DNA of 64,000 nucleotides from an uncultured Nocardioidaceae bacterium (GTDB lineage Bacteria; Actinomycetota; Actinomycetes; Propionibacteriales; Nocardioidaceae). Every line of letters begins with the position of its first letter. Position 1 is the first letter of the stretch. The stretch is from positions 47,255 to 111,254 of the forward strand of contig CAZNCE010000001.1 of NCBI GenBank assembly GCA_964571285.1, in the 5' to 3' direction. The notes below the pieces were generated by a model. That model was not told where the DNA came from, searched no databases, and saw only the letters and a program-made list of their open reading frames with translations. Both the position numbers and the translations under genes were made by a program. This document shows, piece after piece, positions 1 to 64,000 of this stretch.

Positions 1-1931
1 TGCTGGAAGGACAACACGGCCCACAGGGCGTACTCGTGGTTGCGCCGGAGCGCCAGGTGCTCGCCCCACACCCGTCGCACCGCCTCCGGGTCCAAGAACC
101 CCTGCTGCCGCAGCAGCGAGGAGTCCAACAGGTCCTCGGCCCAGTCACGCAGCGGCCCGCGCAGCCACTCCCCGAGCGGCGGGTCGAAGCCGGTCTTCGG
201 TCGTTCGACCAGCTCGCGCGGGACGTACCCGTCCAGCACGCGGCGCAGCACCCACTTCCCCACGCCACCGTGGACCTTCAGCTCCATCGGCAGCCGCCAG
301 GCGAACTCGACCACGTCCGGGTCGAGCAGCGGGAGCCGGGTCTCCAAAGAGGCGGCCATGCTGGCTCGGTCCACCTTGACCAGCATGTCGTCGGGCAGCG
401 TGACCAGGCCGTCGGCCAGCATCATCTGTTCGATCGGGTCCGTATGGCGCCCCCAGGGCGCGCCCGCGGTCGCCGCCGTAGGCGGCTCGACGGCACCGAC
501 CACCACCGCCTCCGGGTTCGGCCATGCCGAGGCCAGCCGCACGTAGAGCGATCGGGCGTCGGTCGCGGCCAGCAGCCCGGCCAGTTTGTGCGCCTTCACT
601 CCGTACGAGCGTTGTCGCGACCCGGCCGGCAGGAACCGCTCCAACCCGGCACCGACACGGTCCCAGGTCTCCGGCTGCGCGGCCAACAGCATCCGCGCAC
701 CGCTCCGGCGCGCCGCTGTCGGGGTACGGCGCATCCACCGCCAGGCCTTCTGGCCCAGCACATAACGGTTGTAGCCGCCGAACACCTCGTCGCCTCCGTC
801 CCCGGAGAGACACACGGTGACGTGCTGGCGGGCCAGCGCGCTGATCAGCGCCGTCGGCAGTGCCGAGGGATCGGCGAACGGCTCGTCGTACAACTGCGGC
901 AGCCGCGGGACAAGGGCCAGCGCATCCTCGGGCCGGCAGGTGATCTCGTGGTGCGCAGTGCCCAGATGTGCGGCGACCGCGCGGGCGTCGGCGGCCTCGT
1001 CCAGCCGCGGATCGTCCATACCGACGGTGAAAGTGTCGATCGGCCGTGGACTGACCGACTGTGCCACCGCCGTCACCAGGGACGAGTCCAGGCCACCGGA
1101 CAAGAACGCGCCGAGCGGGACGTCGCTCTCCAACCGCCCGCGCACCGACTCGGTGAGCAGGCCGGACAGCTCGGCGACGGCGTCGGCCGCCGAGCCGCGG
1201 AACGGGTGCGTGCGGCCATGCTCGACGACCTCGCGCAGCGACCAGTACGCCTCCGGGACGCCGTTGCCGGCCGCTCCGTCGGCGGAAACCGTGAGCAGCT
1301 GGCCCGCCGAGAGCTTGGCCACGCCTGCGTGGATCGTGTACGGCGCGGGCACATGACCGAAGCGCAGCAGCAGGGTCAGCGAGTCACGGCTGATCGGCGC
1401 ATCGAAGCCAGGGCTCTGCCGCAGGGCCTTGAGCTCGGAGCCGAACACCAAGCGGTCGCCGATCCAGGTGTAGTACAGCGGCTTCTCACCCACCCGGTCG
1501 CGGGCCAGGTGCAGGGTCCGCAACCGCCGGTCCCAGACGGCCAGGGCGAACATCCCGTTGGCGCGCCGCAGCGCCGCGTGTAGCCCCCATCGTTCCACCG
1601 CGGCCAGCAGCACCTCGGTGTCGGAGTCGCCGCGGAAGGGGTAGTCCCGCAGCTCGGCGCGCATCGACCTGAAGTTGTAGAGCTCACCGTTGTAGACAAG
1701 GACGTAACGGCCGTTGGCCGAGGTCATCGGCTGGGCTCCGTGCTGCGACAGGTCCAGGATGGCCAACCGCCGGTGTCCGAGCGCGACGGCACCGGACGGA
1801 TCGGCCCACGACCCTTCGCCGTCCGGGCCGCGGTGCACGAGCGTCGTCGCCATGACCTGGACGGCGGCGGCGAGCTCGCCGGCCGACGCCGCTGTGCCGC
1901 CGACGTCGAGGATTCCGGTCAGGCCGCACAT
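1..1931 (-). CDS. asnB: Asparagine synthase (glutamine-hydrolysing), first ~643 codons; 3' end lies beyond the left window edge
   Basis: Absent from the ORF track (no in-window stop). Manual minus-strand translation from ATG at 1931 reads MCGLTGILDVGG...HRGPDGEG...YNGELYNF (Ntn amidotransferase, Cys2), later FLSGGLDSS (PP-loop), and stays open to base 1 with high GC3. It overlaps the upstream glycosyltransferase gene by 13 nt. Confidence 0.85.
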   Translation of the reverse strand, partial: MCGLTGILDVGGTAASAGELAAAVQVMATTLVHRGPDGEGSWADPSGAVALGHRRLAILDLSQHGAQPMTSANGRYVLVYNGELYNFRSMRAELRDYPFRGDSDTEVLLAAVERWGLHAALRRANGMFALAVWDRRLRTLHLARDRVGEKPLYYTWIGDRLVFGSELKALRQSPGFDAPISRDSLTLLLRFGHVPAPYTIHAGVAKLSAGQLLTVSADGAAGNGVPEAYWSLREVVEHGRTHPFRGSAADAVAELSGLLTESVRGRLESDVPLGAFLSGGLDSSLVTAVAQSVSPRPIDTFTVGMDDPRLDEAADARAVAAHLGTAHHEITCRPEDALALVPRLPQLYDEPFADPSALPTALISALARQHVTVCLSGDGGDEVFGGYNRYVLGQKAWRWMRRTPTAARRSGARMLLAAQPETWDRVGAGLERFLPAGSRQRSYGVKAHKLAGLLAATDARSLYVRLASAWPNPEAVVVGAVEPPTAATAGAPWGRHTDPIEQMMLADGLVTLPDDMLVKVDRASMAASLETRLPLLDPDVVEFAWRLPMELKVHGGVGKWVLRRVLDGYVPRELVERPKTGFDPPLGEWLRGPLRDWAEDLLDSSLLRQQGFLDPEAVRRVWGEHLALRRNHEYALWAVLSFQ

Positions 1932-3079
1932 CTGGCGACCACACGTCGGTAGATCTGCTCCAGTCGGCCGACCGCCTGGGCGATGTCGAAGTCGGTTCCG
2001 CGCCGGGCCGATGCCGCTGCCAGGGGCGCCCGGATCTCGGGGTCGAGCACCCGTTGCAGCGCGTCGGCAAGCTGGGCGGGTTGGCCCGGCGGCACCAGCA
2101 GTCCCTCGACACCGTTGGACACCGCGTCCGGCACGCCGCCCACCGCGGTGGACACCACCGGCAGCCCGAGCGTCATCGCCTCCATCAGCGCCACCGGGAA
2201 GCCCTCGTACAGCGACGACAGGACGAACACGTCGCAACCCGCCAGCACCCGTGCGGCATCCGGCCGGTACCCCAGCAGCCGGAAGCGGTCGCCCAGGCCG
2301 AGCCGGGCGTGCTCCGCCTCGATCTGCGTGCGCAACGGTCCCTGCCCGACGGCGAGGAACCGGGCCTCCGGATGCTCGTCCAGCACCTTGCGCGCCGCCG
2401 CGAGCAGGTCCGGGTAGGCCTTCTGCGCCCGGTAGTTGGCGACGGTGGCCACCGCCACGTCGTCCGGTGCCAGGCCGAGCTCGGCGCGAACCTGCTCCCG
2501 TTCGGCGCGCAGACGCAGGATCTGCTGCCGAGCGACTCCGTGCACGATGACCTGGATGCCCCGCCGGCGGCTCGCGGGGATGGAGTCGCGCACCTGGGCC
2601 GAGACCGCCACCCGGGCGTCGTCGAGCGGGTACGTCCACCGGTTGGCGGGGCCGGTGAGGCGCCCGTAGGTGTCCCAGCCGTTGTGCTCGGTCGAGACCA
2701 GGCCCGGCCGCCCGCCCCGGGGTGCCCGCCCCACCGCCCGGACCAGCGGACGGGTGGCGGCGGCCAGTACCGGGGAGTGCACGTGCACGATGTCGTAGCG
2801 CCGGGACCGCAGCGCGCGGGTCAGCGCGGCCAGCCAGCGTGGATCGGCGAGCACCCGGCCCGCTCCCCCGGACTCGGACCCACGGCCGAGGCAGCGGGTG
2901 GCCACGCCCGACGCCTCCAGTTCGGGGACCAGGTGGTTCTTCCACGGCAGCAGATAGGCCACGTCGTAGTCGAACGCGTCCGCGTCCCGGGCGACCGCGG
3001 CCGAGCAGAGCAGCTTCTCGGCGCCACCGGGGCCGAGGCCCTTGATGACGTGCAGGACGCGCAGCCGCGTCGCAGGCAT
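1919..3079 (-). CDS. Glycosyltransferase family 4 (GT-B fold)
   Basis: ORF 1919..3139. N-terminus LRVLHVIKGLGPGGAEK and the EX7E-type segment EGFPVALMEAMTLGLPVVST are typical of GT4. Start placed at ATG 3079 (MPATRLRVLHV) after a G-rich SD; ATG 3139 is also possible. Confidence 0.8.
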   Translation of the reverse strand: MPATRLRVLHVIKGLGPGGAEKLLCSAAVARDADAFDYDVAYLLPWKNHLVPELEASGVATRCLGRGSESGGAGRVLADPRWLAALTRALRSRRYDIVHVHSPVLAAATRPLVRAVGRAPRGGRPGLVSTEHNGWDTYGRLTGPANRWTYPLDDARVAVSAQVRDSIPASRRRGIQVIVHGVARQQILRLRAEREQVRAELGLAPDDVAVATVANYRAQKAYPDLLAAARKVLDEHPEARFLAVGQGPLRTQIEAEHARLGLGDRFRLLGYRPDAARVLAGCDVFVLSSLYEGFPVALMEAMTLGLPVVSTAVGGVPDAVSNGVEGLLVPPGQPAQLADALQRVLDPEIRAPLAAASARRGTDFDIAQAVGRLEQIYRRVVARCAA

Positions 3080-3183
3080 GTGTCCCCCCACGGAACCAGC
3101 GATCCCAGGACCCCCCAGCCCTGTCCCCTCCTCGCTCACCCTAGGACCGCAGCTCCCCCCGTGTCCTCCGAATCGCGACTACC

Positions 3184-3864
3184 GTGGCCGGCATGAGCTG
3201 CTGCCGCTCCGGTCCGTGCGAGGAGGTGTTCCGCCCGCGGGTCGCACGGGCCGACCTGGCCCGCTACCGCCGTCGTGGGCTACCGGGTGTGACCCGGCGG
3301 ATGCTGGCCACGGTAGGTGCGTCGCGCGTCGCCGGGGCTCGGGTGCTGGACATCGGCGGTGGCATCGGCGCCGTGCAGGCCGAGCTGCTGCGGGCCGGAG
3401 CCGATCGCGGTGAGGTCGTCGAGCTGGTAGGTGCCTACCGCCGCTTCGCCGGGCAGTTGGCCGCCGAGCTGGGCATGTCCGACCGGTCCACGTTCCGCAT
3501 CCACGACGTGCTCAGCGATCCGAGCGGAGTGCAGCCGGCGGACGTGGTGGTGCTCAACCGGGTGGTGTGCTGCGCGCCGGAGGGCGTGGACCTGCTCGGT
3601 GTCGCCGCCCGGCTCACCCGGCAGGTGCTGCTCGCGCAGTTCCCCCGCGACACCCGAGCCGTACGCGCCGGCGCCCGCACCCTGAACCTGTGCTGCCGGG
3701 TGTTCGGCCGGTCGTACCGCGTCCACCTGCACCCGCGCCCGCTACTCGTCCGCGCCGCGGAGGACGCGGGCCTGCGGCTCGAGGCGCACGGTCGCGGCCG
3801 GCTGTGGGAGTTCGTCACGTTCCACCGCCCACCCTTGGACGACGCGCTGCCCGCGGCTGGTTAG
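3184..3864 (+). CDS. Class I SAM-dependent methyltransferase with Cys-rich N-terminus
   Basis: SAM motif I VLDIGGGIGAVQAELL and acidic loop VVELV. N-terminus MSCCRSGPCEEVF. Divergent from the GT4 gene. Confidence 0.7.
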   Translation: MAGMSCCRSGPCEEVFRPRVARADLARYRRRGLPGVTRRMLATVGASRVAGARVLDIGGGIGAVQAELLRAGADRGEVVELVGAYRRFAGQLAAELGMSDRSTFRIHDVLSDPSGVQPADVVVLNRVVCCAPEGVDLLGVAARLTRQVLLAQFPRDTRAVRAGARTLNLCCRVFGRSYRVHLHPRPLLVRAAEDAGLRLEAHGRGRLWEFVTFHRPPLDDALPAAG

Positions 3865-3872
3865 ATGCCGTC

Positions 3873-5387
<1,515 letters not shown>

Positions 5388-5464
5388 CCACCCAGGACCA
5401 GGAGCCCCCCCACCAGGAGCGCCCCCACCACCAGGAGCGATGTGCGACACCGAAGGGACCCGGA

Positions 5465-6859
5465 GTGAACCTCTCCCCGCAAGACCTCGTCGAGCACGCA
5501 CTGTCTACGACCGAGTCCGACGGCTGCGTGGTGATCTTCGACGCCTCGACCAGCGCCAACCTGCGCTGGGCCAACAACACGCTGACCACCAACGGCGTGC
5601 TGGAGCAGGCCAGGGTGACCGTTGTCGCCACCCGCGCCGGGGCCGACGGCACCGCCTCCGGGGTGATCTCGCGCAGCGCAGCCGATCGCGACCAGGTCAC
5701 CGAGATCGTGCGGGCGGCCGACGCGGCGGCCGCGGCGGCCGGTCCCGCCGAGGACGCGCAGCCGTTGGCCGCCGGGCCCGATGGCGACAACGGGTCCGAC
5801 TGGGCGGAGGCGCCCGGTGAGACGTCGATCTCGGTGTTCGACGGGTTCGCACCGGCCCTCGGGGACGCCTTCGGCCGCGCCCGGGACGCCCGGCAGGTGC
5901 TCTACGGCTATGTCGAGCACGACGTCACCACCACCTACCTGGGTACGTCCACCGGGGTCCGCCGCCGGCACGTGCAGCCCTCCGGGCATGTGGGGATCAC
6001 CGGCAAGGACGCCGACCTGACCCGGTCCGCGTGGGTCGGCCAGGCCACCAGGGACTTCTCCGACGTGGACGTTGCCGTTCTGTCCGGGGAGCTGGACCGG
6101 CGGCTGCGCTGGGCGGAGCGCAGCGTGGAACTCCCCGCCGGGCGGTACGAGACGGTGCTGCCGCCGACCGCGGTGGCCGACCTGATGATCTACCAGTACT
6201 GGGTGTCGGGCGGCCGCGACGCACACGAGGGGCAGACCGTGTTCAGCCGGCCCGGCGGCGGCACGCGCGTCGGCGAGTCGCTGTCGGAGCAGCCGGTGCG
6301 GCTGTTCTCCGACCCGGCGCTGCCCGGCCTGGAGTGCTGTCCGTTCGTGGTCGCCCACGCGTCCGGCTCCGAGCAGAGCGTGTTCGACAACGGGCTGCCG
6401 ATCGAGCCCACCGACTGGGTGCGCGACGGTTCGCTCAGGGCGCTGCTGCAGTCGCGGCACTCCGCGCAGCTCACCGGGCTGCCGTTCACTCCCGCGGTGG
6501 ACAACCTGGCGCTCTCCGTCGATGGCAGCACGTCCGGCCTGGACGACCTGGTCGCCGGCACCGACCGCGGCCTGCTGCTCACCTGCCTGTGGTACATCCG
6601 GGAGGTCGACCCGCAGACGCTGCTGCTGACCGGGCTCACCCGCGACGGCGTCTACCTGGTCGAGAACGGCGAGGTCACCGGCGCGGTGAACAACTTCCGG
6701 TTCAACGAGAGCCCGGTCGACCTGCTGCGCCGGTTCACCGAGGCCGGCGCCACGGTGCCCGCGTTCTCCCGGGAGTGGGGCGACTACTTCCCGCGGACCG
6801 CGATGCCACCGCTGCGGATCCCCGACTTCAACATGTCCAGCGTCAGCCGGGCCCGGTGA
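5465..6859 (+). CDS. pmbA: PmbA/TldE-family protein (TldD partner)
   Basis: Track ORF 5096..6859, trimmed to GTG 5465 (VNLSPQDLVEHAL) preceded by GAAGGGA. PmbA-like segments ANLRWANNTLTTNG and GLTRDGVYLVENGEV. Lacks the HExxH motif, as expected for the partner subunit. Confidence 0.8.
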   Translation: MNLSPQDLVEHALSTTESDGCVVIFDASTSANLRWANNTLTTNGVLEQARVTVVATRAGADGTASGVISRSAADRDQVTEIVRAADAAAAAAGPAEDAQPLAAGPDGDNGSDWAEAPGETSISVFDGFAPALGDAFGRARDARQVLYGYVEHDVTTTYLGTSTGVRRRHVQPSGHVGITGKDADLTRSAWVGQATRDFSDVDVAVLSGELDRRLRWAERSVELPAGRYETVLPPTAVADLMIYQYWVSGGRDAHEGQTVFSRPGGGTRVGESLSEQPVRLFSDPALPGLECCPFVVAHASGSEQSVFDNGLPIEPTDWVRDGSLRALLQSRHSAQLTGLPFTPAVDNLALSVDGSTSGLDDLVAGTDRGLLLTCLWYIREVDPQTLLLTGLTRDGVYLVENGEVTGAVNNFRFNESPVDLLRRFTEAGATVPAFSREWGDYFPRTAMPPLRIPDFNMSSVSRAR

Positions 6860-6966
6860 GCGCGACCGCCCGTACCCGCTGCGAGTGAGCGACCCAATGA
6901 CCGCCCCTGACCGACCAGTGACGGATCAGAGTGACCGAACCGAGTGACCGAGGAAAGGTGACCCGA
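6856..6966 (+). repeat. Array of about 8 short TGAC(C)G-type repeats spaced 10-14 bp in the pmbA-AKR intergenic region
   Basis: Read directly: GTGAGCG 6856, GTGAGCGACC 6885, ATGACCGCC 6897, CTGACCGACC 6907, GTGACGGA 6918, GTGACCGAACC 6931, GTGACCGAGG 6944, GTGACCCGA 6958, then the ATGAC start of the next gene at 6966. Confidence 0.6.
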
Positions 6967-7811
6967 TGACACCCGAGCAAGTCCCCACCGTGACCCTGAA
7001 CAACGGCGTGCAGCTGCCCCAGGTGGGCTTCGGCGTCTTCCAGGTGCCCGAGGACGAGACGCAGCGCGTCGTCGAGCAGGCCCTCGAGGCGGGCTACCGG
7101 CACATCGACACCGCGGCCGCCTACTACACCGAGCGCGGTGTCGGCGCCGCGATCCGGGCCAGCGGGCTGGCCCGCGAGGAGGTGTTCGTCACCACCAAGC
7201 TGCGCAACGGCGACCAGGGGTACGACACCGCGTTGCGCGCCTTCGACGACAGCCGCCGCGCCCTCGGGCTGGACGTGGTGGACCTCTACCTGGTGCACTG
7301 GCCGGTGCCGAGCAAGGACCGCTATGTCGAGACCTGGCAGGCGTTCGAGAAGTTGTACGCCGACGGGGCGGTCCGGGCGATCGGCGTCTCGAACTTCCTC
7401 CCCGAGCACCTGCAGCGGCTGACCGCGGAGACCGCCACCGCCCCGGTGGTCAACCAGATCGAGCTGCACCCGACCTTCCAGCAGCCGGCCACCCAGCAGG
7501 CCACCCGGTCGGCCGGGAGCGTGGTCGAGGCGTACTCCCCGCTGGGCCGGGGTGCCGACCTGGACGCACGACCGGTTCGTGCCGCGGCCGAGGCGCACGA
7601 TCGCAGCCCCGGCCAGGTGGTGCTGCGCTGGCACCTGCAGCACGGCAACGTGATCATCCCGAAGTCGGCGACGCCGCAGCGGATCCGCGACAACATCGCG
7701 TTGTTCGACTTCGAGCTGACCGCGGACGAGATGGCGGCGATCGACGCGCTGGATTCCGACGAGCGGTTGGGGTTCGACCCGGCCGAGGCGGCGTTCTCGC
7801 AGTACCCGTGA
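6966..7811 (+). CDS. Aldo/keto reductase (2,5-diketo-D-gluconate reductase-like)
   Basis: GYRHIDTAAAY, TTKL and DLYLVHWP motifs (AKR catalytic Asp/Tyr/Lys/His). 281 aa. Confidence 0.9.
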   Translation: MTPEQVPTVTLNNGVQLPQVGFGVFQVPEDETQRVVEQALEAGYRHIDTAAAYYTERGVGAAIRASGLAREEVFVTTKLRNGDQGYDTALRAFDDSRRALGLDVVDLYLVHWPVPSKDRYVETWQAFEKLYADGAVRAIGVSNFLPEHLQRLTAETATAPVVNQIELHPTFQQPATQQATRSAGSVVEAYSPLGRGADLDARPVRAAAEAHDRSPGQVVLRWHLQHGNVIIPKSATPQRIRDNIALFDFELTADEMAAIDALDSDERLGFDPAEAAFSQYP

Positions 7812-7827
7812 CTGCTTGGCAGCCCGC

Positions 7828-9183
7828 TCAGGACGCCGGCGGTCCGCCGGGTATCGGCGCCTGCGGGTCGTACGGCGTGCGGGTGTAGATGAACGTCGCA
7901 ACCTCCAGATGGGAGGCCCCGCCGTCCGGGCGCCGATGCACGGTCAGCGTCTCGCCGGTGTGGTAGCCGGACAGGCCCAGCCAGCGGTCGGTGTCCAGTC
8001 GCCGAAACCGGAACGCGCGCCCACCGCGGTCGGCGGCCAGCCGCAGTTCGCCGTCCTGCACGCTCATCGTGAACGGCGCCTGGCCCCAGTACCACGGGCC
8101 CAGCAGGTCGCGGATGCCCGGCTCGAGCTCCGTGGTGGGCCGCCATTCCGGAGGCAGCGGCGGTTCGTGGTGCAGCACGGCCTGCACCAGCCGGCGAGGC
8201 AGGGTCTCGACGTCCACGCCGTACGCCGCGTTGGTGAGCAGCACCGCGCCGACCCCGCTGTCCCGGTCCACGAACATGCCGCAGACGAACCCCGGCATCG
8301 ATCCGGTGTGACCGACCAGCATCGGCTCGGAGCCGGTGATGCGCAGCCCGAGGCCGTAGCCACCGGTCAGGCCCTCCTCGGGGTACGCCGACTGCGGCGT
8401 GGCCATCTCGTCGACCGTGCCGGGGTCGAGGACCGTGCCGGGGCTGGCCAGCTCGGCCATCCAGCGGACCAGGTCGCCGACGGTGCTCCACAGCTGCCCC
8501 GCCGGCGCCATCGCGGCGGTGTCGTTCAGCGGCTCCTCGGTCAGCGTTCCGGCCAGCGCGTCGACCGCCAGCCCCATCGCGTGCGGTGCCTGCGGCAGCA
8601 CGGTGGTCCGGGACATGCCGAGCGGCTCGGTGATGCGCTCGCGCAGGGCGCCGGCCCAGGTGGTGCCCAGCAGCCGCCCGGCGAGCCGGCCGAGCACCGC
8701 GAAGCCCAGGTTGGAGTAGTGGTGCTGCCGGCCCGGCGGCAGCACGGCGGGCGCGTCGCGGTGGGCTGCCACCAGCTCGTCCCAGTCACGACCCGGGCTG
8801 CGCTCCCACCACGAGCCGGCGGGCTCGGCCGGCATCCCGGACGAGTGCGACAGCAGCGACCGCACCGTCCGGTCGGCATACGGCGCCTCCGGCAGGTAGT
8901 CGCCGACCGGCGCTCCCAGGTCGAGCAGCCCCCGGTCGCGCAGCTGCAGCACCAGCGCGGCGGTCATGGTCTTGGTGACCGAGCCGATGCGGTACTGCGT
9001 GTCCACGCTCGGCGGCACCCAGCCGGCGGGCTCGGCCCGGGCGACCGCGCCGCGTACCCCCGACCAGGCGCACTGGCCGTCGCGCAGCACCGCGGCGGCC
9101 AGCGAGGGGATGTGCTGGTCGGCCTGGGCCCGGGCCACCACCGCCGTCAGCTGCCGGGCGGTGGACTCCAGCACCCCTCCCAT
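7828..9183 (-). CDS. Serine hydrolase, beta-lactamase class C / PBP-like family
   Basis: SVTK (SxxK) and YSN motifs. The track ORF extends to 9402 and would overlap gcvP, so the start is trimmed to ATG 9183 (MGGVLEST); GTG 9204 is an alternative. Confidence 0.8.
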   Translation of the reverse strand: MGGVLESTARQLTAVVARAQADQHIPSLAAAVLRDGQCAWSGVRGAVARAEPAGWVPPSVDTQYRIGSVTKTMTAALVLQLRDRGLLDLGAPVGDYLPEAPYADRTVRSLLSHSSGMPAEPAGSWWERSPGRDWDELVAAHRDAPAVLPPGRQHHYSNLGFAVLGRLAGRLLGTTWAGALRERITEPLGMSRTTVLPQAPHAMGLAVDALAGTLTEEPLNDTAAMAPAGQLWSTVGDLVRWMAELASPGTVLDPGTVDEMATPQSAYPEEGLTGGYGLGLRITGSEPMLVGHTGSMPGFVCGMFVDRDSGVGAVLLTNAAYGVDVETLPRRLVQAVLHHEPPLPPEWRPTTELEPGIRDLLGPWYWGQAPFTMSVQDGELRLAADRGGRAFRFRRLDTDRWLGLSGYHTGETLTVHRRPDGGASHLEVATFIYTRTPYDPQAPIPGGPPAS

Positions 9184-9214
9184 CGGCGCACCCTGCTCGC
9201 TCACCGGCTCGGCT

Positions 9215-12124
<2,910 letters not shown>

Positions 12125-12129
12125 CGCAG

Positions 12130-12300
12130 GCTCCTACAGGTCGGTCACACCGTTGGGTGCTCCCCCTCTGTCGGCACCATGCCTCCAGAGTTGCCTGCCA
12201 CGTACGGTCCTGTCGCCTGAGAGGTTCCGGGGAGTCGTTGCCCCTTCGGCGCCCGCCGGCGGCACCAGGACCGCTGCCGGGACTCTCCCGTACGGGATGG
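12130..12300 (-). promoter_or_regulatory. Glycine riboswitch (one canonical aptamer plus a degenerate second element) in the gcvP leader
   Basis: The minus strand reads CGGGAGAG...GCGCCGAAGGGGCAAC...CTCTCAGGCGACAGGACCG (aptamer core, ~12205-12295). This is followed by CTCTGGAGGC...GTGCCGACAGAGGGGGAGCA (~12135-12200), ending 10-20 nt before the gcvP ATG. Confidence 0.8.
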
Positions 12301-12359
12301 ACGGCAGGGTCGAAGTTACCAGGCGACCGCCTGGGGGCCCGGAACCAGCCGGTCAGCCC

Positions 12360-13034
12360 TCAGCCGGTCAGTTTGGCCCGGCGGCGGGCGGACAGCTCGT
12401 CGTCGCCGTGCTGGGGACCGTCGGCTCGCTCGCTGGGCAGGTCGGCGAGCGACCCCTCGATCTCGCGCCAGACGCCGCCGATCGCGATGCCGAAGACGCC
12501 CTGGCCGCCGTTGAGCAGGTCGATCACCTCGTCGTCGGAGGTGCACTCGTAGACGGTGGCGCCGTCGCTCATCAGCGTGACCCCGGTCAGGTCGTCGGTG
12601 CCGCGCTCGCGCAGGTGGTGGACGGCGGTGCGGATCTGCTGCAGCGAGACACCGGCGTCCAGCAGCCGCTTGATGACCTTGAGCAGCAGCACGTCCCGGA
12701 AGGAGTACAGCCGCTGGGTGCCGGATCCGGTGGCCGACCGGACCGTCGGATTGACCAGGCCGGTACGCGCCCAGTAGTCGAGCTGTCGGTAGGTGATCCC
12801 GGCCGCGCTGCACGCGGTGGGGCCACGGAAGCCGACGTCCTCCGGGAGCGGGGCCAGCGGCGCGTCGAACAGCAGCTCCTGCTTGCCGATCTGACCGGCG
12901 TGCGCACCGGCGGTCGAGGATGTGCCGGCCTGGTCCGCCGCTGCCCGGTCGCTGTTGCCTGCCACTTCGAAGACCTCCGCTTGTGTCCCCGGTGCTCCAC
13001 GATGTCCCGGGTGCGGGGCGCCGGCAGGGATCAC
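12360..13034 (-). CDS. MerR-family transcriptional regulator (Rv1830/FtsR-like position)
   Basis: HTH segment ITYRQLDYWARTGLVNPTVRSATGSGTQRLYSFRDVLLLKVIKRLLDAGVSLQQI. Synteny between gcvP and the DUF151 nuclease. The exact start is uncertain. Confidence 0.8.
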   Translation of the reverse strand: MIPAGAPHPGHRGAPGTQAEVFEVAGNSDRAAADQAGTSSTAGAHAGQIGKQELLFDAPLAPLPEDVGFRGPTACSAAGITYRQLDYWARTGLVNPTVRSATGSGTQRLYSFRDVLLLKVIKRLLDAGVSLQQIRTAVHHLRERGTDDLTGVTLMSDGATVYECTSDDEVIDLLNGGQGVFGIAIGGVWREIEGSLADLPSERADGPQHGDDELSARRRAKLTG

Positions 13035-13069
13035 CGGCGTGGAGTTACAACGAGGGTGTTCTGACGGCC

Positions 13070-13098
13070 ACGCTAGAACGCGGGTCGGGTGGCGTCAA
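13070..13098 (-). promoter_or_regulatory. Candidate sigma-70-type promoter for the MerR gene
   Basis: Minus strand TTGACG (13098-13093), a 17-nt spacer, then TAGCGT (13075-13070), about 35 nt upstream of the ORF start. Confidence 0.35.
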
Positions 13099-13278
13099 CG
13101 ACGTGCGGCCTGCCGCGACGGCGTGTCGTACCCTCAACCTCAGGTAGAGGCTTAGCGATGTCCCGGCCTGACGGCCCGGACCGGCAGGGCTGATCGCGAC
13201 CCATCGGGCGCACGGGCGACCGGTTCTCGCCAGACGGGTGGCCGCTCACCTGCGGAACGCGCCGCGACGGCCGGGCCA

Positions 13279-13746
13279 TCAGCCGTGCTGGAAGTCCTCC
13301 GGCGTCACCTGGTCGAGGAACTCGCGGAACTTCTCCACCTCGTCCTCGTCCTCGTCGGGCACCAGCACACCGGCCTCGTCGAGCACGTCCTCGCTGCAGG
13401 TGATCCGGGACCCGGTGCGCAACGCCAGCGCGATCGAGTCGGACGGGCGAGCGCTCACGGTGTTGCCGCCGGACAGGATCAGGTCGGCGTAGAACACGCC
13501 CTCACGGACCTCGGTGATCTGCACCTCGTCCAGCCGTTGGTCGACCGCGGCGAGCAGATCCTTGAGCAGGTCATGGGTGAGCGGGCGCGGCGGCACCACC
13601 CCCTGCTGCGCGAAGGCGATCGCGGTGGCCTCCACCGCTCCGATCCAGATCGGCAGATACCGCTGGCCGCCGGACTCCCGCAGCAGCACGATCGGCTGGT
13701 TCGAGGGCATCTCCACGCGGACACCCACCACATCGACGTCTCGCAC
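13279..13746 (-). CDS. Bifunctional nuclease family protein (DUF151; Rv1829-like)
   Basis: 155 aa. VGVRVEMPSNQPIVLLRE...YLPIWIG..EA.AIA is typical of the family. Acidic C-terminal tail. Conserved position between two MerR genes. Confidence 0.8.
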   Translation of the reverse strand: MRDVDVVGVRVEMPSNQPIVLLRESGGQRYLPIWIGAVEATAIAFAQQGVVPPRPLTHDLLKDLLAAVDQRLDEVQITEVREGVFYADLILSGGNTVSARPSDSIALALRTGSRITCSEDVLDEAGVLVPDEDEDEVEKFREFLDQVTPEDFQHG

Positions 13747-13833
13747 TCTTCCACACTACCCCGGCCCGGTGTGCGCGAAAGGGCCTTCCGTCGGTACTTC
13801 CCCGTGCTGAAAGGCACTTTCGAAGCGGTGGCG

Positions 13834-14568
13834 TCAGCTCCGGGCGCGCAGCCCGATCTTCACCAGCGTGGCATGCAACCGGACGGACAGCGCCGCCAAC
13901 TCGGCCACGGTCTGGGCGGCCCGGCCGCGCGCGGACGCGTCGCGCTGGCGCTCCAGCGGTGCCACCACCTGCTCGACCAGGCCGACCTCGCGGTCCGCCG
14001 CGGCCTTGAACGACCGCAGGTGCCGGGGCTCCAGTCCGAACGCCGCCATCTCCGCGACCGTCCGCGCCACCATCAGCGCGTCCACGTCGTAGTGCTCCGA
14101 GCCCGCCCGCCGCCGCAGCAGCCCGTAGGTCTCCAGCTGCTCCAGCAGCTCCTCGTCGGCTCCGGCGGCCTCCATCAGCTCGGTACGAGACAGCCGGACG
14201 TCATCCCGGCCGGACCGGAAGCTCTCTGCGTCGGGCATGCCATCGCCGCTGACCACAACCAGCGGCACCCGTGGACCGCCACCGGGCAGCTCCGGCGGCT
14301 CCAGGCCGCGCGACATCGCGTCCAGGTGGTCCTTGATCACCTTCAGCGGGAGGTAGTGGTCGCGCTGGGCCACCAGCACATAGCGCAGCCGTTCCACATC
14401 GCCGTGCGAGAACTTGCGGTAGCCCGCGGGCGTGCGCTCGGGCTCGACCAGCCCCTCGGTCTCCAGGAACCGGATCTTGGAGATCGTGACGTCCGGGAAC
14501 TCCGGACGCAACTGGTTCAGCACCTCCCCGATGCTCAGGCGCGCGTGCAGCGGGGCGGGCGAGGTCAC
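13834..14568 (-). CDS. MerR-family transcriptional regulator (Rv1828-like)
   Basis: N-terminal HTH LSIGEVLNQLRPEFPDVTISKIRFLETEGLVEPERTPAGYRKFSHGDVERLRYVL. Conserved position next to garA. Confidence 0.85.
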   Translation of the reverse strand: MTSPAPLHARLSIGEVLNQLRPEFPDVTISKIRFLETEGLVEPERTPAGYRKFSHGDVERLRYVLVAQRDHYLPLKVIKDHLDAMSRGLEPPELPGGGPRVPLVVVSGDGMPDAESFRSGRDDVRLSRTELMEAAGADEELLEQLETYGLLRRRAGSEHYDVDALMVARTVAEMAAFGLEPRHLRSFKAAADREVGLVEQVVAPLERQRDASARGRAAQTVAELAALSVRLHATLVKIGLRARS

Positions 14569-14575
14569 CGGGCAG

Positions 14576-15118
14576 TCACCTCACGGCACCGCCGAGACCG
14601 CCACCTCCAGCGGCGCCCACGCCCTGCTGGCTGGCGAAGTAGACCAGCCGGAACTTGCCGATCTGCACCTCGTCGCCTCCGGACAGCGTGACCTCGTCGA
14701 TCCGGTCGCGGTTCACGTACGTGCCGTTGAGGCTGCCGACGTCGCTCACCGTGTAGCCCTCGCCGGTGCGGCGGAAGACCGCATGCCGGCGCGACACGGT
14801 GACGTCGTCGAGGAAGATGTCGCTGTCGGGGTGGCGCCCGGCCGACACCTCGTCGGTGTCCAGCAGGAAGCGGGACCCGGCGCTGGGGCCGCGCTGCACC
14901 ACCAGCAGGGCGCTGCCGGCCGGCAGCGCGTCCACCGCGGCAGCGTCATCGGCGCTCAGCGCGGTCTCGTGCGCGTCGGCGTCGGTCGGCGGCGAGATCG
15001 TGGCCGTCGACTCGACCGGGCGCTCGGTGGCCTTCGGCTGCTCGATGCGGTGACCGCATTGGCTGCAGAACCGAGCGGTGTCGGGATTCTCGTGCCCGCA
15101 CTCGATGCAGAACGGCAT
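14576..15118 (-). CDS. garA: FHA-domain regulator, GarA/OdhI orthologue with an N-terminal zinc-ribbon
   Basis: FHA core GSALLVVQRGPSAGSRFLLD...SAGRHPDSDIFLDDVTVSRRHAVFR...VGSLNGTYVNRD...GDEVQIGKFRLVY closely matches remembered GarA. N-terminus MPFCIECGHENPDTARFCSQCGH. Start trimmed from 15235 to ATG 15118. Confidence 0.85.
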   Translation of the reverse strand: MPFCIECGHENPDTARFCSQCGHRIEQPKATERPVESTATISPPTDADAHETALSADDAAAVDALPAGSALLVVQRGPSAGSRFLLDTDEVSAGRHPDSDIFLDDVTVSRRHAVFRRTGEGYTVSDVGSLNGTYVNRDRIDEVTLSGGDEVQIGKFRLVYFASQQGVGAAGGGGLGGAVR

Positions 15119-15201
15119 CTGGACTCTCCACTTCCCCGCGGCGGTGCTCGACGCGACCGCCAGACCCTGAAGCCTTACTGGAGGGTGACAGTTGAGCTGC
15201 C

Positions 15202-15231
15202 AACCTATGCCGACGAAACCTACCCGGTCAA
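15202..15231 (-). promoter_or_regulatory. Candidate promoter for garA
   Basis: Minus strand TTGACC (15231-15226), an 18-nt spacer, then TAGGTT (15207-15202). Confidence 0.35.
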
Positions 15232-15295
15232 TCAAGCCCAGTCGGGACCGCCCCGACCAGATCCGGCCCCACTCAGCCGGCCCTGACCGACCGGT

Positions 15296-15676
15296 TCAGG
15301 AGGCGTCGATCTGCGCCTGGTACGCGGCCGCGTCCAGCAGGTCCCCCAGGCCGTCGGAGTCCGCCAGCCGGATCTCGAACAGCCAGCCCTCACCGTAGGG
15401 GTCGGAGTTGATCAGGTCCGGGGTCCCGTCCAGGGTCTCGTTCCGGGTCGCGATGGTGCCGGTGGCGGGCGCGAACAGGTCGGAGACGCTCTTGGTGGAC
15501 TCCAGCTCGCCGACGGCGTTGCCGGCGGTGACCTCGGCTCCGACGTCCGGTAGCTGCACGTACACGATGTCGCCGAGCGCGTCCTGCGCGAAGTCGGTGA
15601 TGCCGACCCGAACGGTGTCGCCGTCTCGGCGGACCCATTCGTGGTCGGCGGTGTACTTCAGGTCCTCGGGCACCAT
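15296..15676 (-). CDS. gcvH: Glycine cleavage system H protein
   Basis: 126 aa. Lipoyl-lysine motif GELESTKSVSDL. Confidence 0.95.
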   Translation of the reverse strand: MVPEDLKYTADHEWVRRDGDTVRVGITDFAQDALGDIVYVQLPDVGAEVTAGNAVGELESTKSVSDLFAPATGTIATRNETLDGTPDLINSDPYGEGWLFEIRLADSDGLGDLLDAAAYQAQIDAS

Positions 15677-15690
15677 TGCGTCTCCTGTCC

Positions 15691-16458
15691 TCAGTCGGCG
15701 GGCCGAGCGTACTCAGGGGCTCGCAGCGGCTGCAACGAGGTCACCCGGATGTCGTCGCTCTGCCGGATCAGGACCGTCCCACGCAGCTGCTGCACCTCGT
15801 CTTGCAGACCCCCGGGGAACGTCATCGCGGTGCGCAGGTCCTCCGGCGGACCGATGACGTCGATCACGTAGGGCGCCTGGAGTTTGGCGTCGCCCACCTG
15901 CAGGCCGTTGCCGGTGTCCTCGATCGGGGTGTCGGCCACCACGCGGGCGGTGTTGTTGATCTCGATCGCCTCCGCTCCGGCGTTGCGCATCTCCTGCAGC
16001 GCGTTGAGCATGGTGGTGGTCGTGAGCTCCTCGTACGGGTCGGAGACGGTCACGACAATGCCGGGCCCGGTCGCCGGTACGGTGCCGGCGAGAATGCTGA
16101 GGGTCTCGATCTGCTCCTTGGCCTGCTCCACCGCCGTCGTCCTGCTCTCGCTCGCGCTGCGCAGGGCGTCCCGCCGGTCCTGCAGGGTCTGGATCTGCTC
16201 GCCGACGCGGCGATTGCTCTGCTCCAGGGTGGCCAGCAGGGTGACCAGGTCCTCCCGGCGGGTGTTGGCGAAGTCGCCTTCCTCGTTCAGCGTCTTGACC
16301 TGCAAGACGGCGAGGAAGGCCACCAGCGCCAGCAGCGCGGCGACAACCAGTTGGGCGCGGACCGACAGCCACCGGCGCCGGCGCGCGCGCTTGAGGGCGC
16401 GACCCGGGTCCGAGCTGCCGGGGTCGGTCTGCTCCCCCGCTGAGTGCTGGTCAGACAT
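15691..16458 (-). CDS. DUF881-domain membrane protein (Rv1825-like)
   Basis: N-terminal TM helix, coiled-coil region, then a DUF881-like C-terminus (GPGIVVTVSD...NALQEMRNAGAEAIEINN). Conserved synteny. Confidence 0.75.
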   Translation of the reverse strand: MSDQHSAGEQTDPGSSDPGRALKRARRRRWLSVRAQLVVAALLALVAFLAVLQVKTLNEEGDFANTRREDLVTLLATLEQSNRRVGEQIQTLQDRRDALRSASESRTTAVEQAKEQIETLSILAGTVPATGPGIVVTVSDPYEELTTTTMLNALQEMRNAGAEAIEINNTARVVADTPIEDTGNGLQVGDAKLQAPYVIDVIGPPEDLRTAMTFPGGLQDEVQQLRGTVLIRQSDDIRVTSLQPLRAPEYARPAD

Positions 16459-16497
16459 GGTGGTGGCTGGCGCTCCGTGTGCTCGTCATCTGGTCGG

Positions 16498-16830
16498 TCA
16501 GGCGTGCAGCACGTGCCGGCGGATGGCCGCCACGTTGGAGAAGATCCGGATGCCGAGGACGACGATCACCGCAGTCGACAGCTGGTTTCCCACGCCCAGC
16601 TGGTCCCCGACATAGACGATCAGGCCGGCGATCACCACGTTGGAGAAGAACGAGACCGTGAACACCTTGTCGTCGAAGATGCCGTCCAGGTAGGCGCGGA
16701 GGCCGCCGAACACCGCGTCCAGCGCGGCGACCACCGCGATCGGCAGGTAGGGCTGGAGGCCCAGCGGCACCTGTGGCTCGAAGAACACCCCGACCAGGAC
16801 CCCGATCACCAGGCCGAGGACCGGGATCAC
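16498..16830 (-). CDS. Small integral membrane protein (Rv1824-like, DUF1290-type)
   Basis: Start trimmed to GTG 16830, which forms a GTGA overlap with the stop of the upstream DUF881 gene. 110 aa, three hydrophobic helices (VIPVLGLVIGVLVGVFF...). Confidence 0.7.
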   Translation of the reverse strand: MIPVLGLVIGVLVGVFFEPQVPLGLQPYLPIAVVAALDAVFGGLRAYLDGIFDDKVFTVSFFSNVVIAGLIVYVGDQLGVGNQLSTAVIVVLGIRIFSNVAAIRRHVLHA

Positions 16831-17699
16831 TCCGGCTCCGGGGAGCCGGCGTGGGCGAACCGGAGCGTCCTCGCCGCCCGACCCGGGACCGTGATCGAGT
16901 CCCGCGCCGTGATGTCCATCCTCACGCCGAAGTTGTTCTGAAAGTCGATCCATGCCTGCCCGGCTGCGGTGTCGTAGAAGTTGGCTTGCAGTGTGTCGGG
17001 ATCCCCGATCACCGTGACGACGTACGGTCGCCGCAAGGATACGCCGTTGACCGTGATGGCACTGCTGGCGCTCCGGATCGAGGTCAACGTGATGACCCGC
17101 TGGCTGTTCAGCGCGATCGCCTCCGCGCCGGCCTGCCAGAGCCCATTCACCAGCACCTGCAGGTCGCTGTCGAGGACTTTGCCGCGGTGGCCGAGCGACT
17201 CGTCCTGGGAGTTGTCCACGGTGATCTCGATACCCGGGCCCCTGGCCGGCACCGCCCCGGTGACCAGCTCCAGCCGGGCCAGCTGGCGGCTGTAGCCCTC
17301 CGACAGCTCGGCGAGTTGCCGGCCGGACGCCTCGAGCCCGGCCACCTCGGTGCCCAGTTCGGTCACGGTCTGCCGCATCTCGTCGACCTGGTCGCGCTGC
17401 TCCACGATCTGGGAGATCAGCTGCGAGCGCTCCTCCGCCAGCTCCGGCTGGCGCTGCTCGTTCTGCACCGCCGAGATGCCGAGCATCGCGCCGAACACAG
17501 CCAGCGTGGCCACCACGCCGACGATCGCGATGCCGCGGCCGCGGCGCGGCCCGCGCCCGCCCGTCGGGCCGCCCCGCCGGCGTGCGGCGGTGGCGTAGTC
17601 GGCGTCGACGCTGTTCGCCAGTAGGTCGGTGAGCAGCGACATCGACTCATCGACGCGCCGCGGCGGGCGCGTCGTGGAGTGGCCGGTCCGCGCTCCCAT
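16827..17699 (-). CDS. DUF881-domain membrane protein (Rv1823-like)
   Basis: Paralogous architecture to 15691..16458 (TM helix, coiled coil, GPGIEITVDN...NGLWQAGAEAIALNSQRV). Confidence 0.75.
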   Translation of the reverse strand: MGARTGHSTTRPPRRVDESMSLLTDLLANSVDADYATAARRRGGPTGGRGPRRGRGIAIVGVVATLAVFGAMLGISAVQNEQRQPELAEERSQLISQIVEQRDQVDEMRQTVTELGTEVAGLEASGRQLAELSEGYSRQLARLELVTGAVPARGPGIEITVDNSQDESLGHRGKVLDSDLQVLVNGLWQAGAEAIALNSQRVITLTSIRSASSAITVNGVSLRRPYVVTVIGDPDTLQANFYDTAAGQAWIDFQNNFGVRMDITARDSITVPGRAARTLRFAHAGSPEPE

Positions 17700-17700
17700 G

Positions 17701-18369
17701 TCAGGTCCGCGGCCGGCTCAGCAGCTTGTACACCTGCCAGGCGTACAAGAACCCGCCCCACCAGTACAGCCCGGTCCCCCAGATAGCGAACGCCCAGCCG
17801 AACACGGTGGCCAGCGTGGGCACCGTGCCGGTCCCTTCGCCGAGCAGCAACAGCGGGAACGCGTACAGCAGGTTGAAGGTGGCGGCCTTGCCGAGGAAGT
17901 GCACCGGCAGCCGGTTGTAGCCGCGGGTGCGCAGGAACGGCACCAGCGAGAACAAGAACACGTCGCGCAGCGGCAGGATCAACGCCAGCCACCACGGGAT
18001 GATGTCCCGCAGCGCCAGGCCGATCACCACGGCCAGGATGTAGCACCGGTCGGCGATGGGATCCAGGTACTGGCCGACGCGGGTGGTCTGGTTGAACCGT
18101 CGGGCAAGCTTGCCGTCGAGGTAGTCGGTGATCCCGGACGCGGCCAACACCACCAGCGCCCAGCCGTCTGCGCGCGGCCCCAGCACCAGCCACAGGAAGA
18201 GGGGTACGCCCGCCAGCCGCGCCGCGCTCAGCAGGTTGGGGATGGTGAGCACCCGGTCGGTGACCACACGGTCGTCGCCGCGTTGCACCACCGCGTGAGT
18301 CCTCCCCGAAGCCGGCACCGACGAGTGTGAGGGTAGTACGTCGCGGGGTGGTTCAGCGCGTCGGTTCAC
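17701..18369 (-). CDS. pgsA: CDP-alcohol phosphatidyltransferase (PgsA2-type)
   Basis: Motif [27 protein letters not shown] (D-G-x2-A-R...G-x3-D-x3-D). Multi-TM protein. GTGA overlap with the upstream ADH stop. Confidence 0.9.
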
Positions 18370-19382
18370 CGCGGGACCACTCCAAGATCGAGCACCGCCA
18401 CCCCGGTCAGCCGGCCGGAGCGGAGGTCACCGAGTGCCCGGTCCGCCGATTCGAACGGGTACGTCGTCGCGTGCACCGCCACCGGGAGCCGCGCGGCCAG
18501 GCGCAGCAACTGTTCACCGTCGGCCCGGGTGTTGGACGTGACGCTGGTGAGGGTCCGCTCGCGGAACAGGTGGCGGTCGTAGTCCAGCACCGGCACGTCG
18601 GTGAGGTAGATGCCGGCCACGGCGAGCGTCCCACCAGGCCCGAGTGCGGCCAGCGCCGGCGGCACCAGATCGCCCACCGGCGCGAACAGGATCGCTGAGT
18701 CCAACGGCACGGGAGGCGCCTGGTACGCGTCCTGGGCGGACGCCGCGCCGAGCGCACAGGCCAGTTGCTGCGCCTCCGGGCCGCGGGTCATGACGTGGAC
18801 CTCGGCGCCCTGGGCAAGGGCGATCTGTGCGGTCAGGTGCGCGCTGGCGCCGAACCCGTAGATGCCCAGTCGTCCGCCGGGCGGCAGCTGCGCGCGACGC
18901 AGCGCCCGGTAGCCGATGATCCCGGCGCACAGCAGCGGTGCCGCCATGACGTCGTCACCGGCATCCGGCAGCCGGTAGGCGTACGCCTCAGGCACGGTCG
19001 CGTACTCCGCGAATCCGCCGTCGGCGTCCCATCCGGTGTACTCAGACGCCGGGCACAGGTTCTCGGACCCGGTTCGGCACCAGGTGCAATGGCCGCAGCT
19101 GCGGCGCAGCCACGCCACGCCGACCCGGTCGCCCACGTCGAAGCGCGAGGCGTTCACCCCGCGCTCGACCACCCGGCCGACGATCTCGTGGCCGGGCACC
19201 CGGCGTGGGGCCTTGGCCGGGAGCTCACCGAGGGCCAGGTGCAGGTCGGTCCGGCAGACCCCACAGGCACTGACCTGCACGAGCATCTCGTCGGGTGCGG
19301 GTGTGGGCACCGGCCGGTCCGCGAGCCGCAGCAGCGGCCCGTCGGGCAGCCCGGTGACCTCCCAGGCCCTCATCGTGCGCAC
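18366..19382 (-). CDS. Zinc-dependent alcohol dehydrogenase (MDR family)
   Basis: [18 protein letters not shown], structural-zinc loop [15 protein letters not shown], and NAD fold [10 protein letters not shown]. Confidence 0.9.
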
Positions 19383-19412
19383 GCCCCCATCGAACAGGGT
19401 CGGTCCAACGTG

Positions 19413-19937
19413 CTAGTGGCCGGTCCGCACCAGCCGGCCCAACTCGGCGCCCCACGCCTCGGCCCGGGCCAGCTCCCCGTCGAGCAGCGGCCCCGGCGTG
19501 TCGGCGACGAAGAAGCTCGTCGGCCGTACCGCCCGGCCGTAGCCCAGACGGCTCGTGACCCGCTCGGCCTTACGGGCTGCCGAGCCGGGCAGCCGTCGCA
19601 CCTTGGCCACCCGGGTGTCGAAGGCCGCGACCCGCTGCACCGGCGCACCGTCGCGGGCAGTGGGCAGCTCGCTCAGCCACTCCCGGAGACCGCGGCTGTC
19701 GCTGCCGTGCCTGGCTCCCTGCCGATGGGCGTCCTGCCTGGTGCTCGCCCGGCTCATCGAAAACGCATGCGTCGGGCCGCCCACGAGGACCAGCTCGGCA
19801 TGGGCCGCCGCGTCGACCGGTACATCGCCCACCTCGCCGACCTCCACCTCCAGCTGGGTGCCCAGGCCGGCGGCGATCGCCTGCGCCACCTGCTCGGTGT
19901 TGCCGAACATCGATTCGTACACCACGAGTGCCTTCAT
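19413..19937 (-). CDS. Flavodoxin-domain protein
   Basis: Start trimmed to ATG 19937: MKALVVYESMFGNTEQVAQAIAAGL, a typical flavodoxin N-terminus. Confidence 0.7.
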   Translation of the reverse strand: MKALVVYESMFGNTEQVAQAIAAGLGTQLEVEVGEVGDVPVDAAAHAELVLVGGPTHAFSMSRASTRQDAHRQGARHGSDSRGLREWLSELPTARDGAPVQRVAAFDTRVAKVRRLPGSAARKAERVTSRLGYGRAVRPTSFFVADTPGPLLDGELARAEAWGAELGRLVRTGH

Positions 19938-20120
19938 GACGGCCTCCTCGCTCCTCGTCGCTTCGTCCAGGCTGCGACCGGGCGCCCGCTCGGGGCAGGC
20001 CCGATAGTCGGCCGGCAGCGGGTCGGAGGTCCCGCCCGTGGGCCCAGCGCAGGACAAAACGCCCACCCGACGGTGCCCCGCCACGAAACGTGACGGGGCA
20101 CCTGAGTTGGGTGGTGGGGG

Positions 20121-20294
20121 TCAGTTCTTGAAGGCGTCCTTGACCTTCTCCCCCGCCTGCTTGAGGTCGGACTTCGCCTGGTCGGTCTTGCCCTGGCGCT
20201 TCAGGGAGTCGTCGCCGGTGGCGTCGCCGACAGCCTCCTTGGCCCGGCCGGCCAGGCCTTCGGCCTTGTTCTGTGCCTTGTCCTCGTTGCCCAC
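20121..20294 (-). CDS. CsbD-family stress protein (57 aa)
   Basis: GTG 20294 preceded by AGGAAGGAAA. VGNEDKAQNKAEGLAGRAKEAVGDATGDDSLKRQGKTDQAKSDLKQAGEKVKDAFKN matches the CsbD repeat pattern. Confidence 0.8.
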   Translation of the reverse strand: MGNEDKAQNKAEGLAGRAKEAVGDATGDDSLKRQGKTDQAKSDLKQAGEKVKDAFKN

Positions 20295-20461
20295 AGCGGT
20301 TTCCTTCCTGCTCGGCGGTGGTCTTGACACTGTGCCCAGCAGCCTCTGGGCTGAATCGTGTGGATTGTCACGATCGTCGCGCCGCGGCGCGGCGATGAGT
20401 CTTCGTCCGGGAGATGGTCTGCACTCCACCCGCCGTTCCCAACCCATTGGACAGGTGCCGC

Positions 20462-21082
20462 ATGCAGCCGGACGAGCACAGCTTCGCGCAACAGACCGTC
20501 TATCCCGACCTGAGCGAGGCCACCGCAGTCGTGTCCGACGTCGTACGGGCGGTGCGCGACGAGCACCTGGCTGTACAGACGCCGTGCGCCGGCTGGTCGG
20601 TGGCGACGGTGCTTGACCACCTCGCGGGGCTCAGCATCGCGTTCACCGACGCCGCTCGGGGCGACCTGGAGGCCGGGAACCGGGCGCCGTCGCCGGACGC
20701 GACGCACCTGGACCCGCGGTTCCGCAGCTCGACCCCGGTTGCGCTCGCCGCGCTGGCGGCCGCCTGGCGTGACCCGTCGGCGTGGTCCGGCATGACCCGG
20801 GCCGGTGGTGTCGACCTGCCCGGCGAGGTCGCCGGCCTGGTAGCCCTGAACGAGGTCGTGGTGCACGGCTGGGATCTGGCCGCGGCCAGCGGGCAGACCT
20901 ACCAGCCGCCGGTGGCGGCGGTCGAAGCGGCGCTGCCGTTCGTCACGGCCAGCGTCCAGGAGAACCCGGAGGGCACGCCCGGCCTGTTCCAGGCTCCCCT
21001 GCTGGTACCCGACGGTGCCCGCCCGCTGGAACGCCTCCTGCGGCTCACCGGCCGGGACCCCGGATGGCGCCCCGGCCCCTGA
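20462..21082 (+). CDS. DinB/mycothiol-dependent maleylpyruvate-isomerase-like metal-binding protein (TIGR03086-type)
   Basis: LAVQTPCAGWSVATVLDHLAG and NEVVVHGWDLA are typical of the family. Start at ATG 20462 (MQPDEH). Confidence 0.7.
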   Translation: MQPDEHSFAQQTVYPDLSEATAVVSDVVRAVRDEHLAVQTPCAGWSVATVLDHLAGLSIAFTDAARGDLEAGNRAPSPDATHLDPRFRSSTPVALAALAAAWRDPSAWSGMTRAGGVDLPGEVAGLVALNEVVVHGWDLAAASGQTYQPPVAAVEAALPFVTASVQENPEGTPGLFQAPLLVPDGARPLERLLRLTGRDPGWRPGP

Positions 21083-21177
21083 CCGATCCCTCGAGTTCCT
21101 GCATTCTCCTGCGGGGCGCCCACCACCGTGGATATTCTGAGCGGCCAATCGAGCGGTTGTCGGGGTGGCGAAGCGCC

Positions 21178-22911
21178 ATGGGCAGCAGGCCTGAGCACGT
21201 AGCGAATGTGGTGGTCGGGTCCGGGTTCGGCGGTTCCGTGACCGCGTTCCGGCTGGCGCAGGCGGGGCAGGACGTCGTCCTGCTCGAACGCGGGAAGCCC
21301 TACCCGCCGGGCTCGTTCGCCCGCACCCCCACCCAGATGAGCCGCAACTTCTGGGACCCGAGCGAAGGCCTGCAGGGGTTGTTCGACATCTGGTCGTTCC
21401 GCGGCATCGAGTCCGTCGTCTCCAGCGGCCTGGGCGGCGGCTCCCTGATCTACGCCAACGTCTTGCTGCGCAAGGACGAGAACTGGTTCGTCACCGAGAA
21501 CACCGATCCCGGCGGCGCCCGGCCGTGGCCGGTCAGCCGGGCCGACCTCGAGCCGCACTACGACGCGGTCGAGCAGATGATCGGCGTGCAACGGTTCCCT
21601 GCGGGTCAGCCGGGATACGAGTCGTCGGCGAAGACCACGGCCTTCACGGCGGCGGCGGATCGCCTGGGCCTGGAGTGGCAGCTGCCTCCGCTGGCGGTCA
21701 GCTTCAGCCCCAACGGCGGCCCCGCTGCACGCGGGCTGCCGATCCCGGACCCTGCCTACGGCAACCTGCACGGCTTGCCTCGGCGCACCTGCATGATGAC
21801 CGGGGCCTGTGACCTCGGCTGCAACAACGGCGCGAAGAACACCCTCGATCACACCTACCTGTCGGCGGCCGCGTTCCACGGTGCTGACCTGCGGACCCGC
21901 TGCGAGGTGCGCTCGTTCGCGCCGCTGCCCTCGGGTGGCTGGCTGGTGCGCTACGTCCAGCACCTTCCGGAGCACGAGGGATCGCCCACCGCCACCCGCC
22001 GGCTGCCGCTGCACGAGATCACCTGCGACCGGCTGCTGCTGGCCGCCGGCACACTGGGCAGCACCTTCCTGCTGCTCGCCAACCGGTCCATGCTGCCCGC
22101 GGCCAGCCCGATGCTGGGCCACCGATTCAGCGGCAACGGGGACCTGTTGGGCTTCGTCCTGGACGCGTACGAGGCCGGACTGGACGGCAGCCTCGGGGCG
22201 TCTTCCGCGCCGGTGATCACCAGCGCGATCAGGGTCGCGGACGCGCTCGACGGCGGGTCGGGCCGCGGCTTCTACATCGAGGACGCCGGCTATCCCGGGT
22301 TCGTCGACTGGCTGGTCGAGGCCGGAGATCTCGGCCGGCAGGTTCGCCGCTGGGCGGAGTTCGCCGTGGAGCGGATCCGGGCCCGGCTGATCGGGGCGCC
22401 GCGCAGCCAGATCAGCACCGCGATCGCGCGGGCCCTGGGACCGGGCCGCGCGTCGGGCGGTGCGATGCCGCTGCTGGGCATGGGCCGCGACCAACCCGAC
22501 GGCGTGATGCGGCTGCGGTCGGGCTACCTGGACGTGGACTGGACGACCGAGACGAGCAAGGACTTCTTCGACGAGGTGCGCGGCACGATGGCCGAACTGG
22601 CCGAGGCCATGGACGGCACGTTCGTCGGCAACCCGATGGACTGGATGCAGCGCGTGATCACCGTGCATCCGCTGGGCGGGGTGCCGATGGGACACGACCG
22701 TACCGCCGGGGTCGTGGACGGCCACGGAGAGATGTTCGGGCATCCCGGGCTCTACGTGGTGGATGGCTCGGTGATGCCCGGCCCGGTCGGCGCGAACCCC
22801 AGCCTCACCATCGCCGCGTTCGCCGACCGAGCGGCCGAGCACATCATCGAGTCGTCCGGCCCCCGTACCCGCAGTGGAACCACCAGGCAGACCGGGAGAG
22901 CGCCGTCATGA
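21178..22911 (+). CDS. FAD-dependent GMC oxidoreductase, cholesterol-oxidase-like
   Basis: Track ORF 20782..22911, trimmed to ATG 21178. VVVGSGFGGSVTAFRLAQAGQDVVLLERG (FAD fold), CMMTGACDLGCNNGAKNTLDHTYL, and C-terminus HPLGGVPMG...YVVDGSVMPGPVGANPSLTIAA. Confidence 0.85.
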   Translation: MGSRPEHVANVVVGSGFGGSVTAFRLAQAGQDVVLLERGKPYPPGSFARTPTQMSRNFWDPSEGLQGLFDIWSFRGIESVVSSGLGGGSLIYANVLLRKDENWFVTENTDPGGARPWPVSRADLEPHYDAVEQMIGVQRFPAGQPGYESSAKTTAFTAAADRLGLEWQLPPLAVSFSPNGGPAARGLPIPDPAYGNLHGLPRRTCMMTGACDLGCNNGAKNTLDHTYLSAAAFHGADLRTRCEVRSFAPLPSGGWLVRYVQHLPEHEGSPTATRRLPLHEITCDRLLLAAGTLGSTFLLLANRSMLPAASPMLGHRFSGNGDLLGFVLDAYEAGLDGSLGASSAPVITSAIRVADALDGGSGRGFYIEDAGYPGFVDWLVEAGDLGRQVRRWAEFAVERIRARLIGAPRSQISTAIARALGPGRASGGAMPLLGMGRDQPDGVMRLRSGYLDVDWTTETSKDFFDEVRGTMAELAEAMDGTFVGNPMDWMQRVITVHPLGGVPMGHDRTAGVVDGHGEMFGHPGLYVVDGSVMPGPVGANPSLTIAAFADRAAEHIIESSGPRTRSGTTRQTGRAPS

Positions 22912-23564
22912 GCAGCCGCACCGCGTCGAGTGGCGCCACCGCACCGGTCGGAGTGCGGTTCACCGAGACCATGTCCGGCTTCGTCACGCTCGGCGAGACC
23001 GACCCGGAGCGGGGCTATCGCCGGGGCAAGGCTGACGGGACGGCGCTGTCGTTCCGGCTCACCATCAGCACCGACGACGTGGCCGCGTTCCTGGCCGACC
23101 CCGAGCACGCCGAGGTCGCGGAGGGGCGGATCGACTGCGAGGTGCTCGGCGGTCGCCGACCGGTCCAGTCCGGCCGGTTCCAGCTGTTCGTCGCCGAGCC
23201 AGCGGGTGCCCGCAGCATGCGCTACCGGCTCACGTTCGCCGACTCCGCGGGAAACGACCTCACCCTGGTCGGCCGCAAGGACGTGCGCAACGACCGCGGG
23301 CTGGACGCGTGGGCCGACACCACGACGCTGTTCACGCGGATCCTGGTGGGCCACGTCGACGAGGATGCCGACGCCGACGCACAGGTGACCGCGGCCGGCA
23401 TCCTGCGCATCTCGGTACCCGCCTTCGCCCGGCAGCTGACCACGTTCCGCGCCGACGGCCCCTCGGTGCCGGCCCGTGTATCAGGCCTGTGGTCGTTCGG
23501 CTCCTTCTTCACAACGCAGTTGTGGCAGGTATACGGCCCACGACGAAGGGGTGGCACCGGATGA
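22908..23564 (+). CDS. Hypothetical protein (218 aa), translationally coupled on both sides
   Basis: ATGA overlaps at 22908-22911 and 23561-23564. High GC3. I recognise no catalytic motif. The alternating pattern (FRLTISTDD, RYRLTFAD, LTLVGRKDV, LFTRILVG) suggests a beta-rich fold. Confidence 0.6.
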   Translation: MSSRTASSGATAPVGVRFTETMSGFVTLGETDPERGYRRGKADGTALSFRLTISTDDVAAFLADPEHAEVAEGRIDCEVLGGRRPVQSGRFQLFVAEPAGARSMRYRLTFADSAGNDLTLVGRKDVRNDRGLDAWADTTTLFTRILVGHVDEDADADAQVTAAGILRISVPAFARQLTTFRADGPSVPARVSGLWSFGSFFTTQLWQVYGPRRRGGTG

Positions 23565-25411
23565 GCGTCGAGCCGGCCGCCATCCCTGCCGCCCGGCAGG
23601 CTCCCGCTCCCGCGGCACCGCTCAGCCGGCCGGTGTCGAGCGCCGACGACCCGGCCACCACCTTCGTCCCGCAGGCGGCGACTCGATGGCTGCGCCCCGG
23701 ACTCCTCCTGCGCTCGGCCGGGGAGGTGGTGATCAGCAAGATCCTCGGCGAGTACAACGACAAGCGCGAGGTGATGGCTGCGCTCCCGTCGGACCCGCCG
23801 CTGGACCTGCACACCGACCACCAGGACGTCTGGTTCGACTTCGTCTCCGACACCGGGGACGGGTTCGACGCGACGTACGCGGTGGCGGAGCTGCTGGCCA
23901 GGCCGAGCCTCAGCCCACGCACTGCCGACGGCTCGGAACTCGAGCTGCCGGCCGGCCGGCTGCTGGTGATGGGCGGGGACCAGTGCTATCCGTCCGCCTC
24001 GGTCGACGGGTACGAGAACCGGCTGATCGGCCCGTACCGGGCGGCCTTGCCGCACGCCCCGGAGACCGGTCAGCGGCACCTGCTGGCCGTACCCGGCAAC
24101 CACGACTGGTACGACGGGCTGACGGCGTTCATGCGCACCTTCTGCCAAGGACGCGACTTCGGCGGCTGGCTGACCGGCCAGTCCCGCAGCTACTTCACTG
24201 CCCGGCTGCCCGGACGCTGGTGGCTGTGGGCGGTCGACATCCAGTTCGACACCTACATCGACGACGTGCAACTGCGCTATCTGCGTGCGCGCGCCGAGCA
24301 GCTGCAACCGGGCGACGCGGTGATCCTGTGCTCGGCCAAGCCGAGCTGGGTGGCCGCCCAGGAACCCGAGCATGCCGAGGCGTACAGCACCCTCGACTTC
24401 CTCGACCGCACCCTGATCCGGCCGACCGGCGCGCACCTGCGCGTGTGCCTGAGCGGCGACCTGCACCACTACGCCCGGTACGAGGCGGCCGACGGGGCGC
24501 AGAAGGTGACCGCGGGCGGGGGCGGCGCCTACTTGTCAGCGACCCATCACCTGCCACGGGCGGTGACCGTGCCGCCCCCGGCATCGAGGGCACGCGGCCG
24601 CACCGAGCCGGTTCGGCACGATCTGAGAGCCAGCTACCCCGCACCGGCCGAGTCTCGTCGCGCCGGACTCGGGGTGCTCGGCCTGCCGTGGACCACCAAG
24701 TCCTTCACGCTGCTCATGGGCGGTGTTCAGACGCTTGTCTTCCTCGCGATCGGGTGGGCGTTCAGCCCGCAGACGCTGTCGCTGGGCCACCGGCTGGTCG
24801 CCACGGCGGAGCGCCTCGCCGACGCCACGCCCGGCCGGCTGGCCGCCACCTTCCTGGACAGCCTCGGGAGCCTCACGCTGGCGCTGCTGGTGGTCGGCGC
24901 GGCGGTTGCGTTCACCAAGCAGTCCCGCAGCATCAAGGGCTGGCTCGTCGGGTCCGTCCACGGCCTGCTGCAGCTCACCCTGGCGGTGCTGGTCACCTAC
25001 GCTGCCGTGTCCCTCACCGCGGGGTTGCCGAGCGTGGCGATGCTGGTCGCGACGCTGGCCCTGGTATTCGTGGTGGGCGGCATCGTGGCCACCGAGCTGG
25101 TCGCGGTCTATCTGGTGCTCGCCGACCGGGTCGGGCTGAACAGCAACGAGCTGTTCGCCGCGCAGGCGATCGGCGACTTCAAGAACTTCCTGCGGCTGCA
25201 GGTGGATGCCACCGGCGAGCTGGTGATCCATCCGATCGGGGTGCGTCGGGTGCCTCGTCACTGGCGCGTGGCGCCGTCCGACAGCGCCGGTCCTCGGTTC
25301 GTCCCCGACGGCACCCATGCCCTGCGGGTGGGCGGCACGGAAACCGTCGAGTGCCAACTGATCGAGGACCCGGTCCGGGTCAGCCCCGACCCGCGGCCCG
25401 TGACCGCGTGA
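23561..25411 (+). CDS. Calcineurin-like metallophosphoesterase fused to a C-terminal polytopic membrane domain
   Basis: Track ORF 23309..25411, trimmed to ATG 23561. Motifs DFVSDTGDG, GGDQCYPSA, VPGNHDWYDG and LSGDLHHYARY. Then about 4-5 hydrophobic helices (FTLLMGGVQTLVFLAIGWAF, LTLALLVVGAAVAF, LLQLTLAVLVTYAAVSL, MLVATLALVFVVGGIVATELVAVYLVLA). Confidence 0.8.
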   Translation: MSVEPAAIPAARQAPAPAAPLSRPVSSADDPATTFVPQAATRWLRPGLLLRSAGEVVISKILGEYNDKREVMAALPSDPPLDLHTDHQDVWFDFVSDTGDGFDATYAVAELLARPSLSPRTADGSELELPAGRLLVMGGDQCYPSASVDGYENRLIGPYRAALPHAPETGQRHLLAVPGNHDWYDGLTAFMRTFCQGRDFGGWLTGQSRSYFTARLPGRWWLWAVDIQFDTYIDDVQLRYLRARAEQLQPGDAVILCSAKPSWVAAQEPEHAEAYSTLDFLDRTLIRPTGAHLRVCLSGDLHHYARYEAADGAQKVTAGGGGAYLSATHHLPRAVTVPPPASRARGRTEPVRHDLRASYPAPAESRRAGLGVLGLPWTTKSFTLLMGGVQTLVFLAIGWAFSPQTLSLGHRLVATAERLADATPGRLAATFLDSLGSLTLALLVVGAAVAFTKQSRSIKGWLVGSVHGLLQLTLAVLVTYAAVSLTAGLPSVAMLVATLALVFVVGGIVATELVAVYLVLADRVGLNSNELFAAQAIGDFKNFLRLQVDATGELVIHPIGVRRVPRHWRVAPSDSAGPRFVPDGTHALRVGGTETVECQLIEDPVRVSPDPRPVTA

Positions 25412-25423
25412 GAGGACGAACCG

Positions 25424-26455
25424 ATGGCTGCGCCGGCTCTGCATGAGCGAACCGTGCCGTTCACGGCCGGTGACGGGATGCCCCTGCACCTGGTGAACGT
25501 CCGTGGCCAGCATCCGCCCTCCAAGCCGCCGGTCATCCTGGTGCACGGGGCCGGCGTCCGTGGCAACATCTTCCGGGCGCCGGTGCGGCGGACGGTGGTG
25601 GACGCCCTCGTCGACGAGGGGCACGACGTGTGGCTGGAGAACTGGCGGGCCTCGATCGACGTGCCCGCTAACCAGTGGACTCTCGACCAGGCGGCGCTGT
25701 ACGACCATCCGGCCGCCGTCCGGGCGGTCCTCGCCGACACCGGTGCCACCGAGGCGAAGGCGATCATCCACTGCCAGGGATCGACCTCGTTCGCGATGTC
25801 GGCAGCCGCCGGACTGGTGCCACAGGTGAGCACGATCATCAGCAACGCCGTCTCGTTCCACCCGGTGGTGCCCTGGTGGTCTCGGCTGAAGGCCCGGCTG
25901 TCCGGGCCGATCTCGCAGGTGGTGTCGTACCTGGACCCGGGGGCCGGCGACCGGCCGGAGAACCGGTGGACGCGGGGCATCACGGTGGCCGTCCGGGCCA
26001 CCCACCACGAGTGCGGCAATACCGTGTGCAAGCTGGTCAGCTTCACCTATGGAGCCGGCTTCCCGGCGCTGTGGGAGCACCGCAACCTCAACGCCGAGAC
26101 GCACGAGGTGTTCATCCCCCGCGAGTTCGGCAAGGTGCCGCTGAGCTTCTTCCGGCAGATCGCCCGGGCGATCAGCGCCGGGCACCTGGTGGCGTACACC
26201 CGGATGCCTGGCCTGCCGGACGACTACATCGCCCAGCCGGTGCAGACCGAGGCCCGGTTCGTGCTGCTCACCGGGCGGAAGAACAAGTGCTTCCTGCCCC
26301 AGAGCCAGCTGGAGTCGTACCGGTGGCTGGACCAGCAGCGTCCGGGACTACACGGGGTGCACGTGTTCGACGACTACAGCCACCTGGACGTGTTCATGGG
26401 CAAACGGGCGGCCGACGACATCTTCCCGACGGTGCTCGCCGAGCTCGAAGGCTAG
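25424..26455 (+). CDS. Alpha/beta-fold hydrolase with Cys at the nucleophile-elbow position
   Basis: Oxyanion-type VILVHGAG. Elbow AIIHCQGST (Cys117, codon 25772-25774). C-terminal DDYSHLDVFMG (catalytic His region). Confidence 0.75.
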   Translation: MAAPALHERTVPFTAGDGMPLHLVNVRGQHPPSKPPVILVHGAGVRGNIFRAPVRRTVVDALVDEGHDVWLENWRASIDVPANQWTLDQAALYDHPAAVRAVLADTGATEAKAIIHCQGSTSFAMSAAAGLVPQVSTIISNAVSFHPVVPWWSRLKARLSGPISQVVSYLDPGAGDRPENRWTRGITVAVRATHHECGNTVCKLVSFTYGAGFPALWEHRNLNAETHEVFIPREFGKVPLSFFRQIARAISAGHLVAYTRMPGLPDDYIAQPVQTEARFVLLTGRKNKCFLPQSQLESYRWLDQQRPGLHGVHVFDDYSHLDVFMGKRAADDIFPTVLAELEG

Positions 26456-26488
26456 TCTCGGTCACGCGGCCCCCGGGGGGCGCCAGCG

Positions 26489-27046
26489 TCAGGGGCAGTC
26501 GGTCACCACGGTCAGGCCGGTGACGTCCGCCAGGTTCAGCAGCACTCGGCCACCCTCGGTGTCCAGCAACAGCCGACCGCCCTGCGCGCCCAGCACCTGC
26601 CCACACGCGGTGCCGCCGGCCGACGACACCTCGACGAGGCCGGGCCGATCCGAGCTGTCGGCCGGCCACCACGCCGAGCTGGTGGCCACGGCGAGGACGG
26701 CCACGGCGACGTAGGTCAGCACGATGCCGGTGCGCAGCCGGCGGCCGGCGCCCTCGGGCTGCTGCCCCCCGCCGAAGCCGTACACCGGCCAGGCCACCGA
26801 GGCGACCAGCGCGGTGGCCACACAGCTGAGCACCAGCGCGAGCAGGACCAGCAGTCCGGCCACCAACTGAAGCCACCCGGGGCGGCCCCCGGGGTCCCGC
26901 TGCAGCACACCGCACAGGCCGATGAACCCGAGCACCGCGAGCTGCACGCCATGCCAGCCGCGCGCCGAACCCTGCAGCGTGGTCAATCGATCCACGTCAT
27001 CGGTGGCCATCCGGACCACCCCGTCGATCAGCGTAGACCCGTGCAC
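26489..27046 (-). CDS. Hypothetical membrane protein (3 TM helices plus ~55-aa C-terminal domain with 2 Cys)
   Basis: High GC3 and hydrophobic helices (VQLAVLGFIGLCGVL, LQLVAGLLVLLALVLSCVATALVASVAW, IVLTYVAVAVLAVATSSAWW). No recognisable family. Confidence 0.5.
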   Translation of the reverse strand: MHGSTLIDGVVRMATDDVDRLTTLQGSARGWHGVQLAVLGFIGLCGVLQRDPGGRPGWLQLVAGLLVLLALVLSCVATALVASVAWPVYGFGGGQQPEGAGRRLRTGIVLTYVAVAVLAVATSSAWWPADSSDRPGLVEVSSAGGTACGQVLGAQGGRLLLDTEGGRVLLNLADVTGLTVVTDCP

Positions 27047-27181
27047 CGGACATCGGAATCCGCTCTTCGGGCACCACGGGGCGGATCGGCCGATTCCCGG
27101 ACGATCACCGTTGACAGCCCCCAGATCCCCTGCTCCTATGACGATCGCCGGTCGGTCACATTCGGGGATTGGGGAATAACT

Positions 27182-29734
27182 ATGCGCAAGGCCTTGTTGG
27201 TCACCGCGGCGGCGCTGACGCTGCCGCTTCTCGCGCCGGTAGCCAGCGCACCGGGATCACCACCAGCGACACAGCCGGGATCGGGTCCGGCCCCTGCGGC
27301 GGCCTGCGACCCGCTGACCCCGGCGGAGTACGCCGGCCGGATCCCCACCGGCGAGGACGTACTCGGCTTCGCGCTCGGCGAGCAGGAGGTGACCGTCGAG
27401 GAGTCCGACACCTACCTACAGGCGGTCGACGATGCCAGCCGGCGAGTGAGCACGGGAGTGCTCGCGGTCTCGCAGGAGGGGCGGCCGCTGCGCTATGCGG
27501 TGGTCGGCCGGCCAGCCGACGTCCGCAAGGCCCAACGGGCAGCCGCGCGCCTCCGCGACCCGGACACCTCCCCCGCCCGGGCCCGCCGGATCGCAGCCAC
27601 CGCACCGGCGATCGCCTGGGTTGCGGGCAACGTACACGGCAACGAGGAGAGCGGGACCGACGCGGCGCTGAAGGTGCTGTACGACCTGGCGGACCGGACC
27701 GACTGCGCGGCCCGGCAGATCCGCGACAACACGGTCACGGTGATCCTGCCGACCCAGAACCCCGACGGTCGGGAGGCGGACACCCGCCGCAACCACTACG
27801 GGTTCGACCTGAACCGGGACTGGTTCGCCCGGACCCAGCCGGAGACCGACGGCAAGCTGGAGGCACTGCGCCAGTACCCGCCGGTGCTGTTCATCGACGA
27901 CCACGAGATGGGGCGCGGTGGGTTCTTCTTCCCGCCGAACGCCGACCCGGTCTACCACGACGTCGCGGACCGGTCGATCGGCTGGATCAACGACCTGTAC
28001 GGCGCCGCCATGGCGGACGTGTTCACCACCTTGGGGCTGCCGTTCTTCAACTATTCGGTCTACGACCTGTTCTACATGGGGTACGGCGATACGGTGCCCA
28101 CGACCGCGTTCCTGGGTGCCGGCATGACCTTCGAGAAGACCGGCAGCGATCCGATCGCGCAGCGCACGTTCGAGCAGTCCACCGCGGTGTGGACGTCACT
28201 GTTCGCGCTCAGCGGCGACAAGGAGTCGGTCCTTCGCGGCTGGGCCGCTTCGCACCGGCAGGCGCTCAAGCAGGGCCGGCGCGGCTTCCTGGAGCCGAAC
28301 CAGGTCTGGGCGCCGGGCAACACCGTGCAGCGGGAGGTTCCGGACGAGAAGGTGCGGCACTACTTCATCGAGCCGCCGGGTCCAGGCAAGGCCGACCAGG
28401 TGGCCGAGGTGGTACGGCGGCTGCAGCGGATGGACGTCGAGGTGTACCGGCTGACCGCGCCGCTGATCGTGCCGGACTACCGGCCGTATGCCGAGACCGC
28501 CCGGCAGCGGACGCTGCCCGTGGGCACCTACTGGATCCCGATGGCCCAGGCGCAGAAGCACTGGGTGCAGGCGATGCTGAACGAGGACACCTACGTCCCG
28601 TTCCCGTACTTCTACGACGTCACGGCTTGGAGCGGGCCGCTGCTGGCCAATGTCGCCGGTGGCCGCTCCGGTGCGGTGCTGGAGCCGGCCGCCGAACCGG
28701 CCCCCGAGGTGGCCGCACCGCAGGCTCCGGGGCTGCCGCCGGGCGGAGCGAGTATCGGCCTGTGGCAACTCGATGACGGCACCGGCGCGACCGAGTCCTC
28801 CGGCTGGATGCGGTGGCTGTTCGACCACAAGTGGCAGATCCCGTTCCGGGAGGTCCGCAGCGACGGGATCGTCGCCGGGGCGCTGGCACCGATCGACGTG
28901 CTGGTGGTGCCCAACGGGGACGCGGAGACCGCCTACGAGGAGCTCGGATCGCAGGGGCAGCGCGAGTTGCGCCAGTGGCTCGCCGACGGCGGCCGCTTCG
29001 TCGGTCTACGTGGCGGGACCGAGCTGGCCGCTTTGCTGCAGCTGACCACGGGCCGGCTCAGCTCCCCCACGTCGGCGATCCCCGGTTCGCTGATCCACGC
29101 CGACGTGGCCCCCGGCCCGCTGGCCGAGGGCGTCGGCACGGACGTGTGGAACTTCTACGAGTACGACAACGTGCTGTGGACCAACTTCCGCCGGGCGGTG
29201 GCCGTCAGCTACCCGGCCGCGGACAGCGAAGACTTCTTCGTGTCCGGGTTCGCCGAGGGCGAGGAGGAGCTCGGCGGCACCGCGGCGGTGCTGGACGAGC
29301 CGTACGCCGACGGCCGGGTGGTCGTGTTCGCCGGGGAGCCCAACTTCCGCGCCTTCACCGGCGGGACGCAGCAGATCCTGTGGAACGCCATGTTCGGCCC
29401 CGACCCCAGCTGGATGCACGCGGCCCGCACGGCGGGTGCCGGGCAGCAGGCGAAGTGGGCGACGGCGCGTGCGGCGGCGGCCGAATCGGTCCGCGGTCTC
29501 ACCGACATGGACGAGAGCCTGGTGCTGACGGTGCGGGCGTCCGCCGCAGGTGCCACCGACCAGGTGCTGGCCGAGTACGGGCTGTCCGCGCAGCCCGAGC
29601 CGATCGGGTCCGGGCAGGTGCGCTACGTGGTGCCGATGCGCACCGCCGACCAGAGCCCGGTGGCGCGCGACCTCAGCGTCGACCTGCGCCAGCAGGTGGG
29701 CGACGGGGTGGTGGCCGCTCGGTTCCCCAACTGA
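27182..29734 (+). CDS. Secreted M14-family zinc carboxypeptidase with a large C-terminal extension
   Basis: Trimmed to ATG 27182: MRKALLVTAAALTLPLLAPVASAPG (signal peptide). GNVHGNEESG (HxxE) and DLNRDW. The C-terminal half contains a DVLVVPNG...GGRFVGLRGG segment resembling class-I glutamine-amidotransferase-like folds. Confidence 0.8.
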   Translation: MRKALLVTAAALTLPLLAPVASAPGSPPATQPGSGPAPAAACDPLTPAEYAGRIPTGEDVLGFALGEQEVTVEESDTYLQAVDDASRRVSTGVLAVSQEGRPLRYAVVGRPADVRKAQRAAARLRDPDTSPARARRIAATAPAIAWVAGNVHGNEESGTDAALKVLYDLADRTDCAARQIRDNTVTVILPTQNPDGREADTRRNHYGFDLNRDWFARTQPETDGKLEALRQYPPVLFIDDHEMGRGGFFFPPNADPVYHDVADRSIGWINDLYGAAMADVFTTLGLPFFNYSVYDLFYMGYGDTVPTTAFLGAGMTFEKTGSDPIAQRTFEQSTAVWTSLFALSGDKESVLRGWAASHRQALKQGRRGFLEPNQVWAPGNTVQREVPDEKVRHYFIEPPGPGKADQVAEVVRRLQRMDVEVYRLTAPLIVPDYRPYAETARQRTLPVGTYWIPMAQAQKHWVQAMLNEDTYVPFPYFYDVTAWSGPLLANVAGGRSGAVLEPAAEPAPEVAAPQAPGLPPGGASIGLWQLDDGTGATESSGWMRWLFDHKWQIPFREVRSDGIVAGALAPIDVLVVPNGDAETAYEELGSQGQRELRQWLADGGRFVGLRGGTELAALLQLTTGRLSSPTSAIPGSLIHADVAPGPLAEGVGTDVWNFYEYDNVLWTNFRRAVAVSYPAADSEDFFVSGFAEGEEELGGTAAVLDEPYADGRVVVFAGEPNFRAFTGGTQQILWNAMFGPDPSWMHAARTAGAGQQAKWATARAAAAESVRGLTDMDESLVLTVRASAAGATDQVLAEYGLSAQPEPIGSGQVRYVVPMRTADQSPVARDLSVDLRQQVGDGVVAARFPN

Positions 29735-29754
29735 GCCCCGCTCCAGTGAAGCGT

Positions 29755-29783
29755 CCGGGGCCGTGCCCAGCGCGCGGCCCCGG
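29755..29783. terminator. Bidirectional hairpin between convergent genes
   Basis: Perfect 9-bp stem CCGGGGCCG (29755-29763) / CGGCCCCGG (29775-29783) with an 11-nt loop. No clear U-tract. Confidence 0.4.
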
Positions 29784-29794
29784 ACCGGCGTCGG

Positions 29795-30418
29795 TCAGGA
29801 CAGCAGCAGCGCGCTGCGGGGCGTCTCCAGCGTCACGCGCAGGGCGGACGGGCCGGACCGGACCGGGACGTCCACGCCGAGCACGTCGAGCGCACGCCGC
29901 AGCCGCGTCGGGTCGGGGCTCTGCAGTTTCAGACCGGCCAGCCGAGCTTGCGGCAGGTCGCGGTCTGCCGGATGCGGGGTCTGCCCCCAGTCGATCAGGA
30001 ACGGCAGCAGGCCTTCGCTGGGCAGCGGCGTAGCCCGGGTCATCCGCCACTCCAGCAGCCCGCCCTCGGCCGTACGCCGGGACATCGACACGACCCGACC
30101 CACGTCGACTCCCTGCTCACGTGCGGCTGCGACGTCGGCGGCGAGGTCGGTGCTGCGCAGCGCCCAGGTGACCATCCGCGGCGCGGTCAGCGACTCCAGC
30201 CCGAAGAGCTGCGGCTGCCCGTTCCCGCGCTCCTGGGGCAGCACACCGATGATCTCCAAGTAGCTGTCGTCGCTCAGGCCCACCAGGTAGTTCGCGGTGC
30301 CGGCCGGATGCCGGCCACCGAACACCGGCGCAAGCCCGGTCCGCTCCTCGAAGTCCTGCACGGCGGACTCCAGGTCCGGCACGCCGTACACCAGATGGTC
30401 CAACGCCAGACCGGTCAT
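29795..30418 (-). CDS. VOC (glyoxalase-like) family protein
   Basis: LDHLVYGVPDLESAVQDFEERTG...FGGRHPAGTANYLVGL is typical of the glyoxalase-like domain family. Confidence 0.7.
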   Translation of the reverse strand: MTGLALDHLVYGVPDLESAVQDFEERTGLAPVFGGRHPAGTANYLVGLSDDSYLEIIGVLPQERGNGQPQLFGLESLTAPRMVTWALRSTDLAADVAAAREQGVDVGRVVSMSRRTAEGGLLEWRMTRATPLPSEGLLPFLIDWGQTPHPADRDLPQARLAGLKLQSPDPTRLRRALDVLGVDVPVRSGPSALRVTLETPRSALLLS

Positions 30419-30433
30419 GATGCCGCCGCCGGC

Positions 30434-30742
30434 TCAGTGCGCCACGTGGAACCGTCGGCGGCGAAACCGCGGCTGCTCGATCTGGTCCACCACGGCCAGG
30501 GCGAGATCGGCCGCAAAGATCGCCGACTCCCCCGCCTCGTCCCGGAGCGGGACGTCGTCGCTGACCCGGTGCCGCCTGGTGACCTCCTGGGGCTCCCAGG
30601 CGGTCACGTACTCGACTCCGCCCACCGGATCGCTCGGCGGCCGGCGGCTGTGGGAGATGCGGGCGTGACCGCGGCCGGCCGCCTCCCGCACGATCTCGTG
30701 ACCAGCGAAGCCGGTGCCGCCCAGGACCGCGATCCTCGCCAT
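30434..30742 (-). pseudogene. Remnant of an NAD(P)H-binding (NmrA/YwnB-like) oxidoreductase with an in-frame internal deletion
   Basis: N-terminus MARIAVLGGTGFAGHEIVREAAGRGH (Rossmann GxxGxxG) joins almost directly to the family C-terminus (ESAIFAADLALAVVDQIEQPRFRRRRFHVAH). 102 aa against ~210 aa for intact members as I remember them. Confidence 0.5.
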
Positions 30743-30808
30743 GGCCCTACGTGTATCACAGCGGCCCGACCGTCGCTCCTCGCAGTCTCAAGTGCCTCGT
30801 ACCGCGAG

Positions 30809-31453
30809 ATGATTCACATGGCCGCAACGCTGAACACCGCGACACTGAACCCCCGGGCAGGCGCTGCCGTCCCCAGTCGCCGGCCCCGCACACCGCGAGA
30901 TCGCAAGGCGCCGATGTCCAGCCCCGCACGACGGGTGATCGGCACCGTCAACGTCGTCCAGGGGGTCGCGAGCCTGTTCGCCCTGATCGCGGCGTACGGG
31001 CTCGCCGAGCGGCTGGTGGTCGCGCAGGAGCAGGCCCGCTCCGGAGCACTGGCCGTCCACACCGTGCACTGGTGGGGACCGGACTTCGCGCTGACGCTGA
31101 GCATGAGCGTGCTGCTGGTCGGCGCCGCATCCGGTCTGGTCGGCAGCGCCATCCAGCAGAGCATCATCTTCGCGCAGCGGGCGGGTCACGAGACGCTGGA
31201 GCAAGGTTTCGTGTGGTGGTACCTGCTGCGGCCGGTGTGGTCGGCGCTGCTCGGGGCGGTCGTGGTGATCACCGCCGACGCCGGCCTGATCGGGATCGGC
31301 GACCAGACGACGTCGGCCGCCGGGGTCACCGTGCTGGTCGCGCTGGGCTGCCTGGCCGGACTGTTCACCGACAAGGCGCTGCAGCGTCTACGCCCGCTGC
31401 TCGGCGCCTCCGATCCGCAGCGTCCCACGTCGTCGACCACCGGCGTCGCCTAG
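30809..31453 (+). CDS. Hypothetical polytopic membrane protein
   Basis: Only the last 214 codons of track ORF 29948..31453 look coding. Four hydrophobic helices (VVQGVASLFALIAAYGL, LSMSVLLVGAASGLVGSAI, VWSALLGAVVVITADAGLI, VTVLVALGCLAGLF). Confidence 0.5.
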   Translation: MIHMAATLNTATLNPRAGAAVPSRRPRTPRDRKAPMSSPARRVIGTVNVVQGVASLFALIAAYGLAERLVVAQEQARSGALAVHTVHWWGPDFALTLSMSVLLVGAASGLVGSAIQQSIIFAQRAGHETLEQGFVWWYLLRPVWSALLGAVVVITADAGLIGIGDQTTSAAGVTVLVALGCLAGLFTDKALQRLRPLLGASDPQRPTSSTTGVA

Positions 31454-31491
31454 GCGGTAGCGACATGCCACCATCGTCGCCAACGCCTAGG
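31449..31491 (+). promoter_or_regulatory. Hairpin spanning the stop codon of the membrane-protein gene and the first bases of the SD of the SDR gene
   Basis: CCTAGGCGGTAGCGAC (31449-31464) pairs with GTCGCCAACGCCTAGG (31476-31491), 14 of 16 positions. SD AGGAGG at 31489-31494, ATG at 31502. Confidence 0.4.
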
Positions 31492-31501
31492 AGGATGCTG
31501 A

Positions 31502-32101
31502 ATGAGAATCCTGCACGTGGGATCCACCGGCAACGTCGGGACCGCCGCCGGGAAGGCGCTGCGCGATCGCGGGCACGAGGTCGTGTCGGCGCACCGCGGC
31601 TCCGACGAGCATCCCGTCGACATCACCGACCCGGACTCGATCGCCCGCCTGCTGGAGACGGTCGGCCAACTGGACGCCGTCGTCTCCACGGCAGGCCGCA
31701 CACCGTTCGGCGCCTGGGACGATCTCGGGCGTGCGGAGATCCTGGCCGGGCTGAACGACAAGTTCCTCGGCCAGGTCGAACTGGTGCGCCAGGCCACGCA
31801 GCACGTCCGGCCGGGCGGCTCGTTCACCCTGACCACGGGGATCCTGGGTCGGGAGCCGGTCCGCGACGGCAGTGTGGCGGCCGCGATCAATGGTGCGCTG
31901 GAGGCGTGGGTACAGGCGTCCGCCGGCGAGCTGTGGGGCCGGTTCCGGATCAACGCGGTCAGCCCGACGGTGCTGTCGTCGTCCCGGGAGGCGTACGCCT
32001 CGGCCATGCCCGGGTATCCGGCCGCGCCGGCCGAGGAGGTGGGTCTGACGTTCGTCCGGTCCATCGAGTCGATGGAGACCGGTCGGATCTACATCCTGTG
32101 A
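31502..32101 (+). CDS. Short-chain dehydrogenase/reductase-like NAD(P)-binding protein
   Basis: MRILHVGSTGNVGTAAGKAL (GxxGxxG). 199 aa. Confidence 0.7.
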   Translation: MRILHVGSTGNVGTAAGKALRDRGHEVVSAHRGSDEHPVDITDPDSIARLLETVGQLDAVVSTAGRTPFGAWDDLGRAEILAGLNDKFLGQVELVRQATQHVRPGGSFTLTTGILGREPVRDGSVAAAINGALEAWVQASAGELWGRFRINAVSPTVLSSSREAYASAMPGYPAAPAEEVGLTFVRSIESMETGRIYIL

Positions 32102-32111
32102 CCCAACGGCG

Positions 32112-33737
32112 CTAGCGGCGCGGGGACGTGACCTCGTCCGCGACCAGGGCGACGTGCAGGGACGTCCGGATGTCGGGATCATCCAGGTCGACGCCGAGCA
32201 CGCTCGCCGCCTTGGCCAACCGGTCGTAGAGGACGGGGCGGGAGATGTGCAGGCTGGCCGCGGCCTCGGACTTGCCGGCCGGGTGGGTGACGAGCGCCCG
32301 AACGGCATCCAGCAGGCTGGTGTGCCCGAGCCGGTCGTGGTCGCGCAACGGCCCCAACTCGCGGTCGACGAACATCCGTACCCGGTCGTCATCGCCCAGC
32401 AGGGCGAGCAGCCCCCGCAGGTGCACGTCCTCGAGCCGCAGCACCTGGTCGGCGCCCACCTCGGAACGCACCGACTCGACCACGTGCTGCGCCTCGCGGA
32501 GGGTGCGGTCGAACTCGGCCGCCCGGGTCGCCGGCCGCCCGGCCCCCACCAGCACGGGGTGTCGGCGCCGTACCCGGGCGGCCAGGTCGTTCACGGGCCG
32601 CTCGGGGTCGTCCGAGGCGGGAAGCGACAGCAGGGCCCGCACGTCGTGCTCGAGCTCGCTCACCAGCGCCGGGACCCGCCCCTCGTGGCAGGCATGCACC
32701 GTCGCCGCGACCACCTCCTCCAACAGCGAGCCCGATCCTCCGGCGGCCGCCCGCTCCACCCGGGGTCTCAGCGTCACGCCCACCAGCTGCCGATCGGCGG
32801 TCGGCAACCCGGCGAGTTCGCAGCGGCGCAGGAGATCGGGGTCGGTGGGGTCCGCGAGCACCCCCAACAGCAGTTCGTGGTGCGTCCGCCGGACCATGCC
32901 GTCCCGCTGCCGGTCGTGCAGCCGGTGCAGGGCCAGCGCTGCTGCCGCCCGTTCGGCCATCACCACCACGTGCTCGGTCGGCGGCTGCGACATCTGCACC
33001 ACCAGCCGTCCCCAGCCGCGGTCGCGTTTGCCGACCCGGGTGACCAACCAGCCGTTCGCCTGGTGCCAGGTGGACCGCCCGTCGAGGCGGACGTCGCGGG
33101 ACCGAGCGGGCCAGTCGGCGAGGAACCCGGCGATGTCGTCCGGACCGACCCGGTAGTCCAGCACCTGGTGCTCCTCGCTCTCCAGAACCACCGCGCTGCC
33201 GGCCAGCCGCTGCACCGCCTCCAGAATCTCCCGTGGACCGGCCTCGGCGATGCTCAGGTCGGTGAACGTGTCGTGCACGCGTTGAGCCTCGCGCAGCTCG
33301 GCCAGTTGCTCGTCGACGATGCGCTCGCCGACGGCCTGGGCCACGGCGGCGAACCGGACCTCACGCGTCAGCGCCACCAGCGGCAGGTGCAGCCGCTCGC
33401 AGGCGTCGATCAGGGCCTGCGGCATCGACGTCCAGCGGCGACCCAGCTCGATCACCAGCCCCGCGACCCGGCCGTCCGCGAGGCTGTCGGCGTACGTCTG
33501 GAGACCGGCAGGGGTGTCCGGTATCGCGATCCCGGTGCTGAGCAGCAGGTCGCCGGCGCGCAGCAGCCTGGCGATGTCGGCCAGCTCGGCCGAGTGCACC
33601 CACCGCACTTCGCTGTCCAGGCCTGCGCGACCGGCCAGCACCTCGGGTCCGGCCGCGCGGACGGCCGGCATCGCCAGCACGTCGGCCACCGACAGCCCTG
33701 CCACGCCGCGAACCTCCCACCACCGGCCGGGCGACAA
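32112..33737 (-). CDS. PucR-family transcriptional regulator
   Basis: N-terminal purine-catabolism-regulator-like domain (VADVLAMPAVRAAGPEVLAGRAGLDSEVRWVH) and C-terminal HTH (GKSEAAASLHISRPVLYDRLAKA). Divergent from mmsA. Confidence 0.85.
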   Translation of the reverse strand: MSPGRWWEVRGVAGLSVADVLAMPAVRAAGPEVLAGRAGLDSEVRWVHSAELADIARLLRAGDLLLSTGIAIPDTPAGLQTYADSLADGRVAGLVIELGRRWTSMPQALIDACERLHLPLVALTREVRFAAVAQAVGERIVDEQLAELREAQRVHDTFTDLSIAEAGPREILEAVQRLAGSAVVLESEEHQVLDYRVGPDDIAGFLADWPARSRDVRLDGRSTWHQANGWLVTRVGKRDRGWGRLVVQMSQPPTEHVVVMAERAAAALALHRLHDRQRDGMVRRTHHELLLGVLADPTDPDLLRRCELAGLPTADRQLVGVTLRPRVERAAAGGSGSLLEEVVAATVHACHEGRVPALVSELEHDVRALLSLPASDDPERPVNDLAARVRRRHPVLVGAGRPATRAAEFDRTLREAQHVVESVRSEVGADQVLRLEDVHLRGLLALLGDDDRVRMFVDRELGPLRDHDRLGHTSLLDAVRALVTHPAGKSEAAASLHISRPVLYDRLAKAASVLGVDLDDPDIRTSLHVALVADEVTSPRR

Positions 33738-33835
33738 TGTGTCGCTCCTGGCGCTGCAATCCTACAGATCGAAGCCCGGTCGGTGTCCCGGCGACGACCA
33801 CGATGAAAGGGACCGAGCGAAGGAGCGCAGGCCCC

Positions 33836-35375
<1,540 letters not shown>

Positions 35376-35383
<8 letters not shown>

Positions 35384-36716
35384 GGCCAGCACCGAGGCAG
35401 AGCGGGCCTACCAGCTCGACCGTGCCCACGTCTTCCACTCCTGGTCCGCCCAGGGTGGGCTGGACCCGATGGTGGTCACCAAGGCCGAGGGCTCGTATCT
35501 GTGGGACGGGGACGGGAACCGGCTGCTGGACTTCACCTCACAACTGGTCTTCACCAACCTCGGCCACCAGCACCCGAGGATCGTCCGCGCGATCCAGGAA
35601 CAGGCTGCGACGCTGTGCACGATCGCCCCGGCGCACGCGAACGGCGCCCGCTCGGAGGCCGCCCGGCTGATCGCGTCGCACACACCGGGCGACCTGGACC
35701 GGGTGTTCTTCACCAACGGGGGTGCGGACGCCAACGAGCATGCGATCCGGATGGCCCGGCTGCACACCGGCCGGCACAAGGTGCTGGCGACCTACCGCTC
35801 GTACCACGGCGGCACCCACCTGGCGGTGCACGTCACCGGTGAGCCCCGGCGGTGGCCCAACGACACCGGAGCGGCGGGCACGGTGCACTTCTTCGGTCCG
35901 TTCCTCTACCGCAGTGCCTTCTCCGCCCGCACCGAGGCCGAGGAGTGCCAGCGGGCGCTCGAGCACCTGGAGCAGGTGATCGCGCTGGAGGGGCCGAGCA
36001 CGGTAGCCGCGATCATCCTCGAGCCCATCCCGGGCACCGCCGGCATCATGGTGCCGCCGGCCGGCTACCTGCGGGGAGTACGGGAGCTGTGCGACCGGCA
36101 CGGCATCGTGTTCATCGCCGACGAGGTGATGACCGGCTTCGGCCGGACCGGCCGCTGGTTCGCGGTGGAGCACGACGGCGTCGTACCCGACCTGCTGACG
36201 TTCGCCAAGGGGGTCAACTCCGGGTACGTCCCGCTGGGCGGCGTGGCGATCAGCGACGGGATCTACCAGTCATTCGCGGAACGCCCCTACCCCGGCGGGC
36301 TCACCTACTCCGGTCATCCGCTCGCCTGTGCCGCCGCCGTGGCGACCATCCAGACGATGGAGGAGGACCGGATCATCGAGCAGTCCGCCGCGCTCGGCGA
36401 GGAGGTGTTCGGGCCGGGGCTGCGCGAGCTCGCCGCCGCGCACGAGTGGATCGGCGAGGTCCGCGGGACCGGGGTGTTCTGGGCGATCGAGCTGGTCCGC
36501 GACCGGGAGACCCGCGAGCCGCTGGCACCCTACGGAGCAAGCAGCCCGGCGATGGCGGCGATCCAGGCCGCCTGTAGGCGTCGTGGACTCCTGCCGTTCG
36601 CGAACTTCAACCGCATCCATGCGGTGCCACCGCTGACCATCACCGCCGAGGAGGCGCGGGAGGGCCTATCGATCGTGGGCCAGGCGCTGCGGGAGGCTCG
36701 CGCACGGGTCGACTGA
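35376..36716 (+). CDS. Class III (omega) aminotransferase
   Basis: ATG 35376 overlaps the mmsA stop by 8 nt. DEVMTGFGRTGRWFA and PLP-lysine in TFAKGVNSGYVPLG. Confidence 0.9.
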
Positions 36717-36738
36717 GCGGGCCATCGCGACGGTGAAG

Positions 36739-37770
36739 TCAGCCCGGCTGACGAGGCTCGGCGGCCGGCACTGCGGCGGTCCGGCTCCGGTCCAGCCGCA
36801 GGTGCACCCGGGCGCCGACGGGTACGTCGACCGAGGGTGCTGCGACCCCGGGCAGCGAGCCGATGCCGTCGACCAGCAGCTGCAGCCGGATCTGGTCGGG
36901 GGTGACCACCGCCTCCTGCACCTGCCCGGTCAGGGGTCCGTTCGGGTCGACCCGCAGCGCGGATCGCCGTAGGGCCAACGCCGTCCAGCCGGCTTCCGGT
37001 GCCAGCCGCTCGCGGAGGGTGCGCGCCGGTGCGCCGGTGAGCACGGTGGCGTAGCCGAGGAACCTGGCGGTCCACTCGTTGACCGGGTTGCGCCAGACCT
37101 CGTCGAGGGTGCCGGCCTGCATGATCCGGCCGGCGCGCATCACCGCCATCCGGTCTGCCGTCGCGAACGCCTCCTCTTGGTCGTGGGTCACCAGCACCGC
37201 GGTGGTGCGGGCCGTCCGCAGGATGTCCCGCAGCTCCTCGGCGAGCCCTTCCCGCAGGTCGCGGTCCAGTGCGCTCAGCGGCTCGTCCAGCAGCAGTAGT
37301 CGCGGGGCGACGGCGAGAGCGCGCGCGAGCGCCACGCGCTGCCGCTCTCCCCCGGAGAGCGTGTCCACGGAACGATCCGCGTAGCCGGGCAGCCGGACCA
37401 GGTCCAGCAGTTCGTGCACCCGTCGACGCCGCTCCGCCCGTGGTCGATGGCGTACGCGCAGCGGGTAGCCGATGTTGCCGGCGACGTCCAGGTGCGGGAA
37501 CAGCTGGCCGTCTTGGAACATCAGCGCGAACCCGCGCCGGTACGCGGGTACGTCGGTGACATCGCGGCCGGCATAGCGGATCGACCCGGCGGTGGGGCGC
37601 TCCAGGCCGGCGACCGCCCGCAACAGCGTGGATTTGCCGCAGCCGGAGGGCCCCAGCACCGCCATCACCGACTCGCGCGGCACGTCGAGATCCACGTCGT
37701 CGACCGCGACCGTGTCGCCGAAGACCACGGTCAGGTCGCGGACCTCGAGACCGCTGCGTTCGTCCGCCAC
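36739..37770 (-). CDS. ABC transporter ATP-binding protein (FbpC/PotA-like with C-terminal TOBE-type domain)
   Basis: Walker A GPSGCGKST, signature LSGGERQR, Walker B LLLDEPLSALD. About 100-aa C-terminal extension. Confidence 0.9.
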   Translation of the reverse strand: MADERSGLEVRDLTVVFGDTVAVDDVDLDVPRESVMAVLGPSGCGKSTLLRAVAGLERPTAGSIRYAGRDVTDVPAYRRGFALMFQDGQLFPHLDVAGNIGYPLRVRHRPRAERRRRVHELLDLVRLPGYADRSVDTLSGGERQRVALARALAVAPRLLLLDEPLSALDRDLREGLAEELRDILRTARTTAVLVTHDQEEAFATADRMAVMRAGRIMQAGTLDEVWRNPVNEWTARFLGYATVLTGAPARTLRERLAPEAGWTALALRRSALRVDPNGPLTGQVQEAVVTPDQIRLQLLVDGIGSLPGVAAPSVDVPVGARVHLRLDRSRTAAVPAAEPRQPG

Positions 37771-37771
37771 G

Positions 37772-39412
37772 TCAGAAGGCTCCCATCGATCCGACCCGGA
37801 GCCGCTCCACCGCCAGCATCACCGCCGTGGTGGTGGCCGCCAGCAGCACCGACGCGGCCATCGCCATGCCGTAGTTCTCCGCCCCGGGATGCCCGATCAA
37901 CTGGTAGATCACCACCGGCAGCGTCGGGTCGTCATGACGGGCCAGGAAGCTGGTCGCGCCGAACTCTCCCAGCGACACCGCGAACGCGAACCCGGCCGCG
38001 GCCAGCAGGGCCCGCCAGGCGACCGGCAGGTCCACCGTGGCCAGCACCCGCCAGGGGGGCGCGCCCAGCGTCGCCGCCGCCTGCCGCTGGCGGTCGTCGA
38101 TGGAGCGGAGTACGGGCGCCAGCGTGCGCACCACCAGCGGCAGCGCGACCATCGCCTGGGCCACCGGGATCAGCAGCGACGAGGACCGCAGGTCCAGCGG
38201 GGGGCGGTCCAGCGTGACCAGGAAGCCGAAGCCGATGGTCACCGCGGACACGCCGAGCGGCAGCATGAACAGGCCGTCCAGCAGCGTGGCCGCCCGGCCG
38301 GAGCGGCCACGGGAGGGCCGCGACACCAAGAACCCGACGATCAGGCCGAGGATCAGCGCGAGCGCGGTGGCCCCGAGGGCGATCCGCAGCGACGTGGCCA
38401 GCCCGTCGACGGCCGGCACCAGCAGTGCGTTCCTGGCGCCTGGTGTTCCCAGTGACCGGTAGTTCTGCAGTCCCCAGTCGTCCCCGCGGCGCAGCGAGGC
38501 CGTGACCAGGGAGGCGATCGGCAGCATCAGGAAGACCAGCACCAGCGCGGTCCACACCAGCGCCGGCAGGTGCCGGGCACCGGGACGTGGCAGGGCGCGG
38601 CCGCTGCGCTCCACCGCGGGTGCGCCCCGCCGTACCCGGGCCGAAAGCGCCAGCAGGGCCGTGATCACCAGCAGCTGCAGGACCGACAGCGCCGCCGCCC
38701 CGCTGAGGTCGAGTTCCTGGGTGGTCAGCAGATAGATCTCGGTCTCGACGTTGGCGTACCGCAGGCCGCCCATCGTGAGCACCACGCCGAACGCGGTCGC
38801 GCAGAACAAGAACACCACGGTGGCCGCCGACACCATCCCCGGCAGCAGCGCCGGCAGGGTCACGGTGCGCCAGACCTGGCTCGGGCTCGCGCCGAGCGCC
38901 GCAGCCGCCTCCTCCCGCCGCGGGTCGAGCGCCGACCAGAAGGAGCCGACCGTCCGCACCACCACGCTGACGTTGAAGAACGCCAACGCCGCGACGATCG
39001 CCGACGCGCTGCCGTCGAGCCCGAGGAAGCCCAGCGGGCCCGACTCGGAGACCAGCTGCCGGAACGCGACCCCGACCACCACCGTCGGGAGCACGAACGG
39101 CACCATCACCAGCGCGCGCAGGAAGTCGCGGCCCGGGAACCGCAGCCGGTACAGCACGAAGGCTGTCGGGACGCCCAGCAGCACGGCGAGCGCGGTGCCG
39201 GCGGCGGCCGACCACAGGGTGAACCACAGCACCCGGTGGATCCGCGGCCGGGTGAACACCTCCAGCACCTGGCCGGGCGCGAAGACGCCGTCCGGCCAGA
39301 AGCCGCGGGCCACCATGCCGCCGAGCGGATAGACGAAGAACAGCGCCAGCGCGGTCAGCGGCAGCAGCGCGAGCCCGGCCAGGGTCAGCCGGCCGCGCAG
39401 CGTCGTGGTCAT
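37772..39412 (-). CDS. ABC transporter permease, duplicated (two-domain) ThiP/FbpB-type
   Basis: 546 aa, about 12 TM helices, two internal permease repeats. Confidence 0.85.
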   Translation of the reverse strand: MTTTLRGRLTLAGLALLPLTALALFFVYPLGGMVARGFWPDGVFAPGQVLEVFTRPRIHRVLWFTLWSAAAGTALAVLLGVPTAFVLYRLRFPGRDFLRALVMVPFVLPTVVVGVAFRQLVSESGPLGFLGLDGSASAIVAALAFFNVSVVVRTVGSFWSALDPRREEAAAALGASPSQVWRTVTLPALLPGMVSAATVVFLFCATAFGVVLTMGGLRYANVETEIYLLTTQELDLSGAAALSVLQLLVITALLALSARVRRGAPAVERSGRALPRPGARHLPALVWTALVLVFLMLPIASLVTASLRRGDDWGLQNYRSLGTPGARNALLVPAVDGLATSLRIALGATALALILGLIVGFLVSRPSRGRSGRAATLLDGLFMLPLGVSAVTIGFGFLVTLDRPPLDLRSSSLLIPVAQAMVALPLVVRTLAPVLRSIDDRQRQAAATLGAPPWRVLATVDLPVAWRALLAAAGFAFAVSLGEFGATSFLARHDDPTLPVVIYQLIGHPGAENYGMAMAASVLLAATTTAVMLAVERLRVGSMGAF

Positions 39413-39439
39413 CGCAACGTTGCCGTCATCGAGGTGCGG

Positions 39440-40495
39440 TCAGCGGCTGGTGATGTCGCGCCACTCGCGCAACCACTCCTGGCGGTGCGCGTCGATGTCG
39501 GTCGCGCTCATGGTGTGCGGATCGGTGGCGGGCGGGGCGAACTTCGCCCACTGCTCCGGCAGCTCGACGGTGTCGTCGACCGGGTAGACGTACATGTTCT
39601 CCGGGAGGGCGGCCTGGAAGCGCTGGCCGAGCATGAAGTCGATGAACTTCTGCATGCCGTCCGGGTTGTCGGCGCCCTCGAGGACCCCGGCGTACTCGAT
39701 CTGGCGGAAGCAGGTGTCCAGCAGCGCGCTCGTCGTCGGCTCCGCCCCGCCATCGGGGATGGTGAACGGCGGCGAGGACGAGTACGAGGTCACGATCGGG
39801 CGGTCGCCGTTGCCCCCGCCCGCGGTGAAGTCGACCTCGTAGGCGTCCGACCAACCCGAGGTGATCTTCGTGTCGTTGTCCATCAGGCCTTTCCAGAAGT
39901 CCTGCCAGCCGTCGCCCTCGGCGGCGATCGTCGCGAGCAGGAACGCCAGGCCGGGCGACGAACTGGTGGCGCCCGGCGTGACGAACAGCCCGCGGTAGCG
40001 CGGCTTGACCAGGTCGTCCAGGCCCTGCGGAGGCGCGACGTCGTGCTCGGCGAACCAGGTGTTGTCGATGTTGATGCACACGTCGCTGTAGTCGATCGGG
40101 GTCGCCCGGTCGCTGCCCTGCCCGTCCAGCAGGAATTGCTCGGCGGACTCCGGCAGCTCCGGGCTCGAGTAGGACGCGAGCACGCCCTCACCGACGGCCC
40201 GGCCGGCGAATGTGTTGTCGATGCCGTAGACCCCGTCGGCCAGCGGGTTGTCCTTGGTGAGCACGAGCTTGTTGGTCAGCTCTCCGGCGTCGCCCTGGGG
40301 CTGGATCTCGACCGTGATCCCGGTCTGGTCGGTGAACTCGGCCAGCACCTTTTTCGGCATCGACCAGGAGTCGTGCGTGGCCACCACGATGGTGGTCGGG
40401 TCGGACTCCTCATCGGCGCCGCACCCGGCGAGGAGGGACGCGGTGGCGATGCAGGTGAACAGGACCAGCCAGCGGCTGCGTTGACGGACAAGCAT
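39440..40495 (-). CDS. ABC substrate-binding lipoprotein, thiamine/thiamine-precursor type (inferred from the riboswitch)
   Basis: Lipobox LLAGCGADEE. Periplasmic-binding-protein pattern. TPP riboswitch directly upstream. Confidence 0.8.
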   Translation of the reverse strand: MLVRQRSRWLVLFTCIATASLLAGCGADEESDPTTIVVATHDSWSMPKKVLAEFTDQTGITVEIQPQGDAGELTNKLVLTKDNPLADGVYGIDNTFAGRAVGEGVLASYSSPELPESAEQFLLDGQGSDRATPIDYSDVCINIDNTWFAEHDVAPPQGLDDLVKPRYRGLFVTPGATSSSPGLAFLLATIAAEGDGWQDFWKGLMDNDTKITSGWSDAYEVDFTAGGGNGDRPIVTSYSSSPPFTIPDGGAEPTTSALLDTCFRQIEYAGVLEGADNPDGMQKFIDFMLGQRFQAALPENMYVYPVDDTVELPEQWAKFAPPATDPHTMSATDIDAHRQEWLREWRDITSR

Positions 40496-40510
40496 GGAAG
40501 TGGTCTCCTT

Positions 40511-40608
40511 CGACTTCCTTCGCCGGTTCTAACCGGAGCAGGTTCGAGGGTCTGCGACTGATTCGCACTCTCAGCGCCACTGGACGTCTGCCCGGGCGCT
40601 CCCCTGTC
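40511..40608 (-). promoter_or_regulatory. TPP (THI-box) riboswitch
   Basis: The minus strand reads ACAGGGGAGCGCCC...GGCGCTGAGAGTGCG...ACCCTCGAACCTGCTCCGGTTAGAACCGGCGAAGGAAGTCG. The 3' end abuts the SD GAAGGAGA (40504-40511) of the binding-protein gene. Confidence 0.85.
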
Positions 40609-40663
40609 GTACGCCTCCACCCTAGCCGACCGATCGCGACCCAGGCGGTCCGGTGCACTCGCC

Positions 40664-40742
40664 CCAAAACGCTGAGCCGCCAAAACTTCCCCGCGAGAAG
40701 CCAGAACTTCCCCATGAGCGGCCAAAACCTCACGGACGCGGG
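40664..40742. repeat. Phased direct repeats (core CCARAAC, three copies at exactly 21-bp spacing plus one at 16 bp)
   Basis: CCAAAAC at 40664, 40680 and 40722; CCAGAAC at 40701. Extended units GCCAAAACTTCCCCGCGAGAA / GCCAGAACTTCCCCATGAGCG / GCCAAAACCTCACGGACGCG. Confidence 0.6.
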
Positions 40743-40743
40743 G

Positions 40744-41412
40744 TCACACCCAGAGTCGTTCAGCGGCGATCCGGCGTGGGTCGATGCCCTGATCGAGCAG
40801 CGCGAGCAACGTCTCCGCCAGTCGGTCCACCGGTCCCGGCGGCACGGTCAGATCGGTGGACCAGGCCATTCCGTCGACCCGGTGGTGCACGGTGACACGC
40901 TCCCCGTGCCGGGCTGCCCAGTGCCCGAGCTCCGGCCGGCGGGAGCGGAGGTGCCGGATCACCGCCCGAGGCCGGGTTTCCCAACTGCGGTCCGCCATGG
41001 CGCTCCGTACGACCGCGAGGTACTGACCGGCATCGAAGGTGAGGGTCGGAAGGTCGTGCCGGCTGGCGGGCAGATCCGGTTCGCACGAGGCGGCGGGATC
41101 GGGTCCGTGCTCGGGGAGCGCCGAGTGGTACGCGCCGGTCAACGATCGGAAGTCCGTCCATCGGATGCGTTCGGCCTGGCGGACGATCAGCGCGGCGACG
41201 GTGGAGCAGCCGAACTCGCCGCAACCACATCCGTACAGCGCGATGCGCCGCGGTGGATCGGTGGGCAGCAGCGCCCCGGTGTCGAGGATGTCAGCCGGAT
41301 CGTTGCCCTGGTCGTCGCCGGTGGTGGCCAGCAGGTCCACGTCGTCGACCAGCAGCCGCACCGTCGGGTAGTTCGGTGTCGAGCGGTCCAGTCGGATCGT
41401 CAATCGATGCAC
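40744..41412 (-). CDS. Hypothetical protein (222 aa) with a CGCGEFGC motif
   Basis: High GC3. No family recognised. LYGCGCGEFGCSTVAA segment. Confidence 0.55.
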   Translation of the reverse strand: MHRLTIRLDRSTPNYPTVRLLVDDVDLLATTGDDQGNDPADILDTGALLPTDPPRRIALYGCGCGEFGCSTVAALIVRQAERIRWTDFRSLTGAYHSALPEHGPDPAASCEPDLPASRHDLPTLTFDAGQYLAVVRSAMADRSWETRPRAVIRHLRSRRPELGHWAARHGERVTVHHRVDGMAWSTDLTVPPGPVDRLAETLLALLDQGIDPRRIAAERLWV

Positions 41413-41414
41413 GC

Positions 41415-42356
41415 TCAGTTACCTTCGCGACTGGGCCGAGACGCCTTCCCCCACGCAGCAGCGCCCTGCTTCAGCAGGTCGATGAGCAGCTGCTCGGGCC
41501 GGCGCAGTCGCCGTGGCGGCAACACGGCGCCGACGTAGCGGCGAGCCGGCGGGTCGAGCGCGACGGCGCGTACGTCCGGACGGTTCGCCAGTCCCAGCCG
41601 CGGGACCAGGGTCACTCCCACGCCGGCCCCCACCAGCGCCTGGGCGAATCCGTAGTCGCTGACCCGGCATACGACCCGTGGCGAGAAGCCGTGCGTCGAG
41701 GCCAGCGTGTCCAGGGCCTCGCCGGGCTGGTCCCAGCCGTGGATCCACGGATCGGGGGCGAGCTCGCTCAGCCGGAGGCGCTGTCTCCCGGCGAACCGGT
41801 GGTCCATGCCGAGCACCACGTAGAGATCGTCACGCATCAGGGGAACGTAGCGTTTCGCCGTCCTCCCCAATCCCCACGACTCGGGTGGATCGGGGGTGTG
41901 GAAGTGGTACACCAGCGCGAGGTCGGCCTCGCCGCTCCGCACCGCGGCCAGAGCCCGGTCGGGCTCGGCCTCCACCACGATCACCTCCGCGCCGAGATCG
42001 TGAGACCGGTTGGCTTCGCTCAGCGCCGGCGCGAGAACCGGTTCCCCGGCACTGAGGAAGGTCGCGACCGTCAGTGTGCCGATGGCCTGTGCGGTCAGCT
42101 CGGCCAGGGAGCGCTCCGCGGCGGTCAGCTCGGCCTGGATGGCGTCCGCCGTGGCATTGAGCACCCTGCCCGCCTCGGTGAGACGAGCACCACGGGGATG
42201 ACGGCGCACCAGTTGCGTCCCCGCGCTGCGCTCCAGCGCGGCGATCTGCTGCGAGACGGCTGATGGCGTGTGGCGCAGCTGCGCGGCGGCAGCGGCGAAG
42301 CTGCCGGTCTCGGCCACCGATCGGAGGATGGCGAGTCGGCGGGCATCCAGAGCCAT
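41415..42356 (-). CDS. LysR-family transcriptional regulator
   Basis: HTH SFAAAAAQLRHTPSAVSQQIAALE. 313 aa. Divergent from the DMT transporter gene. Confidence 0.9.
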   Translation of the reverse strand: MALDARRLAILRSVAETGSFAAAAAQLRHTPSAVSQQIAALERSAGTQLVRRHPRGARLTEAGRVLNATADAIQAELTAAERSLAELTAQAIGTLTVATFLSAGEPVLAPALSEANRSHDLGAEVIVVEAEPDRALAAVRSGEADLALVYHFHTPDPPESWGLGRTAKRYVPLMRDDLYVVLGMDHRFAGRQRLRLSELAPDPWIHGWDQPGEALDTLASTHGFSPRVVCRVSDYGFAQALVGAGVGVTLVPRLGLANRPDVRAVALDPPARRYVGAVLPPRRLRRPEQLLIDLLKQGAAAWGKASRPSREGN

Positions 42357-42426
42357 TAGTTCTCCTTAACCCCAGGAGCAAAACCGGTACTTCTCCTCAC
42401 CCTATGCCGGCTGCAGACTCACCACC

Positions 42427-43923
42427 ATGCAACTGAGTGAACAGGGCCGGGGTGTCCTGCTGGGCGGGGCTTCGGTCCTGCTCGTGGGAGGCTCGGTCGC
42501 CGCCGCGAACCTGATCAGCGACTTTCCCGTGCTCGGTGGGCAGGCAGTGAGGTTCCTGACCGCGACGGTGCTGCTGGCGGGTTGGGCCCGCCTGCGCAAG
42601 ATCCCCCTCCGGCGCCCCACGGCTCGGGAGTGCGGCTGGCTCAGCGCGCTCGCGGTCGTCGGGATGGCGGGGTACGGCGTGGTGCTGGTGCATGCCACCT
42701 CGGAGACCGATCCCGGGAACGTCGGCATCGCGATCGGCGCGACGCCGCTGGTGATCGTCCTGGTCAGGTCCTGGGCGCGTCGCACCCCGCCGTCGCGCCG
42801 GCTCATCGGCGGGGCCGGCTTGATCGCCGTGGCGACCGCGGCGACCTTCACCCTGTCGGATGGCGCCGGCGGCGCCTGGAACGCCAGCGGCCTCGCCTGG
42901 TCCGTGGCCGCGCTCGGCACCGCCGCCTGCATCACGTTGCTGGCCGCGCCCGTCGTCTCGAGCCTGGGTGCGCTGCCGGTGACGATCTACGCCTGCGCGG
43001 CTGCAGCCGTGGTGCTGTTCGCCGCCGCGCTGGGCGAGGCGTTGGTCCAGGGCAGCCCCGCCCTCCGAATGCCCACCGGGGTGGAGGCGCTGGCCCTGGT
43101 CTACCTGGCGGTCGGCGTCACCACCATGGTTTTCCTGCTCTGGTACGGGGCCATGTCGTTGCTGGGGCCGAGCAGGGCCGGGCTGTTCAACGGGGTCGTC
43201 CCCCTCACCAGTCTGGCCGCGGCCGCCCTGACCGGCACCGGCGACCCAACGCCCGCGCACCTGCTCTGTGCCGCTGCCGTGCTCGGCGGAGTCGCGTTGG
43301 GCGTCACCGGAGGGGCCGGCAGCGCGGCGCCGAGTCCCTCCTCACTCCGGGGCGAGCAGGGCGTTGGCGATGGTGCTCGCGACCCACTCCTCGTACTGGT
43401 CGAGGGTGTAGTCGCCCGTCCGGACCAGCAACTCGTAGGTCTCGGGGCTGGCGATCGCCCAGGCGGTGTCGGTCGCCGCGGCCCGGCTCATCCCCTTCCG
43501 CAGGGACTTGGTGGGGATGCGTCGGATCATCTCGGCGAAGGTGTGGTGCCGCAGTTGGTGCAGCGCCTGCCAGTCTGCGGCGATCTCGGCGTCGGAGGCG
43601 GCGGCGTCCCGATACAGTCGCCAACCCAGCGCGGCTCGTTCGGCCAGCCCCCGGTAGAAGGCGGCGAGGTGTTTGACCGTGGTCCGAGCGTCTGCGCCCG
43701 GCCGGTCCAGCGCGTCGGCGATCAGGTGCGGCAGCTCCTCCGCGTACTGCGCGTCCGGGTCGCCCGACAGCGAGGCGTCCATGTGCGCGCGCAGCAGGGC
43801 TCGCTTGCTTCCCCAGGCCAGATACAGCGTCTGCACGGTGACGCCGGCACGATCGGCGATGCGATTGACCGTCGCCGCGTGATAGCCACGCTCGGCGAAC
43901 TCAGCCGTCGCCGCTTGGAGTAG
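42427..43923 (+). CDS. EamA/DMT-family transporter; ORF lacks a stop at the expected ~300-aa end and runs ~580 nt antisense into tetR
   Basis: The first ~300 aa show ten hydrophobic helices typical of DMT. The remainder (after ...VALGVTGGAGSAAPS) is Arg/Gly/Pro-rich and antisense to 43342..44001. Confidence 0.7.
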   Translation: MQLSEQGRGVLLGGASVLLVGGSVAAANLISDFPVLGGQAVRFLTATVLLAGWARLRKIPLRRPTARECGWLSALAVVGMAGYGVVLVHATSETDPGNVGIAIGATPLVIVLVRSWARRTPPSRRLIGGAGLIAVATAATFTLSDGAGGAWNASGLAWSVAALGTAACITLLAAPVVSSLGALPVTIYACAAAAVVLFAAALGEALVQGSPALRMPTGVEALALVYLAVGVTTMVFLLWYGAMSLLGPSRAGLFNGVVPLTSLAAAALTGTGDPTPAHLLCAAAVLGGVALGVTGGAGSAAPSPSSLRGEQGVGDGARDPLLVLVEGVVARPDQQLVGLGAGDRPGGVGRRGPAHPLPQGLGGDASDHLGEGVVPQLVQRLPVCGDLGVGGGGVPIQSPTQRGSFGQPPVEGGEVFDRGPSVCARPVQRVGDQVRQLLRVLRVRVARQRGVHVRAQQGSLASPGQIQRLHGDAGTIGDAIDRRRVIATLGELSRRRLE

Positions 43924-44001
43924 CCGGCGCCGGGTCTCCGCCCGCGACGCCGCACCAGCCTCGCGCTGGCGCGTGGTGTTGCGAGCAGCACGCTTTGCCA
44001 T
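43342..44001 (-). CDS. TetR-family transcriptional regulator
   Basis: HTH GYHAATVNRIADRAGVTVQTLYLAWGSK. Start placed at ATG 44001 (MAKRAARN), with a TACCAT -10-like box ending 6 nt upstream (leaderless arrangement). TTG 44019 is an alternative. Confidence 0.9.
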   Translation of the reverse strand: MAKRAARNTTRQREAGAASRAETRRRLLQAATAEFAERGYHAATVNRIADRAGVTVQTLYLAWGSKRALLRAHMDASLSGDPDAQYAEELPHLIADALDRPGADARTTVKHLAAFYRGLAERAALGWRLYRDAAASDAEIAADWQALHQLRHHTFAEMIRRIPTKSLRKGMSRAAATDTAWAIASPETYELLVRTGDYTLDQYEEWVASTIANALLAPE

Positions 44002-44019
44002 GGACAGATGGTAGCGCAA

Positions 44020-44063
44020 GGATTAGAGTGACGCTAAAGTGTTTTAGAGCGACACTCTAATCC
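44020..44063. promoter_or_regulatory. 44-bp AT-rich palindromic operator candidate in the tetR / cocE-like divergent region
   Basis: GGATTAGAGTGACGCTAAAGTGTTTTAGAGCGACACTCTAATCC. Outer arms GGATTAGAGTG / CACTCTAATCC are perfect, inner arms imperfect. Immediately followed by GGAGG and ATG 44076. Confidence 0.65.
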
Positions 44064-44075
44064 GGAGGCTCAACC

Positions 44076-45815
44076 ATGACCCGCACCCCGTCCGCCCCGG
44101 GTCTGGACCGGCCCTGGCATCGGCCGGGCGCGGTGCGGTACGCGCTCGCACGGCTGCGTGGCATCGCCCGACCGCCGGTCACCGTGTACGAGCCGGCGGC
44201 GGGCACCGTGGTCAGCGAGCTGGATGTGCCGGTGCGGACGCGCGACGACACCGTGCTGCGCGTCAACGTCTACCGGCCGCCCGGTGACGGGCCGTTCCCA
44301 GTGCTGCTGTCGGCACACCCGTACGGCAAGGACAATCTGCCGGCCCGCCGCGGGCGCCGGTCGAGGTTCTCGGTGCAGTACCGGATCATGCGCCAGCCCG
44401 CGCCGGTGTCGTTCTCGAGCCTGACCAGCTGGGAGGCACCCGACCCGGCCTGGTGGACCGGACACGGCTATGCGGTCGTCAACGCCGACCTGCGTGGCTG
44501 CGGCACGTCCGACGGGGTCGGGTCGCTGATGTCCGATGCCGAGGCCGAGGACATCGCAGACCTGGTGGAGTGGGCTGGCCACCAACCCTGGTCGACCGGC
44601 AACGTCGGCATGCTGGGGGTGTCCTACCTGGCGATGTCCCAGTACAAGGTGGCCGGTCTGGCGCCGCCCTCGCTGAAGGCGATCTGTCCCTGGGAGGGGA
44701 TGACAGATCCCTATCGCGACCTGATGCGCCCAGGCGGGCTGTACGAACACGGGTTCACCCGTGTCTGGGCGGCCGGGACCAAGCGGGCCGGCCGGCTGGC
44801 AACCGACATCGGCGAGGAGCAACGGGACCGCCCGCTGCGCGACGAGTGGTGGCAGTCCATCACCCCGGACCTGGACAAGATCACCGTGCCGATGCTGGTC
44901 TGCGCCAGCTTCTCCGACAACGCCCTGCACTCCCGGGGCTCGTTCCGCGCGTTCGAAAACGTCGGGTCAAGCCACCGGTTCGCGTACACCCACCGGGGCG
45001 GCAAGTGGGCGGTGTTCTACGACGAGCCGGCCCGGCAGACCCAACGGGCCTTCTTCGACCGCTACCTCCGGGAGGCGGCCGCCCCCGCCCTGCCGCGGGT
45101 GCGCCTGGAGGTGCGCGAGTCCGGCGACCGGGTCGTCGAGGTCCGGGACGAGGACGAATGGCCGTTGGCCCGCACCGAGTGGTCCCCGCTGTACCTCTCC
45201 CCCGGCGGCCGGCTCGACGTCGATCCGCCCCGGCTGACCGGCCGGGTGAGCTTCCGGACCAGGCGCCGCGCCGCCGCGTTCACCTACCCGATGCCCGCCG
45301 AGACCGAGCTCACCGGACCCATGTCGCTACGCCTGTGGGTCTCCGTGGACGAGACCGATGACGTGGACCTCGTCGTCGGAGTCGAGAAGTGGCGCGGCAG
45401 GCACTACGTCGGCTTCGAGGGCTCGTACGGCTTCGGTCGCGACCGGGTGACCACGGGCTGGCAGAAGGCCTCGCTGCGCCAGCTCGACGACGATGCGTCG
45501 GCCATCGGCGAGCCCGTCCACACGTACCGGACGCGCCAGCCGCTGGAGCCGGGTGAGATCGTCCCGGTCGACATCGCGCTCGGCCCGTCGGCCACCCTGT
45601 TCCGCGCCGGCGAGTCACTGCGGCTGGTCATCGCCGGTCGGTGGCTGTGGCCGGCCAATCCGCTCACCGGCAACTTCCCGGCGCGCTACACCCACACCCC
45701 CGCCGGCCGGTGCACGCTGCACTGGGGCCCCGACCGGCCGGCCCACTTGCTGCTCCCGCGGATCCCATCACGTCACACCAACACATTGCCTCTACAGGTA
45801 AGGAGAACACCATGA
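44076..45815 (+). CDS. CocE/NonD-family (S15 X-Pro dipeptidyl-peptidase-like) hydrolase
   Basis: VLLSAHPYGK, nucleophile elbow GMLGVSYLAMSQ and a C-terminal beta-sandwich region. 579 aa. Confidence 0.85.
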   Translation: MTRTPSAPGLDRPWHRPGAVRYALARLRGIARPPVTVYEPAAGTVVSELDVPVRTRDDTVLRVNVYRPPGDGPFPVLLSAHPYGKDNLPARRGRRSRFSVQYRIMRQPAPVSFSSLTSWEAPDPAWWTGHGYAVVNADLRGCGTSDGVGSLMSDAEAEDIADLVEWAGHQPWSTGNVGMLGVSYLAMSQYKVAGLAPPSLKAICPWEGMTDPYRDLMRPGGLYEHGFTRVWAAGTKRAGRLATDIGEEQRDRPLRDEWWQSITPDLDKITVPMLVCASFSDNALHSRGSFRAFENVGSSHRFAYTHRGGKWAVFYDEPARQTQRAFFDRYLREAAAPALPRVRLEVRESGDRVVEVRDEDEWPLARTEWSPLYLSPGGRLDVDPPRLTGRVSFRTRRRAAAFTYPMPAETELTGPMSLRLWVSVDETDDVDLVVGVEKWRGRHYVGFEGSYGFGRDRVTTGWQKASLRQLDDDASAIGEPVHTYRTRQPLEPGEIVPVDIALGPSATLFRAGESLRLVIAGRWLWPANPLTGNFPARYTHTPAGRCTLHWGPDRPAHLLLPRIPSRHTNTLPLQVRRTP

Positions 45816-46645
45816 GCCGCACCGACGCGCTGGTCTCAACCGACTGGGCCGAGGACAACCTGAACACCGCGGGCGTCGTCTTCGTCGAAGTGGACGAAGA
45901 CGTGACGGCCTACGGCGACGGCCACATCCCGGGCGCGGTGATGCTGGACTGGAAGCTCGACCTGCAGGACCCCCTCCGCCGCGACTTCGTCGACAAGATC
46001 CAGTTCGAGGGGTTGCTGTCGGACAAGGGGATCGGGAACGCGGACACCGTGGTGCTGTACGGCGGGAACAACAACTGGTTCGCCGCCTACGCCTACTGGT
46101 ACTTCAAGCTGTACGGCCACCAGGACGTGAAACTGCTGGACGGCGGCCGGAAGAAGTGGGAGCTGGAGGGGCGCATCCTCACCGACGAGCCGGTGAAGCG
46201 CGCCACTACGTCGTACCAGGCCGCCGAACAGAACTGCTCCATCCGAGCGTTCCGCGACGAGGTCATCGCTGCGATCGGCGTACACAACCTGGTCGACGTC
46301 CGCTCGCCGGACGAGTTCTCCGGGAAGCTGTTCGCGCCGCCCAACCTGCCGCAGGAGCAGCCCTACGTGGCCGGCCACGTCCCCGGCGCGCTGAACGTGC
46401 CATGGAGCAAGGCCGCCAATGACGACGGCACCTTCAAGTCCGACGAAGAGCTTCGCGAGATCTACGCCGGTGTCGACCAGTCGAAGAACACCATCGCCTA
46501 CTGCCGGATCGGCGAGCGCTCCAGCCACACGTGGTTCGTGCTCAGCGAACTACTGGATCGCGAGAACGTGAAGAACTACGACGGCTCGTGGACCGAGTAC
46601 GGCTCGCTGGTGGCGGTGCCGGTCGCGCGCGGTAGCGACTCCTGA
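45812..46645 (+). CDS. sseA: Thiosulfate/3-mercaptopyruvate sulfurtransferase (two-domain rhodanese)
   Basis: ATGA overlap with the upstream stop. SD AAGGAG. Active-site loop YCRIGERSSH. Confidence 0.9.
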   Translation: MSRTDALVSTDWAEDNLNTAGVVFVEVDEDVTAYGDGHIPGAVMLDWKLDLQDPLRRDFVDKIQFEGLLSDKGIGNADTVVLYGGNNNWFAAYAYWYFKLYGHQDVKLLDGGRKKWELEGRILTDEPVKRATTSYQAAEQNCSIRAFRDEVIAAIGVHNLVDVRSPDEFSGKLFAPPNLPQEQPYVAGHVPGALNVPWSKAANDDGTFKSDEELREIYAGVDQSKNTIAYCRIGERSSHTWFVLSELLDRENVKNYDGSWTEYGSLVAVPVARGSDS

Positions 46646-46657
46646 GAGGGGTACGGC

Positions 46658-47713
46658 GTGTACTTCAAACAGTTCCTGCACGACGACCACGGGTGCGCGT
46701 CGTACTTCATCGCGTCGAGGGAGTCCCGGGAGGCGGCCGTCGTCGACCCGCAGATCGACGTCGACCGCTACCTCGGGCTGGCCGCGGAGCGCGGATATCG
46801 GATCACCACCGTGATCGACACGCACCTGCACGCCGACCACGTGTCGGGCAACCGGGCGTTGGCGCGCGCCACCGGGGCCGACCTCTACCTCCATGCATCG
46901 GCGGATGTCGCCTTCTCGTTCGCGGCGCTGCAGCACGGCACCGTGCTCTCGATCGGCCAGCTCCAGCTGCGAGTGGTGCACACGCCCGGGCACCGACCGG
47001 AGGCGATCTCGCTGCTGCTCGTCAATCCACCACGTAGCCCGGAGCCGTCCATGGTGCTGTCGGGAGACACCCTGTTCGTCGGTGACGTCGGCCGACCGGA
47101 CTTCGGCGGAGCTGAGGGCGCCGAGCAGCAGTGGGCGAGCGTGCAGCGCCTGCTGAGCCTGCCGGACTGGGTGGAGGTCTTCCCGGCGCATTTCGAGGGC
47201 AGCTGCGGCAAGGCGATGTGCGGCCGGCCGAGTTCCACGATCGGGTTCGAGCGCCGATTCAACCCGGTGCTCCGGCTTAGTCGTGAGGAGTTTCTGAGCT
47301 ACGCCGGGCAACCTCCGGCCCGGCCGCTGAACATGACCGCGATCATGGCGACCAACCAGGGGCGCGCCGACCTGGCGTACGCCCAGGATCTCGGGGCCAC
47401 GACGCCTCCGCGACTGGACATCGCGCAGGCGAAGCACCGCATCGCGGCAAACGCGATGGTCCTGGACGTGCGGGAGCCCGACGAGTACACCGCCGGGCAC
47501 CTGCCCGCGGCACGGAACCTGCCGCAGGCGGACATGTTGACCCGGATCGACGAGATTCCACGGGACCAGAGCCTCATCGTGGTCTGCGAGACCGGTGTGA
47601 GATCACGAGGTGCGGCCCGGTTCCTGACCGGCCAGGGCTATCCGCAGGTCGCCGACCTGATCGGCGGGACGGCGGCCTGGCGACGGGCCGGCGAACCCCT
47701 GGAATACGCGTAA
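46658..47713 (+). CDS. MBL-fold persulfide-dioxygenase-like domain fused to a C-terminal rhodanese domain
   Basis: THLHADHVSG (HxHxDH) and ETHE1-like PGHRPE. C-terminal rhodanese with active-site VVCETGVRS. Confidence 0.85.
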   Translation: MYFKQFLHDDHGCASYFIASRESREAAVVDPQIDVDRYLGLAAERGYRITTVIDTHLHADHVSGNRALARATGADLYLHASADVAFSFAALQHGTVLSIGQLQLRVVHTPGHRPEAISLLLVNPPRSPEPSMVLSGDTLFVGDVGRPDFGGAEGAEQQWASVQRLLSLPDWVEVFPAHFEGSCGKAMCGRPSSTIGFERRFNPVLRLSREEFLSYAGQPPARPLNMTAIMATNQGRADLAYAQDLGATTPPRLDIAQAKHRIAANAMVLDVREPDEYTAGHLPAARNLPQADMLTRIDEIPRDQSLIVVCETGVRSRGAARFLTGQGYPQVADLIGGTAAWRRAGEPLEYA

Positions 47714-47717
47714 CGCC

Positions 47718-48416
47718 ATGGGTCCCACCCAGTCTGGTCCCGCGGCCCGATCCGACACCTTCGCCAAAGGCCGAGTCGAGTTGTTCTCGGACGCGGTGAT
47801 CGCGGTCGCCATCACCCTGCTCGTCCTCGACCTGCGGGTGCCGGAACCGGGCGGCGCCGAGACGCTCGGCCACCTGCTTGCCGAGCAGTGGCCCAGCTAC
47901 GTGGCCTATGTCATCTCCTTCCTGGCGATCGGCATCATCTGGATCAACCACCACGCCATGCTGCGGCGCGTGGTCGGCGTCGACCATTCCCTCCTGGTCC
48001 TGAACCTGCTGCTCCTGTTGTGCATCGTGGTGTTGCCGTTCAGCACTTCGCTGCTCGCGACCTACCTGGACGCGCCCAGCGGCGGACGCCTTGCCGCGGT
48101 CGTCTACGCGGGGTCGTTCCTGGTCACCTCGTCGGTGTTCGTCGCCATGCAACATCACCTGCTGATCCGGCGCCCACAGCTGCTGCGCGACCCTCACACC
48201 AGCGCCGAGACCCGGGCGATCCTGATCCGCGCCGCGGTGGCGCCGCCGGCGTACCTGCTGGCCGCGGCGGCAGGTCTCCTGGCGCCGTACGTCACACTCA
48301 CGGTCTGCGTCGCGATGGGCCTGTTCTACCTGCTGGCACCTCCGTCGGCCCCACGTGCCAGGACCGGGTCGGCCGCCCGCGAAACCGCCTCGTCCGCGGA
48401 CCTGGGCGGTCCTTGA
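47718..48416 (+). CDS. TMEM175-family (DUF1211) putative potassium channel
   Basis: Signature GRVELFSDAVIAVAITLLVLDL. Six hydrophobic helices. Starts 4 nt after the upstream stop. Confidence 0.8.
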   Translation: MGPTQSGPAARSDTFAKGRVELFSDAVIAVAITLLVLDLRVPEPGGAETLGHLLAEQWPSYVAYVISFLAIGIIWINHHAMLRRVVGVDHSLLVLNLLLLLCIVVLPFSTSLLATYLDAPSGGRLAAVVYAGSFLVTSSVFVAMQHHLLIRRPQLLRDPHTSAETRAILIRAAVAPPAYLLAAAAGLLAPYVTLTVCVAMGLFYLLAPPSAPRARTGSAARETASSADLGGP

Positions 48417-48469
48417 CGTTTGCCGTAGCTTGTCGCGGCTCGCGTCGGCTCCCGCCCTAGTCTGCCTTC

Positions 48470-49171
48470 ATGACAGTGCGACCGGCGACGGTTTCTGACC
48501 TCGACTGGATGGTCTCCGTACTCAGTGAACGTCGCGGGTCTCTGGTCGACTTTGCTCGGGTGGTCTGGCGACCGGCACCGGACGCCTCCGAGCGCCATCG
48601 TGAGTTCCTTGAACACCTGCTCCGGGAGGGCAGTGCGACTGCCTACCGGACCGACACTTCCCTCCTCGTCGCGCCGCGACGCGGCGACGGCTGGCTCATC
48701 GACGATCTCCACGTCTCCGAAGGGCACTGGGAGAACGATGGTCGCGACATGTGGAACGCCCTGGCCTCCGAGAGCAGCGGAGACGCGGTCCGGTTCGTGT
48801 GCCCGACCTACGAGGCGAACCGTCGAAGTTTCGCCCATCGGGTGGGGCTGGATCTAGCCGAATCGTGGTGGCTGATGGAGCTCGAGACCTCTGGCGGTGA
48901 ACCAGGGGCGAAGGTGGCCTTGCCCGGTGGGGAAGGAATCACTGTTGCTGCACCGCCCGTGTACGGCCCACCTGGCCCAATGTTGTTCATTCCGGCCCTG
49001 TCTGATCCCCGAGCAGCGGTTTACGCGTCGCCACAGAGCGCCAGACAGCACGGTTGTGCCGGGGTCGTGGTCAACCAGACAGCACGCGATACCCAGTTGG
49101 CCGAGATCCTTTCTCAGTCAGGGTTCCGCAGGCACTGCGACTACTTCACCGGCATCCTGGCGACCATCTGA
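48470..49171 (+). CDS. GNAT-like acetyltransferase (weak), compositionally atypical
   Basis: MTVRPATVSDLDWMVSVL..., FVCPTYEANRRSFAHRVGL and a GFRRHCDYF-type C-terminus. By eye about a third of codons end in A/T, unlike neighbouring genes. Confidence 0.5.
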   Translation: MTVRPATVSDLDWMVSVLSERRGSLVDFARVVWRPAPDASERHREFLEHLLREGSATAYRTDTSLLVAPRRGDGWLIDDLHVSEGHWENDGRDMWNALASESSGDAVRFVCPTYEANRRSFAHRVGLDLAESWWLMELETSGGEPGAKVALPGGEGITVAAPPVYGPPGPMLFIPALSDPRAAVYASPQSARQHGCAGVVVNQTARDTQLAEILSQSGFRRHCDYFTGILATI

Positions 49172-49320
49172 TCGCGGCATGTCCGGGCGTGACGCGGCGA
49201 GACGCGACGAACTGGGACGAACTCGTCCCGCGCCTCCAGCCGGAGGGGACTCGTCCGCCGCGGAGAGGGCACACGGCGTCGACCTGGGGGAACGGTCGGC
49301 AGGAAGGCCCTGTCGGTCAT

Positions 49321-49357
49321 GCAAAACGCCGCCCACCTGCGTGGACAGGTCGGCGGC
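49321..49357 (-). terminator. Intrinsic terminator downstream of tRNA-Pro
   Basis: Minus-strand hairpin GCCGCCGACCTG-TCCACG-CAGGTGGGCGGC (one mismatch) followed by GTTTTGC. Confidence 0.6.
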
Positions 49358-49364
49358 GGTCCGG

Positions 49365-49438
<74 letters not shown>

Positions 49439-49552
49439 CGGCCCGGTGCGGGCGACTTCCGCCCGGGCGTGCAAACCTTACCCCAGCGCACGACGGCCCC
49501 CGAAACCGGCTGGCCAGCGGAAAACCCGTGGTGCCACCATGTTCGGGGTCCC

Positions 49553-49558
49553 TAGCAT
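49553..49558 (+). promoter_or_regulatory. -10-like box TAGCAT ending 6 nt before ATG 49565 (possible leaderless transcript)
   Basis: TAGCAT-CCTGGC-ATG with no SD. The -35 is weak. Confidence 0.3.
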
Positions 49559-49564
49559 CCTGGC

Positions 49565-50572
49565 ATGCAGATCCGCGAGATCGACGTGCATGACGACGCC
49601 CTGTTCCGGCGTTGGCACGCCATCTACCGCACCGCCGACACGTACCAGCGACCGGACGCTCGGACCTGGTCCGAGCGTGAGGCCATGGTCGCGTTCGGGG
49701 CGCCCGACGACTCCGAGGAGGCCCACGCCTTCGCCGCGTTCGACGATGCGGGCGCGATGGTCGGCGCCGGCTACGCCTTCCTGCCGCTGCTCGACAACAC
49801 CGACCTGGCGTGGGGACAGGTCTTCGTGGAACCGGAGCGCCGTGGCCGCGGCATCGGCGGCGCGCTGGTCCAGGAACTCGAGGACCTCACCCGGCGGGCC
49901 GGGCGTACTCGTGTACTGAGCGAGGCGATATTCGGCTTCGAGCACCGCGAGGATCACCCGTACCGGCGGTTCGCCGAACAGCACGGCTACACCCTGGGCA
50001 GCGTCGAGGTGTTGCGGCGGTTGAACCTGCCGATCGACCCGGCCAAGCTGCAGCAGCTGGCCGACGAGGCGGCGGAACGGCACGCGGACTACCGGATCGA
50101 GGCGTTCACCGGCCGGGTTCCCGACGACGTCGCACAGGGCTACTGCGACGTGGTCAACCGGCTCGCGGTCGACGCACCCACCGGCACGATCGAGTTCGAG
50201 GCCGAGGCGATGACCGTGGCCAATCTGCGGCAGCGCGAAGACCAGCGGGAGCAGCAGGGCCGCACCATGCTCACCACCGTGGCCCGGGACGCGACCGGCA
50301 CCGTGGTGGCGGTCAGCGACCTGGTGACGGTCGAGGACTACCCCACCCGGGCGGACCAGTGGACCACGCTGGTCCTGGCCGAGCATCGTGGCCACCGGCT
50401 CGGCCTGGCCACCAAGGTGCGCAATCTGATGGAGTTGCAGCGCTCCCATCCGCAGGTGACCCAGGTCCTGACCTCCAACGAGGAGGCCAACGACCAGATG
50501 GTGGCGATCAACGAACTGCTCGGATTCAAGCCGATCGAGCTGCTAGTGGAGTTCGAGAAGAAGCTCCGCTGA
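49565..50572 (+). CDS. GNAT-family N-acetyltransferase (two-domain)
   Basis: Acetyl-CoA loop VFVEPERRGRGIGGALV and a second GNAT-like half (HRGHRLGLATKV). Confidence 0.8.
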   Translation: MQIREIDVHDDALFRRWHAIYRTADTYQRPDARTWSEREAMVAFGAPDDSEEAHAFAAFDDAGAMVGAGYAFLPLLDNTDLAWGQVFVEPERRGRGIGGALVQELEDLTRRAGRTRVLSEAIFGFEHREDHPYRRFAEQHGYTLGSVEVLRRLNLPIDPAKLQQLADEAAERHADYRIEAFTGRVPDDVAQGYCDVVNRLAVDAPTGTIEFEAEAMTVANLRQREDQREQQGRTMLTTVARDATGTVVAVSDLVTVEDYPTRADQWTTLVLAEHRGHRLGLATKVRNLMELQRSHPQVTQVLTSNEEANDQMVAINELLGFKPIELLVEFEKKLR

Positions 50573-50577
50573 GCCGT

Positions 50578-51945
50578 TCAGCGGCGCCGCTTGCGGGGAC
50601 GCACCTGGAGGTTCAGCGGCGAGCCGACGAACCCGAACTCCTCCCGCAGCCGCCGCTCCACGAACCGCAGGTACGACGCCTCCAGCGGGCCGGTGGTGAA
50701 CAGGATCAGCGTCGGCGGCGCAACCGAGGCCTGGGTGCCGAACAGGATCCGGGGCTGCTTGCCCCCGCGCACCGGATGCGGATGCGCGGCGACCAGCCGA
50801 CCCAGAAAACTGTTCAGCTCCCCCGTCGGCACGCGCGTCTCCCAGCCGGCCAGTGCGGCCTCCAGCTGAGGCACCAGCCGGTCCACATGCCGGCCGGTGC
50901 GGGCGGTGATGTTAACCCGGGGTGCCCACTGCACCCGGACCAGGTCGCGTTCGATCTCACGGGCGAGGTAGCGACGCCGTTCCTCGTCGACCAGGTCCCA
51001 TTTGTTGAACGCGATCACCAGGGCCCGGCCGGCCTCCTGGACCGAGCTGATGATCCGCTGGTCCTGCTCGGTCAGCGGCTCGTGCGCGTCGATCACCACC
51101 AGCGCCACCTCCGCCCGCTCCACCGCCGCACTGGTGCGCAGGCTGGCGTAGTACTCGTGCCCCGACGCCTCCCGGACGCGGCGGCGGATCCCCGCGGTGT
51201 CGATGAACCGCCAGACCTTGCCGCCGAGCTCGACCAGCTCGTCGACCGGGTCCACCGTGGTGCCGGCGACCGAATCCACCAGCACCCGCTCGGCGCCGGC
51301 CAGCTGGTTGAGCAGGCTCGACTTGCCCACATTGGGCTTCCCCACGATGGCCACCCGCCGCGGTCCCCCGGCCTGCTCCGTGGCCTCCTCCGGAGCGTCC
51401 GGCAGAGCGTCCAGTACGGCGTCGAGCAGGTCCCCGCTGCCACGTCCGTGCAGCGCGGAGACCGGCAGCGGCTCCCCGAGACCGAGATTCCACAGCGCTG
51501 CTGCCTCCAGCTCGCCGCGCTCGTCGTCGACCTTGTTGGCGGCCAGCACGACCGGTTTGCCGGACCGGCGCAGCACCTTCACCACCGCCTCGTCGGTGTC
51601 GGTGGTGCCGATCGTCGCGTCGACCACGAACAGCACCGCGTCCGCCGCGGTCACCGCGATCTCGGCCTGCGCGGCGATCCGCTCGGCGAGCCCGCGGGCG
51701 TCGGGATCCCAGCCGCCGGTGTCGACCAGGGTGAACTCCCGGCCCCGCCACAGCGCGTCGTAGGCGACGCGGTCGCGGGTGACCCCCGGGACGTCCTGCA
51801 CGACCGCCTCGCGGCGGCCGATCAGCCGGTTGACCAGCGTGGACTTGCCGACGTTGGGGCGCCCGACCACGGCGACCACCGGCACCCGGCGCGCGGTGGC
51901 GACGGCCGGGTCCGCCGGAGCCGGCCGATCGGTGTCGTCGCTCAC
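50578..51945 (-). CDS. der: Ribosome-associated GTPase Der (EngA)
   Basis: Two G domains, GRPNVGKST...DTGG and GKPNVGKSS...DTAG, plus a KH-like C-terminus. Confidence 0.97.
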
Positions 51946-52703
51946 CCCCAGGCCTCCTCGGCCTCGGGGCCGACCTCGGGACCCTGCCGCTCCTCGACAT
52001 CCAGCCCGGAGTCCGGAGCCGGGCCCGGCAGGTCGTGCCCGGTCTGCCGTACCGCCGCCTGCACGTGCTCCGCCAGACGCAGCCGCAACTGCTCGGCGAG
52101 GTCGGCGACCTCGTCCTTGCGTCGCGGCCAGAGCCGCCGCTGCACCGGGATCGGTTCGCCGAACACCACGTCGATCCGGTTCCCCTTCGGTGGCAGCGAG
52201 GTGACCGACTGTCCCGGGGCCCGGGTGCCCAGGTTGGCCACCGGCACCACCGGGGCGCCGGTGACCATCGCGAGGTAGGCGACGCCGAGCCGCGCGTGTG
52301 CCACCGTGCCGCTCCCCCGGCTGCCCTCGGGATAGATCGCCACCACACGACCCGCGCTGAGGGTCCGCACGGAGGTACGGATGGCGCCCACATCGATCGA
52401 GTGGCGCTCCAGCCGGATCTGGCCCGACGCCCGCAGGATCAGCCCGAGCCGGCCCACGAACATCTCCTGCTTCACCAGCGCGTGCACCATCCGCGGGGCG
52501 GCGATCACCAGCAACGGCCCGTCGAGCACCCCGACGTGGTTGCTGGCCAGCAGCACCGGGCCGCGGGTAGGCATCAGCTCGGCATTGTGCACCTGCAGGT
52601 CCCAGCGCCGCCGCAGCAGCCGGAAGGCGGTGCCGCGGAACCCGCGCAGGCTCTGGGTCGGCGGGCGCAGGTCCTCGGTGAACAGCAGGTCCTTAGTGGC
52701 CAC
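51942..52703 (-). CDS. 1-acyl-sn-glycerol-3-phosphate acyltransferase-like protein
   Basis: HxxxxD motif in [10 protein letters not shown], and YPEGSR. 4-nt overlap with der. Confidence 0.85.
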
Positions 52704-53415
52704 TGCGCGCGTCCTCCGCCAGCGTCACGATCCGCTCGATCACCTGCTCCAGGCTGAGCTGGGTGGTGTCCACGACCACCGAGCCGTCGGCCCGCACCAG
52801 CGGCGCCGTGGCCCTGCCGCTGTCCAGGCGGTCGCGCCGGGCCAGGTCGGCCTCGGTGGCGGCGACCGTCGTCGACCCCGGAGCCAGCTCGGCGGTACGC
52901 CGCTCGGCCCGCGCCGACGGGTCGGCGGTCAGGTAGATCTTCAGCTGGGCTCCCGGTGCCACGACCGACCCGATGTCGCGGCCCTCCACCACGATGCCGC
53001 CGGCGCCCACGATCTCGCGTTGCAGGGCGACCAGCCGGGAGCGGACCTCGGGCACCGCGCTCACCGCGCTGACCGCCTGCGTCACCTCCGCACTGCGGAT
53101 CGCCGTGCTCACGTCGTGGCCGTCCACGGTGATCGTCGGCCGGTCCGGGTCGGTGCCGCTCTCCAGCCGCGGCCGACCGGACAGCCGCTCCACCGCGGCG
53201 GCGTCGGTGACATCCACCTCGTGCTCGAGCATCCACCAGGTGACCGCGCGATACATCGCCCCGGTGTCGAGGAACCGCAGTCCCAGGCTGCGGGCCACCC
53301 CCCGTGAGGTGCTGGACTTCCCGGAGCCGGACGGACCGTCCACCGCGACGACGAGGTCGGTGTAGGGCCGATCGGACGCTGACGCGTCGGTTTCCGGCAG
53401 CTCGCTGGCGTGCAC
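52693..53415 (-). CDS. cmk: (d)CMP kinase
   Basis: P-loop VAVDGPSGSGKSS. Start uncertain (GTG 53415 chosen; TTG 53481 in the track). Confidence 0.9.
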   Translation of the reverse strand: MHASELPETDASASDRPYTDLVVAVDGPSGSGKSSTSRGVARSLGLRFLDTGAMYRAVTWWMLEHEVDVTDAAAVERLSGRPRLESGTDPDRPTITVDGHDVSTAIRSAEVTQAVSAVSAVPEVRSRLVALQREIVGAGGIVVEGRDIGSVVAPGAQLKIYLTADPSARAERRTAELAPGSTTVAATEADLARRDRLDSGRATAPLVRADGSVVVDTTQLSLEQVIERIVTLAEDARSGH

Positions 53416-53490
53416 GCTCGAAGTCCCTGCCTCTCGTGGCCCGTTGTGGTGCCCTCTGGTGGCTCGTCGGGAAGTCCCCAACCGAACAGG

Positions 53491-54594
53491 TTACCGGTGC
53501 ACGGTCCAGCCCCGGTCCTGCAGCGCCACCACCAGCCCGGGCGCCGCCCCGGGCCGGATCACCAGCTCCACCACGCCGTACGGCCGGGCGGGGTCGTGGT
53601 CGATCCGTACGTCCTCGATGTTGACCCCGATATCGCCGGTGTCGGCGAACAGCCGGGCCAGCTCCCCGGGCCGGTCGGGCACGACGACCACGACCGAGGC
53701 CTCCGGCCGCGGCTCCGTGCCGTGCTTGCCCGGGATCGCCGCGGTGCCCTGCTGGCCCTGTTCGAGCAGCGGCCGGATCGCGGCCGGCTCGCCGTCGAGC
53801 GCGCGCAGCAGCCCGTCCAGGTCGTCGCGGACCTGGTGCAGCAGCGGCAGCAGTGCCGCCGCGTTCTCGGCCAGGATCTGTTCCCACAGCCCGGGGGCCC
53901 CGGCGGCCACCCGGGTGACGTCGCGGAGTCCCTGTCCGGCCAGCGCCAGGTGGTCGGCGGGTGCGCCCACGAGCCGCCCGGCGGCGAGCACCGACAGCAC
54001 GTGCGGCAGGTGGGAGATGCGGGCGACGGCCTGGTCGTGGGCGGCCGGGGTCAGCCGCACCGCGACGGCCCGGCAGGCCTCGGCCAGCCACTCCACCGCC
54101 GCCACGGCGTCCGGGTCGGCCTCGGGATGCGGGCACACCGCCCAGGATCGGCCGTCGAACAGCTCCGCGCTGGCCGCCATCGGGCCGGATCGCTCGCTGC
54201 CGGCCATCGGGTGGCTGCCCACGTATCGACGCAGCGCGGGCCGATCGTGGTCGCCGGCGGCGGCGCGGAGCTCGGCCAGCGGGGTGGACTTGACGCTGCC
54301 GACGTCGGTGACGGTCGCCTCGGGGTGCGTGCGCAGCGCGTCCAGCAGCCGGTCGGCCAGGGCCGCGGGCGGGACGGCGACCACCACCAGTCGGGGCTGC
54401 TCGGGCTGAGCGGTGGCGCCGATCGGGATGCCGGCGCCGAACTCCGCGGCCAGCCGCACGGCCTCGGGGTCGGTGTCCTCGAGCAGCACCTCGGCCCCGG
54501 CCCGGCGCAGGGCCAGACCCACGGACGTACCCACCATGCCGGTGCCCACGACCAGCACCGGATCGAAGTCGCCCGGACCCGCGGGTGGGGTCAC
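53491..54594 (-). CDS. tyrA: Prephenate dehydrogenase
   Basis: NAD fold VLVVGTGMVGTS, GSHPMAG, and a C-terminal ACT-like domain. Confidence 0.9.
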   Translation of the reverse strand: MTPPAGPGDFDPVLVVGTGMVGTSVGLALRRAGAEVLLEDTDPEAVRLAAEFGAGIPIGATAQPEQPRLVVVAVPPAALADRLLDALRTHPEATVTDVGSVKSTPLAELRAAAGDHDRPALRRYVGSHPMAGSERSGPMAASAELFDGRSWAVCPHPEADPDAVAAVEWLAEACRAVAVRLTPAAHDQAVARISHLPHVLSVLAAGRLVGAPADHLALAGQGLRDVTRVAAGAPGLWEQILAENAAALLPLLHQVRDDLDGLLRALDGEPAAIRPLLEQGQQGTAAIPGKHGTEPRPEASVVVVVPDRPGELARLFADTGDIGVNIEDVRIDHDPARPYGVVELVIRPGAAPGLVVALQDRGWTVHR

Positions 54595-54962
54595 GGCACC
54601 GCGCGCACGTGGGTCAGGTCGCGACGCAGCGCGGCGGCCCCGTGCAGGTAGACGTGGGTGATCTCGGGCCGGGTGAGCTCGGTCTCGACATGCGCCATCA
54701 GCCGCACCACCCGCGGCATCCCGCCCTCGATCTCCAGCTCACGGGTGCAGATCAGCGGCACGTCGGTCAGCCCGATCAGCCGAGCGGCGTAGGCGGGGAA
54801 CTCCGAGTGCAGGTCACCGGTGGCGGTGAAGATGACGCTGATCAGGTCGTCGGTGGTGAGCGAGTTGTAGTCCATTACGGTGCGGACCATCTCGGCGACC
54901 CGCTCGAGCATGTGGTCGCGCTCGTCGACGTCCAGTTGCGTCGCTCCGCGCACGGCGCGTAC
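54591..54962 (-). CDS. aroH: Chorismate mutase, AroH class
   Basis: VRAVRGATQLDVDERDHMLERV...VIFTATGDLHSEFPAYAAR...ITHVYLHGAAALRRDL aligns with remembered B. subtilis AroH. Start trimmed to GTG 54962. Confidence 0.85.
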   Translation of the reverse strand, partial: VRAVRGATQLDVDERDHMLERVAEMVRTVMDYNSLTTDDLISVIFTATGDLHSEFPAYAARLIGLTDVPLICTRELEIEGGMPRVVRLMAHVETELTRPEITHVYLHGAAALRRDLTHVRAVP

Positions 54963-55111
54963 GGCCACGGCGCCCTCCTGTCCGACGATCGGCCCGGGCG
55001 CCACCCTATCGGCGCCCCGGCCACCGCGCTGGCCCGGCTTGTCAGGTGGGCGCGCGCTCGGCGTACCCGGCATCGGGCTGACAACTCGGGTTGCGAGCGC
55101 TGCCCGGCCAC

Positions 55112-55840
55112 TCACAGACCGGCGGCGTCCAGCAGCGCGCCGAGCTCCTCGCCGGTCAGCTCGCGGGTGTTCCCGGTGCGTAGCCGGCCGACGGCGACCG
55201 GCCCGATCGCGGTGCGCGTCAGCCGACGGACCGGGTGGCCGACCTCGGCCAGCATCCGCCGCACGATCCGGTTCCGGCCCTCGTGCAGAACCAGCTCCAG
55301 CACCGACCGGTCGGCCCCGGTGTGCAGCACCCGGAACGCGTCCGCACGGACCGGGCCGTCCGCCAGGGACACCCCCTCCCGCAGCCGGCGACCCACCCCG
55401 GGGCGGACCACACCGGCCACCTCGGCGACGTAGGTCTTCGGCACGCCGTAGGAGGGGTGGGCCAGCCGGTGCGCGAACTCCCCGTCGTTGGTGAGCAGGA
55501 TCAGCCCCTCGGTGTCGGTGTCCAGCCGCCCGACGTGGAACAGCCGCTCCGGCCGGTCCGCAACCAGGTCGGCCAGCGTCCGCCGGCCCTGCGGATCGGC
55601 CATGGTGCTGACCACGCCGCGGGGCTTGTTCGCGACCAGGTAGACGTGCCGCGACGCGGTGGGGACCCGATGTCCGTCGACCCGGATCAGGGCCGTCTCC
55701 GGATCCACCCGTACGCCGAGCCGGGTGACAACGGCGCCGTCGACGGACACCCGGCCCGCGGCGATCAGCTCCTCGCAGCGCCGGCGGCTGGCCACGCCGG
55801 AGGCGGCGAGCACCTTCTGCAGCCGGACCGGCTCAGCCAT
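55112..55840 (-). CDS. rluB: Pseudouridine synthase, RsuA/RluB family
   Basis: N-terminal S4 domain RLQKVLAASGVASRR and catalytic HVGRLDTDTEGLILLTNDG. Confidence 0.9.
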   Translation of the reverse strand: MAEPVRLQKVLAASGVASRRRCEELIAAGRVSVDGAVVTRLGVRVDPETALIRVDGHRVPTASRHVYLVANKPRGVVSTMADPQGRRTLADLVADRPERLFHVGRLDTDTEGLILLTNDGEFAHRLAHPSYGVPKTYVAEVAGVVRPGVGRRLREGVSLADGPVRADAFRVLHTGADRSVLELVLHEGRNRIVRRMLAEVGHPVRRLTRTAIGPVAVGRLRTGNTRELTGEELGALLDAAGL

Positions 55841-56459
55841 CGGCGGTCGCGGCGGGCGACTCCTCGAGTTCGGGGTCCAGGTCGTCGGCGTCCGGCAGCA
55901 GCGGGGCCAGCTCGGGCAGCTCGTCCAGGGAACCCAGGCCCATCCGCTCCAGGAAGTACGACGACGTGCGGTAGAGCACGGCGCCGGTCGACGGGTCGGC
56001 GCCGGCCTCCTCGACCAGTCCCCGGGTCAGCAGCGTGCGCATCACCCCGTCCACGTTGACCCCGCGGACAGCCGACACCCGGGCCCGGCTGACCGGCTGC
56101 TTGTACGCCACCACCGCCAACGTCTCCAGGGCTGCCTGGGTGAGCCGGGCCTGCTGGCCGTCGAGCACGTAGCGCTCCACGACCGGGGCGAACTCCTCAC
56201 GGGTGTAGAACCGCCAGCCGCCGCCCACCTCGCGCAGGTCGAAGCCCCGGCCCTGCTCGGTGTACTCCGCGGCCAGCTCGGTCAGCGCGCCGAGTACGTC
56301 GTCCGGGGAGTGCTGCACCGCCTGGGCCAGGCTGAGATGGTCCAGCGGCTGGTCGGTGACCATCAGCACCGCCTCCAGCGCCGGCCGCAGCTGTGACGGC
56401 TGCTCCGCGTCGGGCTGGTCAGCGTCCTGCTCGTCGGTCAGCGTGGGCTGCTCACTCAT
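55833..56459 (-). CDS. scpB: Segregation and condensation protein B
   Basis: ALEAVLMVTDQPL...LAAEYTEQGRGFDLREVGGGWRFYT...ETLAVVAYKQPVSRARVSAVRGVNVDGVMRTL. Start trimmed to ATG 56459. Confidence 0.9.
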   Translation of the reverse strand: MSEQPTLTDEQDADQPDAEQPSQLRPALEAVLMVTDQPLDHLSLAQAVQHSPDDVLGALTELAAEYTEQGRGFDLREVGGGWRFYTREEFAPVVERYVLDGQQARLTQAALETLAVVAYKQPVSRARVSAVRGVNVDGVMRTLLTRGLVEEAGADPSTGAVLYRTSSYFLERMGLGSLDELPELAPLLPDADDLDPELEESPAATADG

Positions 56460-57423
56460 CGGGTTCCTCTTCGACTGCGGTGGCGCCGGCTTCCCCGGGG
56501 TCCTCGGGGCCGGGCTCCGCCGCATGGGATTCCGGGTCGGTGTCGGCACCGTCCGGTCCGTCGGAGCCCTCCTCCTGCGGCGGCGCGCCCTCGAACTCGT
56601 CGATGCAGGTCAGATCGGCCGTGTCCGTGCCGGTCCAGCGTACGTGCAGCTCCCCGAGGGCGCTGAGCTGCTCGAACGCGACCACACCCTCGCGGTAGAG
56701 CTCGAGCAGCGCCAGGAACCGCGCCACGGTCGTCAGGGTGTCCGGCGAGTCCGCGGCGAGGGCGCGGAAGGTCGCGGAACCGGTACGGCGCAGCCGTTCC
56801 ACCACGACCTCCGCCTGCTGGCGGACGCTGACCTTGGGGGCGTGCAGATGGCTGAGGGCGATCACCGGTTCGGGCTTGGGCGCCAGGGCACCCGCGGCCA
56901 GCCCGGCGAACTCGTGCACGCCCAGCGTGATCAGCACCTCCGGCAGCAGGCCGGCGAACCGTTCCTCCAGCCCGACCGCACGCGGCGCCCGACGCGACTC
57001 GGTGGCCAGCCGGTCGGCGAACTCGGCAGCGACCTGCTTGAACGCGCGGTACTGCAGCAGCCGGGCGAACAACAGGTCGCGCGCCTCCAGCAGCGCCAGA
57101 TCCTCCTCGTCCTCGACCTCGGTCTGCGGCAGCAGCCGAGCGGTCTTGAGGTCGAGCAGCGTGGCCGCGACCACCAGGAACTGGCTGCTCTGCTCCAGGT
57201 CCCACTGCGGCCCGAGCGCCTTGATGTAGGCCAGGAACTCGTCGGTGACCCGCGACAGCGCCACCTCGGTGATGTCGAGCTTGTGCTTGGCGATCAGCCC
57301 GAGCAGCAGATCGAACGGACCCTCGAAGTTGTCCAGGTGGACCGCGAACGACGGTGCGGCGCCGGCCGGGGCGGTCTCCCCCGTCTCGGCCGGCCGGGAC
57401 GACTGGGCAGCGGTCGCGGTCAC
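56452..57423 (-). CDS. scpA: Segregation and condensation protein A
   Basis: FAVHLDNFEGPFDLLLGLIAKHKLDITEVALSRVTDEFL. GTG start in a GTGA overlap with the upstream small ORF. Confidence 0.9.
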   Translation of the reverse strand: MTATAAQSSRPAETGETAPAGAAPSFAVHLDNFEGPFDLLLGLIAKHKLDITEVALSRVTDEFLAYIKALGPQWDLEQSSQFLVVAATLLDLKTARLLPQTEVEDEEDLALLEARDLLFARLLQYRAFKQVAAEFADRLATESRRAPRAVGLEERFAGLLPEVLITLGVHEFAGLAAGALAPKPEPVIALSHLHAPKVSVRQQAEVVVERLRRTGSATFRALAADSPDTLTTVARFLALLELYREGVVAFEQLSALGELHVRWTGTDTADLTCIDEFEGAPPQEEGSDGPDGADTDPESHAAEPGPEDPGEAGATAVEEEPDE

Positions 57424-57743
57424 GACCCACTCAGCCGGCGGGCCAGCTCGCTGTCCGGGCCGCGTTCGTCCAGGTCGGCCAGCGCGATCGCCACCGCAGC
57501 CCGGACCAGTCGGCCGCGGTCGACCGCACCACCGAGGGTGCGGCGCAGCTGCAGCCGGGCGTGCTCGATGTCGAGCAGCTCCTCCGAGGTGATGTAGACC
57601 GTCATCTTCTCGTCGTGCTTGACCCGGCCGCTGGCCCGCCGCCGCGCCGGCGCGGGGGCCGCTCGCAGCTCGGGGCGATCGGTGGCTGGTTCGTCGTCGG
57701 ACCGGGTGGGCCGGAACAGGTCGTCAGCGGCCGGCAGGCTCAC
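57420..57743 (-). CDS. Small ORF not resolved in the track (107 aa): basic disordered N-terminus plus ribbon-helix-helix-like C-terminus
   Basis: These are the last 107 codons of track ORF 57420..58493. GTG 57743 overlaps the parA-like stop (GTGA) and its own stop overlaps the scpA GTG (GTGA). GC3 is very high throughout. The C-terminus KMTVYITSEELLDIEHARLQLRRTLGGAVDRGRLVRAAVAIALADL fits a strand-helix-turn-helix pattern. Confidence 0.6.
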   Translation of the reverse strand: MSLPAADDLFRPTRSDDEPATDRPELRAAPAPARRRASGRVKHDEKMTVYITSEELLDIEHARLQLRRTLGGAVDRGRLVRAAVAIALADLDERGPDSELARRLSGS

Positions 57744-58864
57744 TCGTCGGGACAACGGGCCAGCACCTCCCGGGCCAGCTGGCGATAGGCCTCCGCCCCC
57801 GGCGAGCCGGCGGCGTAGCTGGTGATCGGCTCCCCGGCGACGGTGGAGTCGGAGAACTTGACCGTGCGCCGGATGACGGTGTGGAACACCGTGTCGCCCC
57901 ACGCGTCCACCAGCCGCTGCAGCACCTCTCGCCCGTGCAGGGTACGACTGTCGTACATGGTGCCGAGCAGCCCGTCGATGCGCAGCCTCGGGTTGAGTCG
58001 CTCGGTGACCTTGTCGATGGTCTGCTTCAGCAGCGCGACACCGCGCAGCGCGAAGTACTCGCACTCCAGCGGCACGATCACCCCGTCGGCGGCGGTGAGC
58101 GCGTTCACGGTGAGCAGACCCAGCGAGGGCTGGCAGTCGATCAGCACCACGTCGTAGTCGTCGAGCACCGGCTCCAGCACGCGGGCGAGGGTCTGCTCGC
58201 GCGCGACCTCCTGCACGAGCTGCACCTCGGCGGCCGACAGGTCGATGTTGGACGGCAGCAGGTCCAGGCCGTCCACGTCGGTGCCCACGATCGCGTCCTT
58301 GGCCGATACGCCCGGCGACATCATCACGTCGTAGACGGTCAGCTCCAGGTCGTGCGGGCTGAGCCCGAGGCCGACCGACACCGAGCCCTGCGGGTCGCAG
58401 TCGACCAGCAGCACCTTGCGGCCGTACTCCGCGAGGGCGGCACCGAGGTTGATGGTCGTCGTGGTCTTGCCGACCCCGCCCTTCTGGTTGCACATGGCGA
58501 TCACTCGGCCCCGCCCGTGCCCACGAACCGGCGCCGGCTCCGGGAGATCGGGAATCGCACGACCGGTGGGTCCGAGCTCGGGCTCGGTCTCGGTGGACTC
58601 CGCAGTGGCCTGCCGGGTGTCCTGCTCGGTGGGGAGGACCGCTACCGCGGCGGTCGCCGCTGCCTGCTCGGCGGCGTGCTCGGCCGCGTGCTCGGCGTCG
58701 GGCTCGCCGACCTGGTCGGCGGGGGGTTCGCGATCGCCCCCGGCGGACTCACCGACCCCGGTCCGCCATTCGGCCGCACCGAGCGGGGCTACCCGCGGCG
58801 GGACCGTCGGGGCTGCGGCGCTCCCGTAGGGGCTGAACACCGGACCTGATGTCGATTCGTTCAC
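57740..58864 (-). CDS. ParA/Soj-like ATPase (Rv1708-like) with ~110-aa low-complexity N-terminal extension
   Basis: Deviant Walker A MCNQKGGVGKTTTTINLGAALA, plus VLLVDCDPQGS. Start placed at GTG 58864 (VNESTSG) after GGAGAGGTAAGG. The track ORF extends to 59707 across xerD. Confidence 0.85.
   Translation of the reverse strand: MNESTSGPVFSPYGSAAAPTVPPRVAPLGAAEWRTGVGESAGGDREPPADQVGEPDAEHAAEHAAEQAAATAAVAVLPTEQDTRQATAESTETEPELGPTGRAIPDLPEPAPVRGHGRGRVIAMCNQKGGVGKTTTTINLGAALAEYGRKVLLVDCDPQGSVSVGLGLSPHDLELTVYDVMMSPGVSAKDAIVGTDVDGLDLLPSNIDLSAAEVQLVQEVAREQTLARVLEPVLDDYDVVLIDCQPSLGLLTVNALTAADGVIVPLECEYFALRGVALLKQTIDKVTERLNPRLRIDGLLGTMYDSRTLHGREVLQRLVDAWGDTVFHTVIRRTVKFSDSTVAGEPITSYAAGSPGAEAYRQLAREVLARCPDE
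58666..58713. repeat. Four imperfect 12-bp tandem units inside the parA-like N-terminal extension
   Basis: GCTCGGCGGCGT GCTCGGCCGCGT GCTCGGCGTCGG GCTCGCCGACCT on the plus strand, encoding ...DAEHAAEHAAEQAA.... Confidence 0.6.
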
Positions 58865-58914
58865 GTGCCGCCTTACCTCTCCGCCGATACGTCGACCCGC
58901 CGGTCGACTTGCAG

Positions 58915-58944
58915 ACTTTAGGACCTGCGCAGAAGGCCGTTCAA
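58915..58944 (-). promoter_or_regulatory. Candidate promoter of the parA-like operon
   Basis: Minus strand TTGAAC (58944-58939), an 18-nt spacer, then TAAAGT (58920-58915). Downstream leader contains GTCGACCGGCGGGTCGAC. Confidence 0.4.
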
Positions 58945-58958
58945 GGCGGCCGGAGGAT

Positions 58959-59002
58959 CTGTGCACGGACCCTGCCTGCCTGTGCACAACCCTGTCACAG
59001 GG
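58959..59002. repeat. Two CTGTGCAC octamers 21 bp apart plus a 13-bp palindrome, just upstream of the candidate parA -35
   Basis: CTGTGCAC at 58959-58966 and 58980-58987. CCCTGTCACAGGG at 58990-59002. Confidence 0.55.
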
Positions 59003-59076
59003 TGGGGATAAACCTGGGGACACACGCCCGGGGACGGCGAACTTCAGCGGCAGCATCGCTGCGGGCCGCGGGACCC

Positions 59077-59952
59077 TCAGGCGCGGGCCCGCGGATGCGC
59101 GGCGGCGTACACCTCGCGCAGCGAGTCGACCGTGACCAGCGTGTAGACCTGGGTGGTGGTGACCGAGGCATGCCCGAGCAGCTCCTGCACCACGCGCACG
59201 TCGGCGCCGCCGTCGATCAGGTGGGTGGCGAACGAGTGCCGCAGCATGTGCGGCGACACCTCCGCCCGCACGCCGGCCCGCTGCGCGGCGGACCGCAGCA
59301 CGGTCCAGGCGCTCTGCCGGGACAACCGGCCGCCGCGGGCGTTCAGGAACAGCGCCGGACCACCGGCCGCCCGGTGCAGGGCCGGCCGGGCCCGGACCAG
59401 GTAGGCGTCCAGCGCGTCCCGGGCGAACGACCCGAGCGGCACCACACGCTGCTTGCCGCCCTTGCCGCGCAGCAGCACGCCGCCGGTCTCCAGGTCCAGA
59501 TCGTCGACGTCCAGGCCGACCGCCTCGGAGATCCGCGCCCCGGTGCCGTACAGCAACTCCAGCAGCGCCCGGTCGCGCAGCGCCAGGCTGGTCCCGGGCG
59601 CGCCCGCGGTCTCGATCAGCCGGGTCACGTCGTCCACCGGCAGCGCCTTCGGCAGCCGGCGTGCGGGTGCCGGTGGTCGTACCCCGGCGGCCGGGTCGTG
59701 CTCGCACACCCCCTCGCGCACCAGGAACCGGTGCAGGCCGCGCACCGCGACCACCGCACGCGCCGCGCTGCCGGCCCCCAACGCGGGGTGGTCGGCGTCA
59801 CCCTCCCGCAGCCGCATCAGGAACTCCCCCACCGTGGCCTCGGTCACCTGGTCGGGGTCGTCGATCCCGGCCCCGGCCAGGAAGTCGAGGTAGCGGTGCA
59901 GGTCCCGCCGGTACGACGCGACCGTGTTGGCCGCCAGGCCGCGCTCCACCAC
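59077..59952 (-). CDS. xerD: Tyrosine recombinase XerD
   Basis: [24 protein letters not shown] at the N-terminus. Catalytic region ...ARISEAVGL...[11 protein letters not shown]...[14 protein letters not shown] (R-H-R-Y). Conserved chromosomal context. Confidence 0.9.
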
Positions 59953-60002
59953 CAGGTGGTCCAGGTAGGTGCGCAGCGCCGGCCCGAGCCGGCCGGTGGC
60001 GC

Positions 60003-61118
60003 TCAGCCGAGCACCTCTTCGACGTCCCGGTGCGGCAGCCCGTGGGCCCGCGCCACCGGCTCGTTCACCACTTCGCCGGTGTGCACGTTCAGCCCCAGGG
60101 CGAATCCGGGATCCGCCCGCATCGCGGCCTGCCAGCCGCGGTCGGCCAACTCGGTCACGTACGGCAGCGTGACGTTGGTCAGCGCGTACGTCGAGGTGTG
60201 CGGCACCGTGCCGGGCATGTTGGTGACGCAGTAGAACACCGCATCATGAGCGGCATAGGTCGGGTCGGTGTGCGTGGTCGGCCGCGAGTCCTCGAAGCAG
60301 CCGCCCTGATCGATCGCGATGTCGACCAGCACCGCGCCGGGCCGCATCCGCGACACCAGGTCGCTGGACACCAGCCGCGGCGCCCGCGCACCAGGGACCA
60401 GCACCGCCCCGATCACCAGGTCTGCGTCGACCACCGCCTTCTCGATCTCGAAGGTGTTCGAGGCGACGGTCTGCAGATGGCCCTGGTAGATCCGGTCGGC
60501 CTGCCGCAGCCGCTCGATGTTGATGTCGAGCATCAGCACCTCGGCCTGCATGCCCAGCGCGATGGCCGCGGCGTTCATCCCCGACACCCCCGCGCCGAGC
60601 ACCACGGTCTTGGCCGCATACACGCCCGGCGCGCCGCCGAGCAGGATCCCGCGCCCGCCGCCCGCACGCATCAGGTGGTAGGCGCCGACCTGCGGCGCAA
60701 GCCTCCCGGCGATCTCGCTCATCGGCGCCAACAGCGGCAGCCGCCCCTCGACGTCCTCCACGGTCTCGTACGCGATCGCGGTCACGCCGCTGCGCAGCAG
60801 CGCATCGGTGCACTCGCGGGACGCGGCCAGGTGCAGGTAGGTGAACAGCAACTGGCCCTTGCGCATCCGCTCGTACTCGGGGCCGACCGGCTCCTTGACC
60901 TTCAGTACCAGGTCGGCGGCGTCCCACACGCCAGCGGCGTCGGGCACCAGCGTCGCCCCGGCGGCGGCGAAGTCCTCGTCCGGGATCGCGGAGCCCACTC
61001 CCGCACCCGCCTCGACCAGCACCTGGTGGCCGTGCCGGGACAGCTCGTGCACGCCGGCCGGGGTGATCGCCACGCGGAACTCGTTGTCCTTGATCTCACG
61101 TGGCACACCGATCCTCAC
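60003..61118 (-). CDS. ald: Alanine dehydrogenase
   Basis: Trimmed to GTG 61118: [26 protein letters not shown] fold [13 protein letters not shown]. 371 aa. Confidence 0.93.
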
Positions 61119-61138
61119 GCTGGCGAGTCTAGACCGGC

Positions 61139-62668
61139 TCAGCCCTGCGCCGGGCCGGCCAGCGCCCGCACGGTGGCCAGGGTGTCGGCCTCGGCGGCGG
61201 TCTTGTCGTCGCGGTAGCGCAGCACCCGGGCGAACCGCAGCGCCAGGCCGCCCGGGTAGCGCGACGAGCGCTGCAGGCCGTCGAACGCGATCTCCACCAC
61301 CTGCTCGGGACGCACCTGCACCACATGGCCGCTGCGGCCGGTCTCCAACTCCAGGAACCGCTCGGTCTGCCAGGCGAGCATCTGGTCGGTCATGCCCTTG
61401 AACGTCTTGCCCAGCATCACGAACCCGCCCTCGGGATCCCGCGCGCCGAGGTGAATGTTGGACAGCCAGCCGCGCCGGCGGCCGCTCCCCCACTCCACCG
61501 CCAGCACCACGAGATCCAGGGTGTGCCGTGGCTTCACCTTCACCCAGGCGGCGCCGCGGCGGCCCGCCGCATACGGCGCGTCCAGCGCCTTGACCACGAC
61601 CCCCTCCTGGCCCGCGGCCACGGCCCGCTGGAAGAACGCGGCCGCGCCGGCCGGGTCGGCGTCGAGCAGCCGGGAGACCACCGCCTCCGCAGGCACGATC
61701 GCGTCCAACCGGGCCAGCCGGTCCCGCAACGGCCGGTCGACCAGGTCGGCACCGTCGGCGCGGAGGCAGTCGAAGTAGTACACCGAGAGCGCGGTCCCGG
61801 CCGGGGTTGCCTCGGCCAGCCGGGTCGCGGTCCGCGACGCCGTCTCCTGGAACGCCCGGGGCCGCCCGCTCGGGTCCAGCGCGATCACCTCGCCGTCCAG
61901 CACCACCTCTGGGGTCGGCAGCGCACGTACCCCGGCGACCACCTCCGGCAGCCGCGCGGTGATGTCGTCGAGGCTGCGCGTGAACACCCCGACCTCGTCG
62001 CCGCTGCGGTGCACCTGGACCCGGATCCCGTCGAGCTTGACGTCCACCGAGGCCGGGCCGGCCATACCGGCCAGCGCGGCGTCGACGTCCGGCGCCGACG
62101 ACGCCAGCATCGGGCGCACCGGACGGCCGACCTCAAGGTGGATCTCGGCCACCGCGTCCGCCCCGGACAACAGCGCCGCCCGGGCCACCGGCACCGTGGC
62201 GCCGCCGAGCATCGCGGCCCGCCGCACGTGGGCAAGGGGTACGCCGGAGGCGGCCGCGATCGCGTCCAGCATGGCGGCATCGGCGGCGCCCTGCCGCACG
62301 TCACCGGACAGCAACCCGCGGAGCAGCCGCTGTTCATCGGCCGTCGCACGCCCGAACAGGTCTCGCACGGCGGCAGTGCGCGCCGCCGCCGACCCGGCGC
62401 CGTGCAGTCGGCTGATCGCCTCCAGTTCGGCGTCCACCTGCAGCACGGTGAGCGTGGGGCGATCCGCGGGTTCGGGCAGGTCGGCCAGCGACGCCCAGCC
62501 GATGCCCGTGCGCCGCTGCCGCAACTCGCCGGACAGCATCGGGACCGCGACGTCGATGTCGGCCGGGTCGGCGCGGGTGAGTACGGCGGCCAGCGCGTCC
62601 CGCTTGGCGGTCCTGGAGCGGGTCGCGGCCAGCGTGCGCGACACCTCCGCCACCTCGGCGAACAGCAT
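61139..62668 (-). CDS. ligB: ATP-dependent DNA ligase (LigB-like, three-domain)
   Basis: Adenylation motif VDVKLDGIRVQVH (KxDG), plus EGVVVKALD and WVKVK. Start trimmed to ATG 62668 (MLFAEVAEVSRTLA). Confidence 0.85.
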   Translation of the reverse strand: MLFAEVAEVSRTLAATRSRTAKRDALAAVLTRADPADIDVAVPMLSGELRQRRTGIGWASLADLPEPADRPTLTVLQVDAELEAISRLHGAGSAAARTAAVRDLFGRATADEQRLLRGLLSGDVRQGAADAAMLDAIAAASGVPLAHVRRAAMLGGATVPVARAALLSGADAVAEIHLEVGRPVRPMLASSAPDVDAALAGMAGPASVDVKLDGIRVQVHRSGDEVGVFTRSLDDITARLPEVVAGVRALPTPEVVLDGEVIALDPSGRPRAFQETASRTATRLAEATPAGTALSVYYFDCLRADGADLVDRPLRDRLARLDAIVPAEAVVSRLLDADPAGAAAFFQRAVAAGQEGVVVKALDAPYAAGRRGAAWVKVKPRHTLDLVVLAVEWGSGRRRGWLSNIHLGARDPEGGFVMLGKTFKGMTDQMLAWQTERFLELETGRSGHVVQVRPEQVVEIAFDGLQRSSRYPGGLALRFARVLRYRDDKTAAEADTLATVRALAGPAQG

Positions 62669-62675
62669 GGCCGCC

Positions 62676-63323
62676 CTAGCCGCCGGGCTCGACGTCGGCG
62701 GCCCGGGCGGGCCAAGGCGCATGCGACGGACGCAGCGCGCGCAGCCCGGCTCCCCGCTGAGCCGCCCAGGTGGCCAGCACGCCCATCACCGCCATCGGGT
62801 TCTCGATCCGCCCGTCCAGTACCGCCTGCACCGCGTCGTCGAGTGGCAGCCAATGCAGGTCGAGGTCGGCCTCCTCGTGGGCACCGCGGTGTCGTTCGGA
62901 CTCGGGTACGACGGTGAGGTCACGGGCGAGGTACACCCGCCACCGTTCGGTGGACACGCCCGGGGAGGCGAACGAGTCCACCAGCACCCGCCAGTCGGCC
63001 GCCCGCAGCGCCGCCTCCTCGAACAGCTCCCGGGCCGCGGCCTGCGCCGGGTCCTCGCCGGGCTCGTCCAGCAGCCCGGCGGGCAGTTCCAGCAGCCGGT
63101 GGCCGACCGGATGGCGGTACTGGCCCAGTAGCAACACCCGGAGGTCGTCGTCCAGCACCACGGTGCCCACCGCGTCGTGGTGCTCGACCACGTCACGGTC
63201 GAAGACCGACCCGTCCGGGCCGCGCAGCGTGTCGCGGCGCGCCGACACGAAGGACCCGTCGAGCAGCGACCGCGAGGCGGTCACCGGCCATCGCTCGGGG
63301 CGGTCAGCCGGCCGCTCGGACAC
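62676..63323 (-). CDS. Nudix hydrolase (ADP-ribose pyrophosphatase-like, Rv1700-like)
   Basis: Nudix box [25 protein letters not shown]. Start trimmed to GTG 63323. Confidence 0.85.
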
Positions 63324-64000
63324 CGTCAACCGCCTGGGAGGCGACGGCCACCGGCTCCTCGTCCACCGGCAGCCGCATCTCCCGCTGGCGCTCGAGAGCG
63401 GCTGCCACCAGCCCGGCGAACAGCGGGTGCGCCCGGGTCGGCCGCGACCGGAACTCCGGATGCGCCTGGGTCGCCACGAAGTAGGGATGCTCGCTCCGCG
63501 GCAGCTCGACGTACTCCACCAGTGTCTGGTCGGGGGACGTGCCGGAGACCACCAGCCCCGCCTGCTCCAACTGCTTCCGGTAGGCGTTGTTGACCTCGTA
63601 GCGGTGTCGGTGCCGCTCCTCGACCTGCGGCTGGTCGTACAGCTCGGCGACCTGGCTGCCCTCACGCAACCGCGCGGGGTAGAGCCCCAGCCGCATGGTG
63701 CCGCCGAGGTCGCCCTGGCCGGCCACGATCTGCTTCTGCTCGGCCATGGTGGCGATCACCGGGGTGTCGGTCTGCGGGTCGAACTCGGTGGACGAGGCGT
63801 CGGCCAGGCCGGCCACGTTCCGGGCGTACTCGATCACCATGCACTGCAGGCCGAGGCAGAGGCCGAGCGTGGGGATCCGGTTCTCGCGGGCGTACCGCAG
63901 CGCGCCGACCTTGCCCTCGATGCCGCGGATTCCGAAGCCTCCCGGCACGCAGATCGCGTCCACGTCCCCCAGGTGCCGGGAGGCACTCTCGGGCGTGGCG
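63304..64000 (-). CDS. pyrG: CTP synthase, C-terminal glutamine-amidotransferase part; 5' end beyond the right window edge
   Basis: GLCLGLQCM (Cys nucleophile), HRHRYEVN and HPEF. The frame stays open to base 64000. Confidence 0.95.

Follow-up and report, generated by a model that had tools for sequence, protein, structure and literature searches.

A widespread, undescribed adaptor-like domain marks a conserved and probably lipid-processing enzyme module in an uncultured Nocardioidaceae bacterium

Do four closely packed genes for a flavoenzyme, a small protein of no recognised family, a membrane-anchored phosphoesterase and an alpha/beta hydrolase belong together, and if so, on what might their products act? 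The question is raised by a locus within the 64,000-nucleotide stretch of DNA analysed here (hereafter, the window), in a bacterium of the Nocardioidaceae, and spacing by itself says little, as tight gene packing with ATGA overlaps and short gaps is frequent in high-GC actinomycetes. The earlier note on this DNA had found no characterised pathway to which the set could be matched, and this was upheld: searches of the literature, of characterised pathways and of defence systems returned nothing matching the four-gene set.

The four plus-strand genes, referred to below as g1 to g4, were confirmed from the open reading frame list and from codon-position GC content (GC3 of 0.92, 0.89, 0.91 and 0.92, respectively, with much lower values in alternative frames), and occupy positions 21178-22911 (g1, 577 aa), 22908-23564 (g2, 218 aa), 23561-25411 (g3, 616 aa) and 25424-26455 (g4, 343 aa). 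Read directly from the sequence, the g1 stop and g2 start codons overlap in an ATGA at 22908-22911 (+), as do the g2 stop and g3 start codons at 23561-23564 (+), and the g3 stop codon TGA (25409-25411, +) is followed by a 12-nt spacer (25412-25423, +) that holds a Shine-Dalgarno-like GAGGA (25412-25416) before the g4 ATG at 25424. Shine-Dalgarno-like purine runs also precede g2 (GGGAG, 22894-22898) and g3 (GAAGGGG, 23545-23551). The gene upstream of g1 ends at 21082, leaving a 95-nt intergenic region (21083-21177, +) that is presumed from its position to hold the operon promoter and 5'UTR, and in which a sigma-70-type promoter scan and an Rfam element search were both negative; downstream lies a convergent gene (26489-27046, minus strand, GC3 0.91). 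The same 577-, 218-, 616- and 343-aa products are called on four public metagenome assemblies of identical sequence. The four genes form one operon, and the anatomy given in the earlier note was confirmed throughout, from the ATGA overlaps and the two gaps to the convergent neighbour, while every motif it quoted for g1, g3 and g4 is present in the translations.

That note had also proposed examining whether the four families co-occur or are fused elsewhere, and they do both, widely. We sampled 80 genome loci with g2, among which Solirubrobacterales are over-represented, so that the counts are not phylogenetically independent; the frequent architectures are g1-g2-g4 (18 loci), g1-g2 (12), g1-g2-g3-g4 (10, four of them with a distant g4' subtype) and g1-g2-g3 (5). 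At the 48 loci with ample flanking sequence, a GMC flavoenzyme adjoins the g2 homolog in 47, a Cys-type alpha/beta hydrolase of the g4 type or a patatin in 40, and a metallophosphoesterase in 35, with acyl hydrolase and metallophosphoesterase both present in 28 and neither in a single case. The g3 type itself occurs in 18 of these 48 loci and the g4 type in 31; because each is absent from many loci, a strict four-step scheme is not universal, and the constant core consists of the GMC enzyme and g2, with the metallophosphoesterase and the Cys-hydrolase as variable accessories. In-frame fusions join g2 to the GMC enzyme at 23 loci, to a hydrolase at eight and to a g3-type phosphoesterase at one, and at 20 loci the N-terminus of g2 is extended by over 250 aa, a stretch that proved to be a patatin in 7/7 tested; among the best 150 g2 representatives at 50% identity, patatin-g2 accounts for 25, g2-g4 for 16 and g1-g2 for 16. 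In Ralstonia solanacearum a single protein of 1,150 aa unites GMC, g2 and hydrolase in a triple fusion, and two genes downstream of it a metallophosphoesterase is encoded; on S. viridifaciens pKVP1 the gene order is that of the window, with 4-nt overlaps. The reverse test, starting from distant g3 homologs, placed two of three directly behind a GMC-g2 fusion, and at one locus (L088) such a fusion shares with the g3 homolog a 4-nt overlap like that of g2 and g3 here. The g2 module was found in Cyanobacteria, Blastocatellia, Solirubrobacterales and Ralstonia. At 27 loci, S. viridifaciens and the closest relative (L001) among them, an acetoacetate-decarboxylase (ADC)-family gene lies directly 3' of g4; the window has no such gene, so this bacterium may lack some of the pathway or run it differently.

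The protein around which these arrangements turn had been regarded as an orphan, a view that is refuted by its position as the hub of the system and by a profile search, which recovers some 2,260 clusters of the g2 family (50% identity). The domain is widespread, adaptor-like and undescribed, and in other bacteria it occurs in fusion with every other enzyme type of the operon. Sequence searches of Pfam, NCBIfam, PADLOC and the PDB gave zero matches. The AF2 model (pLDDT 90.7) predicts a beta-barrel with a long C-terminal helix, for which Foldseek returned no PDB match at E<0.001, nor was a significant structural neighbour of the barrel found. Judging from the strand-wise conservation of hydrophobic residues, we would guess that g2 binds lipid.

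The families assigned earlier to the three enzymes hold in Pfam and NCBIfam profiles and, for g3, also in structure. On its sequence, g1 is placed in the signal-peptide-less, cholesterol-oxidase-like branch of the GMC family of FAD enzymes: it scores 68.5 bits against GMC_oxred_C (cutoff 24.6), matches GMC_oxred_N and DAO too, and has its nearest solved relatives in the cholesterol oxidases 1coy (E 1e-25) and 1b4v (E 6e-23). Its FAD-binding GSGFGGS (aa 14-20; 21217-21237, +) aligns with the dinucleotide-binding motif of both; HPLGG (aa 497-501; 22666-22680, +), with the putative catalytic His497, aligns with their YHPLGG, and GANPS (22789-22803, +), with Asn540 as the putative partner of a GMC His/Asn pair, aligns with their VNP segment, these being the segments of ChoA that we take to hold its catalytic His447 and Asn485. 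DGSVMP lies at aa 529-534. Against NF058674, the model of true cholesterol oxidases, g1 reaches 187 bits where 850 are required, and it contains a Cys motif, C205-x5-C211-x3-C215 (21790-21822, +; CMMTGACDLGCNNGAKN from aa 205), that is a candidate 3Fe-4S site. The three cysteines are invariant in 76/76 aligned g1-type sequences, and a fourth, in 46 of the 76, yields the ferredoxin-type four-Cys motif C-x2-C-x2-C-x3-C. In B. cepacia FAD-GDH, Cys212, Cys218 and Cys222 ligate the 3Fe-4S cluster, with the same spacing and in what would be the equivalent loop (PMC6719666); as the alignment of g1 with this enzyme ends at residue 138, before the Cys motif, the equivalence is one of spacing and approximate position only. 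Probably, then, g1 is an FAD/Fe-S dehydrogenase and not an O2-using oxidase, and of the earlier label "cholesterol-oxidase type" the cholesterol-oxidase-like GMC family and its motifs stand, whereas the oxidase part probably gives way before the low NF058674 score and the Fe-S-type Cys motif. No electron-acceptor gene for g1 is evident within the window.

The Metallophos score of g3 (20.3 bits) is slightly below the cutoff of 21.5, and the assignment is backed by structure: with the AF2 model (pLDDT 84.7, pTM 0.86), Foldseek retrieves the purple acid phosphatases 1ute, 1qhw and 1war (E 4e-5 to 5e-4, probability 1.00) and PhoD at E 2e-3. The catalytic domain (aa ~90-330; 23828-24550, +) carries SDTGDG, GGDQCYP, GNHDWYDG, SGDLHHY and GGGGAY, with motif residues invariant across 27-29 homologs, and is followed by a transmembrane region of 4-5 helices (aa ~382-526; 24704-25138, +), predicted from hydropathy and helical in the AF2 model, and then, at the C-terminus, by a conserved beta domain (aa ~540-607, from AF2 secondary structure). 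Since the N-terminus has no signal peptide or hydrophobic segment, the catalytic domain is presumed to be cytoplasmic. More than 2,165 homologs of g3 are annotated solely as "hypothetical" or "metallophosphoesterase". The last protein, g4, matches Abhydrolase_1 at 26.3 bits (cutoff 25.8), a family matched in 30/30 homologs scanned. Its nucleophile elbow IHCQGS (aa 115-120; 25766-25783, +), in which H-C-x-G is invariant in 47 homologs, aligns column by column with the GHSQG found in two acid lipases, the lysosomal (6v7n) and the gastric enzyme (1hlg), so that the invariant Cys117 falls on their catalytic Ser. G284-x-x-N287 and Y318-x-H320-x-D322 (26270-26389, +) are invariant in 30 homologs, and from its position the N287 region would be the usual catalytic-acid slot and H320 the presumed catalytic His. 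The sole recurrent curated-family similarity of g4 homologs is to the Cys-nucleophile PHA synthases, far under cutoff.

We consider it reasonably likely that the four proteins form a conserved multi-enzyme module, probably on the cytoplasmic side of the membrane, that acts on an acylated, phosphorylated, hydroxyl-bearing, lipid-like substrate, with g2 coupling the enzymes. We infer the lipid-like character of the substrate, which the earlier note had suggested and which is supported indirectly, from the patatin-g2 fusions, the acid-lipase-like elbow of g4, the membrane-embedded g3 and the cholesterol-oxidase relatives of g1; a cytoplasmic location is suggested, and g1, g2 and g4 showed no signal peptide or transmembrane segment. 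In this scheme g2 would be a common subunit for docking or for presenting the substrate, and would tie the flavoenzyme physically to the ester-cleaving enzymes of the respective lineage, which are g4 and g3 here and a patatin or soluble metallophosphoesterase in other lineages. In a tentative order of steps, g3 would cleave a phosphoester with a purple-acid-phosphatase-type binuclear metal centre, g4 would remove an acyl group or transfer it by way of an acyl-thioester at Cys117, and g1 would dehydrogenate a hydroxyl to a carbonyl with FAD, its electrons passing through the probable 3Fe-4S cluster to an acceptor other than O2. The g2 domain would mark an uncharacterised, probably lipid-processing enzyme module.

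Other explanations have to be weighed against this one. Chance proximity of four unrelated genes in a compact high-GC genome would agree with the general frequency of overlaps and short gaps noted at the outset, and with an operon whose promoter and terminator could not be mapped, but adjacency is conserved over several phyla and g2 is fused in frame to all three other families, including the triple fusion; because of this synteny and these fusions the linkage is not accidental, and chance, which we hold to be next to impossible, is rejected for practical purposes. An entry into sterol or steryl-ester catabolism, with g4 as the cholesteryl-ester hydrolase and a ChoD-like g1 oxidising the freed 3-beta-hydroxysteroid to the 3-ketone, is quite unlikely. 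It draws on the solved relatives of g1, on the top PDB match of g4 being a lysosomal acid lipase/cholesteryl ester hydrolase, on a 3Beta_HSD-family gene near g2 in 6-8 loci, on the JGI annotation of g2 homologs as "cholesterol oxidase" and on the signal-peptide-less Acinetobacter choxAB, which has the same FAD motif and whose cholesterol oxidase activity, at 0.054 U/mg, was no more than trace (PMC8409315). Yet g1 falls far short of the cholesterol oxidase equivalog, its Fe-S-type Cys motif has no counterpart in ChoA, the lipase matches of g4 are weak (E 1e-3), steroid-catabolic genes were not found nearby, all four proteins look intracellular, and the phosphoesterase and the patatin are left without a role. 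The module is moreover present in Cyanobacteria, Blastocatellia, Solirubrobacterales and Ralstonia, none of which are known as sterol degraders.

The mobilisation of a 3-hydroxyacyl ester or polyester (PHA-like, or a hydroxy-fatty-acid ester), with g4 releasing the 3-hydroxyacyl unit, g1 oxidising it to a beta-keto acid and the ADC-family protein, where present, decarboxylating the latter, is unlikely as well. The similarity of the g4 family to PHA synthases (class I in 16/30 members, class III in 13/30), one match each to PhaZ and PHB_depo_C and the ADC-family gene behind g4 all speak for it, and secondary-alcohol oxidation would suit a cholesterol-oxidase-like GMC enzyme; the PHA-family scores, however, are all far under cutoff (e.g., 16.5 bits vs 622), ADC, PhaC and phasin genes were not found in the window, the phosphoesterase is not explained, and the patatin fusions favour glycerolipids over polyesters. 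We give a similarly low probability to a cassette for the biosynthesis or tailoring of a small molecule (a secondary metabolite or signal), or for the processing of a polyprenyl-phosphate-linked intermediate, in place of bulk membrane lipid turnover. Copies reside on large Streptomyces and Pseudonocardia plasmids, some clusters include lactone-oxidase/DprE1-like FAD enzymes, SRPBCC proteins and ADC-family members that we take to be aldolase-dehydratases, and a phosphoesterase beside an oxidoreductase may recall pathways with phosphorylated intermediates. Against this, PKS, NRPS, terpene and AfsA-type core genes occur in none of the loci inspected, the phyletic spread is very wide and atypical for a specialised metabolite, and the DprE1-like similarity is limited to the FAD-binding domain.

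The proposed lipid-processing module can, finally, be set beside known systems. With the class I cholesterol oxidases ChoA and ChoB (1b4v, 1coy; NF058674), g1 shares the GMC fold, the GxGxxG FAD motif and the C-terminal HPLGG and NP segments of the His/Asn pair; unlike them, it has no signal peptide, its substrate-binding domain fails to align and it always has g2 as a partner or fusion domain, and its invariant Cys cluster stands where ChoA reads YGNNAGK, with no Cys. Mycobacterium tuberculosis ChoD (Rv3409c), a signal-peptide-less ChoD-like cholesterol oxidase, presumably carries a Cys-rich segment ahead of GAKN as well. [quoted passage not shown] The 3Fe-4S FAD dehydrogenases (B. cepacia FAD-GDH alpha, 6a2u; fructose dehydrogenase, 7w2j) have the same GMC scaffold, align over the N-terminal 130 residues of g1 (E ~1e-11) and, in FAD-GDH, show the ligand spacing C-x5-C-x3-C from which a cluster in g1 is predicted. 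These enzymes dehydrogenate sugars in the periplasm, whereas g1 seems to be cytoplasmic, their multihaem cytochrome c and hitchhiker subunits are not encoded here, and most g1 homologs, unlike FAD-GDH, have the four-Cys ferredoxin-type motif.

The catalytic fold of g3 and its motif set GDxG/GDxxY/GNHD are those of purple acid phosphatases and PhoD (1ute, 1qhw, 1war, 2yeq), from which g3 differs in an identity of only 12-15% (a sequence-profile search with g3 found no match in the PDB), in the added membrane domain of 4-5 helices and C-terminal beta domain, in a last motif GDxHHY instead of GHxH and in its apparently intracellular location. Similarly, g4 has the alpha/beta-hydrolase fold, HG oxyanion motif and aligned elbow of the acid lipases (6v7n, 1hlg), with Cys in place of Ser and an E of only ~1e-3, and the Cys nucleophile of the PHA synthases, with weak profile similarity; it departs from both in the Asn at the canonical acid slot, a Cys/His-rich cap and curated-family scores far under cutoff. 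The patatin-like phospholipases (PF01734), of which no domain was found within the window, are related to g4 by analogy of role and not by homology to any window gene, and in many genomes they take its place beside g2, fused in frame.

The four genes studied here are g1, a GMC flavoenzyme (21178-22911 (+), 577 aa), g2, a 218-aa hub-domain protein (22908-23564 (+)), g3, a membrane-anchored metallophosphoesterase (23561-25411 (+), 616 aa), and g4, a Cys-type alpha/beta hydrolase (25424-26455 (+), 343 aa). The ATGA overlaps can be read directly in the sequence at 22908-22911 and 23561-23564, the TGA stop of g3 (25409-25411) is separated by 12 nt from the ATG of g4 at 25424, and a purine-rich Shine-Dalgarno-like element lies 7-10 nt 5' of the start of each downstream gene. 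Raw ORF lists are noisy because the window has a G+C content of about 72%; coding frames were picked by codon-position GC, which gives GC3 values of 0.92, 0.89, 0.91 and 0.92 for g1-g4 and not for the rival frames, and independent gene calls in public assemblies with the same sequence give 577, 218, 616 and 343 aa. On the 5' side, a TIGR03086/MDMPI-family gene (DinB-like, mycothiol-dependent; 20414-21082 (+)) stops at 21082, 95 nt from g1, and on the 3' side a convergent gene at 26489-27046 (-) encodes a 185-aa membrane protein. Direct reading, GC3 and public gene calls thus agree in every detail with the four-gene layout described in an earlier note on this DNA. An Rfam scan of 20900-27200 returned no family, and a search of 20300-27300 returned no sigma-70-type promoter and no intrinsic terminator, a type of scan that is uninformative for a high-GC actinomycete.

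No family matches the convergent protein, in which two helices are hydrophobic. Beyond it lies a large M14 carboxypeptidase-like gene (26951/27182-29734 (+)), whose product has 927 aa when read from the first ATG and 850 aa in the public calls. The region 13834-19382 (-) is typical actinobacterial core chromosome, with genes for MerR, an FHA-domain protein, two DUF881 proteins, a CDP-alcohol phosphatidyltransferase and a Zn-dependent alcohol dehydrogenase; the phosphatidyltransferase belongs to phospholipid synthesis and is encoded on the strand opposite to the operon, and no evidence of a link between the two was found. Further away are a glycine riboswitch aptamer (12195-12300 (-); 64.2 bits, gathering threshold 32), immediately 5' of a 973-codon ORF (9215-12133 (-)) that is presumably a glycine-cleavage gene, a TPP riboswitch (40498-40615 (-); 58.9 bits against 54.3), 5' of an ORF at 39440-40528 (-), and a tRNA gene (49365-49438 (-)).

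The earlier note had treated g2 as an orphan, a label that has to be given up: an exhaustive profile search at E <=1e-3 gathers a family of 2,260 protein clusters, whose members are elsewhere fused to other enzyme types and which makes g2 a key component of the operon. A pattern scan over one genome per species places its homologs in at least 577 species-level genomes, with hosts among the Actinomycetota, Acidobacteriota, Cyanobacteria, Proteobacteria (including the plant pathogen Ralstonia solanacearum) and Myxococcota, and with further matches in Leptospira and Bacteroidota. Searches of Pfam-A, NCBIfam, PADLOC and the PDB sequences, the last also by profile, gave no match to g2. Its confident AF2 model (pLDDT 90.7) is a beta structure of about 10 strands to which short helices and, at the C-terminus, a long helix are added. 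Foldseek returned no significant PDB match for it, and the top-ranked structures (E >=9e-3, TM <=0.3) are small ligand-binding or catalytic barrels. The possibility that g2 is a diverged acetoacetate decarboxylase (ADC)-family protein was prompted by weak fold hits to ADC-like barrels, but it was rejected on an hhalign probability of 0.1% against the ADC neighbours discussed with g4. Invariant residues alternate along several of the predicted strands (F18/E20/M22; F49/L51/I53; F91/L93/V95; M104/Y106/L108/F110), a pattern consistent with a hydrophobic interior that includes a few polar residues. One database protein of the family, P0121 (759 aa), is a patatin protein with two matched g2 stretches, which suggests that the hub domain was duplicated in tandem.

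The function of g2 is best approached through its partners. We searched the best 80 g2 loci with the window proteins, 48 of them with flanks of 5 kb or more on the upstream side and 6 kb or more on the downstream side, and in these 48, whose counts are not independent events because Solirubrobacterales are over-represented in the 80, a GMC enzyme is adjacent in 47, a g4-type hydrolase in 31, a patatin domain in 14, either acyl hydrolase in 40, a g3-type membrane phosphoesterase in 18, a soluble metallophosphoesterase in 17 and either phosphoesterase in 35, with both an acyl hydrolase and a phosphoesterase at 28 loci and neither kind at one. Several Actinomycetota share the exact order g1-g2-g3-g4 (loci L001, L008, L032, L039 and L075, among others), L001 being the closest relative of the window operon at 64-77% identity, and the same order with 4-nt overlaps is found on the Streptomyces viridifaciens plasmid pKVP1. 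In Blastocatellia, Proteobacteria and Myxococcales, g2 has distant GMC paralogs as partners too. An MDMPI-family gene also adjoins the S. viridifaciens cluster (L086 11528-12292); the window copy had no tblastn homolog in the 80 g2 loci, and we rejected it as a module member, its position being probably a coincidence.

Gene fusions, which together with the multi-phylum spread are unaffected by the Solirubrobacterales bias, tie the families together physically and weigh more than adjacency. When the 80 loci are scanned for stop-free frames, g2 is free-standing at 27, fused after the GMC enzyme at 23, after an N-terminal domain roughly 300 aa long at 20 (a patatin in 7/7 tested), before the g4-type hydrolase at 8 and before the g3-type phosphoesterase at 1, and the best 150 representatives of the 2,260 clusters comprise 93 with g2 alone, 25 patatin-g2, 16 g2-g4 and 16 g1-g2 proteins. 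Megaplasmids of R. solanacearum encode a 1,150-aa triple fusion, GMC(C-x2-C-x2-C-x3-C)-g2-hydrolase(VHCYG), with a metallophosphoesterase two genes 3' of it, and in the reverse test two of three distant g3 homologs sit straight after an in-frame fusion of a GMC enzyme and the g2 domain (GMC.g2). Another natural GMC.g2 fusion is UKZ03266.1 of S. viridifaciens. The co-occurrence of the four families outside this genome, on which the earlier note had staked its proposal, is therefore borne out by conserved neighbourhoods, fusions and the triple fusion, and its absence is decisively ruled out. The genes are functionally linked: the GMC enzyme and g2 are the constant core, and the interchangeable accessories are a hydrolase, either a Cys alpha/beta hydrolase or a patatin, and a phosphoesterase, either membrane-bound or soluble. 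One domain repeatedly fused to four enzyme types is a strong guide to function and supplies concrete, testable partners.

That g1 is a GMC flavoenzyme holds, with 68.5 bits on PF05199 (GMC_oxred_C; cutoff 24.6), a GxGxxG FAD-binding motif (GSGFGGS, aa 14-20) matched by DAO and NAD_binding_8 and aligning with 1coy and 1b4v, and His497 (in HPLGG) and Asn540 aligned, in the 1b4v chain, with the segments YHPLGG and VNP, which we take to be the sites of the catalytic His447 and Asn485. Among solved proteins its nearest relatives are cholesterol oxidases (E 1e-25), but the 187.4 bits on NF058674, the equivalog for cholesterol oxidase ChoA/B, fall below the curated cutoff of 850. The region with Glu361, the isomerase base of ChoA/B, does not align with g1, whose N-terminus has no hydrophobic or RR (Tat) leader and no signal peptide. 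The Cys segment to which the earlier note had drawn attention proved more informative than any other feature of g1. Three of its cysteines, C205, C211 and C215, are invariant in 76/76 aligned g1-type sequences, including paralogs at about 30% identity, and a fourth in 46 of the 76 completes a ferredoxin motif, C-x2-C-x2-C-x3-C. Their C-x5-C-x3-C spacing is identical to that of Cys212, Cys218 and Cys222, which ligate the 3Fe-4S cluster in the structure of BcGDH, the FAD glucose dehydrogenase of Burkholderia cepacia (PMC6719666), where they occupy the corresponding loop of a GMC scaffold, after the first FAD-binding segment; because the alignment with BcGDH ends at residue 138, we infer the equivalence of the two sites from spacing, invariance and approximate position. 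Classical ChoA has YGNNAGK where g1 has the Cys motif, and direct alignment of the 93-aa Cys segment to solved proteins gave no match. Because of the Cys invariance, the BcGDH ligand spacing and the lack of the motif in ChoA, g1 is probably an FAD/Fe-S dehydrogenase, as judged from its sequence. At the Ralstonia locus (L085), a protein of the di-haem cytochrome c peroxidase family, which also has a RoxA-like domain, is encoded between the triple fusion and the metallophosphoesterase (8897-10783); this c-type cytochrome scores 200 bits on that family against a cutoff of 150, and the idea that it is the electron acceptor of g1 found no support. The closest relative, L001, carries an extra distant GMC paralog, 35% identical to g1, between g3 and g4 (12556-14112).

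The assignment of g3 to the calcineurin-like metallophosphoesterase superfamily rests on profile and fold together: g3 itself scores 20.3 bits on Metallophos (PF00149), just below the cutoff of 21.5, 20 of 27 homologs match (best 3.9e-6), and its AF2 model (pLDDT 84.7, pTM 0.86) retrieves purple acid phosphatases with probability 1.00, followed by PhoD, in a structure search. Sequence searches of the PDB, a profile search included, returned no relative. The motifs SDTGDG, GGDQCYP and GNHDWYDG are invariant in the homologs, and 4-5 hydrophobic helices (aa 382-526) are followed by a conserved C-terminal beta domain, in agreement with the membrane-anchored metallophosphoesterase initially proposed. 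Loci without the membrane protein, in Solirubrobacterales and Ralstonia, have a soluble metallophosphoesterase of 395-454 aa nearby (about 17-20 loci), as in one solirubrobacterial locus (L062 12453-13817 (-)), with the g3-like motifs GDIYYSG and NGNHDMY, and in Ralstonia (L085 10809-11996). At least one member of the g3 family stands outside the module: in Prauserella muralis (L087 7001-8755) a lone homolog, with no GMC or g2 gene near, adjoins lycopene-cyclase, methyltransferase, desaturase-like and Rieske genes.

The reading of g4 as an alpha/beta hydrolase with a Cys elbow is likewise upheld, by 26.3 bits on PF00561 (cutoff 25.8; 30/30 homologs match), by an H-C-x-G elbow invariant in 47 homologs, and by IHCQGS, whose column-for-column alignment with the GHSQG elbow shared by gastric lipase and lysosomal acid lipase places Cys117 on the catalytic Ser. 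A Y-x-H-x-D motif including H320, the presumed catalytic His, is also invariant, and the usual acid slot after strand beta-7 reads G-x-x-N with an invariant Asn. The predicted cap carries a near-invariant H-x-E-C-x4-C (aa 194-202; window 26003-26029) followed by H219 and H227, a Cys/His-rich segment that may be a structural metal site. An ADC-family gene (PF06314) lies immediately 3' of the g4-type hydrolase in 27 loci, often with a 4-nt overlap (L001 15211-16098; S. viridifaciens, L086 10531-11460), and hints that in those organisms the oxidation product may be a beta-keto acid or reactive carbonyl, to be processed in a further step; the window has no such gene. At two further loci (L088 10098-13131 (-), L089 8661-11708 (-)) genes for a VAO-type flavoprotein and an SRPBCC (Polyketide_cyc2) protein form a transcription unit with a distant g4 subtype whose elbow reads HCLG; the unit is convergent to GMC.g2-g3 and brings a second flavoenzyme and a second, putatively lipid-binding protein into an extended module. 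The FAD domain of the VAO-type neighbour (FAD_binding_4) is similar to those of lactone oxidases and DprE1. The idea of ether-lipid chemistry (alkyl-DHAP synthase), which this neighbour had prompted, was dropped, the hit list giving no support for an AGPS-type enzyme.

Chance adjacency of these genes is excluded because of the gene fusions; the other rival explanations concern what the linked enzymes do. Catabolism of sterols or steryl esters is suggested by the names of the nearest solved relatives and by the trace cholesterol oxidase activity of a signal-peptide-less Acinetobacter enzyme (PMC8409315), but it does not fit the family scores, the Fe-S motif, the host range, the lack of steroid genes nearby and the phosphoesterase and patatin partners; the Streptomyces lavendulae 'ChoD', a classical Tat-signal ChoA-type enzyme from a different operon (PMC6694107), was ruled out as a relevant precedent. 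Mobilisation of PHA or another 3-hydroxyacyl ester, into which the Cys-hydrolase and its ADC neighbour would fit, leans on weak similarities, but we keep it alive because the ADC-family gene follows g4 in so many loci. A specialised-metabolite cassette would be expected to hold a core biosynthetic gene, and this set has none, and an anti-phage defence system was rejected, PADLOC giving no match for g1-g4 or for one patatin-g2 fusion. Literature searches by combined family names returned unrelated papers and none on this gene set; no curated family, defence catalogue or paper in the library searched joins the proteins, in line with the earlier note, which could match the set to no characterised pathway.

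The reading that we prefer is the processing of a lipid. Lipid esters are the substrates of patatins and acid lipases, g3 is a membrane protein, and the nearest relatives of g1 oxidise a hydrophobic secondary alcohol. Export signals were looked for in g1, g2, g4 and the N-terminal catalytic domain of g3 and none was found, and the module is best read as a membrane-associated one that would work at the cytoplasmic face. We propose that g3 would cleave a phosphoester, that g4 would remove an acyl group or pass it on, with a thioester on Cys117 as the intermediate, and that g1 would dehydrogenate a hydroxyl and pass the electrons through its putative Fe-S cluster to an acceptor, while g2 would dock the enzymes together or present the substrate; the lipid substrate, the location, the cluster, the part given to g2 and the order of the steps all belong to this provisional scheme. 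It is a possible, although on balance doubtful, extension that g2 represents a new lipid-binding or lipid-presenting hub domain, on which a metabolon would assemble at the membrane surface. There a lipid would be stripped by exchangeable ester-cleaving enzymes, a Cys-hydrolase or patatin and a purple-acid-phosphatase-like phosphoesterase, and a flavodehydrogenase that resembles cholesterol oxidases but contains Fe-S would oxidise the exposed alcohol with transfer of electrons to the respiratory chain and not to O2.

If this extension were true, it would give a physiological role to the puzzling intracellular 'ChoD-like cholesterol oxidases' of bacteria that do not degrade sterols, and the Fe-S GMC dehydrogenases would gain a second branch, this one cytoplasmic. 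If g1 has an Fe-S cluster, thousands of 'cholesterol oxidase' and 'choline dehydrogenase' annotations wrongly say oxidase, and the true substrate of those proteins becomes a tractable question. The module is widespread, without family model, solved structure or literature, and genetically tractable hosts, Ralstonia and Streptomyces, are on hand.

Compared with known systems, each enzyme departs from its nearest model. BcGDH-type dehydrogenases have a multihaem cytochrome c and a small hitchhiker subunit, whereas the window has genes for neither. Of the purple acid phosphatase motif set GDxG, GDxxY, GNH(D/E), VxxH and GHxH, g3 has the first three, the fourth was not identified and the fifth takes the form GDLHHY. 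The sole recurrent curated-family similarity of g4 is to the Cys-nucleophile PHA synthases (TIGR01838/TIGR01836), far under the cutoff at 16.5 bits against 622.65 (best homolog E 1.8e-6 and 4.6e-7), which places it outside that family, and it is equally not an acid lipase by family, PF04083 (Abhydro_lipase) matching 1/30 homologs (E 0.006) and its nucleophile being Cys in place of the acid lipase Ser. Each enzyme is thus a divergent, uncharacterised branch of a known superfamily and g2 belongs to no described family, and we rate the whole as a multi-enzyme, lipid-type operon in which enzymes of known fold are grouped about a hub domain without earlier description.

What the first reader, a model, noticed from the sequence alone, without database searches (positions are those of the whole stretch)
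43342..48416. TetR-controlled operon coupling a CocE/NonD hydrolase to rhodanese, persulfide-dioxygenase-rhodanese fusion and a TMEM175-type channel
Four plus-strand genes are packed with a 4-nt overlap, a 12-nt gap and a 4-nt gap, and are divergent from a TetR gene across a palindromic operator. SseA-type rhodanese plus an MBL persulfide dioxygenase fused to a rhodanese is a recognisable sulfide/persulfide detoxification pair, similar in logic to the Blh or CstB systems. Those systems, as I remember them, are governed by CstR, BigR or SqrR-type sensors and do not include an S15-family hydrolase or a potassium-channel homologue. The ATGA coupling of the hydrolase to the rhodanese suggests a shared substrate, for example release of a thiol or persulfide-bearing compound from an ester or amide.
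Basis: partly seen in the sequence, partly recalled or inferred. Interest (0 to 1): 0.6.

Follow-up and report, generated by a model that had tools for sequence, protein, structure and literature searches.

The report
TetR hydrolase operon carrying persulfide genes
A widespread repressor-plus-esterase gene pair of actinobacteria picked up, once in one lineage, a set of sulfide/persulfide-oxidation genes and a TMEM175-type channel gene; this window holds a partly eroded copy, which is an unusual wiring of known parts and not a new kind of system.

Summary
A Cys-free TetR gene (43342-44001, -) faces four tightly packed + strand genes. These are a CocE/NonD serine hydrolase, a CysA2-type tandem rhodanese, a short CstB-like persulfide dioxygenase-rhodanese fusion and a prokaryotic TMEM175 homologue.

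Comparative work gives a more specific picture.
- The TetR/hydrolase pair, with two 15-bp palindromic operators exactly 21 bp apart, occurs across Actinomycetes. It usually has no sulfur genes.
- Within one hydrolase clade (SH-aLRT 99), the downstream genes are drawn from rhodanese, PDO-Rhd, type III SQR and TMEM175, in varying subsets.
- One locus keeps fragments of rhodanese, PDO-Rhd and SQR in that order. This points to a longer ancestral operon that has since eroded. The window is the SQR-less version.
- Elsewhere, relatives of each of the three components surveyed (PDO-Rhd, SQR, TMEM175) never sit beside the others, so the assembly arose once.
- Either half survives without the other.

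The adjacency of hydrolase and sulfur genes is therefore real and conserved in this clade. A shared substrate is not supported, and the regulator cannot sense persulfide through cysteine chemistry.

Verdict: a new variant of known sulfide-oxidation operons, of moderate interest. The scan had noted the operator and the TMEM175 gene on this same window. The tool for finding sequencing runs was closed, so there is no expression evidence.

The parts
43342..44001 (-). TetR-family repressor gene, 219 aa from the ATG at 44001. It has no cysteine and is probably leaderless, with a TACCAT -10-like box at 44013-44008.
   Evidence: Pfam TetR_N scores 60.8 bits. Cys count is 0. Orthologues at 46-86% identity are divergent from the hydrolase gene in 19 loci.
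44001..44029 (+). Promoter-like site for the hydrolase operon. The -35 TGGACA (44001-44006) overlaps the tetR start codon, followed by a 17-nt spacer and the -10 TAGAGT (44024-44029), which lies inside operator site 1.
   Evidence: This is the only sigma-70-like site in 43200-49400. TGGACA and TAGAGT keep the same register in most orthologous loci.
44020..44063 (.). Operator. Two 15-bp imperfect palindromes of the form TWGAGTGNCACTCWA lie at 44024-44038 and 44045-44059, 21 bp apart, nested in a 44-bp inverted repeat.
   Evidence: Arms of 16 nt are 94% complementary. Two sites exactly 21 bp apart occur in all 19 divergent TetR/CocE loci. These are the only good matches in the genome; the four other 2-mismatch sites are fewer than the reversed-pattern control gives.
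44076..45815 (+). CocE/NonD-family serine hydrolase, 579 aa. The putative triad is Ser183 (GVSY), Asp281 (SFSD) and His306 (YTHRG).
   Evidence: TIGR00976 scores 367 bits against a cut-off of 66. The closest solved structure is S. aureus 3IB3 at E 2.5e-101, and cocaine esterase matches at 4e-27.
45812..46645 (+). Tandem-domain rhodanese, 277 aa, of the CysA2-type thiosulfate sulfurtransferase kind. The active-site loop is C231-RIGERS.
   Evidence: Matches 3AAX and 3HWI at E 1e-135, has two Pfam Rhodanese stretches, and overlaps the hydrolase stop as ATGA.
46658..47713 (+). Persulfide dioxygenase-rhodanese fusion, 351 aa (a short CstB). It carries HxHxDH 56-61, H112, D137, GRPDF 145-149, Cys183 in the PDO domain and Cys310 (CETGVRS) in the rhodanese domain.
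   Evidence: Matches 3TP9 at 9e-64, S. aureus CstB 3R2U at 3.8e-48, BpPRF 5VE3 at 2e-34 and ETHE1 4CHL at 1e-18.
47718..48416 (+). Prokaryotic TMEM175/DUF1211 homologue, 232 aa, with the RVELFSD signature at residues 19-25.
   Evidence: Pfam TMEM175 scores 105 bits. It matches CmTMEM175 5VRE at E 3.2e-34 and human TMEM175 at 2e-23. Orthologues at 66-73% identity end the same operon in G009, L115, L116 and L148.

Best explanation
This is a composite operon with two parts.

The core is an old two-gene actinobacterial module. A ligand-binding, Cys-free TetR repressor is transcribed divergently, probably leaderless, from a CocE/NonD serine hydrolase. Two TetR dimers are inferred to bind two 15-bp palindromes 21 bp apart. 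These cover the -10 hexamer and the likely transcription start of the hydrolase promoter.

In one lineage a sulfide/persulfide-oxidation cassette and a TMEM175 gene came to lie downstream of the hydrolase gene. The cassette comprised a CysA2-type thiosulfate sulfurtransferase, a short CstB-like PDO-Rhd and a type III SQR. The module then appeared in different genomic contexts and lost different genes in different genomes. The window carries the version without SQR.

Here all four + strand genes are most likely transcribed from the single TetR-controlled promoter. Induction would be by an unknown small molecule related to the hydrolase, not by cysteine persulfidation of the regulator.

The PDO-Rhd is inferred to oxidise low-molecular-weight persulfides to sulfite or thiosulfate, with the rhodanese shuttling sulfane sulfur. 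The hydrolase and the sulfur enzymes are co-regulated but probably do not share a substrate.

Shown: the gene identities, motifs, junctions, operator conservation and comparative distribution. Inferred: co-transcription, repression, the enzyme activities, and the lack of biochemical coupling.
For: - Junctions of -4, 12 and 4 nt are.
- There is one promoter-like site, and it overlaps the operator.
- The two-site operator with 21-bp spacing is present in 19 of 19 divergent TetR/CocE loci, spanning 59-100% hydrolase identity. This includes loci without sulfur genes.
- The TetR has 0 Cys, as do 19 of its 23 orthologues examined.
- Every locus with Rhd2, PDO-Rhd, SQR or TMEM175 downstream falls in one clade of 11 rows, with SH-aLRT 99.
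- Downstream content varies: Rhd2-PDO-TMEM (window), Rhd2-SQR-TMEM (G009), SQR (L114), SQR-TMEM (L115), TMEM alone (L116, L148), Rhd2-PDO (L137, L140) and Rhd2-SQR (L145).
- L136 keeps fragments of Rhd2, PDO-Rhd and SQR in that order.
- Flanking genes differ among the loci whose flanks could be read.
- The halves are independent: L136 and the P0002 contig have the hydrolase alone, while L140 and L141 have sulfur genes beside a broken or deleted hydrolase.
Against: - Translational coupling (ATGA) of the hydrolase to the next gene recurs in the window, L114 and L141.
- About 10 clade members retain sulfur or TMEM175 genes, which could reflect selection for a joint function.
- No other regulator for the sulfur genes is present in the locus.
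- The promoter scan uses a sigma-70 consensus and may miss internal actinobacterial promoters.
- An intact five-gene ancestral operon was not found. It is inferred from the L136 remnants.
Confidence: 0.5

Rival explanations
1. Shared pathway. The hydrolase cleaves a sulfur-bearing ester, amide or thioester. The released sulfide, thiol or persulfide is then processed by SQR, PDO-Rhd and the rhodanese. The TetR senses the organosulfur substrate, and TMEM175 handles an ion or product flux.
For: - The hydrolase stop overlaps the next gene's start as ATGA in the window, L114 and L141.
- Sulfur genes are retained directly behind the hydrolase in at least 8 loci whose flanks, where readable, differ.
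- There is no thiol-based sulfur sensor in the locus, and the TetR is Cys-free, so a small-molecule inducer is needed.
Against: - The association arose once.
- About 90 orthologous hydrolases, many with the same TetR and operator, have no sulfur genes.
- Rhd2 and PDO-Rhd stay intact where the hydrolase is split (L140) or deleted (L141). The hydrolase stays intact where the sulfur genes have decayed (L136) or are absent (P0002 contig).
- No independent CocE-sulfur gene adjacency appears among 80 PDO-Rhd loci or 30 SQR loci.
Confidence: 0.25
2. The hydrolase and TMEM175 are the original functional pair, and the sulfur genes are later inserts between them. One possibility is an esterase that inactivates an ester-type ionophore or antibiotic, paired with a K+ channel that restores ion balance. 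The CocE/NonD family includes NonD of the nonactin cluster (from my own knowledge of the family).
For: - L116 and L148, which sit in the unresolved base of the clade, carry hydrolase-TMEM175 with gaps of 1 and 65 nt and no sulfur genes.
- TMEM175 is always the last gene when it is present.
Against: - The base of the clade is an unresolved polytomy.
- The L136 remnants show loss rather than gain of sulfur genes.
- L114 and L140 lack TMEM175.
- The ionophore idea rests on memory of the family name only and was not tested.
Confidence: 0.12
3. In this operon TMEM175 fills the slot that TauE/SafE sulfite exporters fill in known PDO operons. It would then serve export of sulfite or thiosulfate, or charge compensation for that export, and not act as a K+ leak channel.
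For: - In S. coelicolor the PDO-Rhd gene is co-transcribed with a TauE-like gene (PMC7533328).
- Here the membrane protein behind PDO-Rhd or SQR is TMEM175 in the window, G009 and L115.
- No TauE gene is present in the operon.
Against: - Solved TMEM175 proteins are cation channels, and the window protein keeps the RxxxFSD signature and is close to CmTMEM175.
- TMEM175 also follows the hydrolase directly with no sulfur genes in L116 and L148.
- 28 other TMEM175 genes in related genomes are not near sulfur genes.
Confidence: 0.08

Closest known systems
S. aureus cst operon (CstR-CstA-CstB-SQR-TauE) and the S. coelicolor ScCsoR-ScPDO-SctauE-Scrhod circuit (PMC7533328)
   Same: - A PDO fused to a catalytic rhodanese domain. 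The CstB structure 3R2U matches at E 3.8e-48, and both CstB cysteines have counterparts, Cys183 and Cys310.
- A separate rhodanese and a membrane protein in the same transcription unit.
- SQR is present in sister loci.
   Different: - The regulator is a Cys-free TetR, not a thiol-based CsoR-like CstR.
- The first gene is a CocE/NonD hydrolase.
- The membrane protein is TMEM175, not TauE.
- The PDO-Rhd lacks CstB's middle rhodanese-like domain.
- The window's genome has no detectable SQR (the assembly is 85% complete).
BpPRF, the PDO-rhodanese fusion of Paraburkholderia phytofirmans (PDB 5VE3-5VE5)
   Same: The same two-domain PDO-Rhd architecture at about 350 aa. It aligns end to end, residues 2-348.
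   Different: The match is weaker (E 2e-34) than to the CstB-type proteins 3TP9 and 3R2U. The gene neighbourhoods are unrelated (Paraburkholderia loci L065, L073 and L074).
M. tuberculosis CysA2/CysA3 thiosulfate sulfurtransferase (PDB 3HWI; M. thermoresistibile 3AAX)
   Same: Both are 277 aa, match at E 1e-135 and carry the CRIGERS active-site loop.
   Different: Here it is an extra copy inside a TetR/hydrolase operon. The genome has another tandem rhodanese at 54% identity elsewhere.
CocE/NonD hydrolases: S. aureus SACOL2612 (PDB 3IB3/3III, function unknown) and Rhodococcus cocaine esterase
   Same: The S15 alpha/beta-hydrolase domain plus PepX_C domain, with the Ser-Asp-His candidates conserved.
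   Different: No substrate is known for this orthologous group. No paper was found on SACOL2612, nor one linking the family to persulfide dioxygenase.
CmTMEM175 (PDB 5VRE), a prokaryotic TMEM175 K+ channel
   Same: A single six-helix repeat with the RxxxFSD signature. It aligns over residues 16-206 at E 3e-34.
   Different: By my counting along the alignment, the residue aligned with the Ile23 constriction is Val30 in the window protein. The physiological role of bacterial TMEM175 is unknown, and here it is fixed as the last gene of a hydrolase/sulfur operon.

Membership tests
CstR/BigR/SqrR-type sulfide-responsive operon (cst-like) | A repressor that senses persulfide through reactive cysteines | tested here: not met
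   The only regulator in the locus is a TetR with zero cysteines. The same holds for 19 of its 23 orthologues examined.
CstR/BigR/SqrR-type sulfide-responsive operon (cst-like) | A persulfide dioxygenase with the mononuclear-iron His/His/Asp site, fused or adjacent to a rhodanese | tested here: met
   The protein carries HxHxDH 56-61, H112, D137, GRPDF, and Cys310 in CETGVRS. It matches 3TP9, CstB and ETHE1.
CstR/BigR/SqrR-type sulfide-responsive operon (cst-like) | A sulfide:quinone oxidoreductase in the cluster or the genome | tested here: not met
   No SQR3 homologue was found in G000 at E<=1e-5, though the assembly is 85% complete. A type III SQR-like gene occupies the same operon in G009, L114, L115 and L145.
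CstR/BigR/SqrR-type sulfide-responsive operon (cst-like) | A TauE/SafE-type sulfite exporter | tested here: not met
   The only membrane protein in the operon is TMEM175.
TetR-family repressor with a divergent target operon | An N-terminal TetR HTH, divergent transcription, and a palindromic operator overlapping the target promoter | tested here: met
   TetR_N scores 60.8 bits. Two palindromes 21 bp apart are conserved in 19 loci. The -10 hexamer lies inside site 1.
TetR-family repressor with a divergent target operon | DNA binding that is relieved by a small-molecule ligand | not testable with these tools
   The C-terminal domain matches no Pfam TetR_C family and no solved ligand complex; only the HTH aligns.
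CocE/NonD hydrolase (TIGR00976) | A model score above the cut-off, and a Ser-Asp-His triad | tested here: met
   The score is 367 bits against a cut-off of 66. Ser183 and Asp281 align with CocE Ser117 and Asp259. His306 is conserved with 3IB3, and this His assignment is by alignment only.
TMEM175 / DUF1211 channel | A Pfam score above the cut-off, the RxxxFSD motif in TM1, and a six-helix repeat | tested here: met
   The score is 105 bits against a cut-off of 25. RVELFSD lies at residues 19-25. The protein aligns over residues 16-206 with CmTMEM175. Ion selectivity cannot be tested here.
3-mercaptopyruvate sulfurtransferase (SseA, E. coli type) | An NCBIfam equivalog score above the cut-off, and a CG[ST]GVT active-site loop | tested here: not met
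   NF008557 scores 110 bits against a cut-off of 250. The loop is CRIGERS, the thiosulfate sulfurtransferase type.

The most novel reading that the evidence does not exclude
The operon is an inducible catabolic or detoxification pathway for an unidentified organosulfur ester, amide or thioester.
- The Cys-free TetR binds that compound.
- The CocE/NonD hydrolase cleaves it and liberates sulfide or a persulfide.
- SQR, PDO-Rhd and the rhodanese oxidise the sulfur.
- The TMEM175 homologue handles the resulting ion or product flux.

If so, this would be the first physiological role proposed for a bacterial TMEM175 and the first substrate class for this hydrolase group.
Probability: 0.2. Interest if true: 0.7.

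Novelty: new variant of a known kind. Interest (0 to 1): 0.4.

Why it matters
Known bacterial sulfide and persulfide oxidation operons are switched on by cysteine-based sensors such as CstR, BigR, SqrR and FisR. Here the same enzymes sit under a Cys-free TetR behind an esterase-family gene. In this lineage their expression must therefore follow a different, unknown signal.

The locus also gives two uncharacterised but widespread protein groups a defined and testable genetic context. These are the actinobacterial TetR-linked CocE/NonD hydrolases, which include orthologues in Mycobacterium marinum and M. kansasii, and the prokaryotic TMEM175 channels, whose cellular role is unknown.

The differently eroded versions of the operon also record how an operon is assembled once, moves between contexts and then decays.

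Tried and rejected
1. PDO-Rhd as the anchor. None of 80 loci from species-representative genomes has the hydrolase, the TetR or TMEM175 nearby; two hold only a distant (27%) rhodanese match several kb away. The nearest non-cluster relatives are Chloroflexota MAGs at 55-74% identity. The PDO-Rhd is therefore not the conserved core.

2. The window's own family, order and class. The hydrolase orthologue is rare: 2 of 81 genomes, 3 of 401 and 15 of 401, each count including the window's own genome. Vertical synteny therefore cannot explain the cluster.

3. A general SQR-TMEM175 or TMEM175-sulfur link. It was rejected: 30 SQR orthologues and 28 other TMEM175 genes have none of the other genes within 1.5 kb.

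4. A wider TetR regulon. The genome has no other good operator site.

5. Ligand inference for the TetR from solved structures. Only the HTH aligns.

6. Literature. No paper pairs DUF1211 with sulfide, pairs CocE/NonD with persulfide dioxygenase, or mentions SACOL2612.

8. An intact five-gene operon (hydrolase-Rhd2-PDO-Rhd-SQR-TMEM175). It was not found.

9. Mobile-element signs. No integrase or transposase lies nearby. The neighbours are a LysR/EamA pair, an unassigned 233-aa ORF, tRNA-Pro, a GNAT gene and Der GTPase.

Full report
**1. What is in the window**

- tetR: 43342-44001 on the - strand, 219 aa from the ATG.
- CocE/NonD hydrolase: 44076-45815.
- Tandem rhodanese: 45812-46645.
- Metallo-beta-lactamase-fold/rhodanese fusion: 46658-47713.
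- TMEM175 homologue: 47718-48416.

The junctions are an ATGA overlap preceded by AAGGAG, a 12-nt gap containing GAGGGG, and a 4-nt gap. A 53-nt gap follows before an unassigned 233-aa ORF. That ORF has no Pfam match.

Family assignments are strong.
- TetR_N scores 60.8 bits.
- TIGR00976 CocE_NonD scores 367 bits against a cut-off of 66.
- The tandem rhodanese has two Rhodanese stretches.
- The fusion protein has Lactamase_B plus Rhodanese.
- TMEM175 scores 105 bits against a cut-off of 25.

The context is ordinary. A LysR/EamA pair lies upstream. Downstream lie tRNA-Pro(GGG) at 49363-49438, a GNAT gene and Der GTPase. There are no mobility genes.

**2. The individual proteins**

*Rhodanese.* It matches the mycobacterial CysA2-type thiosulfate sulfurtransferases 3AAX and 3HWI at E 1e-135 and has the CRIGERS loop. 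It is below cut-off for the E. coli-type 3-mercaptopyruvate sulfurtransferase model. It is therefore CysA2-type, not SseA-type.

*Fusion protein.* It is closest to the CstB-type proteins: 3TP9 at 9e-64 and S. aureus CstB 3R2U at 3.8e-48. Next come BpPRF at 2e-34 and ETHE1 at 1e-18.
- It has HxHxDH (56-61), H112, D137 and the PDO-typical GRPDF.
- It has counterparts of both functional CstB cysteines: Cys183 in GSCGK and Cys310 in the rhodanese loop.
- It lacks CstB's middle rhodanese-like domain.

*Hydrolase.* It is nearest to the uncharacterised S. aureus protein 3IB3 (E 2.5e-101). It keeps the Ser and Asp that align with cocaine esterase Ser117 and Asp259, plus a His conserved with 3IB3.

*TMEM175 homologue.* It aligns over residues 16-206 with CmTMEM175 (5VRE, E 3e-34) and carries RVELFSD.

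*TetR.* It has no cysteine at all. Beyond its HTH it resembles no solved TetR.

**3. Promoter and operator**

The 75-nt divergent region holds a 16-nt-arm inverted repeat that is 94% complementary, and within it a 13-nt direct repeat spaced 21 nt apart.

Comparison with orthologous loci resolves this into two 15-bp palindromes of the form TWGAGTGNCACTCWA. In the window they lie at 44024-44038 and 44045-44059. All 19 loci in which tetR and the hydrolase are divergent have two such sites exactly 21 bp apart. These loci span 59% to 100% hydrolase identity and include loci with no sulfur genes.

The only sigma-70-like promoter in 43200-49400 is TGGACA (44001-44006, overlapping the tetR ATG), then 17 nt, then TAGAGT (44024-44029, the first six bases of site 1). 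Bound TetR would therefore occlude the -10 hexamer and the start site. This is an inference.

The genome has no other good match to the operator, so the regulon is local.

**4. Comparative genomics**

The window lies in a 3.86-Mb, 387-contig assembly that is 85% complete.

*The hydrolase is rare near home but widespread in the class.* Counting the window's own genome, it occurs in 2 of 81 genomes of the family sample, 3 of 401 of the order sample and 15 of 401 of the class sample. It nevertheless has many orthologues at 60-83% identity in public data. Their names include Intrasporangium, Humibacillus, Microbacterium, Sciscionella, Mycobacterium marinum, M. kansasii, M. szulgai and Mycolicibacterium.

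*What lies downstream of the hydrolase, within its closest clade:*

| Locus | Downstream genes |
|---|---|
| Window | Rhd2, PDO-Rhd, TMEM175 |
| G009 (same family, different genus) | Rhd2 (84%), type III SQR-like flavoprotein, TMEM175 (67%) |
| L114 (Intrasporangium) | SQR only, with ATGA overlap |
| L115 | SQR, TMEM175 |
| L116 (Microbacterium) and L148 | TMEM175 only |
| L137 and L140 | Rhd2, PDO-Rhd (79-86%) |
| L145 | Rhd2, SQR |
| L141 (Microlunatus MAG) | A 92-residue C-terminal remnant of the hydrolase, then Rhd2 (ATGA overlap) and PDO-Rhd |
| L136 | Intact TetR and hydrolase, then fragments of Rhd2 (residues 69-123), PDO-Rhd (334-350) and SQR (1-136), in that order |
| P0002 contig (82% hydrolase identity) | None of these genes |

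In L140 the hydrolase itself is split into two ORFs.

*The association arose once.* In a maximum-likelihood tree of 40 hydrolases, every locus with any of these downstream genes falls in one clade of 11 rows, with SH-aLRT 99. About 90 orthologues outside it, at 69% identity or less, have none. Their downstream genes are absent or unrelated. Flanking genes differ among the clade loci whose flanks could be read, and the window and G009 share no DNA similarity outside the module.

*The components are not linked elsewhere.*
- 80 PDO-Rhd relatives lack the other genes. This set includes the nearest non-cluster ones in Chloroflexota (55-74%) and the Streptomyces ScPDO type (37-41%).
- 30 SQR orthologues from other Actinomycetes lack them.
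- 28 other TMEM175 genes from related genomes lack them.

*The window's genome.* It has no SQR homologue in the assembled part. It does have a second tandem rhodanese at 54% identity and a second TMEM175 at 39% elsewhere. The operon copies are therefore extra paralogues.

**5. Interpretation**

The TetR, its operator and the hydrolase form an old, self-contained module. The sulfur genes and TMEM175 joined it once. The L136 remnants indicate an ancestor with the order hydrolase, Rhd2, PDO-Rhd, SQR. TMEM175 follows SQR in G009 and L115. The module was then differentially eroded, and the window holds the version without SQR.

SQR, PDO and rhodanese together form the established heterotrophic sulfide-oxidation route. 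Its closest published actinobacterial counterpart is the S. coelicolor ScCsoR-ScPDO-SctauE-Scrhod circuit (PMC7533328).

The unusual feature here is the wiring:
- a Cys-free TetR in place of a thiol-based sensor;
- an esterase-family gene at the head of the operon;
- TMEM175 in the position where a TauE gene is usually found.

*Against a shared substrate.* Each half survives intact without the other: L136 and the P0002 contig on one side, L140 and L141 on the other. The regulator-operator-hydrolase unit also predates the sulfur genes. I therefore judge co-regulation without shared chemistry the more likely reading, at about 0.5.

*For the shared-substrate reading.* The recurring translational coupling and the retention in about ten genomes keep it alive, at about 0.25.

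*Two further variants.* The hydrolase and TMEM175 may be the original pair, or TMEM175 may stand in for a sulfite exporter. Neither is excluded.

**6. Limits**
- The promoter scan uses a generic consensus.
- An intact five-gene operon was not found.
- The base of the clade is unresolved, so whether TMEM175 was gained or lost first cannot be decided.
- Enzyme activities and TetR repression are inferred from homology.
That would fit a module that acquires different downstream genes.

**7. Verdict**

This is a new variant of a known kind of system, of moderate interest.

Noticed in passing
window 46658-47713; loci L031-L036: The nearest relatives of the PDO-Rhd outside the cluster are Chloroflexota MAGs at 55-74% identity. 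That is far closer than the usual actinobacterial CstB/ScPDO-type proteins at 37-41%. It suggests transfer of this gene between phyla.
   Followed up: partly
L143 (ERZ778018 NODE_61) and L139 (ERZ778018 NODE_63): Two long contigs of one metagenome assembly have nearly equal coverage in their names (15.50 and 15.66). One carries TetR/hydrolase-SQR-TMEM175. The other carries a lone PDO-Rhd (76%) between unrelated genes. They probably come from one organism that keeps the PDO-Rhd away from the operon.
   Followed up: no
L140 5353-7079: The hydrolase gene is split into 103-aa and 472-aa ORFs, by a frameshift or an assembly error. The Rhd2 and PDO-Rhd genes downstream are intact.
   Followed up: no
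window 43999-44013 and orthologous loci: The motif CATGGACA is conserved across most TetR/hydrolase loci. It serves both as the tetR start codon (on the - strand) and as the -35 TGGACA of the hydrolase promoter. A TAnnAT -10-like box lies 7-12 nt upstream of the tetR ATG, which suggests a leaderless tetR mRNA.
   Followed up: partly
window 42427-43923: The EamA/DMT transporter ORF has its first in-frame stop only at 43923, so it runs antisense through most of tetR. The Pfam EamA match ends well before that.
   Followed up: no
window 48470-49171: A 233-aa ORF lies directly after the operon and next to tRNA-Pro(GGG) at 49363-49438. It has no Pfam or NCBIfam match and is not conserved after TMEM175 in G009, L115 or L116, the loci where the sequence downstream of TMEM175 could be read.
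   Followed up: partly
L117 (Mycobacterium marinum contig) 6272-9487: The M. marinum orthologue (65%) keeps the divergent TetR and the two-site operator. It is followed by an unassigned gene, called at 239 aa on the contig, next to a ctpV-like P-type ATPase/DUF1490 pair.
   Followed up: no

What the first reader, a model, noticed from the sequence alone, without database searches (positions are those of the whole stretch)
57420..58864. Small RHH-like ORF wedged between the parA-like gene and scpA: a ParA plus small-DNA-binder pair feeding into the ScpAB condensin operon
A 107-codon ORF is visible in the track only as the tail of a 357-aa ORF. It starts with a GTG overlapping the parA-like stop (GTGA) and ends with a TGA overlapping the scpA GTG (GTGA). 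It keeps very high GC3. Its layout is a basic, probably disordered N-terminal half (…APAPARRRASGRVKHDEK) followed by a strand-helix-turn-helix pattern (MTVYIT / SEELLDIEHARLQLRR / TLGGAVD / RGRLVRAAVAIALADL). This is the layout of ParG-type ribbon-helix-helix centromere-binding partners of type Ib ParA ATPases. As I remember the M. tuberculosis locus (Rv1708-Rv1709) there is no such gene. If real, it would link a ParA/RHH module directly to ScpAB expression.
Basis: partly seen in the sequence, partly recalled or inferred. Interest (0 to 1): 0.6.

Follow-up and report, generated by a model that had tools for sequence, protein, structure and literature searches.

The report
Conserved small partner of orphan ParA2
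The small reading frame between the parA-like gene and scpA is a real, widely conserved but uncharacterised actinobacterial gene; it probably encodes a ribbon-helix-helix DNA binder with a conserved N-terminal peptide and is the best candidate partner for the "orphan" ParA2/PldP ATPase.

Summary
The ORF is real. Its likely start is a TTG at 57755, which gives 111 aa (MSRRVSLP...), not the GTG at 57743. The TTG has a GGAGG 10 nt upstream, and 70 of 74 relatives have a start codon at this position.

About 4,000 homologues exist (677 clusters at 50% identity). All are called "hypothetical protein", and none reaches a Pfam or NCBIfam cut-off. The gene is present in 107 of 201 sampled Actinomycetes genomes, and also in Nitriliruptoria and deep-branching MAGs. 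It was not found in several families where parA2 abuts scpA directly.

In all 129 loci examined it directly follows the second ParA (ParA2/PldP/Rv1708 class). The overlap with scpA is specific to some lineages.

The architecture has three parts: an N-terminal peptide RRxSLPGAxELFR (dN/dS 0.19), a variable neutral linker, and a C-domain (dN/dS 0.33).

- AlphaFold gives a high-confidence helix-loop-helix for the monomer.
- A natural tandem duplicate folds as strand-helix-helix twice, with the two strands paired. Its best PDB matches are the single-chain RHH proteins TraY and VirC2, but the E-values are not significant.
- The invariant residues K50, T52 and Y54 sit on alternate strand positions.

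This layout matches ParG-type partners of ParA ATPases. Homology to ParG, DNA binding and ATPase stimulation remain untested. The scan had already noted candidate operator boxes upstream of parA2 on this same window.

The parts
57420..57755 (-). Small gene: 111 codons plus stop, with a TTG start. It encodes the candidate ParA2 partner protein.
   Evidence: Searches give the sequence. Searches give the homologues. One search gives start-codon conservation and dN/dS.
57766..57770 (-). Shine-Dalgarno GGAGG, 10 nt upstream of the TTG start. It lies inside the 3' end of parA2.
   Evidence: Read directly from the sequence.
57705..57755 (-). Conserved N-terminal peptide MSRRVSLPAADDLFRPT (residues 1-17). 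It is the proposed ParA2-contacting and ATPase-stimulating peptide.
   Evidence: R3, R4, L7, P8, A10, L13 and F14 are at least 90% conserved in 137 diverse members. dN/dS is 0.19. The functional role is inferred.
57636..57704 (-). Variable, low-complexity linker (residues 18-40). It is 25 to about 200 aa long in relatives.
   Evidence: Alignments. dN/dS is about 1.1. pLDDT is below 50.
57423..57635 (-). C-terminal domain (residues 41-111). It consists of a beta-strand EKMTVYIT, helix A, the turn G..VDRGR, helix B and an extra short C-terminal helix. It is a probable ribbon-helix-helix dimerisation and DNA-binding domain.
   Evidence: The AF2 monomer has pLDDT above 90. The tandem natural homologue folds as (strand-helix-helix) twice, and its top Foldseek hits are TraY and VirC2. 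RHH_3 is the only recurrent Pfam hit.
57588..57611 (-). Predicted ribbon strand E49-T56. K50, T52 and Y54 are invariant and alternate with the hydrophobic residues M51, V53 and I55.
   Evidence: Invariant columns. The strand is assigned in the tandem model.
57740..58864 (-). parA2 (PldP/Rv1708/SCO1772 class). It is a Walker-type ParA ATPase with a low-complexity N-terminal extension of about 115 aa.
   Evidence: Pfam AAA_31 at 1e-62. The genome also has a canonical parA-parB pair elsewhere, and ParA2 is 40% identical to that ParA.
56452..57423 (-). scpA. Its start overlaps the small gene's stop (GTGA).
   Evidence: Pfam SMC_ScpA at 6e-56. Sequence.
55833..56549 (-). scpB.
   Evidence: Pfam SMC_ScpB at 2.5e-50.
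58959..59002 (.). Candidate operator or centromere-like boxes upstream of parA2: CTGTGCAC twice, 21 bp apart, then the palindrome CCCTGTCACAGGG. They are of the TGT-SS-ACA type.
   Evidence: Phased TGTGCACA boxes occur upstream of parA2 in 38 of 80 Nocardioidaceae loci, at 0.96 per kb against 0.04 per kb in the rest of the loci. Binding by the small protein is not shown.

Best explanation
The ORF is a genuine gene: 111 aa, TTG start at 57755, translationally coupled to parA2 upstream and, in this lineage, to scpA downstream. It encodes the cognate small partner of the second, so-called orphan, chromosomal ParA ATPase of Actinomycetota (ParA2/PldP/Rv1708 class).

The protein has the layout of a type Ib (ParG/omega-like) centromere-binding protein. 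Its C-terminal domain forms a ribbon-helix-helix dimer, and the invariant ribbon residues K50, T52 and Y54 read a conserved DNA site. A flexible linker carries a conserved basic N-terminal peptide (RRxSLPGAxELFR) that contacts ParA2 and probably stimulates its ATPase.

Shown here: the gene is real, it is conserved, it has this architecture, and it is invariably adjacent to parA2. Supported by modelling: the RHH-type fold. Inferred and untested: DNA binding, the identity of the DNA site (candidate TGT-SS-ACA boxes at the parA2 promoter) and ATPase stimulation.
For: Real gene:
- 3,974 homologues and 677 clusters at 50% identity.
- dN/dS is 0.19 and 0.33 for the two conserved modules, against about 1.1 for the linker.
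- The start codon is conserved and has a Shine-Dalgarno sequence.
- The gene is retained in 10 of 10 genomes of a family with streamlined 1.3-1.5 Mb genomes.

Partnership with ParA2:
- The gene lies immediately downstream of parA2 in all loci examined: 30 of 30, 19 of 19 and 80 of 80.
- These loci span Nocardioidaceae, Propionibacteriaceae, Streptomyces-size genomes, Nitriliruptoria (Egicoccus) and uncultured lineages.
- The link to scpA is variable.
- A distant ParA (34% identity) in another family is also followed by a distant homologue with the same layout.

Fold:
- The AF2 monomer has pLDDT above 90 for helix-loop-helix preceded by an extended segment.
- A natural protein carries two tandem copies of the domain. 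It folds as E-H-H(-H) twice, with pLDDT above 90 in both copies and pTM 0.69. Only two strands exist, so they must pair with each other.
- The top Foldseek hits for that model are the three TraY chains of the F relaxosome (probability 0.82-0.95) and VirC2.
- TraY is a single-chain RHH dimer (PMC12117103).
- RHH_3 is the only Pfam family hit by several members.
- The invariant K50, T52 and Y54 alternate with hydrophobic residues.

Context: a 2025 preprint finds that ParB does not stimulate PldP and that its partner 'has yet to be identified' (10.1101/2025.07.02.662783).
Against: - In the tandem model the alignment covered only the first copy.
- There are no homologues on plasmids, so the family cannot be tied to known type Ib partition loci.
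- No physical interaction, DNA binding or expression data could be obtained.
- The candidate DNA boxes are lineage-restricted: the TGTGCACA boxes were seen upstream of parA2 in Nocardioidaceae loci (38 of 80) but hardly in other lineages (one isolated box), and the GTCGACA motif is enriched only in Propionibacteriales and Streptomyces-like genomes. The putative DNA-reading residues, in contrast, are invariant across the phylum.
- ParA2 functions without this gene in lineages that lack it.
Confidence: 0.62

Rival explanations
1. It is a plain RHH autorepressor of the parA2(-scpAB) operon. It binds the boxes at the parA2 promoter but has no direct action on the ParA2 ATPase.
For: RHH proteins are typically small operon repressors. 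Conserved palindromic boxes and a GTCGACA element lie at or near the parA2 promoter in Propionibacteriales and Streptomyces-like genomes.
Against: The most constrained part of the protein is an N-terminal peptide separated from the fold by a neutral linker (dN/dS 0.19). A simple repressor does not need this. In type Ib systems, autoregulation and ATPase stimulation coexist, so this rival may be only half of the truth.
Confidence: 0.2
2. It is an adaptor that links ParA2 to a non-DNA cargo, such as divisome or septal components or the SMC-ScpAB complex. In this reading the C-domain serves only as a dimerisation or protein-binding module.
For: PldP/Rv1708-class proteins are linked to septum placement (PMC4255298; titles and abstracts of the papers listed). 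The neighbourhood xerD-parA2-x-scpAB is conserved. The domain has an extra conserved C-terminal helix (DSxLVRRL) beyond the canonical RHH.
Against: The invariant, alternating, polar ribbon residues K50, T52 and Y54 and the DRGR helix-B cap are the pattern expected for DNA contact. No cargo candidate is conserved next to the gene across lineages.
Confidence: 0.12
3. It is not a functional gene. The frame is open by chance in GC-rich DNA, or it is an antitoxin-like remnant.
For: Long spurious ORFs are common here. For example, the 357-aa and 655-aa frames overlap real genes.
Against: Thousands of homologues have conserved modules, start codon and position. dN/dS is below 1. AlphaFold models the fold with high confidence. 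No toxin-like neighbour is present.
Confidence: 0.02

Closest known systems
ParG of plasmid TP228 (type Ib ParF/ParG/parH) and related small RHH centromere-binding proteins such as omega of pSM19035
   Same: It is encoded directly downstream of a Walker-type ParA. It has a flexible basic N-terminal tail followed by a C-terminal RHH-type dimer domain. Candidate repeated boxes lie upstream of the operon. The description of the ParF/ParG/parH system comes from the abstracts of PMC3130281 and PMC7308502 and from my own knowledge.
   Different: No detectable sequence homology. The gene is chromosomal only, with no plasmid relatives. Its partner ATPase is a Soj-like ParA with a long N-terminal extension, 40% identical to the chromosomal ParA. 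The N-peptide motif RRxSLPGAxELFR is distinct. The linker is much longer and more variable. The domain has an extra C-terminal helix.
VirC1/VirC2 of Agrobacterium Ti plasmids
   Same: This is a ParA-like ATPase paired with an RHH-fold DNA binder outside a classical partition system. VirC2 (PDB 2rh3) is among the structural matches of the tandem model.
   Different: VirC2 is a single-chain RHH acting in T-DNA processing and is plasmid-borne. The Foldseek match is weak (E 2.7). There is no sequence similarity.
F-plasmid TraY (single-chain tandem RHH)
   Same: It is the best structural match of the natural tandem version of the domain, with probability 0.82-0.95 and target-normalised TM-score (TMt) 0.53-0.66. 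It shows that two repeats in one chain can reproduce the RHH dimer.
   Different: TraY is a relaxosome accessory protein. It has no ParA partner and shows no sequence similarity.
Chromosomal ParB (Spo0J) N-terminal ParA-stimulating peptide
   Same: This genome's own ParB begins MNTRRGLGRGLGALIPS. The small protein begins MSRRVSLPAADDLFRPT. Both have RR at positions 3-5 followed by a short Gly/Pro-containing segment and a hydrophobic L-[IF]-x-P/[ST] end.
   Different: The resemblance is by eye only and was not tested statistically. The small protein has no ParB CTPase or HTH domains.
PldP (C. glutamicum), Rv1708/MSMEG_3743 (mycobacteria) and ParA2 SCO1772 (Streptomyces): the 'orphan' second ParA
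   Same: The upstream gene belongs to this class and sits in the same xerD-parA2-scpAB neighbourhood.
   Different: These ATPases are described as orphans with no known partner. The small gene reported here is the co-encoded candidate partner in the lineages that have it. It was not found in the sampled families where parA2 abuts scpA.

Membership tests
Ribbon-helix-helix (RHH; Arc/MetJ/CopG) superfamily | Beta-strand, helix, turn, helix topology in a domain of about 45 residues | tested here: met
   The AF2 monomer shows an extended segment followed by H57-74 and H80-101 (111-aa numbering) with pLDDT above 90. In the tandem model each copy is E-H-H.
Ribbon-helix-helix (RHH; Arc/MetJ/CopG) superfamily | Obligate dimer with a two-stranded antiparallel ribbon formed between subunits | tested here: inconclusive
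   A true dimer could not be modelled. In a natural tandem duplicate, the only two strands (E15-22 and E118-125) are both assigned as strand, so they pair with each other. The top structural matches are single-chain RHH dimers. The Foldseek E-values are 0.26 or worse, and the alignment covered only one copy.
Ribbon-helix-helix (RHH; Arc/MetJ/CopG) superfamily | Alternating polar (DNA-facing) and hydrophobic (core-facing) residues in the strand | tested here: met
   The strand reads K50-M51-T52-V53-Y54-I55-T56. K50, T52 and Y54 are invariant in 137 members.
Ribbon-helix-helix (RHH; Arc/MetJ/CopG) superfamily | Significant profile match to an RHH family (Pfam clan CL0057) | tested here: not met
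   No hit at E<=1 for the window protein. Only sub-threshold RHH_3 hits in 7 of 137 members (best E 0.029) and RHH_7 in one member. The PDB profile search found nothing.
Type Ib partition centromere-binding protein (ParG-like) | Encoded immediately downstream of, and co-transcribed with, a Walker-type ParA | tested here: met
   Adjacent or overlapping in all 129 loci examined. The 16-nt overlap in the window, with the Shine-Dalgarno sequence inside parA2, is seen.
Type Ib partition centromere-binding protein (ParG-like) | Flexible N-terminal tail that stimulates the ParA ATPase through an arginine or lysine | not testable with these tools
   A conserved basic N-peptide followed by a disordered linker is present. 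Its activity is unknown.
Type Ib partition centromere-binding protein (ParG-like) | Binds an array of short repeats (centromere or operator) next to the operon | not testable with these tools
   Candidate phased TGTGCACA boxes are upstream of parA2 in 38 of 80 Nocardioidaceae loci and in the window. Apart from one isolated box, they were not seen in other lineages.
Type Ib partition centromere-binding protein (ParG-like) | Sequence homology to ParG (PF09274) or omega, and a plasmid or mobile-element context | tested here: not met
   No Pfam hit. No match in 72,556 plasmid records. The locus is a conserved chromosomal neighbourhood.
ParB/Spo0J family | ParB N-terminal (CTPase) domain and HTH DNA-binding domain | tested here: not met
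   No ParBc or HTH hit. The genuine ParB is encoded elsewhere in the genome.

The most novel reading that the evidence does not exclude
The parA2 + small-RHH pair may be an ancestral, chromosome-borne, type-Ib-like positioning module of Actinomycetota that acts on the terminus region.

In this reading the RHH protein nucleates on TGT-SS-ACA boxes at the parA2 promoter. That promoter lies 42-50% of the chromosome away from dnaA in 8 of 10 complete genomes. The conserved N-peptide then drives ParA2 to position this terminus-proximal locus at the septum. With it would come XerD and ScpAB, or the division site itself.

This would make the protein the missing partner of the 'orphan' PldP/ParA2 class.
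Probability: 0.15. Interest if true: 0.85.

Novelty: new variant of a known kind. Interest (0 to 1): 0.6.

Why it matters
The second ParA of Actinomycetota (PldP in Corynebacterium, Rv1708 in mycobacteria, ParA2 in Streptomyces) affects division-site placement. It is treated as an orphan: a 2025 preprint shows that ParB does not stimulate it and states that its partner is still unknown.

The present family is a co-encoded partner candidate. It is conserved in about half of the sampled Actinomycetes and in other classes of the phylum, and it is retained even in 1.3-1.5 Mb genomes.

This gives a direct and cheap experimental route in tractable organisms such as Streptomyces or Nocardioides: two-hybrid assays, ATPase stimulation by the N-peptide, and ChIP-seq. 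It also shows that a type-Ib-style ParA/RHH pair can be a stable chromosomal feature rather than a plasmid device. The family currently has no Pfam or NCBIfam model.

Tried and rejected
- Pfam and NCBIfam scans of the window protein found nothing. PHROGs gave only noise.
- A profile search of all PDB sequences found nothing.
- I tried to build an RHH_3 comparison set from actinobacterial genomes. Only 4 hits turned up in 61 genomes, so I dropped it.
- A plasmid search by tblastn found no match.
- Literature. From memory I had linked the Streptomyces homologue to 'HaaA/ParH'. The library holds no such paper. On reflection HaaA is more likely SCO1997, a different protein, so I make no such claim.
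- The F-plasmid accession lookup failed. I identified the TraY chains from the paper instead.
- A genome-wide scan for TGT-SS-ACA clusters found three other clusters. These turned out to be different motifs (GTGGACA and GTCCACA). TGTGCACA is not over-represented genome-wide: 26 observed against 25.5 expected. There is therefore no evidence for a dispersed regulon.
- The GTCGACA element is not enriched upstream of parA2 outside Propionibacteriales and Streptomyces-like genomes.
Full report
**Observation.**
All genes in this stretch lie on the minus strand. In order they are ald (60003-~61115), xerD (59077-59952), a parA-like gene (57740-58864), the small frame (57420-57743 as given), scpA (56452-57423), scpB (55833-56549) and a pseudouridine synthase. 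The small frame appears in the ORF list only as the tail of a 357-aa ORF. The two GTGA overlaps are as described. GC3 is 0.88.

Homologues consistently begin M-[S/P]-R-R-V-S-L-P. The window has an in-frame TTG four codons upstream, at 57755-57753, preceded by GGAGG with a 10-nt spacer. In 70 of 74 relatives the equivalent codon is a start codon. I therefore place the gene at 57420-57755 (111 aa), overlapping parA2 by 16 nt.

**Is it a gene?**
Yes.
- A word-indexed search found 3,974 relatives at E<=0.01. The named ones are all 'hypothetical protein' from Nocardioides, Nocardioidaceae, Pedococcus, Solicola and similar taxa.
- An exhaustive profile search found 677 clusters at 50% identity.
- Pairwise Nei-Gojobori dN/dS over 75 Propionibacteriales genes is 0.19 for residues 1-17, about 1.1 for the linker and 0.33 for residues 41-111.
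- No Pfam or NCBIfam model matches.

**Distribution.**
The gene was found in 76 of 401 sampled Actinomycetota genomes and in 107 of 201 sampled genomes of the same class, covering 58 of 114 genera.
- It is universal in the window's own family (9/9).
- It is universal in a genus with 7-10 Mb genomes (11/11), where the protein is about 210 aa because the linker is long.
- It is universal in a family with 1.3-1.5 Mb genomes (10/10).

Exact-sequence look-ups name Egicoccus halophilus and Nitriliruptorales (class Nitriliruptoria), Aestuariimicrobium and uncultured Actinomycetota among the carriers. The gene was not found in several families, for example 0/9, 0/11 and 0/30. In five complete genomes of four such families, parA2 is followed directly by scpA with no room for the gene.

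**Context.**
The gene immediately follows parA2 in every locus examined: 30/30, 19/19 diverse loci and 80/80 Propionibacteriales loci. scpA follows directly in 77 of 80 Propionibacteriales loci and in a few other lineages. Elsewhere 0.7-3 kb of other DNA separates the two, inside an otherwise conserved block ald-xerD-parA2-small-(insert)-scpA-scpB-rluB. The invariant link is therefore to ParA2, not to ScpAB.

The genome also has a canonical parA-parB pair on another contig. ParA2 is 40% identical to that ParA. One distant ParA (34% identity) in another family is followed by a distant homologue (profile E 1e-6). That homologue has an N-terminal peptide MGKRRKVPEDLMGTIL and a more canonical RHH-looking segment, VGITVNLS...PSKSEIAEVAF.

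**Architecture.**
The protein has three modules:
1. An N-terminal peptide, M-x-R-R-x-S-L-P-G-A-x-E-L-F-R-x-T.
2. A low-complexity linker of 25 to about 200 residues.
3. A C-domain, R44..H47.E49-K50-[MI]-T52-V-Y54..(helix)..G75..D79-R80-G81-R82.V84-R85..(helix)..G99..S102...R107-L108.

The invariant residues K50, T52 and Y54 occupy alternate positions of a short strand whose other positions are hydrophobic.

**Fold.**
- The AlphaFold2 monomer (30-sequence alignment) gives pLDDT above 90 for residues 50-107 of the 107-aa version. It has two long helices, a short third helix and a disordered N-half.
- As expected for half of an obligate dimer, the monomer finds nothing significant in the PDB.
- The exhaustive search turned up one natural protein that carries two tandem copies of the C-domain at its C-terminus. 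It is a 1,514-aa TIR/TPR protein from a Streptomyces vWA-MoxR locus.
- Folding those 180 residues gave strand-helix-helix(-helix) twice, with pLDDT above 90 in both copies and pTM 0.69. The two strands are the only strands in the model, so they pair with each other. The caveat is that the alignment covered only the first copy.
- The best PDB matches of this model are three chains of the F-plasmid relaxosome entries (probability 0.82-0.95, TMt 0.53-0.66, E 0.26-0.95) and VirC2. [quoted passage not shown]
- When 137 members were scanned one by one against Pfam at E<=10, the only family hit by more than two members was RHH_3 (7 members, best E 0.029).

Taken together, an RHH-type dimer is the best-supported fold, at roughly 85%. 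No single test reaches statistical significance.

**Mechanism proposed.**
The layout is a basic, conserved N-terminal peptide on a flexible tether plus an RHH dimer, encoded directly after a Walker ParA. This is the layout of type Ib centromere-binding proteins such as ParG and omega. In those proteins the tail stimulates the ATPase and the RHH binds repeats that serve as both operator and centromere (my own knowledge; abstracts).

The N-peptide also resembles, by eye, the ParA-stimulating N-terminus of this genome's own ParB (MNTRRGLGRGLGALIPS). I therefore propose that the protein is the cognate partner of ParA2. DNA binding, its target and ATPase stimulation are inferred, not shown.

**Candidate DNA sites.**
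I confirmed them.

I also found that palindromic TGTGCACA boxes, often 11, 21 or 42 bp apart, occur upstream of parA2 in 38 of 80 Nocardioidaceae loci. Their density there is 0.96 per kb, against 0.04 per kb in the rest of the loci. They are followed by a TAGAGT -10-like element and a (T)GTCGACA(A) element. The GTCGACA element is present in 68 of 79 Propionibacteriales loci and 7 of 9 Streptomyces-like loci. It is not enriched in other lineages, nor in genomes that lack the gene. In the window's genome the TGTGCAC cluster is unique, but the motif is not over-represented overall.

These sites are plausible operators. Their lineage restriction, however, sits uneasily with the phylum-wide invariance of the ribbon residues.

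**Known or new?**
The literature in the library describes the ATPase as 'ParA2' present in all actinobacteria (PMC4255298), as PldP, and as a MinD-like protein in mycobacteria. The PldP preprint reports that ParB does not stimulate it and that a partner remains to be found. I found no paper on the small protein.

It is annotated in public genomes only as a hypothetical protein. I rate it a new variant of a known kind: a ParA plus small RHH partner. What differs is that the pair is chromosomal and phylum-wide, shows no detectable homology to the plasmid proteins, and has its own N-peptide motif.

**Limits.**
The genomes searched are unnamed, so I give the lineages lacking the gene only as anonymous families.

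Noticed in passing
window 55833-61115, and the equivalent loci in G052, G272, G097, G137, G404, G436, G510, G473, G308 and G572: The xerD-parA2-(small gene)-scpAB cluster lies 42-50% of the chromosome length away from dnaA in 8 of 10 complete genomes (the other two are at 28% and 37%). This is terminus-proximal, and it holds whether or not the small gene is present. Genome sizes are rounded and the genomes are related, so this is only indicative.
   Followed up: partly
L135:4001-8545 (tandem domains at 8003-8542): A 1,514-aa TIR/TPR 'SAV_2336 N-terminal domain-related' protein of Streptomyces sp. NPDC093094 sits in a vWA-MoxR (VMAP) and CHAT conflict-system locus. It ends in two tandem copies of the small protein's C-domain. 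It is a single instance in the databases.
   Followed up: partly
L124:2-1359: A lower-GC actinomycetotal genome has a distant pair: a ParA (34% identity) followed by a 205-aa homologue. The homologue has the N-peptide MGKRRKVPEDLMGTIL, an RHH-like middle domain and an extra C-terminal region. The pair lies near gltB.
   Followed up: partly
L129:5011-5139 (G171:C2:194710-194844): A second, partial copy of the C-domain (residues about 67-109) lies about 0.8 kb downstream of the full gene in one genome.
   Followed up: no
window 58865-59076 and L031-L110 upstream of parA2: A conserved TAGAGT element is followed 25-35 nt later by (T)GTCGACA(A). In Nocardioides the second element lies in the 5' leader. 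In Streptomyces-like genomes and in this window the corresponding bases fall in codons 3-5 of ParA2 (MNEST...). This suggests a DNA- or RNA-level element conserved regardless of coding status.
   Followed up: partly
window 57420-58493 and 57740-59707 (minus strand): Long spurious ORFs of 357 and 655 aa run through real genes in other frames. A database protein (P0221, 303 aa) is such a mis-call, joining the ParA2 C-terminus frame to the small gene.
   Followed up: no
G525 (contigs C6 and C10): One genome carries two full-length copies on different contigs. One copy is unusually close to the window's protein (E 2e-50), which may indicate contamination or a recent transfer.
   Followed up: no
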